Notes under the pieces: generated by a model | Told to the model about the DNA's origin: nothing | The model's input: the letters and a program-made list of their open reading frames with translations, nothing else | Database searches by the model: none | From: an uncultured bacterium | GTDB lineage: Bacteria > Verrucomicrobiota > Kiritimatiellia > RFP12 > UBA1067 | DNA length: 44,258 bases | Direction: 5' to 3' | Assembly: GCA_902772905.1 (NCBI GenBank) | Contig: CACYCL010000164.1 | Span: 1-44,258 of the forward strand | Translations under genes and position numbers: made by a program | Shown: positions 1-44,258 of the stretch, piece by piece | How positions within the stretch are numbered: position 1 is the first letter of the stretch | How the letters are laid out: each line of letters starts with the position of its first letter

Positions 1-67
1 CCGCCCGGTAACGTCCCGGACGGTATGTCAAAGATCAAATTCCGCAGTTTCCCGCAGAACACCGCGA

Positions 68-97
68 ATTATACCAAAACCGCCGCGCGCGAGTCAA
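68..97 (-). promoter_or_regulatory. sigma70-type promoter directed out of the left edge of the window
   Basis: Minus strand reads TTGACT (97-92), 18 nt, TATAAT (73-68) with a TGG extended -10, followed by GC-rich TCGCGG. Confidence 0.7.
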
Positions 98-214
98 CGA
101 AGGGAAGAAAAGCAGAAAATTGACATCCCGTGGTTCGCGACTCCCTCGATTTTACATCATCGGCTGCGTTTACCCAGACTACAGCGAACAAGTAAGTTTC
201 GTATGAATCAAGTC

Positions 215-1528
215 TTAGCCAACAACAATTTCCTCTGTAGGGAACTTGATGTGGCGCTTGGATTCGCGATCACCAATCATCATGACTACCGTCAAAGCTC
301 CAAGACGGCCAATGAACATAGCTACCATGATGACAATGCGACCTGCATACGAAAGCTCAGCAGTGGTGGAACCAACGGAAAGGCCTGTCGTCGTGACTGC
401 TGACACAGCCTCGAAAAAAAGCGCCGAATTCGTCGTGTCGCGTCCTGCCTCGGTTACGGAAAGCGCACCGGCCGTTATCCAGATGAAACTTAGCATGGCG
501 ACAACAATGACGAGCGACTCACGCACGACATCGTACGGAATCGCACGACGCGATATCACCGTCTCCTGCTCGCCTCGGCACATGGCGCGCAGAGTCGCAA
601 TCAGAACGGCAAGCGTCGTCACCTTTATGCCGGCGGCGGCCGAGCCTGGCGCACCGCCGATGAACATGAGAGCCTCGTAGATGTGCCGCGTCAGCGGCTG
701 CAAATGCTCAGTGGGTATCACCGTGAAGCCGCATGTGCGCGGCGTCACCGCCTGGTAAAAGGACAGGAGAAGCTTTTTCCCTACGTCAAGACCAGCAAGC
801 GATGCATTCCACTCTATGGCAAGAAACGCTAGAAATGCCAGCACAATAAGGTATGCCGTAAAGCGGATCACGACAGAAGCATGAAGCGAAAGACGCCCCC
901 TCCCGCCGAACTTCCGACGCAGGAACTTGAAGGAGCAGAGATTGTATATGACAAGAAAGCCGATACCACCGAGGATAGTCTCTGACGCAGAGATGAAAAT
1001 AACGATTGGATCATCGGCAAATGCAGCAAGAGAGCCCGGCAGCACGCCGAAGCCTGCATTGCAGAAACTCATCACCGAATAGAACACCGCCAGATACCAG
1101 TCATGCAGACGAAGATAGAGCAGGCATGCGCCAACGCCTTCTATGACCGCCATCGACCCGACGACCCAGAGTATAAGCCCACGGAGACCCTGCACCTCGG
1201 CAACGCCATACGCATTCATCAGGGTGAATTCGCGCGACAGCGACAGACGCCGCCCAATGGCAACCAGAAGGAACGTGCCGCACGTCATGAGACCGAGGCA
1301 TCCCACCTCGACAAGCGCAAGCAGCACAATCTGCCCTTCGCGCGAAAATTCACGCGCAATGTCAACTACAGTAAGCCCAGTAACGCAAACTGCAGAGCAA
1401 GCCGTGAAAAGAGCCGTGCTGAAATCTCCCCACGTTCCCTCCACACGCGCCCATGGCGACGACAGTGCAAGTGCGCCGGCGGCGATCAGCGCGAGGAAAC
1501 CGAGCGCGATCGTCGAACGACGCTTCAA
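215..1528 (-). CDS. trkH: Trk/Ktr-type potassium uptake membrane subunit (TrkH/KtrB)
   Basis: Four pore-loop motifs (SAVCVTGL, SFCNAGF, TPRTCGF, SAVTTTGLS), MFIGGAPGS..GIK and MFIGRLG; start overlaps the tatC stop (ATGA). Confidence 0.92.
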   Translation of the reverse strand: MKRRSTIALGFLALIAAGALALSSPWARVEGTWGDFSTALFTACSAVCVTGLTVVDIAREFSREGQIVLLALVEVGCLGLMTCGTFLLVAIGRRLSLSREFTLMNAYGVAEVQGLRGLILWVVGSMAVIEGVGACLLYLRLHDWYLAVFYSVMSFCNAGFGVLPGSLAAFADDPIVIFISASETILGGIGFLVIYNLCSFKFLRRKFGGRGRLSLHASVVIRFTAYLIVLAFLAFLAIEWNASLAGLDVGKKLLLSFYQAVTPRTCGFTVIPTEHLQPLTRHIYEALMFIGGAPGSAAAGIKVTTLAVLIATLRAMCRGEQETVISRRAIPYDVVRESLVIVVAMLSFIWITAGALSVTEAGRDTTNSALFFEAVSAVTTTGLSVGSTTAELSYAGRIVIMVAMFIGRLGALTVVMMIGDRESKRHIKFPTEEIVVG

Positions 1529-2280
1529 TGCAGAGACCCTTTCTCCTTAAGCCATATCATCCAGATGGAAAGTTCGTACAGCAGACAGAGTGGAACCGCC
1601 ATGAACAACTGACTCATCGGATCCGGAGGCGTAAGGAACATCGCCAGGAAAAACGAAAGCACAATGGCCACACGGCGCTTTTCGCGCAGCGCCTTCGACG
1701 TGACTATGCCGAACCATCCGAGAACGAACAGTATTATCGGCAGCTGGAACACAAGACCAAACGCTATGATGGTCTTGAGCACTATGGAGATGTAGCCGTC
1801 AATGCGAATTATGGTAGACGGTATGCCAACCCATTCGTTTATCTTCTGGAACGCAACGACGATCATCGGCAATGTCTTCGCGTAGGCAAGCGCCACGCCA
1901 GCGAGGAAGAGCGCAGAACCAGCGATAAGTATCGTCATCAGAACAAACTTCTCGCGGTTGGTAAGAGCAGGGAAGACGAACCTCAAGACCGCATACGCGA
2001 TAAACGGAAAGGCAAGCGCGGTTCCGCCCCATCCGCATATCGAGATAATCGTCCACACGCCGGTAGTGAGGTCCAGCCCCTGAAGCAACTCTTCGCTTGA
2101 GCCAGCGGGAGACTTGAGCCAGTTGAGTATCCACGGAGAACACACTCCGGCCACAATCGCACAGACCAACCACGCCACCGCCCCGAAGATCAACATGTCC
2201 CGGAGCGCCATCAGATGCTCCATCAGCGGCCGCGGCGGATCGTTGCGTTCGTCAGGATTCTTCAGAAGATTTATCGCCAT
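1525..2280 (-). CDS. tatC: Twin-arginine translocase subunit TatC
   Basis: PLMEHLMALR, FGLVFQLP, LTPPDPMSQ..AVPLCLLYE motifs; start moved to MAINLL (ATG at 2280) because the longer ORF runs deep into tatB. Confidence 0.93.
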   Translation of the reverse strand: MAINLLKNPDERNDPPRPLMEHLMALRDMLIFGAVAWLVCAIVAGVCSPWILNWLKSPAGSSEELLQGLDLTTGVWTIISICGWGGTALAFPFIAYAVLRFVFPALTNREKFVLMTILIAGSALFLAGVALAYAKTLPMIVVAFQKINEWVGIPSTIIRIDGYISIVLKTIIAFGLVFQLPIILFVLGWFGIVTSKALREKRRVAIVLSFFLAMFLTPPDPMSQLFMAVPLCLLYELSIWMIWLKEKGSLH

Positions 2281-2659
2281 CGTCGTTTTCGATGCGGCCC
2301 TCGCCGGTTTCGTCGTCTGTGGAGTGTTCCTCGCCGGTTTCGTCATAGAAGGAATGTTCTTCCTCTGACGCTGAAGATGACTCACCGACACCCTCCGTGA
2401 ACTCCGGAGGATCGTCCGGTATTGTCATGGCGGCCTCGGCCTCGCGCCTCGCCTTGTCCAGCTCGCGCTCCATTTCGTAGTCCATATCCATGAGCTGGCG
2501 CTTGAAGCTCTCCGCCGCCCGGCGGAACTTTGAATAATAGGAGCCAATGGTACGCGCCGTGGATGGCAGGCGCTTTGGCCCCATCACGACAAGAAGGACG
2601 GCGAGCAGTACCAACCACTCGCCGGCTCCTACGCTGTCGAAGATGATCGCTAACGTCAT
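2252..2659 (-). CDS. tatB: Twin-arginine translocase TatA/TatB family subunit
   Basis: FDSVGAGEWLVLLAVLLVVMGPKRLP single TM plus amphipathic helix and acidic tail; directly upstream of tatC. Confidence 0.85.
   Translation of the reverse strand: MTLAIIFDSVGAGEWLVLLAVLLVVMGPKRLPSTARTIGSYYSKFRRAAESFKRQLMDMDYEMERELDKARREAEAAMTIPDDPPEFTEGVGESSSASEEEHSFYDETGEEHSTDDETGEGRIENDDGDKSSEES
2299..2358. repeat. Imperfect 30-bp tandem duplication in the tatB acidic tail
   Basis: cctcgccggtttcgtcgtctgtggagtgtt followed by cctcgccggtttcgtcatagaaggaatgtt; encodes EHSFYDETGE/EHSTDDETGE. Confidence 0.8.
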
Positions 2660-2670
2660 CTACAGCCAAA

Positions 2671-3228
2671 TTACTTCTGGTAAATCGCAAATTCGCCGCG
2701 GCGGTTGAGGCGCCACGCGCTCTCGTCATGCCCGTCAACGGCAGGCTTTTCCTCGCCATAGCTGCGAGTCTGGATGCGGTCGGCGGCAATGCCGCTCTGC
2801 ACGAGATAGTTGCGCACGATGATCGCGCGGTTCTCGCCAAGCGCCATGTTGTACTCGTTCGAGCCGCGCTCGTCGCAGTTACCCTCTACCACGACAACAC
2901 GGTCGGAGCGAGAGTTGAGGTGCTGCACAACGGCATCGATCTTGCCAAGCTCGCCCTGCGGAACCACAGTGGAATCGAAACCGAAATAAACCGGCTCGAA
3001 GTTGACGTCGGTGCAGCGGGTGTACATGTCTTCAAACTTGCCCTCGCTTGCGCCGGCAATAGAACCCGACTGCGCTCCATTCTGCGCATCGCCGAAATCC
3101 TGCGCCGTGATATCCTGAGCGTTGGCGCTATCGACGCCAGCACCGCCGTTCTTGCCAGCCTTGTCATACCGGCAGCCGGCTACGCAGAGCGCCGTTGCCA
3201 GAATCGCAGTCATCGTTGAAAACTTCAT
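2671..3228 (-). CDS. pal: Peptidoglycan-associated lipoprotein (Pal/OmpA C-terminal domain)
   Basis: Lipobox VAGC; VYFGFDS, EGNCDERGSNEYNMALGENRA, SYGEEKP, NRRGEF; AAGGAG RBS supports ATG at 3228. Confidence 0.92.
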   Translation of the reverse strand: MKFSTMTAILATALCVAGCRYDKAGKNGGAGVDSANAQDITAQDFGDAQNGAQSGSIAGASEGKFEDMYTRCTDVNFEPVYFGFDSTVVPQGELGKIDAVVQHLNSRSDRVVVVEGNCDERGSNEYNMALGENRAIIVRNYLVQSGIAADRIQTRSYGEEKPAVDGHDESAWRLNRRGEFAIYQK

Positions 3229-3265
3229 TTTTTCTGTTCTCCTTTGGTGTGGTGAAATCATGCGT

Positions 3266-3274
3266 ATTATACCA
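3266..3274 (-). promoter_or_regulatory. Extended -10 promoter element for pal-tatB-tatC-trkH
   Basis: TGGTATAAT on minus strand, adjoining the gap terminator. Confidence 0.55.
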
Positions 3275-3275
3275 T

Positions 3276-3316
3276 AAAAAAACGCCGCACGGCAAGACCG
3301 CACGGCGTTTTTTTTT
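3276..3316 (-). terminator. Rho-independent terminator of gap
   Basis: Minus-strand RNA ACGCCGUGCGG-UCUUG-CCGUGCGGCGU then a U-tract; the stem needs two G-U pairs that form only on the minus strand; 16 nt after the gap stop. Confidence 0.85.
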
Positions 3317-3332
3317 GCTCTTCGTGAAAAAC

Positions 3333-4340
<1,008 letters not shown>

Positions 4341-4381
4341 TTACCTTTCCTTGGTTGTTCCTTGGTTGAAAATTGGTGCGT

Positions 4382-4410
4382 AGTATACTATTCTTGCCCG
4401 TCCGTGTCAA
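4382..4410 (-). promoter_or_regulatory. Near-consensus sigma70 promoter of gap
   Basis: TTGACA (4410-4405), 17 nt, TATACT (4387-4382). Confidence 0.8.
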
Positions 4411-4427
4411 GCCGACGCGGCTCGTGC

Positions 4428-5894
4428 TCAGTCGTGCAGCTTCTTGAGGAGCGCAATCTCGCCGCTGATCAGGTCATCCGCGACGGACGGCCCGAATGGG
4501 GACGTTGCGGCCTCATAGCCGTCTTCCTTGAAGCTGGACGAGAACGGGAAGTAGCCTCTGCAGCCATTCGTGAGACAAGACAGGATCGTCAGCCTGAATG
4601 GAGACGCCTTGCGAACCTCAACCCCGATGTCGTTGAAAGGCTCGCCAGGAAAGCCGCCGAACGCAACGGAGTTGCCGATCGCGAACGACGTAAGCGGCAG
4701 ATCGTGGTAGTCAGCGTGCTTCGCCATGTTGCGGATGCGGCCGGCACGCGCGACCTCGGTCGTGAGCTCCATGTCTGTCCAGCCGTACTTCTTCGTGACG
4801 TAGTCGTTCGGCGTAGCCGCGACACCGTCCTTGTCTGCCTTGGCGTGCAGCTCCCACACGTCATTCGCCCAGGCAAGGTTCTTGACGTCGGAGTCCTTGG
4901 CCTTGTTCGCCGGAACGCGCACGAGCGACGCGGCGTAGCGAATCTCGCCCGCCTCGAGCGGCGCGCACTTCATCCACACCGAGAGCGCCGACGCCGCGAG
5001 CACGTTCGCCATGTGCTTGGCGTGGTCGTAGCCGCGGTCAACCGCGTCGAAGTCGCGCTTGAGTCCGTTGAGCTCGCCTGGACGTGGCATCACGTTGCAG
5101 TGGTTGACGTCGCCCTGAGTGCCGTTGATCACGACACAGAGGGACTCGCCGAACGTAGCGGCCTCGAACACCGTGCGAGTGAGGCCGGGCCAGTCGGCGG
5201 TGATCGTCTCGCCGCCGACGACATCCGGATGCGTCTGGAAGTTTATGACGCAGATCGGCTTGCCGCCGTCGCGGTCAATGCGCAGCACCTGCACAGTGTC
5301 GTCCGCAGTGCCGACTGGGCGCACGATGTCGGGGTTGTTGGTACCAGGATTGGTCTGCACCTTGCCATTCTTCATCAGATAGCGGCGTCCGAACGAGATG
5401 CGCTTTGCGACGCTTCGCCCGCAGGAAAGCTTCGCCGGCTTCAGATCGGCTATGGCCGCCAGAGCCGCATCGGCAGAGCGGGCGACGCACATCTCTATGT
5501 ACACGCGGTCGACATCAGTGGCGCGCTTGTCGTTGGCAACGTCCGCAGCCGCCAGGAAGCCGCTGTCGTGCGTATGCGAGGCATGCAGCAGAATCGCGTC
5601 GCGCGGAACGCCCGTGGCCTTCACGATGGCGTCGCGCATCTTGTCGGCGACAGCGTCGCTGATGGCCTCCGTGTCGTACTGGGCGACGAGAGCCGTGGTC
5701 TTGCCGTCCGAGAACGCGACCATGTTGATCTGAAGTGGGTCAAGAACCTCCTTGGCATATCGGAGCTTGTAGTAGCCCGGCATGAAGGATCCTAGCGGCG
5801 GCGTGATGTCCACGCGCGAGAAGCCGGCCTTGAACTCACCTGCCACAACCGAGCATGCAACGGCAAGCACACCGGCGAAAACCAATTTCCTCAT
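4428..5894 (-). CDS. Secreted neutral/alkaline ceramidase-family amidohydrolase-like protein
   Basis: Signal peptide; KAGFSRVDITPP, HASHTHDS, NFQTHPD, GTQGDVN, GFPGEPF, NGCRGY..YE motifs typical of this family; substrate unknown. Confidence 0.75.
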   Translation of the reverse strand: MRKLVFAGVLAVACSVVAGEFKAGFSRVDITPPLGSFMPGYYKLRYAKEVLDPLQINMVAFSDGKTTALVAQYDTEAISDAVADKMRDAIVKATGVPRDAILLHASHTHDSGFLAAADVANDKRATDVDRVYIEMCVARSADAALAAIADLKPAKLSCGRSVAKRISFGRRYLMKNGKVQTNPGTNNPDIVRPVGTADDTVQVLRIDRDGGKPICVINFQTHPDVVGGETITADWPGLTRTVFEAATFGESLCVVINGTQGDVNHCNVMPRPGELNGLKRDFDAVDRGYDHAKHMANVLAASALSVWMKCAPLEAGEIRYAASLVRVPANKAKDSDVKNLAWANDVWELHAKADKDGVAATPNDYVTKKYGWTDMELTTEVARAGRIRNMAKHADYHDLPLTSFAIGNSVAFGGFPGEPFNDIGVEVRKASPFRLTILSCLTNGCRGYFPFSSSFKEDGYEAATSPFGPSVADDLISGEIALLKKLHD

Positions 5895-5934
5895 TTAACT
5901 GCCTTCCTTTCGTAATTCTGCCGAAGCAATAACC

Positions 5935-7002
5935 TCAGTCCTTGACGGACACAATGCGACCGCCCTTCTTCGCCGAGGCGTGGCTCGCAGCGCAGAGCGC
6001 GAGATTGTGGATCGCGTCATCCGCAGTGAGCGGCTCGCCGGCAAGCACGCTCTTCGCGTGGCCTTCGATGAGCGTCTGGTAGATGTTCTGTATGCGCGCG
6101 GGCCTCACAGCGACCAGACGGTGGCCGTCGTCGATCTCAAGGCGCTGCGCAACCGGCTCGCCAGGATGGCCGGAGAGCTGGAACATAGTGCCGTAGCCGC
6201 GAAGCGCGGCCTTGTCGCCGTATATCTCGTAGCCAAGGTTCGTCAGCGTGCCGGCCAGGCCGCCGCGCAGCTCGCTGAACGCTGCATTGACGCTGCCCTG
6301 CGTACCGTCCGTGAAGAAGAACTTGATGTACGCGCCGTCCTCCGCCTTGATCTTCATCACCTTCGGATAGTAGACCGCAGCGACCTTGCTGATCTTCTTG
6401 CCGAACATGAACTCCGCCACGTAGAAGCAGTGGCTGGCGACGTCCCCGATCGGTCCGCCCATCTCCTCGACCTTGGAACAGCGCCACGTTGCGGCCTCGG
6501 CCGGATCGTAGCCATATGCGAACTCCATGTGGAAGCACGAATCGTTGACCTTGCCGAGCTTGCCGGCCGCCATGGCTGCCTTGCCGGCGATGTTCCACGG
6601 GTTGTTGACCATCATGTGATCCACCGTGAGCGAAAGCTTCTTGGCCTTGGCAATGCGGTTCATCGCCTTGGCATCCGCAATCGACGTTGCAATCGGCTTC
6701 TCTACGATCACATGCTTGCCGGCCTTCAGCGCCTGAATGGCAATCGGAGCGTGCGAAGCGTTGTTCGTGGCGACGTAGACGCCGTCGACCGACTTGTCGG
6801 CCAACACGTCGGCAAGTCCCTGATACCACTTTAGGCCAAGAGCCTCGGCGGCGGACTGCCGAGCAGGATTCAGGTCGGTAGCGCCCACGAGCTGCGCATA
6901 CTTCAGCGCACGGAATCGTGCGGTATCGCAGGCGAACCCTTCCTTTGCAACACGATTTTCGGCAATTCCGCCGAACCCGACAAGCACATACTTGACCTTC
7001 AT
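5935..7002 (-). CDS. Gfo/Idh/MocA family oxidoreductase
   Basis: LVGFGGIA Rossmann motif, GKHVIVEKPIA, GGPIGDVASH. Confidence 0.9.
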   Translation of the reverse strand: MKVKYVLVGFGGIAENRVAKEGFACDTARFRALKYAQLVGATDLNPARQSAAEALGLKWYQGLADVLADKSVDGVYVATNNASHAPIAIQALKAGKHVIVEKPIATSIADAKAMNRIAKAKKLSLTVDHMMVNNPWNIAGKAAMAAGKLGKVNDSCFHMEFAYGYDPAEAATWRCSKVEEMGGPIGDVASHCFYVAEFMFGKKISKVAAVYYPKVMKIKAEDGAYIKFFFTDGTQGSVNAAFSELRGGLAGTLTNLGYEIYGDKAALRGYGTMFQLSGHPGEPVAQRLEIDDGHRLVAVRPARIQNIYQTLIEGHAKSVLAGEPLTADDAIHNLALCAASHASAKKGGRIVSVKD

Positions 7003-7053
7003 GACTTCCTTTCTTTTGCTGCTTGCCCGCAGAGACGAGCACTTTTTCTGACA

Positions 7054-7130
7054 TGGTGGGACCGCCGGGAATCGAACCCGGAACCTACGGTTTAGGAAAC
7101 CGTCGCTCTGTCCAGTTGAGCTACGATCCC
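7054..7130 (-). tRNA. tRNA-Arg (anticodon CCT)
   Basis: Reverse complement GGGATCGTAGCTCAACTGGACAGAGCGACGGTTTCCTAAACCGTAGGTTCCGGGTTCGATTCCCGGCGGTCCCACCA: 77-nt cloverleaf, anticodon stem ACGGT/ACCGT, TTCGA T-loop, encoded CCA. Confidence 0.96.
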
Positions 7131-7146
7131 AGCAAAGATTATGGGT

Positions 7147-7155
7147 ATTATACCA
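7147..7155 (-). promoter_or_regulatory. Extended -10 promoter element of tRNA-Arg
   Basis: TGGTATAAT 16 nt upstream of the tRNA 5' end. Confidence 0.65.
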
Positions 7156-7209
7156 AAAAAGACGCTACCGCGAAACCCCCGGGCGAAAAAAAGGCAAATT
7201 ATCCGTGCG

Positions 7210-8214
7210 CTAGCGTGGATTACTGTCGAGACTGAGCGAAGCCGACACCGTAATGCGCATGGTGTGACTCTCTCCAGGCTTCAGCAGATAGCCGTCGATG
7301 CGGAACAGCGTGGCAGGTTCCACGCAAAGGAAATCGAAGGCGTTTCCCGGCATCAGGTTCTCGAAATCTCCCGCCTTGAAGTCGCCGGGCGTCCATATTA
7401 CGTACTTGCCATATCCTTCGCCAGAAATGCGGATTGTCCGACGCCATGCAGGATCAACGACAACCACGTCCGCGCCGCCGCGCCAGAAAACGTGGTCATA
7501 GTGTCGATCTGGCGTCAAGTCCCCTCGCCACACTGCGTTTGAGACCATTGTCTCGTCCGCGAAGCAATACGGCATTCCGTCCAGGCCACGCACCCGAACG
7601 CGCCGTCTGTCGGACACTCGCCAGTACGGGTGCAAGCCTTCCGTTATCCAAGCATCGTTAGTTCCGATGTTTTTCGTGACCATATTCAAGTTGAGGGTGC
7701 ATCCAAGTTCAATCGTGTATTCCAAATCGCATTTGTGAGGCCAGAAGCGGCACGTTTCGTCAGACGGTGCCAGCCCCAGCGTTACAGAGACCAGGTCACC
7801 ATGCGTTACGCGCGCACGTTCCGCGAAGAGAGAATGGCGTGCGAAGCCGTGAGGCTGCGAACCTGGTGCGCCATTCGTGCCGAACCACGGCCAGCATACC
7901 GGTATGCCGCCTCGGTTTTCGGTCGTTCCGCTGAACTTCATGGTCTTCGGCCGGAACAGCAGTTCCCCACCCGCCGCCGCGAATTCCAGCGAACGTATCT
8001 GTGCGCCACGCAAGGACAGCTCCAGCCTGCCAAATCTGTTGGACAGCACCAGCATGTCCTCGCCCCAGACGTCCTTCGCCGCCGAAACACCCGGCGGCGG
8101 CATGCAGTTTCCGTCGCCGTCGACGCACGATGCGGCCGCAGCCGCAGCGGATGCCGCAGCGAAGATCAACATTCGGATGCTGAAAGGCTTCATGTCTTTC
8201 GAAGCGGCTGTCAC
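7210..8214 (-). CDS. Aldose 1-epimerase family protein (YeaD-like D-hexose-6-phosphate mutarotase) with an export signal
   Basis: RGGIPVCWPWFG, HGFAR, GLHPYW, FLCVEPA; Ala-rich N-terminus ending AAASC; start could be 8193. Confidence 0.85.
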   Translation of the reverse strand: MTAASKDMKPFSIRMLIFAAASAAAAAASCVDGDGNCMPPPGVSAAKDVWGEDMLVLSNRFGRLELSLRGAQIRSLEFAAAGGELLFRPKTMKFSGTTENRGGIPVCWPWFGTNGAPGSQPHGFARHSLFAERARVTHGDLVSVTLGLAPSDETCRFWPHKCDLEYTIELGCTLNLNMVTKNIGTNDAWITEGLHPYWRVSDRRRVRVRGLDGMPYCFADETMVSNAVWRGDLTPDRHYDHVFWRGGADVVVVDPAWRRTIRISGEGYGKYVIWTPGDFKAGDFENLMPGNAFDFLCVEPATLFRIDGYLLKPGESHTMRITVSASLSLDSNPR

Positions 8215-9221
8215 TGGGGAGAAGCGCTCTCTGCGACATCTTCCAGGAAAATGAACCGATAGCCGTTTTCCGCCATCATGCGCGACATCACCGCGATCTT
8301 TTCTGCGTAGTCGCGCTGGTAGGCGACATAGTCTTGGAAGAAGTATTGCTCATGGTCGGAAAATACGAGGTACTCCCGTCCGAGCAGCTTTTCGGTGTCC
8401 GCGACCAGCGTCGGAACGTCAACCAGATTTAGGATGGGGGCATCACCGAAGAGGTGCTTGAAATTCATCCCGGTAACGTTGTCATGCACGTAAGAAAACG
8501 AGTTCTCCGTCGCGGATAGCTGCTCTGGCGACAAGTGATTGTATCCGCAGGCAGAGGACAGAATCGCATCGTCACGCGAATTGCGCGTAAAAAGAGCGGT
8601 TTCCGGCTTTCTGTTCGTTTCGAGGCGCATTGCGTGCCCGTACGGCAGACAACTGCGGTCGCCCGTGTACGCCCTCCGTATCCCCGCAGTGCATTCCATA
8701 AGCTTCACACCGCGGCTCTTCAGCGCTTCAACCCCCACCTTGCTCATCGGACTCCAGTGCGGCACTGCCGCTTGCGCGAACACGCCCTCGCCGGCAAACC
8801 TCTCGACCTCGCGGCGCTCGCGGTCAAACACCGACAGCACTCCCTCCGCATCCATGTTGATCCAGGGATAGTCCGGAAACTCTTGAAGGGAATGAAAACC
8901 CAGCTTCAGCCAGTCGCGGCTCGCCTGCCATTCGGCACAGTAGTCCGCAGGCACGTCCGCCAGTGTGAATTCGTCAACGCCATAATAGAAGTCGGTCCGC
9001 CAGAAGAGGTTGAGCTGCACCTTCAGCCCGTATCTCTCGTGGGCATCCTTCAGCGTCGCCAGAAACGGATGGCCGAAGATCGACCTCGGATGCGACCGTG
9101 CTATGTCGCGGAGCGTCCATATCGTGTCGTCGATGAAGAAGGAAGCGGCCTTCGTCCCATGCAGGGACGGGTTGCTTCTGATCTCGAATTCCGAAATAGA
9201 GGGGCCAAGTTCTGCGTTCAT
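8211..9221 (-). CDS. Hypothetical protein, possible polysaccharide-deacetylase (NodB-like) fold
   Basis: Coupled ORF within the operon; FFIDD, LKLGFHS, VPHW resemble CE4-type motifs; assignment tentative. Confidence 0.55.
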   Translation of the reverse strand: MNAELGPSISEFEIRSNPSLHGTKAASFFIDDTIWTLRDIARSHPRSIFGHPFLATLKDAHERYGLKVQLNLFWRTDFYYGVDEFTLADVPADYCAEWQASRDWLKLGFHSLQEFPDYPWINMDAEGVLSVFDRERREVERFAGEGVFAQAAVPHWSPMSKVGVEALKSRGVKLMECTAGIRRAYTGDRSCLPYGHAMRLETNRKPETALFTRNSRDDAILSSACGYNHLSPEQLSATENSFSYVHDNVTGMNFKHLFGDAPILNLVDVPTLVADTEKLLGREYLVFSDHEQYFFQDYVAYQRDYAEKIAVMSRMMAENGYRFIFLEDVAESASPQ

Positions 9222-9222
9222 C

Positions 9223-10182
9223 TCATTTCACCTTTCTCACGAAGCCAAGGGTGTCCAGTTCGGCAAAGAGTTCCCGATGCTCATCTACCGTCAAAGGCCG
9301 ACCGGCTGGCGCACGGGCTCCGCCACAGTCAATTCCAATGTACTTCATCACAGCCTTGGGCCAGCTGAAATTAGGCTTGCTCAGAATTAGTTCGACAAAC
9401 CGAACGCTCATGTCCTGCAATTTCGCGGCCTCGGCAAAACGATCGGCAGCTGCCAACGCACATATCTTCGAATACAGCCACGGCAGCATGTTGTCGGTCA
9501 TGCCAATGCAACCAGAAAAGACGCCAGTAGCCAACGCCGACAGAACCTGTTCATCGGCACCGGCAAAAAAGGCAACAGGCTTGTCGACTTTACGCCGAAG
9601 CGCCTGAACCGTCCAATACTGGTAGTTCGTGTACTTCATGCCCTTCACATTCGATATGTCGAAGAACTTGGCGTCGCGATCCGGAATGATGCTCTGCCCA
9701 AACGAATAGATCATGAACGGCAAGGATGTTGCGCCGGCAATCTGACGATAATGATCGTATGTGGCATCGAAGTTCTGCCCGAAGTAAACGGGCGCCGTCG
9801 AGGAAATCCAGTCAATGCCAATCTTCTCGGCATACTTGGCCAAGCCGACAGAATTCTGTGTCGCAATGCAGCCAACATGTGCTATGATTTTGCCTCGCCC
9901 CCTGTTTGCCTTAACCACCCGCGCCATAACAAGTTTACGCTCCTTCTCAGACAACTCAAGCCCCTCGCCCGTTCCCCCTGTGACATAGAAGCCGGAGATG
10001 CCGTTAACGAGACACCACTCGATCTCCCTCTCAATTGCTGATTCGTTGACACAACCATCCTTCTTAAAGGGTGTCCAAAGTGCCGCAAACGCACCAGACA
10101 TTCCAGCGAACTCCTTCCCATTTGGGACTGGAAGACGATTCTCTCGTATAAACAAAAGTTCCTCTTTACTGAGTTTGTTCAT
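9223..10182 (-). CDS. nanA: N-acetylneuraminate lyase / DHDPS family aldolase
   Basis: GFYVTGGTGEG, IAHVG, FMIY, KGMKYT (Schiff-base Lys); ATG at 10182 overlaps the SSS stop; sialidase and SSS context favours NanA. Confidence 0.75.
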   Translation of the reverse strand: MNKLSKEELLFIRENRLPVPNGKEFAGMSGAFAALWTPFKKDGCVNESAIEREIEWCLVNGISGFYVTGGTGEGLELSEKERKLVMARVVKANRGRGKIIAHVGCIATQNSVGLAKYAEKIGIDWISSTAPVYFGQNFDATYDHYRQIAGATSLPFMIYSFGQSIIPDRDAKFFDISNVKGMKYTNYQYWTVQALRRKVDKPVAFFAGADEQVLSALATGVFSGCIGMTDNMLPWLYSKICALAAADRFAEAAKLQDMSVRFVELILSKPNFSWPKAVMKYIGIDCGGARAPAGRPLTVDEHRELFAELDTLGFVRKVK

Positions 10183-11924
10183 TTGATTCTCCTTGGATGA
10201 AAGCACGAAAGCACAACACCTGTCACGATGCAGGCAACAAACCCAATCCCGCCAATTAAAAACGGATGGATTCCGAATCGCGCCGCAAAACCGCCGAACT
10301 TCAACAAGAAACACACGCAAAAATTCACTACCAAGCCTGAAAAAGCCGCGCCACCACTTACACGCGGTGCAAAAACGCCCAAAAAGAAGATACCTGCGAC
10401 ACCAGACGTCACAGTTGAAATCGCCTCCTGAAAGATGTCGCACAATGACCGCAAATCGACATGCGCAAGAACAAAGGCCCCCGCCGTCCCCACGACGCCG
10501 CAAACGACCACGCACAGCTGACCGAGACGCACGCCTACACGTTCGCTCGCCTCCGGCCGAAACCGCAAGTAGAAATCAGACACAATCGCCGACGAAGCTG
10601 CGGACAAATTGGCGGACAGCGTGGAAATCGTTGCGGCAAAGACCGCAGCGATTACAAGTCCTGCAATGACGGGCGGCAACTCCATTCCAATGAAGTGTGG
10701 GAAGATCGCGTCATTCTTCGGCATCAGCGGATCCAGAAGCTCGGGATAACACTTGTAGTGTGTCCACAAGGCCGTGCCGATGGCAAAGAACACGGTAATG
10801 CCGACAAGCGAAAGCACGGCATTGAACAACATCGAACGCACTGCCGCCCGGTTGTCCTTGACGGCAACATACCGCTGCACTACACACTGGTCAGACGTGT
10901 AAGAAAAAAGAGTCTGCGTCACACCGAGCGACATAGCGACCCAAAACGTCAATTCGGCAAGGTTTGGCGAGAAATCAAAGCAGCGGAACTTGTGCGCGTC
11001 CGTGCCAAGCGCAACGTATCCCGCAATCCCCCCATCTGTACCAGCAATCAACCAAGCAAGGATCAGCACAGCTCCACCCATAAGCACAATGCCCTGCATA
11101 AAATCCGACCAGATGACAGCCTCAAGCCCACCGAGCGAACAGTACAAAACCGTGACGAGTCCGCAGAGGCCAACCGAGAAGTCGATGCCTACGCCTGTTA
11201 CGGCATCGATTGCAATAGCAGGCAGAAGCGTCACAATCGCCACCCGCAGAACCATAAAGACAACAAATACTGCGGAAGAGAAAAGACGCGTCGCCAGATT
11301 GAACCGACGCTCAAGATACTCATATGCGCTCGTGAGGTTCATCTTCCGAAAAACCGGCATGTAGAACAGGATGGCAATGGGAATGACAATCAACTGTCCG
11401 AGGAGGCAGTTCTGGTACAGCCGCCAGTCTGAAATGTATGCAAGCGCGGGGACGGATAGGAATGTGATCGACGAGAGCATCGTCGCGAACAGAGAGACTC
11501 CGGCCACGTACCACGGAATGCGCCCGCCACCCCTGAAGAACGACGACGATGTCTTCTCCCTGCGCGCAAAATAGACGCCCATCATTGTGATGACCGCAAA
11601 GTACCCAGCCACCACGGTCCACGCCAACGGCGGGAAACGGCGATTTGGGACGATTTTATCCGCATCCGACCATGTATCCGTAACGGTGTGGTAGTACTTC
11701 ACCGGATGCCCCGCCTCGTCTTTGAACACTATATGCTGGTCCCCGGACGGCTCTGCGGATACAATCCCCTCTCCGGGATCTTCAAATACGAACTCCCTGA
11801 GTACTTTCTGGTCCCCGTTCTGAGTCACGACAAACCGCTTCGCGGCAGGAGCCACATCCGTGACGACGCCAGCAACCAATGCAGCGGCAAAGACTGCAGT
11901 AGCCAGAATGGACGCAAACATCAC
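10179..11924 (-). CDS. Sodium:solute symporter (SiaT-like) with N-terminal exported extension
   Basis: FFRGGGRIPW..GVSLFATMLSSITFLSVP, SAYEYLERRF, GGLEAVIWSD, DQCVVQRY, FAATISTLS. Confidence 0.92.
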   Translation of the reverse strand: MMFASILATAVFAAALVAGVVTDVAPAAKRFVVTQNGDQKVLREFVFEDPGEGIVSAEPSGDQHIVFKDEAGHPVKYYHTVTDTWSDADKIVPNRRFPPLAWTVVAGYFAVITMMGVYFARREKTSSSFFRGGGRIPWYVAGVSLFATMLSSITFLSVPALAYISDWRLYQNCLLGQLIVIPIAILFYMPVFRKMNLTSAYEYLERRFNLATRLFSSAVFVVFMVLRVAIVTLLPAIAIDAVTGVGIDFSVGLCGLVTVLYCSLGGLEAVIWSDFMQGIVLMGGAVLILAWLIAGTDGGIAGYVALGTDAHKFRCFDFSPNLAELTFWVAMSLGVTQTLFSYTSDQCVVQRYVAVKDNRAAVRSMLFNAVLSLVGITVFFAIGTALWTHYKCYPELLDPLMPKNDAIFPHFIGMELPPVIAGLVIAAVFAATISTLSANLSAASSAIVSDFYLRFRPEASERVGVRLGQLCVVVCGVVGTAGAFVLAHVDLRSLCDIFQEAISTVTSGVAGIFFLGVFAPRVSGGAAFSGLVVNFCVCFLLKFGGFAARFGIHPFLIGGIGFVACIVTGVVLSCFHPRRIK

Positions 11925-12973
11925 GCAAGTTCCTCAGACAAGATTCTCCCATATTCACGCACGACATCGACTGAGCCAGGTCCGAATGCGGATTGATAAT
12001 CGTCGCTGACATCCACGGCGAACGACGTGACGTGTCGTACGCCAAGCCGTCTATAGGTCCTGACATCGGCTCGCGTTCGTTCTGCATCCCATGGAATGCG
12101 CACGAGCGGCTTCTTCCATCCGCAGAACAGGGAGGCGTCAATCCAGTACTCCAGCACCTGCGCGGTTTCCACAGGGAACACCTTCAGCAGGTCAGCAAGA
12201 CGCGAAACGAACGGGCTTCCAGGCATCAAATCCTTCCGAACAACCGTGTTTCCATCCCTCCACCGGCGGATCGGCGCATATTCGAGGAAAAGCCCCGGAT
12301 GCGGCTTAAGCGTCGGTGTTTCCATTGTGACCTGATATGCGAGATGGGCAAGCGTGGCGCACGGATCGATCTCGGCGCGGAGTGCGCCTACGATCGCGTT
12401 TTCCACAGCAATTGCCTGGTCTGCGCCGCTCATGGCACGGCATCTCGGACATCGGCACACGTGCCCGTTGTCCGAGAGCCAGAAGAAGTATCGCCCTGTG
12501 GTCGGACGACACACCTTCGCGACTTCGACCGCGCGCGATGCGACTATCTCAAGCGCTATGGGATTCGAAACGCAGCAATTGTACTTTGGCGTACGTCTGC
12601 CGTTCGCGTCCATGCGAAAAAGTTCCGGCTCCCTTGAGAACAATTCACGCGGCAGCAGGTAGTCCATCGCATGCAGCTCGTGTTCAACCTCCAGTCCGCA
12701 GCGCTCGCATTCGTCGAGAAACTTCCTGCCTCGTTCGCTCCTGAGGAACGGCATTACGTCCTCCGGGCCAATGTGCGTAGCAAGGGTCGTGAGTCCCGAC
12801 TCATGCGCAAGCTTCGGCCAGTCAAACGAGCCTTCGAGATCCCTTACCCTCACGACGGCGCCGCGCGTCGAACGCGCGGCGGTGCGCGAGGGCTCTGTTA
12901 CGCATCCGGTCGTGGCACCGGTGATGCACAACGCGCCAGCATTCCAGATGAAGTTTCGTCTGCTGCTATTCAT
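11921..12973 (-). CDS. Tat-exported DUF4838-like putative carbohydrate-active lipoprotein
   Basis: Start MNSSRRNFI (twin-arginine) with TTGC; HELHAM.YLLP..LF..EPELF..R..N.CVSN and CRCPRC resemble DUF4838. Confidence 0.65.
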   Translation of the reverse strand: MNSSRRNFIWNAGALCITGATTGCVTEPSRTAARSTRGAVVRVRDLEGSFDWPKLAHESGLTTLATHIGPEDVMPFLRSERGRKFLDECERCGLEVEHELHAMDYLLPRELFSREPELFRMDANGRRTPKYNCCVSNPIALEIVASRAVEVAKVCRPTTGRYFFWLSDNGHVCRCPRCRAMSGADQAIAVENAIVGALRAEIDPCATLAHLAYQVTMETPTLKPHPGLFLEYAPIRRWRDGNTVVRKDLMPGSPFVSRLADLLKVFPVETAQVLEYWIDASLFCGWKKPLVRIPWDAERTRADVRTYRRLGVRHVTSFAVDVSDDYQSAFGPGSVDVVREYGRILSEELA

Positions 12974-12981
12974 CTTCCAGG

Positions 12982-14193
12982 TCAGCGTTTCATCTTCCAC
13001 TTCGTGGCCATGATGCATGGCCTTTCGCCGTGCACCGGACGCTGCTGCTGATAATAGACCGTAAGCATGGTTCCGTCGGGCAGTGCGCAAGTCGAGGGAT
13101 ATCCGAGATCCCCGTTGTGACTAGGCGCAAGGCAAATCTCGTTTGCGGCATCCCATGTGCGTCCACCGTCGTCCGAGATTGCCGCAAACTCGCCGAATCC
13201 GGGATCTGCGACGCGCCGCCCATATACGGCAACCACTTTCCCGTCCTTCAACTGCAGAAGATGCGGAGGAAGCCCCTTGAGTCCGGAGTCGTGCATGCGC
13301 GTCCACGTGCGGCCACCGTCCTTAGACGTCGCCTGCCTCATGCAGCCGCCCGGCCCGTGATAGCGTATCAGCGCGATGAGTGTGCCGTCGGAGAGTTCGA
13401 CCACATGCGGCTCGCAGTAAACCTGCCGCTCTGGGTCGTCCGACGGGGCCGCTATGTTCTGGCAGAGGAGTTCCCACGTGCGACCCCCATCGGCAGAACG
13501 CTCTACCGTGATGCCAGTGCGATCCTTCTCCGGTATCGACATGAACGTCGGAGTCGGCGGCTTGTCCACCTTCCCGATCTGGAGAAGCGAGCCGTCCTTC
13601 AGCAGAATCGGTCCGTGCGGGGTCTGCCCTTTGACGGACATCTTTTCCGGCTTGGTCCACGTCTTGCCGCCATCCCTGGAGCGGACGCAGAAGTTGCCGA
13701 GAGCCGCATTGCGCACCTCCTCCGGAATCTTCTCGTCGTGCCGAACCATCCAGTACTGCCTGGTGTGGGGCGCCCACTTTGTCTCGAGCAGCTTCTTCGT
13801 GCGGTATGCGACGGACGTGAAATAGACGACCAGCAGCTCTCCGTCCGGTAATTCGACAATGCCGGCGTCGCGGTCGTCGATCGGCCCGTTGGCGATCGTC
13901 TGCGGCTCGCTCCACGTCTCGCCGCCGTCCTTGGACCGAATGAGCTGCACCTTTCCCCACGGGCAGACGTGATAGTCGCGGTCGCCGGAGAACACGGCAA
14001 TGATCTCGCCGCTGCGCAGTGCCGCCACCGTCGGCCAGCCGACATAGCGGTTTGTCTCTACGCAGATGGGTCGAGTCCAGAGTATCTCAGCCCTGGACTG
14101 GTCGCGCGGAGGAATGTACGAAACCGGCGGCTCGGCGGCGGACGCGGAAAAAGCCGCGCCGCACAGAATAACAATCACAAGATGCATTTTCAT
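12982..14193 (-). CDS. Sialidase-family (BNR/Asp-box) beta-propeller glycosidase
   Basis: Signal peptide; five Asp-boxes (SKDGGETW, SRDGGKTW, SADGGRTW, SKDGGRTW, SDDGGRTW); CEP and DLGYPS motifs. Confidence 0.85.
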   Translation of the reverse strand: MKMHLVIVILCGAAFSASAAEPPVSYIPPRDQSRAEILWTRPICVETNRYVGWPTVAALRSGEIIAVFSGDRDYHVCPWGKVQLIRSKDGGETWSEPQTIANGPIDDRDAGIVELPDGELLVVYFTSVAYRTKKLLETKWAPHTRQYWMVRHDEKIPEEVRNAALGNFCVRSRDGGKTWTKPEKMSVKGQTPHGPILLKDGSLLQIGKVDKPPTPTFMSIPEKDRTGITVERSADGGRTWELLCQNIAAPSDDPERQVYCEPHVVELSDGTLIALIRYHGPGGCMRQATSKDGGRTWTRMHDSGLKGLPPHLLQLKDGKVVAVYGRRVADPGFGEFAAISDDGGRTWDAANEICLAPSHNGDLGYPSTCALPDGTMLTVYYQQQRPVHGERPCIMATKWKMKR

Positions 14194-14206
14194 CTGAGCC
14201 GCCTCC

Positions 14207-15547
14207 CTACTTCAATCCAGCCTGGCAGGCAAGGCGGAAGCCGATGGCGTTGTCGGTCGTGCTTGGCACCGAGTCGTAGCGCGTGGCCGAGCGTCCAAGA
14301 TACGGATAGTTGACCCATGCCCCGCCGCGGCGAATACGCTTTGCGGTGTTGTCCCCGACGGCGACGTTGACGCGCCCTGTAAGCGACGAGATGTCGGCGA
14401 ACGCCGCAGATGCGTCAAGACACCACTCCCATACATTGCCGTGCATATCGTATAGACCCCATGAATTCGGCGCATAGCTTCCGCATACGGCTGTCGCCTG
14501 GTTCGTCGTGCCTGCCGTGCCGGGCGAGGTCACATCCGGATTTTCGATGTTTGCCCTGGTGCGACCCGGACAATTCACATCCGCCGTCTTGTTTACGTAA
14601 GCCGAGCCATTGCCCCAAAGGCCCTCTCCATTCCCGGCGCGGCACGCAAATTCCCACTGTGCTTCGCTCGGCAGATCGAAACGTATGCCGGTCTTGTTGT
14701 ATAGCTGGCCGAGAAATGACGCGTCTGCCGGCGCGTCCGGCCATTCTCCGTTGGAAACCGTGCTTTTGTCGGCACCACGGCGGATCTGGTTGTAAGAGAC
14801 GAACTCCACGGGACGATGCGCGCGCATGGCGACGGCGGAGAAATACGCGGGATACGTGCCGTATATCTGCGCCCACTGCGTCTGGGTGACCTCGAATACG
14901 CCGATGTAGTAGTTGTTAGTGAGCTGCACGGTGTGCGTCGCCTCTTTCGCCGCCTCGCGCCCCTCTTCCCCTACGCTTCCCATCGTCCACTTGACGTTCT
15001 TCGCCATTATCTTGCGCATGACGATCTTGTTCTCGCGGTAGTCGGGGTTGCCGAGAATGCCGCCGGGCAGCCATTCGGCCCCTGGATAGTACGCAACATC
15101 GCCTTTCTTGGCACCTGAGGAGATGTCGACGACCATGTAGTCCGGGGTGTTGTCCAGCGCCCATGCGGTGACGACCGCCCTTGCGCGGTTCTCAGTGACA
15201 TTCTGGCCGGGCCACGAGAGGTCTGGATGCCATGTCGCCGCGAGGTAGCCTTCGCCGTCCGCCTCGGAGGCGAAAACCTTGCGGAACGCCGCGCCCGTGA
15301 AGCCCTGGATGTTCTCGCCGCCGATGGATACCCAGCCGTCCGCGTCGGTCGCCGCATTGGCCGAGGCGTTCGTTTGGATGTCTATCGTCACCACTGCGTC
15401 CGCAGAAAGCTTGTACTTGATGGTTACCATACGGGTGAGCACGTCTTGCAACATCTTCGCGTCGGATGCCACGGGTACGCTTGCCATGGCCACCGATGCG
15501 GACACGAGGACTGAAAAGGCGCAAAGCGCCGTCGTCGTCTTGTTCAT
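14207..15547 (-). CDS. Secreted FGE-sulfatase (SUMF1/EgtB/PvdO)-fold protein
   Basis: Signal peptide; YIGVFEVTQTQW, LPSEAQWEFACRAG, PNSWGLYDMHGNVWEWC, RGGAW, GFRL. Confidence 0.88.
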   Translation of the reverse strand: MNKTTTALCAFSVLVSASVAMASVPVASDAKMLQDVLTRMVTIKYKLSADAVVTIDIQTNASANAATDADGWVSIGGENIQGFTGAAFRKVFASEADGEGYLAATWHPDLSWPGQNVTENRARAVVTAWALDNTPDYMVVDISSGAKKGDVAYYPGAEWLPGGILGNPDYRENKIVMRKIMAKNVKWTMGSVGEEGREAAKEATHTVQLTNNYYIGVFEVTQTQWAQIYGTYPAYFSAVAMRAHRPVEFVSYNQIRRGADKSTVSNGEWPDAPADASFLGQLYNKTGIRFDLPSEAQWEFACRAGNGEGLWGNGSAYVNKTADVNCPGRTRANIENPDVTSPGTAGTTNQATAVCGSYAPNSWGLYDMHGNVWEWCLDASAAFADISSLTGRVNVAVGDNTAKRIRRGGAWVNYPYLGRSATRYDSVPSTTDNAIGFRLACQAGLK

Positions 15548-15573
15548 TGTCGTATTCCTTTCGTTGTTGTTGT

Positions 15574-15882
15574 TTAGTACAAGATGATGATGATTCCGTC
15601 AGGCGGGAATGACTTCAATCTCGTTCCAGCGGCAACAGCACTAGTGCAGCTCCGAGCCTCCAGCACATTTGCATCGGTAGCCGACGGCACCATTGCCGTG
15701 ACGAGGTCGCAGCCTACGGACGACGACTCGGATTTCGGGTTCTCCGCCGGCCAGCCATCAACGAACAAGCTGTACGTATCCTCCGCGCAAACGGACGGCG
15801 CAAACGCGGCGTATGTGACCGCAAAGATCAATATTGCGACCGCTTTCGTCATGGGCATCGATGCGATTATCATCTTTCTCAT
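15574..15882 (-). CDS. Small secreted hypothetical protein
   Basis: GAGGA RBS 6 nt before ATG 15882; signal-like N-terminus; ends PPDGIIIILY. Confidence 0.6.
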   Translation of the reverse strand: MRKMIIASMPMTKAVAILIFAVTYAAFAPSVCAEDTYSLFVDGWPAENPKSESSSVGCDLVTAMVPSATDANVLEARSCTSAVAAGTRLKSFPPDGIIIILY

Positions 15883-16009
15883 AGACAATCCTCATGTTTT
15901 CAAGATGTTTGTATTGTATCATTTCACAGCAAGACGCAAGTCCGCAATATCACATCCACGATTTGGCGGACTTTTTCGGGCGCACCACCCCCAGCGGGAA
16001 TTACCGTCT

Positions 16010-16927
16010 TTAATGCAGACGAATCTCTTTGACCTCGCGAGGCATCTTTCCCGTGATGGCCTTGAAGCGCTCGGAGAAATGCCGAGCGGCGCCGTATCCG
16101 AGAAAGTTCGCCACATAGCCCACGCTCTTTCCGGCGGAGAGCAAACGCTTCGCCGCGTCCATGCGGCAGCGGATGAGATACGTGCGCGGAGAATATCCCA
16201 ACGACTTCTTGAAGCGGACATCAAATGAAGAACGGGACATCCCGCACTCTGCCGCCTTTTGGATAAAGTCAAATCGACGCTCAGGATGCTCTCGCATTTC
16301 GTCGGCAACAGTCCGAAGCCTCTTGTCTGGGTGTATGCGCGGAGCCGAATTTGCGGAATCGACAATAGCCAGCAACAGGTCGGCAACGGCTGTTCGCAAA
16401 CGGAACGTCCGCTCAGGAGTTTTCCTCGTCAGCGTTTCATACAAATGGAACAACCGGCGAAATGCCTCGCAGACGCCCGAAACGTCTTCAAAAGAGCGTC
16501 GCGGCAGATGCATGAACTCATCCACCAGCCACATCACCTCTTTCGGCGACAGATGCAAGCAAGGGAAGCCCTTCTTGGGAACACGAAAAAGCATCCAGTA
16601 CTTGCTGATGCCATGCGGCCACGTCGAAAGGCGATGTTTCTCTCCTGGCAGCGAAACAAAGACGGTTCCAGGACAAAACGAATGCGTTTCGCTACCCAAC
16701 TCGAACGACAAGTCCCCTCTGACGCAATAAGAAATCTCTATGCACTCTCTGTGCGAATGCAATGGAGACGCCTTGACCAGTCTTCGGAAATCGTCAAAGC
16801 CAAGAACTGGAATGCACAATACACCATCTGACTCAAGCGAAACGACCTTACGCTCCGAACCATACTGATAATCTGCAGGAAGTTCGATTGGCTTTCGTGT
16901 CGGCGATTTCTTGCTGCAAGTGCTCAT
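16010..16927 (-). CDS. AraC family transcriptional regulator
   Basis: Cupin HSHRECIEI..PGEKH and C-terminal double HTH (FKKSLGYSPRTY..RMDAAKRLL..VANFLGY..HFSERFKAITGKMPRE). Confidence 0.93.
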   Translation of the reverse strand: MSTCSKKSPTRKPIELPADYQYGSERKVVSLESDGVLCIPVLGFDDFRRLVKASPLHSHRECIEISYCVRGDLSFELGSETHSFCPGTVFVSLPGEKHRLSTWPHGISKYWMLFRVPKKGFPCLHLSPKEVMWLVDEFMHLPRRSFEDVSGVCEAFRRLFHLYETLTRKTPERTFRLRTAVADLLLAIVDSANSAPRIHPDKRLRTVADEMREHPERRFDFIQKAAECGMSRSSFDVRFKKSLGYSPRTYLIRCRMDAAKRLLSAGKSVGYVANFLGYGAARHFSERFKAITGKMPREVKEIRLH

Positions 16928-17021
16928 GCCTCAAATGCTTTAGAACTCCATCTACCCAAAATATTCCCATGTCATAGAAGACAGAAGCCTCTTAAATGCG
17001 GGCAACGCACAACGCATGACC

Positions 17022-17408
17022 CTATCGCACTAGAACTGCAGATGTGTGAATCTTGCGACGCAACAGCAGCACAAGAAAAACGTCTTCGTCCCCTTCATAC
17101 GTGACAACGTGCGTCGCTCGCGATGCTCCACATCTTTCTGCCTCGGCCTCTATCATCTTTATCTGATTCTCAAGATTCACAGTATCTCGGAACGGAAGGC
17201 ACGACACGCAATCAGGCGAGTCCACATCGCCAGATGCAAGCGGCAGCAGGCAGAAAAGCGACCAAGAGCTGTTCATTACCTGAACAGTCTCGACAATTTC
17301 TTCCCCTTCGGCAGTACGTGCGCCTGGCTCAGGAGGCATTCGCGTCACCAATGCACAGCCAGATGTGAATAGAAGCGCAGCAGCCGGCAACATGCGCCAT
17401 GCATTCAT
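17022..17408 (-). CDS. Small lipoprotein, paralog of 17405-17803
   Basis: Lipobox FTSGC; NSSWSLFCLLPLASGD. Confidence 0.7.
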   Translation of the reverse strand: MNAWRMLPAAALLFTSGCALVTRMPPEPGARTAEGEEIVETVQVMNSSWSLFCLLPLASGDVDSPDCVSCLPFRDTVNLENQIKMIEAEAERCGASRATHVVTYEGDEDVFLVLLLRRKIHTSAVLVR

Positions 17409-17803
17409 CTCTCCCCCCCCCTCTTCACGAGGTTGGCAGACAGATTAACCTCTTTATAGACTATCACCCATGGAACAGGCGAATAGTATGCGTCAAAAAG
17501 CACATCGTTCGTCCCAAGATACCAGACATCCGTCTCGATGGCATCACGTTCTGCCGCAACTGCATCAAGCCTGGCTTTCGCAAGCTCAGGCTTGAGGTCG
17601 TTCCAGAAGAACAAAAAGGGACACCAGCTTTCGGCGTTCGAATTTCCGCAAACGAGCGGTACATAGCCGAAAAGCGTCCAACCGTAGTTCGACACAGTTA
17701 CATGACCCGCCGACGATGCGCCTAGTATTGGCGACTCCGCAACCTCCACCGAATAGCATCCGACGCACAGCGCCAGCGCCACTGCTATCAGACTCAATTT
17801 CAT
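17405..17803 (-). CDS. Small lipoprotein, paralog of 17022-17408
   Basis: Lipobox CVGC; NYGWTLFGYVPLVCGN; ATGA overlaps at both ends. Confidence 0.7.
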   Translation of the reverse strand: MKLSLIAVALALCVGCYSVEVAESPILGASSAGHVTVSNYGWTLFGYVPLVCGNSNAESWCPFLFFWNDLKPELAKARLDAVAAERDAIETDVWYLGTNDVLFDAYYSPVPWVIVYKEVNLSANLVKRGGER

Positions 17804-20094
17804 TTATTCAGTTTCTCCTGTACAAACTTCTCCCAATACAAGCCGACAAGCCGCTCTGTGGCCGGCGTGGTGACGCGGAACTCAGGAGGGAGCCCGCGAA
17901 CCTCGAAGATGCGCGAGGCGTGGTCGGTCTTGCGTATCTCGCTGAGTCCAAATAGCTTCGCGAACTTCTCGCCGTCCTGCGAAACCACGTCCGCAGCCAG
18001 ACTCGCCCCGAATATGCCCCGCTCGGCCAATGCAACGAAGTCAGCAACCATGGCGTCAAACATCGTCAGCAGAAGCGAAGCACCTCGGTGTGCAGGATGA
18101 ATCACAATAGACGCAAAGTACATGCGGTATATGCCAGGACGATCAAATGTCAGCACCATGTCTGACGTAAGAGCCGTATCGATGAACCTGCCAGTGAGGA
18201 TGCGGTCGTATATCTCGTCGCGGACTGGAAGCAGCATCGAGTAGGCAACGACTTCGCCGGTCTTGGAGTCCTTGATGACCAAACCATTCTCACGGTTCGC
18301 CTTGAAAAGCTCAATGTCCTGTTCTGGCGCAACCTGGTACGACTCTGTAAACGACTCGCGGTCAAGCGCGATTATGGCCTCGACATCCTCAATCGGAACG
18401 TCCTTGCCGCGCAGAACGACATAGCGCCCGCCCTTCTTGCGAGTGGACAGCGATCGACTCGCCCCGCCAAGCGGCACCGTGAAGACATTGCGGTTGACGC
18501 ATCCAGTAGGCACGTGGACGACTGGCAGGCCCAAGTCGTCAAGAGCCTCATGCACTCCGTCGTCGCGCAAGATCAGCTCCACGTTTTCCTTTCCGAACAG
18601 CAGCGATATTTCAACGCGGCAGTGCTCGCCGTTACGTTCGTGAAGCCGCTTAAGCGCCAGCATCAGGACATCTGTCGTGCGCTTGAGCGAGTTGTCCGAG
18701 CACGTTCCCCGCAGGGCTTCCCGCACGTCATCCAGCACAAGCGCGACCTTCTCGCCACTGCCAAGCGCAATCGACCACATGCGCACCAATGGTTCTGACA
18801 GACGACGGTGGAAGACAGGCAGCAACGCCGCCAGAGGGGCAAGCGGACCAACCGCAACCGCAAGGCAGACCCCGTCCATGCCGTAAATGGCACCGAAAAT
18901 GCACAGCAGCACCGTCGGCACGCCGAAGAACGCCAGCACAGACAGTCCAAGCGCACACACTGGACGCCCGATGCAGGAATAGTGCACGCAGAGCGGATAT
19001 GTAGCCGCATAGCCTGCGAGGCCGATGACGGTGAGGCGAATTGCACGAACGGTCGCCGCCGCAATCTCGGGGTTTCTTATGTCAAACAGCGACACAATCA
19101 GTTCGGGTGCAATCAATACAATTCCCATCAGCAAAACGCTCTCTGCCAGCGAAATGAACGAGGCAAAGCGCACCAGCCTCTTGACTGCCAGTCGATTCCC
19201 CTCGCTATGATAGGATGGCTCCATCATCCGAAGCGCCATGCCCGCACCACGGAAACAGACCGTCAGCCTGATGATGCAGAAGACGACGGCAGCGACCGGA
19301 AGCGATTCCACGCCATAGCGGACAATCATGAACTTCGCAACGACGAGAAAAAGGAACGCATGGAAGAATCCAGAACTAACCTCGCCAACGCTGACCCTGG
19401 TGGACTCGAGAAACGACTCCAGATCCCAGCGGAAGACAAACCGAAGTCCACCACATCCGCGCAGAATGGCAGGCAGCAGCAGCAGCACTCCAACAATGCA
19501 GGCAATCGACGCACCGACGGCAATGCCGGCGATTCCAAGTGCAGGGAAGCCCCACATCCCGCCACAAAGGCCATAGGACACGAACACGTTGACAAGGATC
19601 TGCGCCACGCACGAGACAACGCATAATCTCTCTCCGCCGTAGATGTAGACGACATGCACAAGCACAAGGTCAACCGTCCCGACAAACACCGTCATCGGCA
19701 GCCATCGGACTAACGCACCGGCCAACTCCGACTCCGCGCCGCCAGAAACCATGAACGACAGATAAGGTCCATGCAGGAGCGAAACGCCAAACGCCAGAGC
19801 CCCCCCCACGACAAGCGAGGCGATCAAGCCCTGCCCAGCCAGGACATTCGCGCGGTCGCGTTCAAGTCGGCCGAGCGCCTCCGCACAGGCCATCGCCGTG
19901 CCGACGGCTATAACGTCTATGCAAAAAGCGACTGCAGCGAATACAGGCATCAGCAACGCGATCGAACCAAGAGCCACTTCGCCAAGAACGCGCACGGATA
20001 TGATGACGCATGAGAGGACGAAGGCGTATTCGGCAACGATTATGCCTGTCGCCGCGCTGAGAAATCCCGTGAATGTGTGGTTTCGGACGGTCAT
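17800..20094 (-). CDS. MATE-family membrane protein fused to a degenerate HATPase-like domain and a GNAT-like domain
   Basis: About 430 aa of MATE-like TM repeats (LGEVALGSI, LGIAGIAVG, YGMDGVCLA); then VELILRDDG; then IIALDRESF..VVAYSMLLP..YFASIVIHPAHRG..VSQDGEKFAKLFGL. Confidence 0.75.
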   Translation of the reverse strand: MTVRNHTFTGFLSAATGIIVAEYAFVLSCVIISVRVLGEVALGSIALLMPVFAAVAFCIDVIAVGTAMACAEALGRLERDRANVLAGQGLIASLVVGGALAFGVSLLHGPYLSFMVSGGAESELAGALVRWLPMTVFVGTVDLVLVHVVYIYGGERLCVVSCVAQILVNVFVSYGLCGGMWGFPALGIAGIAVGASIACIVGVLLLLPAILRGCGGLRFVFRWDLESFLESTRVSVGEVSSGFFHAFLFLVVAKFMIVRYGVESLPVAAVVFCIIRLTVCFRGAGMALRMMEPSYHSEGNRLAVKRLVRFASFISLAESVLLMGIVLIAPELIVSLFDIRNPEIAAATVRAIRLTVIGLAGYAATYPLCVHYSCIGRPVCALGLSVLAFFGVPTVLLCIFGAIYGMDGVCLAVAVGPLAPLAALLPVFHRRLSEPLVRMWSIALGSGEKVALVLDDVREALRGTCSDNSLKRTTDVLMLALKRLHERNGEHCRVEISLLFGKENVELILRDDGVHEALDDLGLPVVHVPTGCVNRNVFTVPLGGASRSLSTRKKGGRYVVLRGKDVPIEDVEAIIALDRESFTESYQVAPEQDIELFKANRENGLVIKDSKTGEVVAYSMLLPVRDEIYDRILTGRFIDTALTSDMVLTFDRPGIYRMYFASIVIHPAHRGASLLLTMFDAMVADFVALAERGIFGASLAADVVSQDGEKFAKLFGLSEIRKTDHASRIFEVRGLPPEFRVTTPATERLVGLYWEKFVQEKLNK

Positions 20095-20109
20095 GTCATT
20101 CTGTTTATT

Positions 20110-21786
20110 TTAGGTCTTGAAGATGTATTCCGACCGGTTGCAGTTGAGCGTGTTAAGATAACGTCTCTCTGCGAGGGACGAAAGGTGTGGCGTGTGCGCC
20201 GTGACGTCGAATGCCTTGCCGGTATCACGTGTTACTATGCGCACGACGCCTGGCCTGTCGAGGAAGACGGCATAGTCCGCAATCGCCCTCTCCTGCCGCG
20301 CAGCAGAGAGGACGCCAGACTCTTCAACCACCAACTTTACGCGCTCGACAACATGGACAGGAATGCCTTGCCCAGCAAGATAGTCCGCAATGCGCCCTGC
20401 GGCAGCGGTAGCGGCAGACCGCGTAAGGTTCACGGAGAAATCCAGAATTAAGCCATTGTCTGGTTCTACCAGCCACGGGAAGCGGCTCATGCCGTGACGA
20501 ACGACGACAACGACAAACGGATATGCCGCAGCTAGCGCATAGCCGAACACGAAGCCAATCCACAGTCCATTGAAGCCCCAGACATGCATGCACGGAAATA
20601 TCATCAACCCAGGCAGCACAAGGTCCTTCATGTACGTCACAGACACGGCGAACGACACATGCCGAACCACGAGGAAGTGGGTGTTGACCATCATGAGAAA
20701 GCCCATGAACGGCATTGCGCAGGCAAGGATGCGAATCATCGACACCGCCTCTGGAAGGAGCGAAGCGGCCGAGCCGCGTATGCCGTAGAGAGGCGCAAGA
20801 ACCGGTGCGAACGCTGCGAACGCTGCACCGCACACGACACCCTCCAGCGTCGCCATCAGCGCCGAATGGTTCGCAAGCCGACGCAAGGCGACATGGTTGC
20901 CCTCGCCCATGTACATGCCACCGAGCGGAATCAACGCCTCTCCTACGCCGTCAAATACGATTGAAAACTCAACAACGCTCGCAGCAAGCGCAACAATCGG
21001 AAGGAGCCTCTCGCCGAACTCCACGACGGTCACCTTGTTGACCAGCATAATCAGGAGTCCCCAGCAAAGATAGATCGAGGCATCAGGAAGCGAGCCGGCA
21101 CACGTCGCGCCAAAATCCTTCACGGACCAATGACGAACAAACTTAAGGTGGTTGTTGTCGCGAAGAAAATGAAGCGACGCGACCGCAATCACCAGAAGCA
21201 TCGTGAGCGCCGTGCCAGCCGACGCTCCGGCAGCCGTGCCAGTCACATTCGTGAAAAGAACGGCGAACCCTATCGACCCTGCTACATGGCATCCGCCGGC
21301 CGCAGCAGCCACGACACAGTCGCCGTCGGCATAGACGAGCGCCTCCATCAAGAGCACCATCGGCGTGAGAGCCATTGCGACCGTCTGCCACGTCCAGTAC
21401 GCCACGGACTGTGCGCGGACAGCGCCAGTCACCCCGGTGAAATCCAGAAAGGCGTCTCGCCCAATCATCATCGCGAGCGCCAGCGTGACGCCGAAGATGA
21501 CTGCTAGGGCGAACGACTGAGTGAACACGCCGCCAGCCCGCTGGTCGTCGAACGCGCCCATCGCCTGAGAGAACACAAGCCCTGTGCCTACAGAAAGAAG
21601 AGACGCCACAAAGCTCGCAAGGCCGAAAATAGGGGTACATGCGCTCACTGCGGAGAGTCCATCCGCGCCGACAAGGTTGCCGACTATGACCGAACCCGAA
21701 AGCATCACAATGTAGTTTACCGACATCGTGACCGTAGCAATGCCAAGCATCGCGTTGAACTTTCGACGAATGAACGAGACTTCCAT
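20110..21786 (-). CDS. MATE-family transporter with C-terminal anti-sigma-kinase-like (HATPase_c_2) domain
   Basis: IVGNLVGADGLSAV, WGFNGLWIGF MATE motifs; C-terminal KLVVEE..RIVTRDTGKAFD; start 21786 preferred, 21816 possible. Confidence 0.8.
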   Translation of the reverse strand: MEVSFIRRKFNAMLGIATVTMSVNYIVMLSGSVIVGNLVGADGLSAVSACTPIFGLASFVASLLSVGTGLVFSQAMGAFDDQRAGGVFTQSFALAVIFGVTLALAMMIGRDAFLDFTGVTGAVRAQSVAYWTWQTVAMALTPMVLLMEALVYADGDCVVAAAAGGCHVAGSIGFAVLFTNVTGTAAGASAGTALTMLLVIAVASLHFLRDNNHLKFVRHWSVKDFGATCAGSLPDASIYLCWGLLIMLVNKVTVVEFGERLLPIVALAASVVEFSIVFDGVGEALIPLGGMYMGEGNHVALRRLANHSALMATLEGVVCGAAFAAFAPVLAPLYGIRGSAASLLPEAVSMIRILACAMPFMGFLMMVNTHFLVVRHVSFAVSVTYMKDLVLPGLMIFPCMHVWGFNGLWIGFVFGYALAAAYPFVVVVVRHGMSRFPWLVEPDNGLILDFSVNLTRSAATAAAGRIADYLAGQGIPVHVVERVKLVVEESGVLSAARQERAIADYAVFLDRPGVVRIVTRDTGKAFDVTAHTPHLSSLAERRYLNTLNCNRSEYIFKT

Positions 21787-21831
21787 GCAAGAACACCTTA
21801 CTTCCATCTGCCGCACACGCGACTTGGGCGT

Positions 21832-21861
21832 ATTATAGCAAAACCATTCTCATGGTGTCAT
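21832..21861 (-). promoter_or_regulatory. Promoter of the MATE-lipoprotein operon
   Basis: ATGACA, 18 nt, TATAAT with TGC extended -10. Confidence 0.55.
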
Positions 21862-21870
21862 CATGAATCG

Positions 21871-22344
21871 TCAACGTGCGACACAACTCGACCATTTCGC
21901 CAAATGCCTGAGGATGAACGAGAATGTTTTCTCGCGCTCGTCCTCGGTCTTGAGTGCACATTCCCAGATTACAAGCAAATTCCATCCGTTTTCCGCCCAC
22001 GCCTTCTCATGCTCGGCATCTCGCCGAACGTTTCGCCTGAATTTCGCATTCCAGAACGCACGGTTGGACTTTGGGCTTGTCGCGGAACTGCACATCGCCG
22101 TCTGCACGAGTTTGCGTCCATCCCATTCCCAGCCATGGTGATGCCAGAAGCATCCACGAATCTCAATGAGAGCACGGCACTTCGGAATGACTATGTCTGG
22201 ATGCCCGACGATTCTCTTGTCGCATACGCGAAAGCGGTAACCGTGCGCCCAAAGCATCTTCCGCACAACAACCTCGGGCAGCGTGTCTCGCGAATGAATC
22301 GCCGCCATGATCTTCGACCTTTTCTCTGGACTAATTGTATCCAT
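21871..22344 (-). CDS. vsr: Very short patch repair endonuclease
   Basis: MDTISPEKRSKIMAAIHSRDTLPE, GYRFR, GHPDI, GCFWH, FWNAKFRRNVRRD, GW.LLVIWEC. Confidence 0.93.
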   Translation of the reverse strand: MDTISPEKRSKIMAAIHSRDTLPEVVVRKMLWAHGYRFRVCDKRIVGHPDIVIPKCRALIEIRGCFWHHHGWEWDGRKLVQTAMCSSATSPKSNRAFWNAKFRRNVRRDAEHEKAWAENGWNLLVIWECALKTEDEREKTFSFILRHLAKWSSCVAR

Positions 22345-22411
22345 ATCTAGATCATGACATGATTACTCTCGTTCATAGCCAGCACGTCTGTAGCATTTCA
22401 TAGTGCTTGCC

Positions 22412-24760
22412 TCATGTCGGTGCGAGCGCGGCGGCGCGCCAGAACGCCTGTCCGTCGGCTATGAGCTCGCGCAACGACTCCTTGCGACGCAGCAGCTCGT
22501 CCACGCGCTCCTCTATTGTCCCGGCGGACACGAACAGGTGCACGAACACAGTCTTCGCCTGGCCTATGCGGTGCGCTCTATCTGTTGCCTGGCCTTCGAC
22601 AGCCGGATTCCACCAGCGGTCATAGTGTATTACATGTGTCGCCTTGGTAAGATTAAGGCCTGATCCGCCAGCCTTGAGCGACAATATGAAAATTCCAGGG
22701 CTGCTTGAATTCTGGAAGTCACGCACAAGACGTTCTCTCGATGCAGCGTCCAGCCCGCCATGCAGGAACGGGAAAGTGCGCCCCAGGCGCTCTGCAAGCA
22801 TCCGTTGCATGGCTGCGCCAACCTTGGCGTACTGCGTGAACACCAACGCAGATTCGCCATTCGCGATTGTCTGACTTGCAAGTTCCACAAGACGCTCCAC
22901 CTTCGCCCCGTCGATCTTCTCTCCGTCGAATCCGTCGCAAACCAGCTTCAGCCTTGTAAGCAACGCAAATATGTCGCCCTGCGCATGGTCCCCAGCGCGG
23001 AAATCTTCAAGCGCCGATTCGTAATCGCGACGCTGCGCCGGAAAGAGCGCACAGTACTCGCGTATCTCGCGCTTCTCTCCAAGCTCTGCTGCAATGCCTG
23101 GATCCGTCTTCAGACGACGCAGGACAAACGGTTCGAGGGCATGCCGCAGCCGCTTCGCGGCGGAGCCGTTGGAATCTGCCGCTATCGGACGAACGAACCG
23201 CTCGACGAACGACCGTCTATCCCCCAGAAACCCAGGGTTAAGGAATTCCTCCAGCGACCACAGGTCAAATACCGAATTCTCCACTGGCGTTCCAGTAAGC
23301 GCAACACGCATCCGCGGCGACAAGGCCCGAATGGCTCGCGACGCCTGCGTGTCAGGATTCTTCACCGCCTGAGCCTCATCAAGCACAAGCGCGCCCCATT
23401 TCACTTCCGACACAAGCGAATAGTCCCTTACAAGCAAAGCATAGCTTGTTATGACGACATCAGATTCGGCAGCTGCACGGCGGAATCCGCTTGCAACGTG
23501 ACGTTTCTCGCCCTGGTGCACATACACTTTCATCTCCGGCGCAAAAGACGCAAATTCATGCACCCAGTTCGAGAGAAGCGTGAGCGGCGCGATTATGAGC
23601 ACTGGGTCTTCCGCCATGCTTTGCGACGCTTCCAAGAGCCACGCTATTACCTGAACCGTCTTGCCAAGGCCCATATCGTCGGCAAGAAGCGCACCGAAGC
23701 CGTGGTCAGTGAGAAAACGAAGCCAAGCAACACCATCTCGCTGGTAACCGCGGAGCGCACCTGAGAAACCATCTGGAGCGGCATTGACTCGCTCAATCGC
23801 ACCTTTTCCCTGTGAGCGCAATTCGCCCACCAAGCCGCGCAGCCATCCATGAGTGCGCACACCATCTATCTCAAGCCGCCCCACATGGCCGATTCCTAGC
23901 GCGAACGAAAGCACGCCAGACTTGCGGTCGACGCCTTTCTCCAGCGCCCGAAGGGCTTCCTTCAAAATACCCCTGTCCACCTCTATCCAGTGCTCACGAA
24001 AGAACACGAGAGAGGAACCCTGGTCTAGAAGAAATCGTATCTCGTCGGCGGTGACGGGTTCGCCAGCGACACGCACCACAAGACGAATGGCATGATCCTG
24101 CCGCCCGGCATTCCGCCCATCCAACGGCGTTTCAGGCGCATCTATCTCTGCCTCGGCTGTTATGGCCGCCGCCATGTCAACGCCGACAACGCCATATCCA
24201 GCATCGCGCAACTCACGCGCACCTTGGCGGACGAAGTCCTCTGCCTCTCCGCGTGTGAGTTCCACGCGAAGGCGCCCCTCTGGCGCTCCAGACGCCCTGA
24301 GACCGCGCAAAGCTCCCCAGACATACGCGGCAAGACCCAACGCACGCAGTGCGCGCACGCCCTTCGGAGTCTGGCATGACACGAAGAACTTGTCACCTTC
24401 CGTATCAAGCGAGAAGCTTATGCCACGGCGCGCGGCTGCATCTGGCGCGGCATTCCCGCTCCACGCCAAAAGCTCTGCGGCAAAAGCGCTACATTCGGAG
24501 TCGTCCCATTCGACAAGCCCAGTGCGCGACCGCAGCGCAAGCATCCACGCATCATGCAATGTATCATGATTCTGGTATTCAGCGTCTTCGGAGAGGCGTG
24601 TAATGTTTGCCGCGCGGACGAATTCATCGACCCAGTCGTTGTCGCATCCAACGCCGCGCCAGCGCGCATGCCACCCATCGTCCTCCTTTACGAGGCAAGG
24701 GTAGAACTTCCCATCAGCGACAAGACCGAGGGCCTCACGCTGTCTCGGGCTTAGCTTCAT
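22412..24760 (-). CDS. SNF2-family (Swi2/Snf2) helicase/ATPase
   Basis: LRGYQ, LADDMGLGKT, LDEAQAVKN, LTGTPVEN, LVFTQY, LSLKAGGSGLNLT, DRWWNPAVEGQATDRAHRIGQ; ATG at 24760 preferred. Confidence 0.95.
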   Translation of the reverse strand: MKLSPRQREALGLVADGKFYPCLVKEDDGWHARWRGVGCDNDWVDEFVRAANITRLSEDAEYQNHDTLHDAWMLALRSRTGLVEWDDSECSAFAAELLAWSGNAAPDAAARRGISFSLDTEGDKFFVSCQTPKGVRALRALGLAAYVWGALRGLRASGAPEGRLRVELTRGEAEDFVRQGARELRDAGYGVVGVDMAAAITAEAEIDAPETPLDGRNAGRQDHAIRLVVRVAGEPVTADEIRFLLDQGSSLVFFREHWIEVDRGILKEALRALEKGVDRKSGVLSFALGIGHVGRLEIDGVRTHGWLRGLVGELRSQGKGAIERVNAAPDGFSGALRGYQRDGVAWLRFLTDHGFGALLADDMGLGKTVQVIAWLLEASQSMAEDPVLIIAPLTLLSNWVHEFASFAPEMKVYVHQGEKRHVASGFRRAAAESDVVITSYALLVRDYSLVSEVKWGALVLDEAQAVKNPDTQASRAIRALSPRMRVALTGTPVENSVFDLWSLEEFLNPGFLGDRRSFVERFVRPIAADSNGSAAKRLRHALEPFVLRRLKTDPGIAAELGEKREIREYCALFPAQRRDYESALEDFRAGDHAQGDIFALLTRLKLVCDGFDGEKIDGAKVERLVELASQTIANGESALVFTQYAKVGAAMQRMLAERLGRTFPFLHGGLDAASRERLVRDFQNSSSPGIFILSLKAGGSGLNLTKATHVIHYDRWWNPAVEGQATDRAHRIGQAKTVFVHLFVSAGTIEERVDELLRRKESLRELIADGQAFWRAAALAPT

Positions 24761-25310
24761 TCCCTTCGTCTGGCGCGGAGTCCTCCTCGGTGGCGACTTC
24801 ACCAAGCGTCTTCGTGCCGGAAAGAAGCGCTACGACTTGCTGCTGCACCTCGGATAGATTCTCCAGCCGAAGGCGAGGATCGAGGATTACGAAAGTGTCG
24901 CCCTGCTTGCGATCTTCGTAGACGCGGCGGATCGAACCGTCTTCCAGCTCCTTCGCGTCGCGCTCGACGAGTGTCTTCGACCGCTCAAGCATGACGGCGA
25001 GAACGTACACGACATTCTTCATCGCCGGGTCGTCCATCGTCACTAGCTGACGTAGAAGTTCACCCGCATCCTCCTTCTTCAGCGGCTCCTTCTTGGTTTC
25101 TCGCACTGGCGCGTAGTACACTCCATCCCACTGCGAAAAAGGTTCCCAATCACGTGGCAAAGCCTTCCAGCATTCTGGATGGCAGTCGTAGCGCTCGTAG
25201 CCGCCAACGACCTCCCTGAGCGCCGAAACGACAGGAGTCTTATCAACAAGCGGCTTCTGACAGAGCGAGCAGAAATGCCCGCGCGAACGTATATTCCATT
25301 CCTGAGACAT
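24735..25310 (-). CDS. Hypothetical protein with putative Zn-binding N-terminus
   Basis: CSLC and CHPECW; YVLAVMLERSKTL; tightly packed in the operon. Confidence 0.7.
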   Translation of the reverse strand: MSQEWNIRSRGHFCSLCQKPLVDKTPVVSALREVVGGYERYDCHPECWKALPRDWEPFSQWDGVYYAPVRETKKEPLKKEDAGELLRQLVTMDDPAMKNVVYVLAVMLERSKTLVERDAKELEDGSIRRVYEDRKQGDTFVILDPRLRLENLSEVQQQVVALLSGTKTLGEVATEEDSAPDEGNEAKPETA

Positions 25311-25766
25311 CTATTTCATCTGTTTGCGCCTGCGGTATTCCATGACAATCCGCTTGACTATATGGTACATGATCGGCGAGAATATCAACGCCAAAGCGAG
25401 GCCGCCAAGGAAGAAGCTGATTATGACAGGCCCCGACAGCGCCATTACGCTCTGGCGCGTCCACTCCGTGGGCAGCTCGCCCATTTCCCGTCTGCCGAAC
25501 AAGATGTTGTACACAACATACGTCTGCGCCGGGTAGATGAAGAATATCGTCAGCGGATTAGTGACGAACGTGCCAACTGTCGCACCGACCTTCGACACCC
25601 GCATCATCAGCGCAAGCGGAACCGACACTATGAGCTGCAGCCCGAAAGGGATGGCAAAACCGACAAACACGCCCAATGCCCAACCCGCCGCTACGCTCTC
25701 CGGAGGAAGAGGGTCTCTGACCATCTTCTCGCGGAGGTCATGCCAGCACGTTAAGATAGACCGCAT
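25311..25766 (-). CDS. DUF2062 family membrane protein
   Basis: PESVAAGWALGVFVGFAIPFGLQ, TFVTNPLT..IY. Confidence 0.85.
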   Translation of the reverse strand: MRSILTCWHDLREKMVRDPLPPESVAAGWALGVFVGFAIPFGLQLIVSVPLALMMRVSKVGATVGTFVTNPLTIFFIYPAQTYVVYNILFGRREMGELPTEWTRQSVMALSGPVIISFFLGGLALALIFSPIMYHIVKRIVMEYRRRKQMK

Positions 25767-26959
25767 CAGACCGTATGGACGAAAAGTCCGCTCCTCAGTT
25801 TAGGCTCAAACCACGTTGACTTCGGCGGCATAATCGCGCCAGCATCAGCTATCGCCATCATCTCGTCAACCGTGACAGGCTCCATGGCGAACGCGACGGC
25901 GTTCTCGCCAGAGTCGACCTTCGCCGCAAGCGCATCGTCGCCGCGTATGCCGCCCATGAACGAGATGCGCGAATCCGTGCGAGGGTCGCCTATGCCGAGG
26001 ACCGGCGCAAGAAGCCTGTCCTGCAGATAGGAGACGTCAAGTGCTCCGACAACGTCCGTTCCTGAAGGTATGCTCCACGAAAGATCCGTCCACTTTCCGC
26101 GGAAGTACATGCGGCAGTTGCGGTCGCCGCGCCGACCAATGGCGAAGTTCTCCGAAATCCTCGACATGAACTCGTAGTCGGAGAGTCCGTTGAGATCGGC
26201 AACAAGGCGGTTGTAGGCAAGAATCCTAAGCTGACTGGCTGGGAATATCACAGCCATGAACCAGCGGCTCTCGCCCTCGAAGCCACGTTCCTTGGCATAG
26301 CGAGCGGCGGCGGCGGAACGATGGTGTCCATCGGCAATGTACGCAACAGGCACACGGGCAAAAAGCTCTACAAGCTCGTCGGCAGTGCAAGACGACGCAG
26401 GCGCGATCTCCCACACGGTGTGGCCGATTCCATCAGGAGCCACAAAGTCATACAGCGGAGAGCGCGCACACGCTTCCTCGACGATTGTGTCTATCGCCTT
26501 GTCATCGCGATAGGTGAGGAACGCAGGGCCAGTATGCGCCGCAAGCGTCTCGATGTGACGCGTACGGTCGTCTTCCTTGTCCTTGCGGGTCTTCTCATGC
26601 TGCTTGAGAACGCCGGCTATGTAGTCCTTCGTGTCGAACGTCGCGACAATGCCAGTCTGACGGTGCGAACCCATCGTCTGACGGTAGGCGTAGAACTTGG
26701 GTTCGGAGTCGCGCACGAGCGTACCGTCGGCAACGAGACCGTCAAGGGCACGGCGCGCCTGGGCATACGCCTCTGGCGAAGAGCAGCCCGTGCCGTCCGG
26801 AAGGTCTATTTCGGGACGCGACACATGCAGGAAGCTCTTTGGATTGCCCGCCGCCAATGCCTTGGCCTCGGCAGTATCAACAACATCATAAGGAACGGAC
26901 GCGACCAAGGCCGCGTCCTTCTCGTTCGGCCTGACGGCCGCAAATGGATGTATATTCAT
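25766..26959 (-). CDS. DUF1015 family protein
   Basis: IHPFAAVRP, VPYDVV, KQHEKTR, YIADGHHRSAAA, MPPKSTWFEPKLRSGL. Confidence 0.92.
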   Translation of the reverse strand: MNIHPFAAVRPNEKDAALVASVPYDVVDTAEAKALAAGNPKSFLHVSRPEIDLPDGTGCSSPEAYAQARRALDGLVADGTLVRDSEPKFYAYRQTMGSHRQTGIVATFDTKDYIAGVLKQHEKTRKDKEDDRTRHIETLAAHTGPAFLTYRDDKAIDTIVEEACARSPLYDFVAPDGIGHTVWEIAPASSCTADELVELFARVPVAYIADGHHRSAAAARYAKERGFEGESRWFMAVIFPASQLRILAYNRLVADLNGLSDYEFMSRISENFAIGRRGDRNCRMYFRGKWTDLSWSIPSGTDVVGALDVSYLQDRLLAPVLGIGDPRTDSRISFMGGIRGDDALAAKVDSGENAVAFAMEPVTVDEMMAIADAGAIMPPKSTWFEPKLRSGLFVHTV

Positions 26960-26965
26960 TTTATG

Positions 26966-27535
26966 TCAGAACCCAACGTTCACAATTGGAAAGAACTGGA
27001 GCTCGGCGTCACGAATGACGTTGACAACGCCAATCTGATACCCGTACATAGTCTCGCAGCGGTTAATAAGGCCGAACTGCAGGCCACGCGCCTCGCCAGC
27101 CGTGTTCACAAGACCCACCTGAACGCCGCGCACGTGCCCAGTCTCGTTCCAAAGGCCAGCCTGAACACCGCAGAAGTCGCAACCGCCTGCCGAGTTGTAC
27201 AAGCCAACCTGCACGCCTGAGATGTCGTCCTTCACATCGTTGCGCAGGACGTTCAGCATCAGACCTTCGAACGTGAGCGCACGACCCCAAAGCCCGATGT
27301 CAAAACCAGTCACGTTCTCTTGACGCGTCGAGAACGGAATCGTGAACCTTACACCAACGACATCCACCGACTCTGGGTATTCGCAAATGGCGACGAACGC
27401 TGGCCATACATTGCTTTCACGGCGGCGCTCTTCGCGCGGCTGTTGCGACTGTTCATCAATGCTGGGCACGATTTCCTGCGCCAACAGCGGCATTGCGAGC
27501 GCTGCGGATACGGCAAGCGAAAAGACTTTCTTCAT
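26966..27535 (-). CDS. Secreted protein with GxQxGLxN repeats (LA_2272-like surface repeat family)
   Basis: Signal peptide; GVQVGLYN, GVQAGLWN, GVQVGLVN, GLQFGLIN, GYQIGVVN; ends FFPIVNVGF. Confidence 0.75.
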   Translation of the reverse strand: MKKVFSLAVSAALAMPLLAQEIVPSIDEQSQQPREERRRESNVWPAFVAICEYPESVDVVGVRFTIPFSTRQENVTGFDIGLWGRALTFEGLMLNVLRNDVKDDISGVQVGLYNSAGGCDFCGVQAGLWNETGHVRGVQVGLVNTAGEARGLQFGLINRCETMYGYQIGVVNVIRDAELQFFPIVNVGF

Positions 27536-27567
27536 GTTGAATCCTCTTTAGCTGTTTTTGGTGGTTA

Positions 27568-27596
27568 ATTATATACTTTATTGGCTGAAAAATCAA
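27568..27596 (-). promoter_or_regulatory. sigma70-type promoter upstream of the 27535 gene run
   Basis: TTGATT, 17 nt, TATAAT in an AT-rich intergenic gap. Confidence 0.65.
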
Positions 27597-27606
27597 TCGG
27601 TGGCCG

Positions 27607-28107
27607 TCACTTTTCTACGACCGTCACCTTTTTGATCACTACGGCCGTTTCGGGCACGTTCTGATGTGGGCCGGCAAAGCCGGTCTTCACCTTGCCGATG
27701 GCGTCCACCACCGAAAGGCCGTCGGTAACCTCGCCGAATACCGCGTAACCAAAGCCCTGCTGCGTAGGATTCTGGAAATCGAGGAAGTCGTTGTCGACGA
27801 GGTTGATGAAGAACTGGCTCGTCGCGGAGTCGACGACCATAGTGCGAGCCATAGCTATCGTGCCGCGCTTGTTCTTCAGGCCATTCACCGCTTCGTTGCG
27901 GATCGGAGCGCGTGTAGGCTTCTGGTTCATGTCCTTCGTGAAGCCGCCGCCCTGTATCATGAACCCGTCTATCACGCGGTGAAAAATCGTCCCGTCATAA
28001 TGGCCGTCCTTCGCGTACTTCACGAAGTTCGCCACTGTTTCAGGCGCCTTGTCCGCATTGAGCTCCAGGGTGATTGTTCCCATCGTGGTCTCGATTGTCG
28101 CTTTCAT
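27607..28107 (-). CDS. ppiB: Cyclophilin-type peptidyl-prolyl cis-trans isomerase
   Basis: [42 protein letters not shown]; no signal peptide. Confidence 0.95.
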
Positions 28108-28189
28108 GTCGCGTATTATACCAAATTTCGTCCACGCTCGCCATCACCTACCAACAAAGGCTTCCTGGACGATGCGTTGCCTATATATA

Positions 28190-29374
28190 CTATGCAACAC
28201 AAGAACATTCACCACAATCAGGATGATACCTCTGGCAGTAGTCACGGTGAATCTGCAGCAGTCCCTGTATCAACAGACCATTGCCCGCATATACGGCAAC
28301 TGGATTGTGGTCGCGTCCGAAGAGTCGAAAGGCTGTCAGCCGCACGGGTTGCGAAACATCCTCCGGCGGAAGCCATTCGGGCGGCTCCGTCATGCGCTCT
28401 TCGGCCATTGCATAGGGCACCACTACGTTTGCCAGCACAGCCGCCGCACGTCCCCTTCCCATGCACCGCGCAATCAGCTCCCCGCCTGTGCACCCTTTTT
28501 GCCGCTGCTCCCCGCACATTGCGGACACCATGTCCCTGCATGACTTAGGAGAGAAATCCGAGGCATCGGCGAGTTCCATGGTCGGCGTAGCGGTGAACAC
28601 CGTCGCAGCATCGGCTAGTCTCCGTTCCGGCTGGTTGCACGGCCTCAGCCCCATGCGTTCCCAGTTCTCGAAACCTCCTGCCACAAGCAGTGCCTCCTTC
28701 GCGATGTCTGGCTCCCGGAGCAGATTGCCTATCGGGACGCGTTCGGCAATCCGGCGAAACTGCGACGCATTCCGCGAATAGCCAAGTGCCGTCATCACCT
28801 CTTCGTAAAACACCTGCCTGCGCCCAGCCGCTCCTTCGCAAAGCCGTCCGCAGATTCGCCGCGCCTTCATGTGAAGCCTGCGACGCCCAGCCGACGCCAA
28901 GACCTCATGCGCGAAGTCGGGGTCATCGGCCAGACGCTGCCTGCACGGGCGCTCGTCGAGCGGAAGGCGAGCGTATGGATAGGCCGACAGGTCGATCTGG
29001 TCGGGCGAGAACGATGCATCCTCCGACATGAATCGACCAAGCCAGATTGACACTGCGCCTGGCGGCAGGGTGGCCGGAACAGGTCCGCATCTCCAAGTGA
29101 CGTGCGCAATGACGTTCCTGTACTTTGGATCCGATCCATGTCCATGAATGTCCCAGTCCGACGGGCACAGATGTATCTCGACATCTCCAACGACACGCCG
29201 CCGTTCATGCCCGATCTCGATGACCGCGCCGAGGAAGTCCGGCCCTGCGCCAAGGTTCCACTCGCCAGGGCTGACTACAGTCACCTCGCTGCCCCGCCTT
29301 GTGTAGAGACGCCGTGGCCTGAACGCCGCATCGTACCATATCGCCTGGACGTGCCTCTCCGATACGCCGCCCAT
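28190..29374 (-). CDS. DUF2851 family protein
   Basis: PGEWNLGAGPDF, GDVEIH..SDW..HGH..DP.Y.NVIAHV; QGLLQIHRDYC...CGEC at the C-terminus. Confidence 0.85.
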   Translation of the reverse strand: MGGVSERHVQAIWYDAAFRPRRLYTRRGSEVTVVSPGEWNLGAGPDFLGAVIEIGHERRRVVGDVEIHLCPSDWDIHGHGSDPKYRNVIAHVTWRCGPVPATLPPGAVSIWLGRFMSEDASFSPDQIDLSAYPYARLPLDERPCRQRLADDPDFAHEVLASAGRRRLHMKARRICGRLCEGAAGRRQVFYEEVMTALGYSRNASQFRRIAERVPIGNLLREPDIAKEALLVAGGFENWERMGLRPCNQPERRLADAATVFTATPTMELADASDFSPKSCRDMVSAMCGEQRQKGCTGGELIARCMGRGRAAAVLANVVVPYAMAEERMTEPPEWLPPEDVSQPVRLTAFRLFGRDHNPVAVYAGNGLLIQGLLQIHRDYCQRYHPDCGECSCVA

Positions 29375-29383
29375 TGCCGCCCC

Positions 29384-30370
29384 TCAAGCCGCCTTTGCCG
29401 TCATGACGCGGTCGGCGATTTCCGCAGCCACTTCGGGATGTTCACGAAGGTATGCTATAGCCGCCAGATTCCCCTGCGCAAGCTGGCTGTCGCCGTACGA
29501 AAGCCAGCTGCCGCGCTTCTCGACTATGCCACGCGCAAGCGCCGCGTCGAGAATTGAACCCTCGCGTGAGATTCCGCATGAGTAGAGTATGTCGAACTCG
29601 GCCTCGGCAAACGGCGCCGCGACCTTGTTCTTTACGACCTTGACTCTTGTGCGATTGCCTATTACCTGTCCGGACGAGTCCTTGATTGCGCCTATGCGCT
29701 GCACCTGAAGGCGGCAGGTTGCATAGAACTTGAGCGCCTTGCCGCCAGGAGTGGTCTCGGGATTGCCGAACATCACGCCTATCTTGTCGCGCACCTGGTT
29801 AGTGAAGATGCAAAGCGTCCTCGTCTGCGCCATGGTCGCAGTCAGCTTGCGCATCGCCTGTGACATCAGCCTCGCCTGCAGCCCCACGTGGGCATCGCCT
29901 ATGTCGCCGTCGATCTCGGCCTGCGGCGTAAGCGCGGCGACGGAGTCGATGACAACCACGTCTACCGCGCCTGACTTCGCCAGCTGCTCGCATATCGTAA
30001 GCGCCTCCTCCCCCGAATTTGGCTGCGACACGACAAGTTCGTCGAGGTTGACGCCTATTTTCCTTGCATAAGCAGGATCAAGCGCATGTTCCGCGTCTAT
30101 GAACGCAGCCACGCCGCCCGCCTTCTGCGCATTCGCCACAACATGCAGGGCAAGCGTCGTCTTGCCAGACGACTCGTGTCCGTAACATTCTACGATTCTG
30201 CCACGCGGAAGCCCGCCTACGCCCAGTGCCATGTCAAGCGAAAGCGCACCTGTTGAAATGGACTCAACGGTTTTGTCGGCCGCGTCACCAAGACGCAGCA
30301 CGGCCATTTCGCCGAACTCCTTGCGTATGGACTTCATTACCTCGTCAAGCACCGTTGCAATCTTTCCCAT
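29384..30370 (-). CDS. recA: Recombinase RecA
   Basis: [72 protein letters not shown]. Confidence 0.99.
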
Positions 30371-30395
30371 TGCCTTGCCTCCTTTCTTCCTGATG

Positions 30396-30830
30396 TCAGT
30401 CCCACTTCACGAATCGACTGGGATTCGCGAAGAGGTTCACTTTCTCGATATGGTCCACGACAGGCCTTCCCCCGCTCGGCGTACCATATATCTCTATCAC
30501 GTCAAAGCGAAAGTCGCCGTGCCATCTGTTGGCGCGCCGCCATGCATTGCAGGCCCGCCGCAAGTTGGTTCGCTTCCGCCTGTCAATGCGAGAGAGCCTT
30601 CTCCCATACGGCGACATCGTGGCGTGCTGCTTCACCTCGACAAACACCATTGCGTCCGTCTTGGGATCCCATGCCACAAGGTCTATTTCCAGACGTCGGT
30701 CCTTGGCCACGGGGCAGCTGTTGCGGTCGATTATCTGGAATCCGGCGCGGCGAAGGTATTCCGCCGCGACATCCTCGCCCCAAACACCGTTCGCAACGCC
30801 GATGTTCGCCGAATCACGCCGCAGACGCAT
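30396..30830 (-). CDS. yraN: YraN family (UPF0102) PD-(D/E)XK nuclease
   Basis: [38 protein letters not shown]; ATG 30830 overlaps the upstream ORF. Confidence 0.9.
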
Positions 30831-31413
30831 TGCGATACCCCCTTTCACGTGCCTCGTACGCCGAGGTGTCGTGCGCTACAAGCATCGGGATGCCAAACGC
30901 CACGACGGACATGGAGCCCGCTATGGCCTCGCACAGTCCAACGGCCTCGGCTTGTGTGATTATGATGTGCCCATGCATTCCCTCGCCGCCATCTCGCGGG
31001 TTGCGGTAGACTTCAAGCGAATAGCCGGTTATAGGCTCGACGAGGTGGCGCAACTGTATTTTCGTTGCCGCACGCGATGTCTGGTGGTAGAGGCCGCGGT
31101 CGTCGTTGATTGACTCGCATTCTCCTCTGAACACCTGAAGAATCCTGCACAGGTCATTGAAGTCGAGCTTGACGCATATTGCATTCTCCCAGTCAAAGCG
31201 CGCGAACGTCGGAGACGCCCCCCTTCTGTCGCCTATCGCACACTGATTCGCAACGCGCATCATGATGCTGCCGTCTACGTTGTCATGCGCGGGATGCAGC
31301 TTCAGCTCCAACGCGCCGCCCGTGCCCTTTTGATTGGCGTGGTAGAATCTGAGCGTCGGCCTGTACTGGCCTAGAGCCGCTCCCTGACTGTTTCTCTCCT
31401 TGTTCGTTTCCAT
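30814..31413 (-). CDS. Hypothetical protein, putative Whirly-like ssDNA-binding protein
   Basis: AAGGAG RBS before ATG 31413, 199 aa; motif order resembles the plant Whirly domain (see findings); the CDS is well supported, the fold is inference. Confidence 0.6.
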   Translation of the reverse strand: METNKERNSQGAALGQYRPTLRFYHANQKGTGGALELKLHPAHDNVDGSIMMRVANQCAIGDRRGASPTFARFDWENAICVKLDFNDLCRILQVFRGECESINDDRGLYHQTSRAATKIQLRHLVEPITGYSLEVYRNPRDGGEGMHGHIIITQAEAVGLCEAIAGSMSVVAFGIPMLVAHDTSAYEARERGYRNASAA

Positions 31414-31475
31414 GTTTGCGTTCTCCTTTCTTTTCTTCGCAGTTGATGCACACTCCCGCCGACGCCGACAGCGAG

Positions 31476-33029
31476 TCACATCCAGAATGAATTCGCCTCG
31501 TCGTCGCAGCGACGGTAGTCGAGCGCGGCAAGAAGGTCGTCATCGCGCACACCCTCGGATCCTGCGAGATCCGCAAGGGTCCTCGCCACGCGCAGAACCT
31601 TGTCATAGGCGCGGGCAGAGAGGTTCAGCCGCTCAATCATGCGGACAAGCTTCTCGCGATCCTTGGCTGTAAAATGGCATACGTCCGCCAAATGCCGACT
31701 CCTGACCTGCGCATTGGTTCGCACGCCAGGCATGCCACGGTAGCGCTCTGCTTGAATTGCCCGTGCGCGAATCACCCTCTCGCGCATGGCTTCGCTCGAC
31801 TCCCCGGGATCCATGAGTGGAAGTTCCCTGGCATTGACCGACGGCACCTCGATCTGAATGTCTATTCTGTCCAGGACAGGCCCGGATACGCGCCCCTGAT
31901 ATTTCAGTATCGCCGTCGGAGAGCATCTGCACGCATGAGCCGCGTCGCCATACCAGCCGCATGGGCATGGGTTCATCGCGGCGACAAGCATGAACTCCGA
32001 CGGAAAGTCGTAGGCTGCCGCCGCGCGCGACACGCCGACGTGTCCGTCTTCGAGAGGCTGTCTCAAAACCTCCAGCGACTGACGCGGAAACTCGGCAAAC
32101 TCGTCCAGGAACAGCACGCCCCTGTGCGCAAGCGACACCTCGCCGGGAAGCGCGCGCATTCCGCCGCCGAGCAGGCCTATGGACGATACGGTGTGATGCG
32201 GCGCACGGAACGGCCGCCGCGTCACGAAGCGACCCGCGCCGGCCCCCTTCGCCTCGCCTGCCACTGAATGAATTCGCGACACTTCAAGCGCCTCGTCAAC
32301 CGTGAGCGGCGGCAATATGGACGGTATGCGACGCGCCAGCATTGTCTTGCCGGAGCCCGGCGATCCTATCATCAGTATGTTGTGGCCGCCGGCAACGGCG
32401 ACTTCGATGGCCTTGCGGGCACGCTCCTGCCCCTTCACATCGGAAAAGTCGTCCATCGCGCCGCAACCAGACGCAACAAGTCCGCCAAGGTCGGTATAGC
32501 GAGGCTCAATGGCCCGCTCGCCGTTCAAATACTGCACCGTCTCCTGCAATGTGCGCACAGGTATGACATCAATGCCGCCGACCACGCTGGCCTCATCTAC
32601 GTTTTCAATCGGCACTATGGCGGCACGTCGTCCAATGCGCTTCATTTCAAGTACAATCGGCAGTATGCCTCGCACGCGCCGCACCTCTCCGGAAAGCGAC
32701 AGCTCGCCGACGAACGCATACTCATCCAGATGTTCGTTGCTGATGCGCCCTGTGGCCTTCAAAAGACACACCGCTATCGGCAAATCGTATATCGGCCCCT
32801 CCTTCCGGACATCGGCGGGCGCGAGATTAACCGTAACGTCGAATTCCTTCCTCGATGCAAGCCCTTGGTTCTTGAGCGCCGTAGGAATCCTGTCCTTGGC
32901 CTCTTTTACCGCCGTATCCGGAAGCCCGACAATTGCGAACTGCGACGTGCCGACGGCAGAATACACCTCTATCTCGACCGTTCGCGCGTCGACTCCGTTC
33001 ACAGCTCCAGAGTAGCATTTTGCAAGCAT
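31476..33029 (-). CDS. comM: ComM/YifB Mg-chelatase-like AAA+ helicase
   Basis: IVGLPDTAVKE, TVNLAPADVRKEG..YDLPIA, GSPGSGKT, PFRAPHHT, PGEVSLAHRGVLFLDE, AAMNPCPCG, DRIDI, LSARAYDKVLRVARTLADL. Confidence 0.96.
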   Translation of the reverse strand: MLAKCYSGAVNGVDARTVEIEVYSAVGTSQFAIVGLPDTAVKEAKDRIPTALKNQGLASRKEFDVTVNLAPADVRKEGPIYDLPIAVCLLKATGRISNEHLDEYAFVGELSLSGEVRRVRGILPIVLEMKRIGRRAAIVPIENVDEASVVGGIDVIPVRTLQETVQYLNGERAIEPRYTDLGGLVASGCGAMDDFSDVKGQERARKAIEVAVAGGHNILMIGSPGSGKTMLARRIPSILPPLTVDEALEVSRIHSVAGEAKGAGAGRFVTRRPFRAPHHTVSSIGLLGGGMRALPGEVSLAHRGVLFLDEFAEFPRQSLEVLRQPLEDGHVGVSRAAAAYDFPSEFMLVAAMNPCPCGWYGDAAHACRCSPTAILKYQGRVSGPVLDRIDIQIEVPSVNARELPLMDPGESSEAMRERVIRARAIQAERYRGMPGVRTNAQVRSRHLADVCHFTAKDREKLVRMIERLNLSARAYDKVLRVARTLADLAGSEGVRDDDLLAALDYRRCDDEANSFWM

Positions 33030-33068
33030 CTTTTCGTTCCTTTCCGCCTTCGTGCTGAAGACACGGAT

Positions 33069-33077
33069 ATTATCGCA
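33069..33077 (-). promoter_or_regulatory. Extended -10 element of the comM operon promoter
   Basis: TGCGATAAT about 40 nt upstream of the comM ATG; no consensus -35, whose position is occupied by the CTTAAG array. Confidence 0.6.
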
Positions 33078-33090
33078 GAAAAAACGAAAA

Positions 33091-33134
33091 GATACCTTAA
33101 GATTACCTTAAGATTTACCTTAAGATTTCTTAAG
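33091..33134. repeat. Four phased CTTAAG boxes (putative operator array)
   Basis: gatacCTTAAGattacCTTAAGatttacCTTAAGatttCTTAAG; boxes start at 33096, 33107, 33119, 33129. Confidence 0.9.
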
Positions 33135-33202
33135 GTTCAGATCGGAAATTTTACACAGCAACCGAAGCCGCAGCCAATGTTTACGGACCTGCGGCGACAC
33201 CC

Positions 33203-35518
33203 CTATGCGAAAAACTCGGCAACGCGCAAAAGCAACTCGTCCCTTTCGGATACGGTTCTCACTGTCGCGGGAATGGATTTTCGGAATGTAGCGCCGTAGT
33301 TCTTAGTCACTATTCGCGGATCGGATATGACTACCACTCCACGATCCGACCTAGTGCGAATCAGCCGCCCAAAACCCTGGCGAAAGCGAACCACCGCCTC
33401 TGGCAGCGCGTAGTCCCGGAAAGAGCTGCCGCCCGAGCGGTCTATCATCTCCGACCTCGCCTCCACAATGGGATCACCGACCTGCGCAAAGGGAAGACGC
33501 GCCAGCACAACGCATGAAAGCGCCTCGCCTGCGACATCCACACCCTCCCAGAAACTCTGCGCCCCGAACACGATTACCGGCCTGTCGCCCATTTCATCGT
33601 CGCATGAACGCCGCAGTTCAGCGGTCATAGACTCACGCGACATGCCCTCGCCCTGCACCAGGAGCCGCATTCCGTCGCCTTCCAGCGCAGGCCTCGCATG
33701 CGCCGCTACGGCATTCATCATCTCATAGCTCGTAAACAGCACAAGCGCGCGCCCGTGCGTAACGGCGAACAGGTCACGCATCAGCGCCGCGAGCGCCTCG
33801 GCGTAGCCAGACGGATTCGCGGACGGATCTGGCAGACAGTCGGGCGCAAGCACAAGCGCCTGGCGGAAGTAGTCGAACGGACTTGCCGCCGTCATCATCC
33901 TGAACCGCTCGTCGCACCCAAGCCTACGAGCCATGTACGCGAAGTCAGAGCCTACCCGCAGTGTAGCCGAGCAAAGCACTACCGAGTCCTTCACGTCGTA
34001 GAACATCCGCTTCAAGTCACCCGCCACCGACAGCGGCGCGGCGACAAGCCGCACATAAGAGGGACGATTCTCGGCGCGTACGCGTTCCGCCCAGTAGGCG
34101 TGAGTGTCCTTCTCTCCGCTTATCACGAAGTTCGCCTCGTTTGCGAAATCCACCAGCGACTCCGCGATCCCGCAGACCTGCGCGGAGAGATCGCCGAGGT
34201 AATTGAGCTCGCCATCTGGCACGGCGCCGTCCAATGTGTCGCGCAAGGAATGCAGAAGGTTGACCATCGACGCAAGGCGGGCCTCCAGCCCCGCCTGCGC
34301 ACGGCGGAGGCGCGTCTCGTCCCATGCGTCCGGCTCGTATGGCTTGAAGAGCCCGTGAAGCGAGAACTCGCGCACCAGCCTATGCCCGTCCACGCCGTGC
34401 ACAATGCGGTAGCGGCACACTCTGCGGTCCTTCGCAGGTCTAAGCAGAAGAGCCGCCACGTCGAAGAGTTCATCCGCTGCGTCTACTATGCCGACGACAA
34501 GCCGCGACGCCTCGCCGAGCGCACGCGCGACAGCCTCTGCCGCCGGGCCACCGGCGAAGGCGCCCTTCTGGAACTGGCGCTCAACGGCCGCCAGCACTCC
34601 TCCCGGACGCGTACGCTTGCCGCGCCCTCGCCTGACAAGGCGGTTCAGTATGCGCGCAAGCGCTGGCATGGAAAGCTCGCAGCCGAGATAGTCCGTCGCA
34701 ATCGACTCCAAGTTGTGCGCTTCGTCCATCACTATGCGTCCATACGCAGGGAGTATGCCGCTGCCGGGCGAAGTTGCCTCGGCAAGAACCAACGCGTGGT
34801 TTACCACTACGAGATGCGCTTCCGACGCGGCCTTGCGGGCCTTGTAGACGAAGCAGCGAGAGTAGTATGGGCATCTCCTTCCGCCACATTCCTCGCCCGG
34901 GCACGTCAGCAGCGAACGCGGCAGCCCTTCGTAGCCGTCGAGGTCGCCGTCTGCCGTGTGCCGAAGCCAGTCTATGAATCTTGGCACCAATGTCTGCTCT
35001 TCTGATGACATTGTCCAGAAGCCAGGCGCGAAGAAGTCGCCGACAGCCCTCAGGCAGAGATAGTTGGCACGCCCCTTGAGAAGCGCGACCCTGAACTTGT
35101 GCGCATCAGCGCCAATGACGGCAAGCGCACGCGGTATGTCGGAACCGATGAGCTGGGACTGAAGATTGCGCGTGGCGGTCGAGACGATCACAGGCGTATC
35201 GTTCGTCCATGCCCACAACATTGACGGCACCAGGTAGGCCAGCGACTTGCCCACGCCCGTCCCAGCTTCTATCATGAGATGCTCGCGCGCATTGAACGCC
35301 GACGCAACGGCGCCGGTCATGTCAATCTGCCCGGGCCGTTCCTCATAGCCTGGAAGCGAGCCGAGAGTGCCGCCTCGCCTAAGGTGCATGCGCACTGCCT
35401 CCACGTCGAGGCGCGAGCAGTCCTCGTGCGCAGGCAGGTGGCGCTGCCGCGAGGGCGGGGATATCTCCGGTATGAAGTCGGCCCAGCCCGGATTGTCTAT
35501 GAACTGCGCAGGAGTCAC
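33203..35518 (-). CDS. dinG: DinG/YoaA family Fe-S DNA helicase
   Basis: YEERPGQ, EAGTGVGKSLAYL, LKGRANYLC, C..C....CP...C, DEAHNL, SATL, FWEGVDV, RLPF, QGFGRLIR. Confidence 0.93.
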   Translation of the reverse strand: MTPAQFIDNPGWADFIPEISPPSRQRHLPAHEDCSRLDVEAVRMHLRRGGTLGSLPGYEERPGQIDMTGAVASAFNAREHLMIEAGTGVGKSLAYLVPSMLWAWTNDTPVIVSTATRNLQSQLIGSDIPRALAVIGADAHKFRVALLKGRANYLCLRAVGDFFAPGFWTMSSEEQTLVPRFIDWLRHTADGDLDGYEGLPRSLLTCPGEECGGRRCPYYSRCFVYKARKAASEAHLVVVNHALVLAEATSPGSGILPAYGRIVMDEAHNLESIATDYLGCELSMPALARILNRLVRRGRGKRTRPGGVLAAVERQFQKGAFAGGPAAEAVARALGEASRLVVGIVDAADELFDVAALLLRPAKDRRVCRYRIVHGVDGHRLVREFSLHGLFKPYEPDAWDETRLRRAQAGLEARLASMVNLLHSLRDTLDGAVPDGELNYLGDLSAQVCGIAESLVDFANEANFVISGEKDTHAYWAERVRAENRPSYVRLVAAPLSVAGDLKRMFYDVKDSVVLCSATLRVGSDFAYMARRLGCDERFRMMTAASPFDYFRQALVLAPDCLPDPSANPSGYAEALAALMRDLFAVTHGRALVLFTSYEMMNAVAAHARPALEGDGMRLLVQGEGMSRESMTAELRRSCDDEMGDRPVIVFGAQSFWEGVDVAGEALSCVVLARLPFAQVGDPIVEARSEMIDRSGGSSFRDYALPEAVVRFRQGFGRLIRTRSDRGVVVISDPRIVTKNYGATFRKSIPATVRTVSERDELLLRVAEFFA

Positions 35519-35916
35519 ATGCGCAACTCTGCGGCAAGCGCCTCAAGCGCCTTCATGTCGCCCTTCGAGTTTTCGAAGGCAAGCGGGTCGCCGCTCCAGC
35601 GCGGCACTATGTGGAAGTGGATGTGCCGCACCGTCTGACCGGCGGCCTCTCCGTTGTTCTGAAGAATGTTGAAGCCGTCACAGCCGAGTTTGGCCTTTAT
35701 GTGCGCGGCTATCTTCTTGACGCGCACGATCAGCTCGGCGAGCGTGGCGTCGTCAGCTTCAATTAGGTTTGCCGCATGGCCCTTAGGTATGACGAGCGTA
35801 TGGCCCTTGGCAAATGGGTTGATGTCAAGGTACGCAAGAACCAGATCGTCTTCGTACACCTTGAAACTCGGAATCTCGCCAGCGGCGATCGCACAGAATA
35901 TGCAGTCGTTTTTCAT
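35515..35916 (-). CDS. HIT family nucleotide hydrolase
   Basis: DCIFC, DINP..GHTLVIPK, NNGEAAGQTVRHIHFHIVPR. Confidence 0.95.
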   Translation of the reverse strand: MKNDCIFCAIAAGEIPSFKVYEDDLVLAYLDINPFAKGHTLVIPKGHAANLIEADDATLAELIVRVKKIAAHIKAKLGCDGFNILQNNGEAAGQTVRHIHFHIVPRWSGDPLAFENSKGDMKALEALAAELRM

Positions 35917-35920
35917 GATC

Positions 35921-37936
35921 TTACTTCAATGTGTCTTGTGCATCTGCTGTATCTGCATGTTTTGCCTCCTGAAGCCCTCTCCAATGCGATACCCGTTGCA
36001 CAATGCGCCGTATCGGCGCAAGCGGGATCTCGCACCAGCCATGCGGGCGAACGGAGAGATACGCCCAGTCGCGCAGCGTCTCGTGCCCTGCCGAAAGGAA
36101 TTCATGCAGAATCGACGGCCTGTCTCCGTATATGACGAAGTCTGCAATGCCCTCGCCGTAGAACCGTTTTGCGAGCTGGCGAATGGTGTAGTTGTGGGAA
36201 TGCTCGACATGTGCGTCGGGGCAATATGCTATCTTCACCGGATCTTTCGCCAAGCGAGAATTCTGCCACGCCCACTCGACGTCCTCGGAATACTGGATCT
36301 TCTCGTCAAACGGAGTTTCTAGAAGGTTGCGCTTCCACGTTGCGGAACTGGCCAGGGAGAAGAAAAAGCGCCACGTCGCCTGGACCTTTCCGTCGCCGAA
36401 TGCGCGTTCGTTGTCCTTGCGCACAAGAGACTGGGCATTGGCGCGGGGCAACTGGTTCGCAAACGCGAACACGCGACACGATCCTGAAAGAAGCGGCCTG
36501 ACTAGTTCGGCCAGCCAGCGAGAATCCAGCGGAACGGAGTCGGAGTTGTTGAAAACCACGATGTCCCCCTTCGCCTCACGGACAAGCGCATTCAGCGACT
36601 TTCCAGGCTTGTACGCGCCGGACGGCCGCTCGACAAACCTCACTGGGTACTTCGCCGCCACTTCACGCGTCCGGTCTTTGGAATTGTCGTCGCACACAAT
36701 CACCTCAAATGGAGGCGGCCACTGCGAGAATATCCCAGCGAGCGTTCGCCCTATCAGCACTTCGTCGTTGCACGCCCTAACAAGAACGCTGATGCGCGGC
36801 CATTCCTCCGGCGGCTCGCCCTTCAGTCGCGCAACAAGTTCGCCACGAGCAGTCTCAAGCCTGGACACGAGCGCCGCATGCGCCTTTGCGTGCACGTCAT
36901 CCCATTCGCCGCGATTCCCAAGCGCGGCAATGACATGCTCCGCAACTTTCGCCCAGTCGCAGTCGTACACGCTTCCCTCAACGGTGCGACCGAAGTTGGA
37001 GAGCCAGTTGGCGAGCTTGGAGCCGCGTGCAATTCCAAGGCCTGGAGTGCCAACGTTCGCCGCGAGAATCAACAGGTGAAGACGGCTCGACAGGACAACA
37101 TCGCACTGCGAAGCCGCCTTCATGACCGCCTCTGGCGTAGAACCTGCGATGCACTCGACGCCAAGCCCCTCCATCAGAGCGCGGTCCGTCTTTGGATTCA
37201 TCGGAATGCCGACTACCCCTGCACCAGACGCACGAACGGCGGCGACCATCCTCTTGAGCCCGTCAAGGTCCGCGACCTGCCGTTGCGTCGAAATGCAAAG
37301 GCCGAGAGTGCGAGGGTGCGAGGAAGTGGGCGAACGAGGGAGAGGTGGGACGGGCGACAGCAATATCGCCGTGTCGGCGGCAACCTCTGCATTCTTGAAT
37401 CCCAGCGAGGCGAGCATTGCCGCGCTCTGCGGATCGCGCAGCCAAACGCCTCTGCAACAAGGCATAACCTCGGCAATGCGCCGCGCGAGCCTTGCTCGAA
37501 GCCTGCGCTCGTACCATCCGACAAGCCCGAGGCAGCCCAGCGCAAGGCGTCGCCTGCCACGAGCCCTGAAGAACGCCGGATTCAGCTCGTCGTCCATTCC
37601 GACACCCCATACATAGGTCTGGACACCAGCCTTCTGCGCCGTTTCAAGCAGGTCGAGTGCGACGTGCGGATAGTCTGAAAGCCCTGTTGCACCGCACCAA
37701 ATGTATGCGTCATGGGTGCGAACAACATCCGCAAAGCCGCCGATGTCATATCCAGCGAAACCAAACGGAGGCACAACATCCACATCAAGCAATCCGGCAG
37801 TGGATTCGTCTGCCGTTGCGACTGTCAGCCTCACGCCTGGCAGCGACTCCTTTAGCATCTTCACGACGCCGGCGACAATCGCCTCGTCGCCTATGTTGTC
37901 GCACCCGAGCGGTATGCCTCCGAGAAGTATCCTCAT
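35921..37936 (-). CDS. Polysaccharide pyruvyl transferase fused to a GT2 glycosyltransferase
   Basis: N-half NIGDEAI, WLRD..S, ADTA, SSRLHLLILA; C-half ISVLVRACND, VCDDNSKDRT, NSD, SEDVEWA, VEHSHNY; ATG 37936 overlaps the upstream stop. Confidence 0.85.
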   Translation of the reverse strand: MRILLGGIPLGCDNIGDEAIVAGVVKMLKESLPGVRLTVATADESTAGLLDVDVVPPFGFAGYDIGGFADVVRTHDAYIWCGATGLSDYPHVALDLLETAQKAGVQTYVWGVGMDDELNPAFFRARGRRRLALGCLGLVGWYERRLRARLARRIAEVMPCCRGVWLRDPQSAAMLASLGFKNAEVAADTAILLSPVPPLPRSPTSSHPRTLGLCISTQRQVADLDGLKRMVAAVRASGAGVVGIPMNPKTDRALMEGLGVECIAGSTPEAVMKAASQCDVVLSSRLHLLILAANVGTPGLGIARGSKLANWLSNFGRTVEGSVYDCDWAKVAEHVIAALGNRGEWDDVHAKAHAALVSRLETARGELVARLKGEPPEEWPRISVLVRACNDEVLIGRTLAGIFSQWPPPFEVIVCDDNSKDRTREVAAKYPVRFVERPSGAYKPGKSLNALVREAKGDIVVFNNSDSVPLDSRWLAELVRPLLSGSCRVFAFANQLPRANAQSLVRKDNERAFGDGKVQATWRFFFSLASSATWKRNLLETPFDEKIQYSEDVEWAWQNSRLAKDPVKIAYCPDAHVEHSHNYTIRQLAKRFYGEGIADFVIYGDRPSILHEFLSAGHETLRDWAYLSVRPHGWCEIPLAPIRRIVQRVSHWRGLQEAKHADTADAQDTLK

Positions 37937-38925
37937 TTCCCGCCTCCATGCCATGCAAGAACATCCGTGGCAGAAAGTCTCGGCGATGCCGCTACGTCAA
38001 ATTCATCTGGGGGCATTCCACAGGCTATAACCTGCACAATCGCCTCATTTGACGGTATGCCGAGGAAGCCATGCACCGCACGGTCGGTCTCTGGCGAAAC
38101 ACTCCAGTGCAGAATGCAGTGCGCGACGCCGAAGTAATGAAGCGCGTAGCACAGGTTCATCACGAATATGCCGCCGTTCACGTAGCAGTCGTGACGCTCC
38201 CAGCCCCAGCGGACTGAAGACAAGTCAGCCGTCACGACCAGAACCTTGTCGGCGTCGGAGCCAAACCCGCGTGTTCCTCCCTGCGCAGCAAAGAGCCTGT
38301 CCCTGAGAATCGGATCATCCAATGCATGTACGCGCGCGTACTGGCGGTTGCAAGCACTCGGCGCAGTGATGGCGAGTGCAACGGCAGACTCTATTGTATC
38401 CCTCGGCACTGGACCGGCGAAGTGGCGGACAACATGCCGCGATGCCGCAAACAACGGGAAAGGCGCATCCCTCGCCGCGAAGAATTCCGCCCTCGAGACA
38501 TGTGGCTCCTTCGCGGCTGGGACGTCTGGGCGCTCGGCAAGAAAAGCGTCAAGCCGAGGCATTGGCTCAGGCCAGTTCCGATGCAGGTCACGATAGGCGC
38601 GCAAGACGCCAACCGCATGCCGCACCTGCGAATCGCCGGCGCCGAACCGCCGCTCGAAGGATTCCACAAGATTCACGAGGTGGACAACGGCCCCCTTGCC
38701 GAAGCCAAGCCGGCGGCGAGGCATGGTAAGCCCCTTTTCGAGGACATGGTAGCCCATCACGATTTCGGCGCGCGCCGCAGACTTGCGGTCGAGATGGAGC
38801 GCGCCAGCGTTGGACATGAATTGCTCTCTGTCATAGCGGAACGCGCGCATCGCCTCGGAACGCACCTTCGCGCGATCCCTGAGCGCTACAAGCTTCCGCT
38901 TGACCTTCTTGAGGTATGTCATCAT
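37933..38925 (-). CDS. Nitroreductase family protein (polysaccharide-locus type)
   Basis: YHVLEKGL, SRHVVRHF, APSACNRQ, NGGIFVMNLCYALH. Confidence 0.85.
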   Translation of the reverse strand: MMTYLKKVKRKLVALRDRAKVRSEAMRAFRYDREQFMSNAGALHLDRKSAARAEIVMGYHVLEKGLTMPRRRLGFGKGAVVHLVNLVESFERRFGAGDSQVRHAVGVLRAYRDLHRNWPEPMPRLDAFLAERPDVPAAKEPHVSRAEFFAARDAPFPLFAASRHVVRHFAGPVPRDTIESAVALAITAPSACNRQYARVHALDDPILRDRLFAAQGGTRGFGSDADKVLVVTADLSSVRWGWERHDCYVNGGIFVMNLCYALHYFGVAHCILHWSVSPETDRAVHGFLGIPSNEAIVQVIACGMPPDEFDVAASPRLSATDVLAWHGGGK

Positions 38926-39482
38926 TGCTCAAGCATTCCCGCAGGCATTTCCCTGCCCCACTGCCTCTTGTACCGCGCTCCGACAGCAAGGTTCCTTATC
39001 TCGCGAACCATGTCTTCTGACACGAAGCCCGGCCTATGCTTTTCGGAATAGAAACCCTTGACAAAACCTTTGTCCGACAGTTCTTCGGCGTTTTCCTCTG
39101 CATAGGCTCTGAGAAGTGCGCCACCTTCGCCCTCGCCGATGAACACAATCGTTCTTTGCTCGTCGCCGTGATACTTGATGTACCAATCCAGCGCATCCTT
39201 GACATCTTTGGCATTAGCTACGAGCGGAGAGAACACGCGGGCAACGCCGCTGAACTTGCCTCTTCCAACGGCATCCCTGGCGTATGACGACATTGAGTGC
39301 AGCTCATCCATGCGAAGATAGAGCGCATCCTGTACGTATATGACGTCAATTGGAGCGGCGAACGTGCGTACGGCATCCTCTCGCAGAAGCCAGTTGTCCA
39401 GATAGTCGTACGGCGACTTGGACCAAAGGCAGCCAGAGACAACCAGACCGCCAAGCAGAAATATGCAAATGTTCTTCATCAT
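38922..39482 (-). CDS. Lipoprotein, short DUF3089-like alpha/beta-hydrolase fragment
   Basis: Lipobox VSGC; IDVIYV, ARVFSP, DVKDALDWYIKYH, IVFIGEGEG resemble DUF3089. Confidence 0.55.
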   Translation of the reverse strand: MMKNICIFLLGGLVVSGCLWSKSPYDYLDNWLLREDAVRTFAAPIDVIYVQDALYLRMDELHSMSSYARDAVGRGKFSGVARVFSPLVANAKDVKDALDWYIKYHGDEQRTIVFIGEGEGGALLRAYAEENAEELSDKGFVKGFYSEKHRPGFVSEDMVREIRNLAVGARYKRQWGREMPAGMLEQ

Positions 39483-40282
39483 TTGGTGGAAACTGTCGCG
39501 GGGAATACGACGGCACTGTCTGAGCAGGCAAGCCGAAAGCCGAAAATGCAGTTGCGCAGATTGGGCTCGCGCTTCAGCCTATATGCGCAGCGGCAGTCGC
39601 TTTCATAGAAGAACCAACACCCGCCGCGCAGTATCTTGAACGACCCAGATGGCGGCCCCTTAGGATCGACTGCGTCGCCTTTTGTCTCGGCAAACCAGTC
39701 GGCGCACCATTCCAGAACATTCCCGTGCATGTCGTAGAAGCCCCACGAGTTTGGCTTGTTGCGCCCTACTTCATGCGTCTGGTATTCACTGTTCGTATCG
39801 TACCACGCCATTTCGGACACAATCCCGCTGCCTGCAAAAGGTGCATCGCTTCCTGCACGGCATGCATACTCCCATTCCGCCTCAGTGGGAAGCCTTGCTA
39901 CGCCACCAAGCACGGTGTTGACCCTCCTCACAAAGGCCTCGCAGTCCAGCCACGAAATATTCTCGACAGGCTTGTTCCCGTCCCTGAACCGTGAATTGTT
40001 GCTGCGCATAACACTTTCCCACTGCACCTGCGTTACTTCATACTTGCCAAGCCAGAAGCCCTTGGTGAGAGACACATTGTGGCGTGCTTCATTTGATATG
40101 CGCCCCACTTCATCGGCAGGGCTGCCCATCTTGAATTTCCCCGGGGCGCACCATATCATCTCCATTTTTGCGCCACCAGGCAACACAATGGTTCGTGTCT
40201 CGCCGCCTTTGCGCTCAACATGCAACGCAGACGCAGGCATTGCCAACACTGCAACGATGAAAAAACACAGCATTCCCTTCAT
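39479..40282 (-). CDS. Secreted FGE-sulfatase-fold protein
   Basis: Signal peptide; FKMGS, KYEVTQVQW, RLPTEAEWEYACRAG, PNSWGFYDMHGNVLEWC, GFRL. Confidence 0.9.
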   Translation of the reverse strand: MKGMLCFFIVAVLAMPASALHVERKGGETRTIVLPGGAKMEMIWCAPGKFKMGSPADEVGRISNEARHNVSLTKGFWLGKYEVTQVQWESVMRSNNSRFRDGNKPVENISWLDCEAFVRRVNTVLGGVARLPTEAEWEYACRAGSDAPFAGSGIVSEMAWYDTNSEYQTHEVGRNKPNSWGFYDMHGNVLEWCADWFAETKGDAVDPKGPPSGSFKILRGGCWFFYESDCRCAYRLKREPNLRNCIFGFRLACSDSAVVFPATVSTK

Positions 40283-40325
40283 GGCTGCGAATTATAGCAT
40301 ATCTCAGGCCAAAATGGTATACGCG

Positions 40326-41399
40326 TCAGCGCTGCACGCGAGCATTGCCAACGTAGACATCCCACACCTGCTTTTCATCCGCCGGCTCTGCGTAATCGTT
40401 GAGAGAACTTGCCGCCATGACACCCGACGCCCAGCCAAACTGCAGGCACTTCCCGGCATCCCAACCTTGGATAACCCCGTAGAGAAGTCCGCCTGTGAAG
40501 CCATCGCCGCCGCCAATGCGATCCAACACATTGATCGTGCGTGGCTCCTCCACGTACCACTTGCCGTCGGAGTAGACGATTGCACCCCAAAGATGCTCTG
40601 ATGCAGAAATGACCTGGCGCAACGTGGTCCCGCACATCTGCGCTTTCGGATACTTTTTCACAACCTGCGCAATCATCTCCTTGAAGCGCTCTATCTTGCC
40701 ATTCAGGTCCTTGCCGCCGGCCTCTGGCCCCTTGAAGCCAAGACAGAGCTGGAAGTCCTCCTCGTTGCCTACGAGAATGTCCGCTACGGAGGCTATCTTG
40801 TGAAATGCCGCCCGCAGCTCCGTCTCGCGTCCCTGCCAGAACGTCGCGCGGTAGTTGAGATCAAAGCTGACGAGAACGCCGTACTTCTTGGCATCCGCAG
40901 CAAGTTTGAGGCAACACTTAGTCGTATCGGGCGACATCGCCGCTATAAGTCCCGAAAGATGAAGAACCTTTACGCCGTCCTTGCCGAAGATGGTCTTCGT
41001 ATCATAGTCCCTGGCGTCAAGCGTACGCCCCACCTCGCCAGCACGATCATTCCATACACGCGGAGCCCTGAGGCCGAAGCCGGAGTCGGCAATGTTGAAC
41101 TGGTGACGATAGCCCCAAGGTCCGCCCTGCGGCACGTCCGGACCGACGTACGCGATGTTGCGAGCCCTGAGCTGCGCCTTTATGAACGCGGCCATGGGCG
41201 AGCCGGCGACAAAACGCGTCATCACCAGGCATTCAGGGCCAAGCGAACTTGTAACGTTCAGGACATTCGTCTCGGCGCTCGTTGCCTGAAGCAGGAAACG
41301 GCTGGAATTATGCACAGCCATGCGGTTCTCTGGCGTAATCCTGAGCCCCATCGAGCTGAGGCATGCCACTGCGTACTTGGCGTTCTTCTTTACTTTCAT
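40326..41399 (-). CDS. kdgK: PfkB family sugar kinase (2-keto-3-deoxygluconate kinase-like)
   Basis: SAETNV, SFDLNYR, GNEEDFQ, DRIGGGDGF. Confidence 0.8.
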   Translation of the reverse strand: MKVKKNAKYAVACLSSMGLRITPENRMAVHNSSRFLLQATSAETNVLNVTSSLGPECLVMTRFVAGSPMAAFIKAQLRARNIAYVGPDVPQGGPWGYRHQFNIADSGFGLRAPRVWNDRAGEVGRTLDARDYDTKTIFGKDGVKVLHLSGLIAAMSPDTTKCCLKLAADAKKYGVLVSFDLNYRATFWQGRETELRAAFHKIASVADILVGNEEDFQLCLGFKGPEAGGKDLNGKIERFKEMIAQVVKKYPKAQMCGTTLRQVISASEHLWGAIVYSDGKWYVEEPRTINVLDRIGGGDGFTGGLLYGVIQGWDAGKCLQFGWASGVMAASSLNDYAEPADEKQVWDVYVGNARVQR

Positions 41400-41436
41400 G
41401 GTTTTCTAACGAGTCTTTGGTTAGGAATACATTTGC

Positions 41437-41445
41437 ATTATATCA
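41437..41445 (-). promoter_or_regulatory. Extended -10 element upstream of kdgK
   Basis: TGATATAAT in the AT-rich gap between gntP and kdgK. Confidence 0.55.
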
Positions 41446-41448
41446 TAT

Positions 41449-42714
41449 TCAGCGGAACATCCCGACGATGACAGACGTGATTGTCGAAGTTGCGCCTACC
41501 AGCGTTCCGAACGGAAACAGCCTCAGGCGGTCCTTGACGCTCATGCCAACGGCGCCAGCCGTCGCATGAAAGAAGCTTCCATGCGGAAGCGCGTCGAAGA
41601 TAGTTCCACCCGCGTGCATCATCGCCGCTGCGGAGAGCGCCGGCACGCCGGCCTCGGAAAGAACGCCCGAGAACGTCTGCGCCGCAATCGTAACGCCAGC
41701 CGTCGTGGAGGCCGTGGCGCCGGAAAGCAGCACGCTTGAGAACGGCGCAACTGCCCATGCCGGAAGATGGCACGCGCCAAGCAGCGCGATCATGTCGCCA
41801 TTAAGCGACGAGCCCTTCACAATTCCCGCAACAGTTCCGGTTCCAATGAGAAGAATCGACACCCCAACAACCTTGGAGAGGCCAAACTCGGCGTATGAAA
41901 CCGTTTCACGCCACCTTCCGCAAACAAGAATCGAGACAATGCCGCCAGCCGGAAGCGCGACAAGCGGATCAACCACGATTCCGAATACTGGGCGCATGGA
42001 CAGAAGCGCAACCACGGCGAGCGGACCAGCCGCAGCCTGCAGCGCCGTCGGCCCTCCGGTGCGCGAATCAGCCTCGGCGACGACATCCACGGTGGTTTCG
42101 CAGTTCCTCCACCACTTCGCAACCCACGTAGAGAGCAGCACCGTCACACAAAGCGCGGCGACAGCCGGCAAGATGTTCGCCATCATCACGGAAGTCAGGT
42201 CGAGCTTGAACGCCTCGGCAACGGCTATCGTGTTCGGATTCGGCGATATGACGTTCCCGGCCTTGCCGCCTCCGACCATGGCAAGAAGCAGCGCCGGCAC
42301 CGGCACCCCAACCCTGCGCCCGACGGCGAGCGCAACAGGCGCAACGGTTATGACCGCTATGTCTACGAATACGCCAACCGCCGTGACAACAAGCGTGGCG
42401 ATGGCAATAGCCGCAAGCGCAAAGCGCGCACCCAGCGAGGCGATTATCGCATCAGCCATCTTAGCCGCGCTGCCGGTCTTTACAAGAGCGCCAACCAGAA
42501 CGCCAGAAGCGAGAATGCGCAGAACGCTCGGCATCATGCCCTGCGTTCCGGAGACCATGGCGGCAACAGTGTCAACCAGGCCTCCGCCTCCGAGAATCCC
42601 GCCGACAAGCGCGCCAAGAACCAGCGCATACGCTGGCGTGACTTTCTTGACTATCAGCACGATCGCAAGGACAAGCCCTGCCAGAGCGCCCCAAGTCGAG
42701 AAAATCGCGCTCAT
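41449..42714 (-). CDS. GntP family permease
   Basis: GVFVDIAVITVAP, GGGKAGNVISPNPNTI, ATASTTAG, LPHGSFFHAT; highly hydrophobic. Confidence 0.88.
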   Translation of the reverse strand: MSAIFSTWGALAGLVLAIVLIVKKVTPAYALVLGALVGGILGGGGLVDTVAAMVSGTQGMMPSVLRILASGVLVGALVKTGSAAKMADAIIASLGARFALAAIAIATLVVTAVGVFVDIAVITVAPVALAVGRRVGVPVPALLLAMVGGGKAGNVISPNPNTIAVAEAFKLDLTSVMMANILPAVAALCVTVLLSTWVAKWWRNCETTVDVVAEADSRTGGPTALQAAAGPLAVVALLSMRPVFGIVVDPLVALPAGGIVSILVCGRWRETVSYAEFGLSKVVGVSILLIGTGTVAGIVKGSSLNGDMIALLGACHLPAWAVAPFSSVLLSGATASTTAGVTIAAQTFSGVLSEAGVPALSAAAMMHAGGTIFDALPHGSFFHATAGAVGMSVKDRLRLFPFGTLVGATSTITSVIVGMFR

Positions 42715-43931
42715 TTCGCCTTTCCCGCCTCGCAGGACAAGGCTATTTCCGACTTGAAATACGCCGTGAGCATATCAGCGTAGTCGTGGAGCGACCTGAG
42801 CGAGATGCGTTCGTCTGGTGCGTGAGGGCCGCTGCCAGTTGGCGCGTATATCACGGTAGGCAAGCCGAGGTGCGCAAAGAACGACGCATCGGTCGCCGCC
42901 GACATGCGCCCGATGCGCATGTTCTTGTCAGGCCATTTCTCCTGCATGGCCTTGAACAGCCGACGTATGTGCGGATCGTCGGGGTCGCTGATAACTGGCA
43001 CACGATACGTGGCATAGCGTTCGACTTCCAGTCCTGTCGTCTTGCGCAGGAAGTCCGCCCACTTCTCGTAGCCGTCTGGCTCTGTAAAGCGGAGCGAAAG
43101 CGTCATCTCGGCAGTGTCGGGGATCTGGTTGCCAGAGTCGCTGCCCTTAAGGAGAGTGGGCGAGATAACGTCGCGCCAGTGGTTGTCGGGATCGGCGGGC
43201 GGCGGTATCGCGGCCTGCGCCTTCATCCAACCGGCCATGAGCTTCGGAATCGGGTTGTCGAGCGCCCAAGGTCGCGAGGAGTGTCCGCCTTTTCCGCGTG
43301 CGATCAGCTTTATGCGGGCATGGCCCTTCTCGGCGACAAACAGCTGGTCTGGCTCTTCACCTGCGGAATCGCCGACAAGAATGAACTTGCGCGGAACGTA
43401 GCCGGCTTCAAGCGCCGCTTTCGGCGTTGAAGTGCCCTTTTCAAGCGTCGGGCCGTCTTCATCCGTTGCAATCAGCGCGCCAATGGAGCCTCGCCCAGCA
43501 AGATTGGCAAGCACCTGACATATAACCGCCACGTTTCCCTTCGTGTCGCAGGCTCCGCGAGCATAAAGCCAATCTCCGTCGAACCTCGGCTTGAACTGCG
43601 ACGGATCAGCCGCCGGAACCACGTCAGTATGCGAAACAAATACATAATCATGGCGTTTGCCAGGCACGGTAGACGCATAGAGGTACTTGCGCCCCTTACC
43701 GTTGTCCGGTGTGCTGCATGTCACGCCGCGCTCACGCAGCCATCCGGCAAGGAACTCGATGCAGCGGTTGTTCTCAGCCAAGTTCTCCGTCTCGCTCGGA
43801 ATCGACAGCATCCTCACTAGGAAGTCCACGTCGATGCCGCTCTTTGCGACGTGATCCCCTGCAGGACATTTCGCAGCCCCAAATGCAGAAAGCACAGCGA
43901 CAAACGCCGCCACAGACAGTATTCGTTTCAT
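42711..43931 (-). CDS. M20/M25/M40 metallo-hydrolase (ArgE/DapE-like) with signal peptide
   Basis: SHTDVVP, ARGACDTKG, TDED, EKG, GGHSS.P, ATDA, GPHAPDE; ATG 43931 sits just after the promoter. Confidence 0.88.
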   Translation of the reverse strand: MKRILSVAAFVAVLSAFGAAKCPAGDHVAKSGIDVDFLVRMLSIPSETENLAENNRCIEFLAGWLRERGVTCSTPDNGKGRKYLYASTVPGKRHDYVFVSHTDVVPAADPSQFKPRFDGDWLYARGACDTKGNVAVICQVLANLAGRGSIGALIATDEDGPTLEKGTSTPKAALEAGYVPRKFILVGDSAGEEPDQLFVAEKGHARIKLIARGKGGHSSRPWALDNPIPKLMAGWMKAQAAIPPPADPDNHWRDVISPTLLKGSDSGNQIPDTAEMTLSLRFTEPDGYEKWADFLRKTTGLEVERYATYRVPVISDPDDPHIRRLFKAMQEKWPDKNMRIGRMSAATDASFFAHLGLPTVIYAPTGSGPHAPDERISLRSLHDYADMLTAYFKSEIALSCEAGKAK

Positions 43932-43937
43932 GCTGAT

Positions 43938-43966
43938 ATTATCGCAAAAGCGGCGGCGGCTGTCAA
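43938..43966 (-). promoter_or_regulatory. sigma70 promoter, probably yielding a leaderless mRNA
   Basis: TTGACA (43966-43961), 17 nt, GATAAT (43943-43938); ATG 6 nt downstream. Confidence 0.75.
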
Positions 43967-44027
43967 TGACAATTGCAGGCACAAGGATCGTCTAGTCTGT
44001 CACGCGATTCCTCTATGGAGAAATGCA

Positions 44028-44059
44028 AAGATGGAGAATGCTCCTGCATTCTCCATCTT
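44028..44059. repeat. Perfect 14-bp inverted repeat (hairpin) downstream of the partial CDS
   Basis: AAGATGGAGAATGC-TCCT-GCATTCTCCATCTT; no clear U-tract. Confidence 0.85.
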
Positions 44060-44081
44060 GAGCCCTGCATTCCACGGGGCG

Positions 44082-44258
44082 TCAACGCGAGACCCTGAAG
44101 AACGCGGCGCCCCTCTTCGCGGGCGCGACGAGGATCACCTCGTCGTCAGCCGACGCGCCGCCGGCGGCGGCCTCGCCCACGGGCTCCGCCACGTCGCCGG
44201 GCGTGGCGCCCTCCGAAAGCCCGTACGAGAGGAACGGCACCGTCCCCTTCACCGAGAC
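44082..44258 (-). CDS. C-terminal 58 aa of a CDS entering from the right edge
   Basis: Open frame VSVKGTVPFLSYGL..VILVAPAKRGAAFFRVSR-stop with strong third-position GC bias. Confidence 0.7.
   Translation of the reverse strand, partial: VSVKGTVPFLSYGLSEGATPGDVAEPVGEAAAGGASADDEVILVAPAKRGAAFFRVSR

Follow-up and report, generated by a model that had tools for sequence, protein, structure and literature searches.

Five co-oriented genes on the minus strand of a gut-type Kiritimatiellae genome span positions 28190–33029 of the window, the whole 44,258-nt stretch of DNA that was analysed. They encode ComM, an unnamed protein here called Why, YraN, a RecA paralog and a DUF2851 protein (Table 1). Their occurrence in one cluster points to a specialised ssDNA-recombining machine. 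We give about an even chance to the cluster being a transformation/recombination module of ComM and YraN in which a Whirly-type protein serves as an ssDNA-binding accessory.

Table 1. Features of the cluster and its upstream region (positions in the window).
Feature	Position	Strand	Description
comM	31476-33029	-	517 aa, YifB family Mg-chelatase-like AAA+ ATPase
why (unnamed ORF)	30814-31413	-	199 aa from ATG at 31413
yraN (UPF0102)	30396-30830	-	144 aa from ATG at 30830
recA paralog	29384-30370	-	328 aa, full length
DUF2851 gene	28190-29374	-	394 aa
Putative control region	33089-33140	-	four direct repeats containing CTTAAG, period ~11 bp

The intergenic gaps from comM to the DUF2851 gene were 62, −17, 25 and 9 nt, as read from the sequence with the starts in Table 1. 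The 3′ end of why and the start of yraN share 17 nt. A GGAG/GGGG-type ribosome-binding stretch lies directly 5′ of three of the starts, and the ATG starts agree with homologue lengths, which for why are mostly 196–201 aa. The terminator scan of positions 27000–36000 gave 6 terminator-like sites versus 8.0 (sd 3.2) in shuffles. A single minus-strand site (32782–32769, 5-pair stem) was located inside the cluster, within comM, and none was found in the intergenic gaps. The ORF coordinates and the scan thus confirmed an earlier note on this DNA, which had described five co-oriented genes with these gaps and no internal terminator. The comM/why, why/yraN and yraN/recA junctions were spanned by contigs from other public runs; these contigs possibly come from the window's own sample and are therefore not independent support. 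No public-run contig bridged the recA/DUF2851 junction with 31 letters on each side. The spacing suggests that the cluster may be co-transcribed from a putative promoter that lies upstream of comM and carries phased 11-bp repeats.

The CTTAAG repeats of this upstream region are flanked by a promoter-like site (33177–33148) and by a GATAAT hexamer that resembles a −10 element and lies some 40 nt 5′ of the start of comM. TRF reported a period of 11 and 3.5 copies, and the phased array is unique in the 2.36 Mb assembly. In each of the other three genomes of the genus, comM is preceded at the same position by period-11 repeats of another sequence. This region is likely the control region of the cluster.

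The ComM protein matched TIGR00368 (5.9e-174, 579.3 bits versus a cut-off of 362.4) over residues 6–506, and the domains ChlI (PF13541), Mg_chelatase (PF01078) and Mg_chelatase_C (PF13335) all scored above their cut-offs. It is full length, with the Lon-like N-domain, AAA+ core and C-terminal domain present, and by family it would be the branch-migration helicase of natural transformation. YraN matched PF02021 (6.8e-19, 68.5 bits versus a cut-off of 23.6), whereas the NCBIfam YraN models matched below their equivalog cut-offs (best 76.9 versus 109). Its translation shows E-I-D and V-E-V-K stretches, read by eye as candidate PD-(D/E)XK residues, and its product is a putative PD-(D/E)XK endonuclease partnering ComM. 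The names that the earlier note had given to comM, yraN, recA and DUF2851 all held, with profile scores over the Pfam or NCBIfam cut-offs. ComM, YraN and DprA also occur widely among bacteria that are not known to transform, which weighs against the transformation reading. The ComM-YraN partnership, which the note had named, is indeed published: the two are an experimentally established helicase/nuclease pair of transformation that interacts and co-evolves (Hardy et al., PNAS 2026, PMC13663708). According to the same paper, comM and yraN are colocalised in 34% of the genomes having both; here they are separated by one gene, inside its colocalisation criterion of <10 genes.

The Why protein had no match in Pfam (E ≤ 0.01), NCBIfam or PHROG, and no curated family was found for it. 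Its AF2 model (pLDDT 91.5) has the two repeats of four β-strands plus a helix that define the whirligig fold, with strands (E) and helices (H) at E20–25, E33–40, E49–59, E79–83 and H85–95 in repeat 1 and at E108–111, E115–124, E130–139, E146–152 and H154–173 in repeat 2. Foldseek returned 23 matches at E ≤ 0.001, and ranks 1–14 were all plant Whirly structures (E 3.8e-7 to 5.4e-6, probability 1.00; TM normalised to target 0.60–0.79; identity 13–16%). At the profile level, PF08536 (Whirly) gave weak matches in 11 of 64 why family members, the best (E 0.0013) below the curated threshold. The family profile aligned F-D-W to Y-D-W of StWhy2 at only E 0.17. Judged by its model, Why is a Whirly-fold protein; the AF2 fold and the top Foldseek ranks uphold the "Whirly-like" call that had been made from sequence alone.

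The predicted Why homotetramer scored 0.91 versus 0.25 for the best control, a pass that may reflect likeness because solved Whirly tetramers exist, and the four-copy job differs from the calibration, in which 20 of 30 proteins solved as one-chain pairs passed, as did 1 of 23 solved single chains. Contact agreement among the runs was at least 71%, partner pLDDT was at least 80, and the contacts were helix-mediated. The final helix is missing in many family members. C-terminal tips with an acidic stretch plus PF or IF, which resemble the tail tip of SSB, were present in 5 of 271 members. These predictions are consistent with Why being a putative ssDNA-binding accessory factor.

The RecA of the cluster matched TIGR02012 (9.4e-150, 498.3 bits versus a cut-off of 325.3). 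Its Walker A motif is GHESSGKT, versus GQESSGKT in canonical copies, and it retains 172 of the 178 columns invariant in 31 canonical RecAs, with 6 changed. The earlier note had the cell's own recA co-regulated with the module, but the canonical recA, which is 81.4% identical to the cluster copy over 317 aa, lies on a separate contig (G000:C119:6695-7480). The cluster gene forms a group (support 85/95) with the operon copies from two sister genomes and, by sequence comparison, is an extra, faster-evolving second paralog. This extra recA is confined to one genus among the genomes sampled, and its state differs over the four genomes of that genus: the cluster of G329 lacks it, G371 has a truncated form of 238 aa and the copy in G341 has diverged strongly. 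The module thus does not always include this gene, which may be a duplicate in decay; the copy in the window is not decaying, since it keeps nearly all of the canonical invariant positions.

The DUF2851 protein matched PF11013 (2.2e-37, 129.4 bits versus a cut-off of 25) over profile positions 1–210 of 375. All 21 diverse homologues compared share G-P-D-F and E66 in the N-terminal part, and there are four conserved cysteines. In the AF2 model (pLDDT 84), residues 148–394 aligned to AGOG by VIA-align with Z 9.7 (rmsd 4.4, 204 aligned), and further scores were Z 8.7 and 8.1, values in a range (Z < ~13) that is common among helical proteins. The first 26 rows included 20 helix-hairpin-helix DNA glycosylases (EndoIII/OGG/AlkA/MutY/AGOG). 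Foldseek gave no match to the model at E ≤ 0.001. Residues 1–140 reached Z 4.1–4.9 to six nucleases (NucS, LlaBIII, MspJI, AF1548, VRR_NUC and a type III CRISPR nuclease). The protein may thus have an N-terminal restriction-endonuclease-like domain followed by a helical domain resembling helix-hairpin-helix DNA glycosylases. The protein is not lineage-specific: of 401 genomes sampled across the phylum, 322 have it, and in 20 of 20 loci sampled outside the family its gene is unlinked to the cluster genes.

The survey of relatives separated gene order from linkage. The exact five-gene order was found in 1 of 43 related loci. The order in genus g1 is comM-why-yraN(-recA)-DUF2851; the sister genus g5 has why-DUF2851-comM-comEC-yraN, with the DNA-uptake channel gene comEC inside, and genus g3 has why-yraN and comM-comEC-DUF2851. 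DUF2851 thus remains beside comM in three arrangements across three genera. Of 17 genomes sampled in the family, 16 have why, and the cluster genes are single-copy. Of 15 family genomes, 9 have at least one of comM, yraN, DUF2851 and comEC in the 7 kb examined with why; in the other 6, none of these partners is near it. Within the family, linkage persists in rearranged forms and the exact order mostly does not. In other families, why lies 3′ of ssb on the same strand, at 30–579 nt, in 16 of 27 loci, and all 5 genomes checked have two ssb genes, of which this is one. The wider context of why is therefore a second ssb paralog and not comM. Since its commonest neighbour across the class is ssb, its core role may be general ssDNA handling. 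In the genome of the window, one ssb match and no second ssb was found.

The idea that the cluster hints at natural competence was supported in part by the search for uptake genes. Elsewhere in the genome, dprA (241 bits) and comEC (176 bits) were found over their cut-offs, and the assembly also holds a ComF-like frame, six T2SSE-family ATPase matches and four secretin loci. The search for comEA in the 89.7%-complete assembly found none, the sole HHH_3 match being Tex. The position of comEC inside the equivalent cluster of the sister genus favours transformation over repair only.

We propose that the ComM-YraN pair would extend and resolve the RecA-made D-loop while imported ssDNA integrates during natural transformation, and that a Whirly-fold protein, predicted to be tetrameric, was inserted into this pair in the lineage. 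Why would coat or organise ssDNA, either the incoming or the displaced strand, and may be a cognate accessory to RecA, ComM or YraN, as plant Whirly is for organellar RecA. A duplicated recA would have been captured behind yraN in this genus, and DUF2851, a conserved nuclease-like and glycosylase-like metal protein, would have become linked to the module in this family. We infer both a physical partnership among the cluster proteins and a role in transformation rather than in other recombination.

A bolder version is more doubtful, and we offer it tentatively: Kiritimatiellia may have true homologues of plant Whirly, dedicated tetrameric recombination mediators that hand ssDNA to RecA, in this genome even to a RecA paralog of their own, and cooperate with ComM-YraN or, in other families, with a second SSB. 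If so, the Whirly-RecA partnership of plant organelles would also exist in bacteria, or might even have arisen there, and natural transformation in this group would rely on an ssDNA-binding factor of a third class next to SSB and DprA.

It is unlikely, though a serious alternative, that the cluster is a general genome-maintenance module and not specific to transformation. In that case ssDNA at breaks or at stalled forks would be bound by the Why tetramer, which would channel repair into accurate RecA-dependent recombination as plant Whirly does in organelles; ComM, YraN, the extra RecA and DUF2851 would likewise work in recombinational repair. This agrees with the likeness of DUF2851 to nucleases and base-excision glycosylases (at low Z), the frequency of ssb beside why and the comEA result, and plant Whirly proteins modulate break repair in organelles (PMC3245945). 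A DinG/YoaA-like repair helicase gene also lies immediately upstream of the cluster on the same strand, but this adjacency was seen in the window only (0 of 43 related loci). YraN and ComM have a role in transformation-specific recombination in the species tested (PMC13663708), and comEC lies within the linked cluster in both g5 and g3, which argues for the transformation module instead.

We consider it rather improbable that only comM-why-yraN or comM-yraN is functional and that recA and DUF2851 are passengers, brought in by local duplication and genome compaction into a five-gene operon without joint function. The uneven state of recA over the four genomes of the genus, the single occurrence of the exact order and the unlinked DUF2851 outside the family would fit this, and the canonical recA of G371 is found 4.3 kb further downstream on the same strand, as local duplication would leave it. 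However, DUF2851 stays beside comM through rearrangement, the recA of the window is well conserved, and the 25- and 9-nt gaps leave scant room for separate promoters. An anti-phage or mobile-element system, with a Whirly-type nucleic-acid sensor and PD-(D/E)XK nucleases, is very improbable: Shedu proteins do fuse sPC4/Whirly-fold sensor domains to a nuclease (bioRxiv 10.1101/2023.08.10.552793) and why is translationally coupled to the nuclease gene yraN by their overlap, but none of why, yraN and DUF2851 matched a PADLOC model, comM and recA matched only weakly through their P-loops, a tblastn search of 50,697 phage and 72,556 plasmid records was negative for relatives of why, the genes are single-copy with why nearly constant in the family, and no integrase or other mobile hallmark was found among the neighbours examined.

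Several known systems can be compared with the module that we propose. SsbB of transformable Firmicutes is a competence-type second SSB paralog. Like Why, for which the function is putative, SsbB-type paralogs are dedicated ssDNA-binding proteins beside transformation or recombination genes; they have an OB fold, whereas Why has a Whirly fold. Myxococcus xanthus has two recA genes, recA1 and recA2 (PMC7029660), which show unequal divergence as here. In contrast, the extra recA in this study lies inside a comM-yraN cluster, is found in one genus and has had different fates among sister genomes. In Shedu, the sPC4/Whirly-like N-terminal domain regulates the nuclease (bioRxiv 10.1101/2023.08.10.552793). 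Both systems pair a bacterial Whirly-superfamily domain with a PD-(D/E)XK-type nuclease, in our case Why beside YraN. The Shedu domain is a single dimerising repeat fused to a DUF4263 nuclease and acts in defence, whereas Why is free-standing, has two repeats and has no PADLOC match.

The described ComM-YraN system (PMC13663708) resolves D-loops in natural transformation with a helicase and a nuclease. Both genes are present and co-oriented here within three genes, and dprA, comEC and recA are likewise in this genome. Unlike that system, a Whirly-fold gene lies between comM and yraN and overlaps yraN, and a recA paralog and DUF2851 follow yraN; we encountered no mention of such an insertion or of trailing recA/DUF2851 in the abstract, section 5 or colocalisation passages of that paper. 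Whirly proteins are called plant-specific in a plant review (PMC9070903). The plant proteins (PBF-2/p24, WHY1-3, StWhy2) share with Why the two-repeat fold of four strands plus a helix and the homotetramer, which is only predicted for Why. Unlike them, Why is bacterial and chromosomal, falls below the Pfam Whirly threshold with low identity and often lacks the last helix in its family. Plant Whirly proteins boost strand exchange by bacterial-type RecA in vitro (bioRxiv 10.64898/2026.10.24.761589), and this stimulation of organellar RecA parallels the RecA neighbour of Why in the genome.

The five genes of the cluster are co-oriented in the order comM, an unnamed Whirly-fold ORF (hereafter why), yraN, recA and DUF2851. 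Reading of the sequence agreed with the gaps of 62, −17, 25 and 9 nt given in the earlier note, and the identities proposed there for comM, yraN, recA and DUF2851 were borne out, each over a curated threshold. The ATG at 31413, taken as the start of why, agrees with the lengths of its homologues, mostly 196–201 aa. A purine-rich GGAG/GGGG stretch precedes three of the visible gene starts. The cluster had been described as free of internal terminators, and a consensus scan of 27000–36000 agreed: six terminator-like sites were found against 8.0 (sd 3.2) expected, with none in any gap, and the only minus-strand site inside the cluster was a 5-pair stem within comM. The junctions comM/why, why/yraN and yraN/recA were spanned by contigs of other public runs, possibly from the same sample; these contigs, short and of low depth, did not span recA/DUF2851 under a 31-letter rule. 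From the gene spacing, we infer that the cluster is an operon.

Features of the cluster and of loci compared with it (window coordinates on contig C164 unless another contig or locus is named)
Feature	Position	Strand	Product	Profile match (cut-off)
comM	31476–33029	minus	517 aa	TIGR00368, 579 bits (362)
why	30814–31413	minus	199 aa
yraN	30396–30830	minus	144 aa from ATG at 30830	PF02021, 68.5 bits (23.6)
recA, operon copy	29384–30370	minus	328 aa	TIGR02012, 498 bits (325)
DUF2851	28190–29374	minus	394 aa	PF11013, 129 bits (25); profile positions 1–210 of 375 only
Spacer, DUF2851 to cyclophilin gene	28108–28189
ORF with GVQxGL motifs	26966–27535	minus	189 aa
CTTAAG repeats in comM leader	33089–33140
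DinG/YoaA-like gene	33203–35518	minus
recA on contig C119 (locus L085)	6695–7480
RecA-like gene of genome G371 (locus L052)	5882–6598	minus	238 aa	Pfam RecA, positions 3–218 only
Tex gene on contig C183 (locus L077)	862–3147		762 aa	HHH_3
Cluster of genus g5 (locus L043)	6892–12393
Neighbour clusters c3 and c1 (example, locus L068)	8346–9176, 9173–9916

The comM–yraN core of the cluster is an already known system, because the available text of Hardy et al. (PNAS 2026, PMC13663708) reports that YraN interacts and co-evolves with ComM and that the two genes lie at most 10 genes apart in 34% of the genomes having both. The same text describes YraN as a PD-(D/E)XK ssDNA endonuclease that Legionella, Acinetobacter and Vibrio need in order to be transformed. 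We give about an even chance to the reading of the whole cluster as a ComM–YraN D-loop module that would recombine imported ssDNA. A tetrameric, Whirly-type why would be its ssDNA-binding accessory; the module would have a private RecA paralog in the window's genus and would be linked to DUF2851 in the window's family. The functions of why, DUF2851 and the recA paralog are here read from fold and gene neighbourhood.

The why protein had no match in Pfam, NCBIfam or PHROG. Among 706 candidates from a 90%-clustered collection, 565 proteins belonged to its family at E ≤ 0.001, with 375 cluster representatives at 50% identity, and the sole source name encountered among the relatives was 'hypothetical protein [Kiritimatiellae bacterium]'. 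The AlphaFold2 model, made from a 64-sequence alignment (pLDDT 91.5, pTM 0.81), showed a unit of four strands and a helix occurring twice, followed by a further helix. Foldseek against the PDB gave 23 matches at E ≤ 0.001. Ranks 1–14 were all plant Whirly proteins (PBF-2, WHY1, WHY2, WHY3, StWhy2) with E of 3.8e-7 to 5.4e-6 and TM normalised to target of 0.60–0.79, followed by trypanosome MRP1/MRP2 and then by weaker matches to PUR-alpha. Matches to PF08536 were found below threshold in 11 of 64 family members (best E 0.0013). The family profile reached MRP1 and StWhy2 weakly (E 0.14–0.18), and in this weak match the nearly invariant F-D-W of the family was aligned to Y-D-W of StWhy2. The ESM Atlas neighbours of why include clusters with PF08536 in 12% of their members. 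The label 'Whirly-like' used in the earlier note therefore holds for the fold, by AlphaFold2 and Foldseek, and fails for PF08536 at the threshold of Pfam.

A four-copy complex of why passed the prediction with a score of 0.91, against 0.25 for the best control. Contact agreement between runs was at least 71% and pLDDT at least 80, and the interface was formed by the two helices. In calibration, 20 of 30 proteins solved as one-chain pairs and 1 of 23 solved single chains attained the mark for this score. The predicted homotetramer is a likeness rather than a proof, since the four-copy job departs from the calibration and tetramers of Whirly proteins have already been solved. The C-terminal tip of bacterial SSB recruits partner proteins. 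In 5 of 271 why family members (P0160, P0173, P0193, P0211 and P0257), the tail closes with acidic residues and then PF or IF, reminiscent of this tip. No fused form of why was found among proteins of 350–2000 aa, which is weak evidence; one 350-aa member (P0181) carries an extension without a Pfam domain.

In an evenly drawn sample of 401 genomes of the phylum, why was matched in 44 (the window's genome counted), all but one in the window's class. It was present in 16 of 17 genomes of the window's family and in 0 of 18 genomes of a sister family of the same order. The surroundings of 43 why loci (up to 7 kb fetched per side, two short partial matches excluded, a split copy in genome G341 counted as one) were searched with the window's proteins and with DprA, ComEC and SSB of this genome. 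Near why, ssb was found in 16 loci, yraN in 8, comM in 7, DUF2851 in 5, comEC in 3, recA in 2 and dprA in 1, counts that are not independent as the genomes are related. The earlier note had looked to conservation of gene order, and the exact five-gene order was repeated in only one of the 43 loci, that of G341 from the same genus. The order is comM–why–yraN–DUF2851 in G329 and comM–why–yraN followed by a truncated RecA in G371. Genus g5 of the family (L043, L045) has why–DUF2851–comM–comEC–yraN with overlaps or gaps up to about 80 nt, so that comEC, which encodes the DNA-uptake channel, lies within the module, and in genus g3 two genomes have why–yraN and another has comM–comEC–DUF2851. At least one partner gene lay near why in 9 of 15 family genomes; none did in the other 6, one of them on a 5-kb contig. 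That the same genes stay together in three different orders speaks for selection on their linkage.

Two of the uptake genes that the earlier note had proposed to look for, dprA (241 bits) and comEC (176 bits), were present on other contigs; comEA was not found in this assembly (89.7% complete). The sole HHH_3 match, considered as comEA, was rejected as a Tex protein, and the family count alone would mislead here. Six T2SSE-family ATPase matches were found, three over the full profile and three over only its first 270–290 positions; we interpret the latter as probably PilT-like. Secretin was matched at four loci, and a ComF-like frame scored 81.5 bits, below the strict cut-off.

Outside the window's family, ssb precedes why on the same strand by 30–579 nt in 16 of 27 loci (L051, L054, L056, L060, L061 and L064–L074). 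All five checked genomes of this ssb–why type had two ssb genes, with the why-adjacent one upstream of why, and the window's genome had one ssb match. The conserved neighbour-gene clusters c3 and c1 lie divergently beside the ssb–why pair in 9 and 12 loci, respectively. Neither these nor the downstream c15 of ssb–why loci in other families had a Pfam or NCBIfam match. Another cluster, c2, was rejected as a conserved gene by ssb–why because it is the antisense shadow of ssb.

The window's genome contains two recA genes, one on C119 (436 bits) and one in the cluster (422.6 bits), with 81.4% identity over 317 residues. The C119 gene and the canonical copy of the sister genome G371 share 90% identity, and nothing in the flanks of the C119 gene is common to the recA flanks of two sister genomes. 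Judged by sequence, the C119 gene is the canonical copy and the window's an extra copy, so the earlier view of the latter as the recA of the cell does not stand. Except for recA, the ORFs of C119 were without close copies in the rest of the assembly, and only one further match was found for C164 (62% identity, on C139), a pattern that speaks against two strains binned together as the origin of the second recA. Bin contamination, estimated at 4.3%, is an unlikely source because C119 and C164 have almost no such copies in the rest of the assembly and both copies of G371 lie on one contig.

Two complete recA matches were found in none of the 41 sampled family genomes besides the window's. The matches in G414 and G420, candidates for two-recA genomes, proved to be fragments at contig ends. 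G371 has a canonical recA and, right after yraN, a highly diverged RecA-like gene; the canonical gene lies 4.3 kb downstream of it, behind sialidase-like, transporter and Maf genes. The sole recA detected in G341 was the operon copy (359.8 bits); in G329 the cluster lacked recA, which lay on a different contig. A recA tree of 34 rows (three operon and 31 canonical copies; nine further matches without a returned locus left out) placed the three operon copies on one side of a branch (ultrafast bootstrap 85, SH-aLRT 95). Their end branches were 0.13, 0.53 and 2.6 vs 0.04–0.13 for the canonical copies of the genus. Among 178 columns invariant in the 31 canonical RecAs, 6 were changed in the window paralog, 38 in G341 and 93 in G371 (missing part counted), and a Walker A Q-to-H change was common to two operon copies. 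The AU test rejected neither a sister placement of the window paralog with the canonical recA of the same genome (p 0.32) nor its position within the canonical copies of the genus (p 0.34). The favoured, probable origin of the operon recA is one old duplication in the ancestor of the genus, with the reservation that long branches may attract.

For a role in transformation, the main evidence is that two sister genera have comEC linked to genes of the module. Caution about this role is called for mainly by the ssb neighbours of why in other families, by the differing fates of the recA copy among genomes and by the failure to find comEA. We regard the reading of the cluster as general recombinational repair as possible and distinctly less probable than the transformation module.

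The model of DUF2851 (pLDDT 84, pTM 0.63) was rich in strands in its N-terminal domain and helical in its C-terminal one, and Foldseek gave nothing at E ≤ 0.001. VIA-align over 48,161 chains matched the protein to archaeal AGOG at Z of 9.7 (rmsd 4.4, 204 aligned) and 8.7, and to endonuclease III-3 at Z of 8.1. Helix-hairpin-helix DNA glycosylases were 20 of the first 26 rows, covering residues ~148–394. For residues 1–140, all six rows were restriction-endonuclease-like nucleases, at Z of 4.1–4.9. Helical proteins commonly give Z values of this kind, according to the tool's own warning, so both assignments are tentative. G-P-D46-F, E66, H77, H79, H91, R166, K170, N202 and C390 were invariant in 21 homologues (24–38% identity), and C144, C380 and C387 were present in 20 of the 21. 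This Cys...Cys-x6-Cys-x2-Cys set could be a candidate zinc or iron–sulfur cluster site, and it may resemble the cluster loop of endonuclease III.

DUF2851 was found in 322 of the 401 phylum genomes and, among the controls, also in Bacteroides thetaiotaomicron. Its linkage to comM is a trait of the window's family only, because none of 20 loci outside the family had comM, yraN, recA, comEC, dprA, ssb or why within ~6 kb. It is unlikely that comM(–why)–yraN alone forms a functional core and that recA and DUF2851 are merely its passengers.

A spacer of 173 nt with a promoter-like site separates comM from a co-oriented DinG/YoaA-like iron–sulfur helicase gene, the next gene upstream of the cluster; this adjacency was found in none of the 43 related loci. 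In the comM leader, the promoter-like site and a GATAAT hexamer flank four CTTAAG-containing direct repeats with an 11-bp period. The phased array occurs once in the genome, and the one other CTTAAG pair is on C71; as the array is confined to comM, no regulon can be inferred. Period-11 repeats of at least 2.8 copies were found at four places in 2.36 Mb. In the other three genomes of the genus (L034, L044, L052), comM is preceded at the same place by three to four repeats of 11-bp period. The repeat sequence differs among all four genomes, and each array lies just upstream of a −10-like hexamer, which suggests a rapidly evolving activator site or phased bending of the DNA. An SOS box pattern for the phylum was uninformative, with no exact match in the genome, and the region upstream of the canonical recA showed no convincing SOS box.

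At the other end, a cyclophilin gene follows DUF2851 after 82 nt. It has its own extended −10-like element (TGgTATAAT) ~8 nt before the ATG, and its transcript would be near-leaderless if started there. Further along lies an ORF with a signal-peptide-like start, repeated GVQxGL motifs and no Pfam family.

A defence or mobile system is very improbable, since PADLOC gave nothing meaningful and tblastn found no relatives of why in phage or plasmid collections. For the ComM–YraN module, only recently described as a widespread D-loop resolution system of natural transformation, why, the embedded RecA paralog and DUF2851 are concrete candidates for the missing accessory factors. In open-access text we found no description of a bacterial family of two-repeat Whirly proteins whose genes are linked to comM, yraN, recA and a second ssb, of a RecA paralog embedded in a comM–yraN cluster, or of DUF2851 in a setting of DNA metabolism. 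For DUF2851, which most genomes of the phylum carry, the cluster offers a first testable link to DNA metabolism. It also adds genomic grounds for testing whether Kiritimatiellia, a little-studied group from gut and sediment, are competent.

Whirlies are called plant-specific in a plant review (PMC9070903), and another article assigns the Whirly/Pur-alpha family to three domains of life (PMC13392464). A bacterial family with the Whirly fold, comprising at least 375 sequence clusters and linked genetically to RecA, SSB, ComM and YraN, reopens the question of Whirly origin and offers a simpler system for Whirly modulation of recombination. As an accessory, why would have its closest functional precedent in plant organelles, where WHY1 and WHY3 raised the strand-exchange product of RecA1 in vitro from <10% to 41–51%, according to a preprint (bioRxiv 10.64898/2026.10.24.761589).

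Follow-up and report, generated by a model that had tools for sequence, protein, structure and literature searches.

The four CTTAAG boxes that precede comM and recA in the stretch of DNA analysed here (the window, 44,258 nt) probably constitute the operator of a dedicated response regulator of the OmpR/PhoB family, encoded on contig C148 of the same draft genome, which would activate a small competence and recombination regulon. In the proposed mechanism the regulator, once phosphorylated by a kinase, would bind head to tail to three direct units and an inverted distal unit, and its promoter-proximal copy would sit at about -36.5, in place of an absent -35 hexamer. From this position it would help RNA polymerase to use an extended but imperfect -10 element (TGC-GATAAT), with the result that comM, a gene for a Whirly-fold protein, yraN, recA and a DUF2851 gene are switched on. 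The same small regulon would include comEC and, in relatives, RAYT-type transposase genes. As its targets are so few, the recognition helix of the regulator and its boxes could drift together, so that almost every lineage would have a box of its own.

The comM promoter and its boxes

The window is contig C164 of a draft genome (G000) of 2.36 Mb in 205 contigs, with 58% G+C and a completeness of 89.7%. Four copies of CTTAAG lie at 33096-33101, 33107-33112, 33119-33124 and 33129-33134, at the spacings of 11, 12 and 10 nt that had been read in the original prediction, and Tandem Repeats Finder reports them as two overlapping repeats (33089-33127, period 11, 3.5 copies; 33093-33128, period 12, 3.1 copies, 96% matches). 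The hexamer occurs nine times in the window against 3.86 expected (sd 2.09), a count reached or exceeded in 4 of 100 shuffles. The whole genome holds 297 CTTAAG sites with only seven neighbouring pairs at most 40 nt apart, and all three pairs spaced by 10-12 nt belong to the comM array, which is the sole CTTAAG array of this kind in the 2.36-Mb draft. The 11-nt unit ATCTTAAGGTA has exact matches at three places within the array and at a single place elsewhere (C150:1566), and with up to one mismatch it has 15 matches in the genome. A scan of the whole draft for CTTAAG pairs and for the 11-nt unit thus revealed no strong second array, and none of the other short tandem arrays of the genome carries a CTTAAG box; apart from the degenerate pair at comEC described below, comM is the one gene of G000 that was seen behind such boxes. 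A comparison of 32800-33400 with Rfam gives no match. The segment 33030-33142 is free of differences in contigs from three independent public runs, of which two span it entirely and one ends at 33139. The identity of these independent assemblies speaks against an artefact of assembly and shows the array to be invariant in the strains concerned. By their labels, the public runs that contain the stretch are ruminant or other gut metagenomes, and no RNA run is listed among them.

All elements of the promoter are read on the minus strand, in the 173-nt gap between comM and the gene of a DinG/YoaA-like helicase. The sense-strand end of this gap reads GAACCTTAAGAA / ATCTTAAGGTAA / ATCTTAAGGTA / ATCTTAAGGTA / TCTTTTCGTTTTTTC / TGC / GATAAT. 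The predicted extended -10 occupies 33069..33077, with TGC at 33077-33075 and GATAAT at 33074-33069. Assuming that transcription starts about 7 nt after the -10, near 33062, box 1 (33096..33101), the promoter-proximal copy and core of a direct unit ATCTTAAGGTA, would be centred at about -36.5. The direct units of box 2 (33107..33112) and box 3 (33119..33124) would then be centred at about -47.5 and -59.5, respectively, and the distal box 4 (33129..33134), which has inverted flanks and reads AACCTTAAGAA on the sense strand, at about -69.5. On this strand the array consists therefore of one flank-inverted distal unit followed by three direct ATCTTAAGGTA units, a pattern that is also present in relatives with different box letters. 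Box 1 is separated from the TG of the extended -10 by a T-rich spacer of 18 nt (33078..33095, sense GTATCTTTTCGTTTTTTC), in which a fifth, degenerate unit can be read (ATCTTTTCG); this arrangement is found again in other members of the genus, and the 18-nt length is common to the comM, comEC and RAYT promoters. The comM promoter has no -35 hexamer and the letters AGGTAT occupy its place. As the spacer is 18 nt long, box 1 partly overlaps the -35 position, which bears out the earlier placement of the first box at the -35 of this -10. Relative to the predicted extended -10, the boxes would thus lie at or beside the place of the missing -35, as in the promoters of activators. Downstream of GATAAT runs a 39-nt leader with the comM ribosome-binding site GGAAAGGAA (33038..33046), which is conserved in alignments with relatives. 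A promoter-like site, TTGGCT-18-TAAAAT, lies upstream of the boxes at 33177-33148.

The operon downstream of the boxes

The promoter heads an operon in which all genes are on the minus strand. Its first gene, comM (31476..33029), encodes a protein of 517 aa of the YifB/ComM family (Pfam Mg_chelatase, 9.4e-93, with ChlI and Mg_chelatase_C). It is followed by the gene of a 199-aa Whirly-fold protein (30814..31413), a conserved partner of comM in this order, by yraN (30396..30830), which encodes a predicted endonuclease of the UPF0102 family (NCBIfam YraN 1.5e-21, below the family cut-off), by recA (29384..30370; Pfam RecA 1e-126) and by the gene of a DUF2851 protein (28190..29374; Pfam DUF2851 2.2e-37), the last gene of the order kept in relatives. 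The succession of comM, the 199-aa gene, yraN and recA is also kept in relatives. In contrast, the synteny of the DinG/YoaA-like helicase gene that lies upstream on the same strand (33203..35518) is not conserved, and this gene was left out of the regulon.

The Whirly fold is typical of proteins that bind single strands. The 199-aa protein, which matches no Pfam or NCBIfam family, was considered as the regulator that reads the boxes and rejected on account of this fold and of its presence in 87 of 151 genomes of the order, including families in which no array was seen directly upstream of comM.

As comM, recA and comEC would be joined in the regulon by yraN and the Whirly-fold protein, its role is more likely to lie in DNA uptake and recombination than in a classical SOS response. 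The proposal that this promoter is controlled by something other than a LexA box agrees with the absence of any match to the LexA DNA-binding domain (PF01726) or to the S24 peptidase (PF00717) in G000, 89.7% complete as stated. S24 peptidases are patchy in the genus, being found in 33 of 65 congeners and always in small ORFs.

Conservation of the array across the genus

The comM promoters of a collection of 117 gut Kiritimatiellae genomes of the same genus keep the architecture described above, and the letters of the box differ by species. In most congeners an array stands at the same place directly upstream of comM in other letters. The boxes of two genomes are identical to those of the window (G155 and G223), CTTAAG is repeated six times in G154, G166 and G211, and it is also found in G115, G193, G011 and others, while the three proximal comM boxes of G132 and G144 read CTTTAG. 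Other species carry CGTAAG (G213, G167, G015), CGTAAC (G008, G016, G232), TGTAAC (G017, G010), TATCAC (G093, G109), TGTCAG and ATATCAG (G013, G178), ATCAAC (G009), CGACCC (the G003 group), TGGCCG (G112) or CGCCAA (G217). The check on orthologous promoters that had been proposed for the array has therefore a divided outcome: the CTTAAG letters are missing in many of them and the array itself is there with other letters. A reading of the palindromic CTTAAG as a site of restriction or methylation was rejected, as most congeners have non-palindromic boxes at the same place. Five genomes from other families of the same order have no array directly upstream of comM.

An alignment anchored at the predicted -10 places the proximal hexamer at a distance of 18 nt from the TG in one lineage after another. 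This was quantified in 84 congeners by taking the hexamer that lies 21 nt upstream of the predicted -10 hexamer and looking for copies of it phased at 10-12 nt. At least one phased copy exists in 54 of the 84 and at least two in 45, against 3.8% and 0.04%, respectively, of shuffled sequences. Among the 30 without a phased copy are some with a miscalled -10 or an inverted-repeat arrangement and some in which comM lies behind another gene. The TG is present in 69 of the 84 orthologous promoters, and the -10 hexamer starts with G or C in 61 (GATAAT, CATAAT or similar).

These results bear on the possibility, raised from the outset, that the array is a neutral minisatellite or an artefact of assembly. 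Its tandem units and a copy number that ranges between species from 3 to 11 or more (the latter in G020) would fit a minisatellite. However, the array is the same in the three assemblies, its place and phase are fixed relative to the -10 in the 54 congeners counted above, far beyond shuffles, the same boxes occur at unlinked comEC and RAYT promoters, and in G132 and G144 all three proximal boxes of comM show one and the same change, from CTTAAG to CTTTAG. As far as can be judged from sequence, this explanation is already refuted, and we give it practically no credence.

The candidate regulator and its covariation with the boxes

In each species the boxes look like the motif of a single trans-acting factor, which would serve two or three unlinked classes of promoter. 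The best candidate for the protein that binds them is an orphan response regulator of the OmpR/PhoB family, suggested by domain content, gene neighbourhood and covariation. In G000 it is encoded at C148:7542-8228, just after polA, and consists of a receiver domain (Pfam Response_reg, 3.6e-30) and a Trans_reg_C domain (8.7e-14) with the recognition helix MLYVHVSNLRRKL. Its gene is flanked by polA and by a 427-aa ORF without a Pfam family, and no kinase gene lies beside it in this genome; polA as a neighbour was found only in G000. The protein reaches no equivalog cut-off of NCBIfam, the best being the PhoB model with 140.9 bits against a cut-off of 270.

A match to this regulator exists in all 117 genomes of the genus, and in a reciprocal search C148 is the best return match for 80 of 83 best hits, the three hits that return a paralogue on C117 being treated as paralogues. 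A C-terminus of the OmpR/PhoB type was recognized, in several congeners, in the ORF whose end immediately precedes the array. In at least 16 genomes, counted among the best 150 regulator matches, comM follows the regulator gene on one strand at a distance of 105-238 nt, and the array lies between the two (G211, G217, G193, G204, G219, G186, G210, G206, G214, G166, G115, G112, G158, G225, G209 and G194). In G164 a pair of CTTAAG immediately precedes the regulator gene; it was discarded, since it lies inside the end of the upstream coding sequence. The regulator evolves fast: among the matches listed it is 52-60% identical to its closest counterparts, as compared with about 80% for ComM.

The winged-helix domain of the regulator was paired with the comM upstream region in 82 genomes, of which 42 were kept by a filter on array quality that is blind to the protein. 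Among these 42, box similarity falls with the distance between the 11-residue recognition helices (rho -0.48; none of 3000 permutations as strong). This signal is specific to the helix that reads DNA. Other parts of the same protein, used as controls, do not show it, neither the receiver domain (rho 0.009, p 0.91) nor the alpha-1 region (rho -0.11, p 0.20) nor the wing (rho 0.07, p 0.34), and the partial correlation for the helix given the receiver domain is again -0.48. Without any dropping the correlation is -0.47 (n=44), and with one genome per distinct helix it is -0.35 (n=32, p about 0.001). As the genomes are related, the points of this comparison are not independent trials; the controls from the same gene argue against a purely phylogenetic signal, and relatedness itself remains. 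Same or near-identical helices go with the same box and altered helices with altered boxes, as exemplified by the pairs ..MLYVHVSN.. with CTTAAG, ..TLYVHMSR.. with CGTAAG, ..LRTHMSR.. with CGTAAC, ..VVTSLMRR.. with TATCAC, ..AVRCIAKR.. with CGACCC, ..LVYSHVSR.. with CGCCAA and ..MLYMHISN.. with boxes of the CTTTAG type. In G144 the proximal comM boxes are CTTTAG and the helix is unchanged; the comEC promoters of G144 and G132 keep CTTAAG, and the regulator of G132 is a weak match only (2.2e-22).

Hexamers at an 11-nt period that stand in for a -35 are the known binding mode of the OmpR/PhoB family. Because the boxes change with the helix of this regulator, its gene often adjoins the array and the period fits the family, the array is taken to be its operator. 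Three features expected of operators of this family are found here: short direct repeats about one helical turn apart, a linked regulator with receiver and Trans_reg_C domains, and covariation of helix and box. The idea of an OmpR/PhoB-type operator on comM-recA, put forward from the phased hexamers, has accordingly gained support from the fixed place in the promoter, the neighbourhood of the regulator gene and the covariation confined to the helix, although all three are features of sequence. Such an operator is of a known kind.

It is very improbable that a different protein, either another transcription factor or a product of the operon, reads the boxes and that the regulator is tied to comM for other reasons. 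Such a reader could be imagined because the regulator gene of G000 is on another contig, unlinked to the array, because several genomes have two types of box, and because the candidates compared were the operon proteins and this one regulator family. The restriction of the covariation to the recognition helix of the C148-type regulator speaks against it, as do the adjacency of gene and array in at least 16 genomes, the period of the hexamers, known from this family, and, for the only operon protein without a family, its Whirly fold and its occurrence (the 87 of 151 genomes) also in families in which no array was seen directly upstream of comM.

Boxes at comEC promoters

The original prediction had envisaged a possible competence regulon. 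In favour of it, boxes of the same species-specific type stand before comEC in relatives; comEC of the genome under study has two degenerate boxes only. Upstream of this gene (C24:7551-8750, minus strand) one reads GTTAAT and, at a distance of 11 nt, CTTAAT, then a spacer of 18 nt, TGA and TATCAT, and its promoter has thus the geometry of the comM promoter with boxes that are weakened, degenerate and limited to two.

comEC was found in 107 of the 117 genomes of the genus, and its promoters were compared by eye. In a first set of 30 comEC loci, the box type is that of the species' own comM array in 15 (G144, G223, G155, G132, G154, G166, G211, G193, G219, G002, G022, G019, G177, G216 and G210). 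The remaining loci comprise one whose array is common with comM (G179), two with degenerate boxes (G000, G123), one with another box (G217), two that lie behind another gene without a gap, five without a comM array to compare and four that are ambiguous (G006, G187, G186, G196). Two of these genomes join comEC to the regulator itself. In G219 the regulator gene follows a ComEC-type gene, and the unit is preceded by four CTTTAGG boxes (one inverted, three direct), by a T tract and by TGCAATAAT; in G179 comM and the comEC-regulator genes diverge from a single array between them. In a second set, of 40 genomes, the comEC box matches the comM box in six (G097, G222, G235, G167, G165, G004) and differs from it in five (G013, G178, G003, G112, G227), and in most of the others comEC sits behind another ORF. 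An automatic 6-mer count at comEC proved uninformative, as it treated words of one box, such as AATCTT and CTTAAG, as different; it gave at least two matches of a genome's own words in 9 of 17 genomes and of foreign words in 41 of 232 pairs.

Since the comEC and comM boxes differ in G217, G013/G178, G003, G112 and G227, one regulator cannot explain both promoters in these genomes. Several of them have two similar-scoring regulator paralogues, and the two box types of some species are probably served by two paralogues.

Boxes at RAYT-type genes

Five relatives were scanned for CTTAAG-N4-6-CTTAAG, which yielded 11 arrays in G223, five in G155, four in G166 and two each in G154 and G193. All 11 extra arrays examined (in G223, G155 and G166) carry the four-box module of comM, with three exact boxes in the copy on contig C10 of G223. 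Behind ten of them lies a RAYT-type ORF, and the eleventh reaches the end of its contig before any ORF. These ORFs, two of which are cut by contig ends, encode IS200-like (Y1_Tnp) or REP-associated tyrosine transposases of about 300 aa, and REP-like palindromes of the form GGGGACAG(G/A)CCCC adjoin the genes. The family is present in 69 of the 117 genomes of the genus; no homologue was found in G000, in which the REP-like motif occurs only once. RAYT promoters bear the species' own box in G232 (three copies), G008, G004, G210, G144 and G206. Those of G003 have the comEC box and not the comM box, and one in G010, on a contig of only 1,971 nt, has CTTAAG though comM there has TGTAAC. At seven RAYT loci boxes are absent.

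The hairpin, the four boxes, the T tract and the extended -10 could together be the promoter of a mobile RAYT/REP element, of which the comM and comEC copies were captured or converted; the change of box between species would then be element turnover and not co-evolution with a host regulon. In line with such an origin, RAYT-type genes account for 9 of the 11 arrays of G223, many of them situated at the ends of contigs and with REP-like palindromes alongside, and the family is present in the 69 genomes counted above. This origin is nevertheless quite unlikely, as G000 has the comM array without a RAYT homologue, the comM array is also found in other genomes without a RAYT match (G022, G109, G179, G186), and five RAYT loci (in G115, G209, G024, G169 and G212) have another upstream region without boxes. 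A regulator would, moreover, still be needed to read the boxes.

Activation or repression

A sigma-70 promoter with a TG-extended -10 can work without a -35. The boxes could thus equally serve repression, as the comM promoter may fire without an activator: copies of the same regulator over -34 to -72 would exclude RNA polymerase from a self-sufficient extended -10 and release it on dephosphorylation. The TG-extended -10 of 69 of the 84 orthologues is compatible with this possibility, and arrays of up to six boxes (G154, G166, G211) or 11 and more units (G020) look like coating and not like precise recruitment. ArcA-P is reported to repress icdA through three direct repeats (PMC4173790). Several features make repression unlikely, however. 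Neither the -10 nor the predicted start is ever covered by a box, the proximal box is exactly 18 nt from the TG, as for a protein in contact with polymerase, the -10 hexamers are imperfect in 61 of the 84 promoters, and CiaR activates from a similar box (PMC3091779). The exact spacing to an imperfect extended -10 makes us lean clearly towards activation by the OmpR/PhoB-family regulator.

Turnover of boxes and recognition helix within the genus

For the control of DNA uptake, recombination and recA in uncultured gut Kiritimatiellae, the data presented here point to a two-component regulator in place of LexA, with a regulon of comM-recA and comEC and, in relatives, of RAYT genes. Boxes of response regulators are normally conserved across genera, as is that of CiaR, and the repeated joint change of operator and helix within one genus, at a fixed promoter geometry, is unusual for these proteins. 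The genus therefore offers a natural series for how the residues of a winged helix read bases. The presence of RAYT-type transposase genes behind a competence-type promoter would, in addition, tie the biology of REP elements to DNA uptake. A search of the literature at the level of titles and abstracts gave no report of this regulator, of a comM-recA and comEC regulon under a response regulator in this phylum, of operator and helix turnover on such a scale within a genus, or of RAYT genes behind a response-regulator promoter.

A more far-reaching and rather doubtful proposal is that regulator and boxes are under diversifying co-evolution, forming a species-specific lock and key for the competence and recombination regulon. 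Such diversification could be driven by RAYT/REP elements that copy the competence promoter in order to be expressed when single-stranded DNA is present, or alternatively by the need, in a densely populated gut, to avoid cross-talk with foreign regulators and promoters that enter when DNA is taken up. If this were true, the approximately 30 natural pairs of helix and box would represent a ready-made recognition code for winged-helix response regulators.

Comparison with known systems

Dedicated regulators that switch on genes for DNA uptake and recombination, including comM, comEC and recA, are known from other bacteria, as exemplified by ComE/ComD, Sxy-CRP and ComK. The system described here resembles them in the dedicated control of such genes and differs from them in that they belong to other families (LytTR, CRP with a cofactor, and ComK) and use sites of other architectures; we know of no turnover of the operator within a genus for any of them. 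From LexA and the SOS response it is set apart by boxes that are direct repeats and by the lack of a LexA match in G000.

The pho-box of PhoB consists of direct hexamer or heptamer repeats with an 11-nt period that replace the -35. Phosphorylated PhoB binds to several such boxes in a cooperative manner and makes contact with the sigma subunit. Direct repeats at this period in place of the -35 are also found here. PhoB governs, however, a global and conserved regulon through a conserved box, in contrast to the two or three types of promoter and the drifting box of this genus. The operator of icdA likewise has three phased direct repeats for an OmpR/PhoB-family regulator, ArcA, and the number of repeats is reported to tune the response (PMC4173790). 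The difference is that ArcA is a global regulator that represses icdA, from repeats that overlap promoter elements.

The comparison with CiaR of the CiaRH system of Streptococcus, made in the original prediction, is apt. In the CiaR study, the box NTTAAG-N5-TTTAAG stands in place of the -35 and serves activation, it is read by the recognition helix VVEVYVSKVRKKL, and helix and box are conserved across streptococci (PMC3091779). Both regulators belong to the OmpR/PhoB family, both sets of boxes share a TTAAG core and replace the -35 upstream of a good -10, the N5 between the CiaR boxes compares with 4-6 nt between the CTTAAG boxes here, the helices VVEVYVSKVRKKL and MLYVHVSNLRRKL are identical in 6 of 13 residues, and both systems are linked to competence (PMC3091779). 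The two are nevertheless distinct. The regulator described here is an orphan from another phylum, which stays below the equivalog cut-offs of NCBIfam and has no kinase gene beside it in G000, features that do not suggest orthology, and its targets are comM-recA and comEC in contrast to the small RNAs or htrA controlled by CiaR. The CiaR operator has two boxes that begin with N or T, the last of them 10 nt from the -10, whereas here there are four that begin with C, the last 21 nt from the -10 hexamer. Helix and box of CiaR are reported to be stable across streptococci, whereas in these gut bacteria both change within one genus.

Variation in the comM upstream region

The largest expansion of the box array was seen upstream of comM in a relative (G020, locus L007), where at least 11 units with a 10-nt period alternate between CTCAAG and CTTGAG and form a repeated 20-nt palindrome. 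In a second relative (G154, locus L114), the regulator gene and the comM array are separated by an inserted piece of an ORF that carries a cytosine-5 methyltransferase-like motif (..GNAVPV..); the insertion widens the gap to ~820 nt. In the window itself, a second promoter-like site, TTGGCT-18-TAAAAT preceded by TG, is located upstream of the array on the minus strand (33148-33177). If this site is used, transcription would run through the boxes, or the boxes could serve as a roadblock.

A Whirly-fold protein in the comM operon

Between comM and yraN, the operon contains a gene for a 199-aa protein (30814-31413, minus strand) that had no match in sequence searches of Pfam, NCBIfam and PDB. Its structure model (pLDDT 84.2, pTM 0.75) adopts a Whirly fold, with plant WHY2 (4kop; E 1e-6, TM 0.76) as the best structural match, followed by trypanosome MRP1/2 and PUR-alpha. 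The gene was found in 87 of the 151 genomes of the order, usually adjoining comM, and its product probably takes part in recombination as a partner protein that binds single-stranded DNA.

comEC, gene clustering and a possible regulator duplication

The genes dinG, comM, comEC and that of the regulator are loosely clustered across the genus. A DinG-like helicase gene directly precedes comEC in three genomes (G224, G214 and G009; loci L243, L253 and L289) and stands before comM in the window (33203-35518, minus strand). ComEC of the window's own draft genome, G000 (contig C24, 7551-8750; L241, L242), is ~400 aa long and has the ComEC N-terminal domain (Competence) as its sole domain match; in more distant congeners the protein has ~486 aa and a different N-terminus.

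In several genomes (G003, G013/G178, G112, G227 and G217; loci L274, L276, L285, L288, L307 and L248) the comEC boxes are unlike the comM boxes of the same genome, and in G003 this also holds for the RAYT boxes. Several of these genomes also contain two regulator paralogues of similar score, which suggests a duplication and a split of the regulon. Further short tandem arrays occur upstream of extended -10 promoters in G000 (C62:18055-18085, C136:26163-26204 and C129:6614-6646) and may be operators of other regulators; in one G000 array, three copies of CGCAGTCTG with a 9-nt period directly precede TGCTATAAT.

RAYT-type genes

One RAYT-type subgroup (G115, G209, G024, G169 and G212; L342, L343, L345, L347 and L350) lacks the boxes and has instead a conserved GC-rich upstream region of ~250 nt (..GGAACCATGG..GGCCAATTCC..), which could represent a structured RNA or the end of an element. 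Multi-copy genes of the RAYT or IS200-like type, encoding ~300 aa, share both the regulator boxes and the promoter geometry of comM (L327-L337 in G223, G155 and G166; L338-L357), and REP-like palindromes, GGGGACAG(G/A)CCCC, lie upstream of them. G223 has nine protein matches, although the abstract of PMC5581495 describes RAYTs as typically single-copy.
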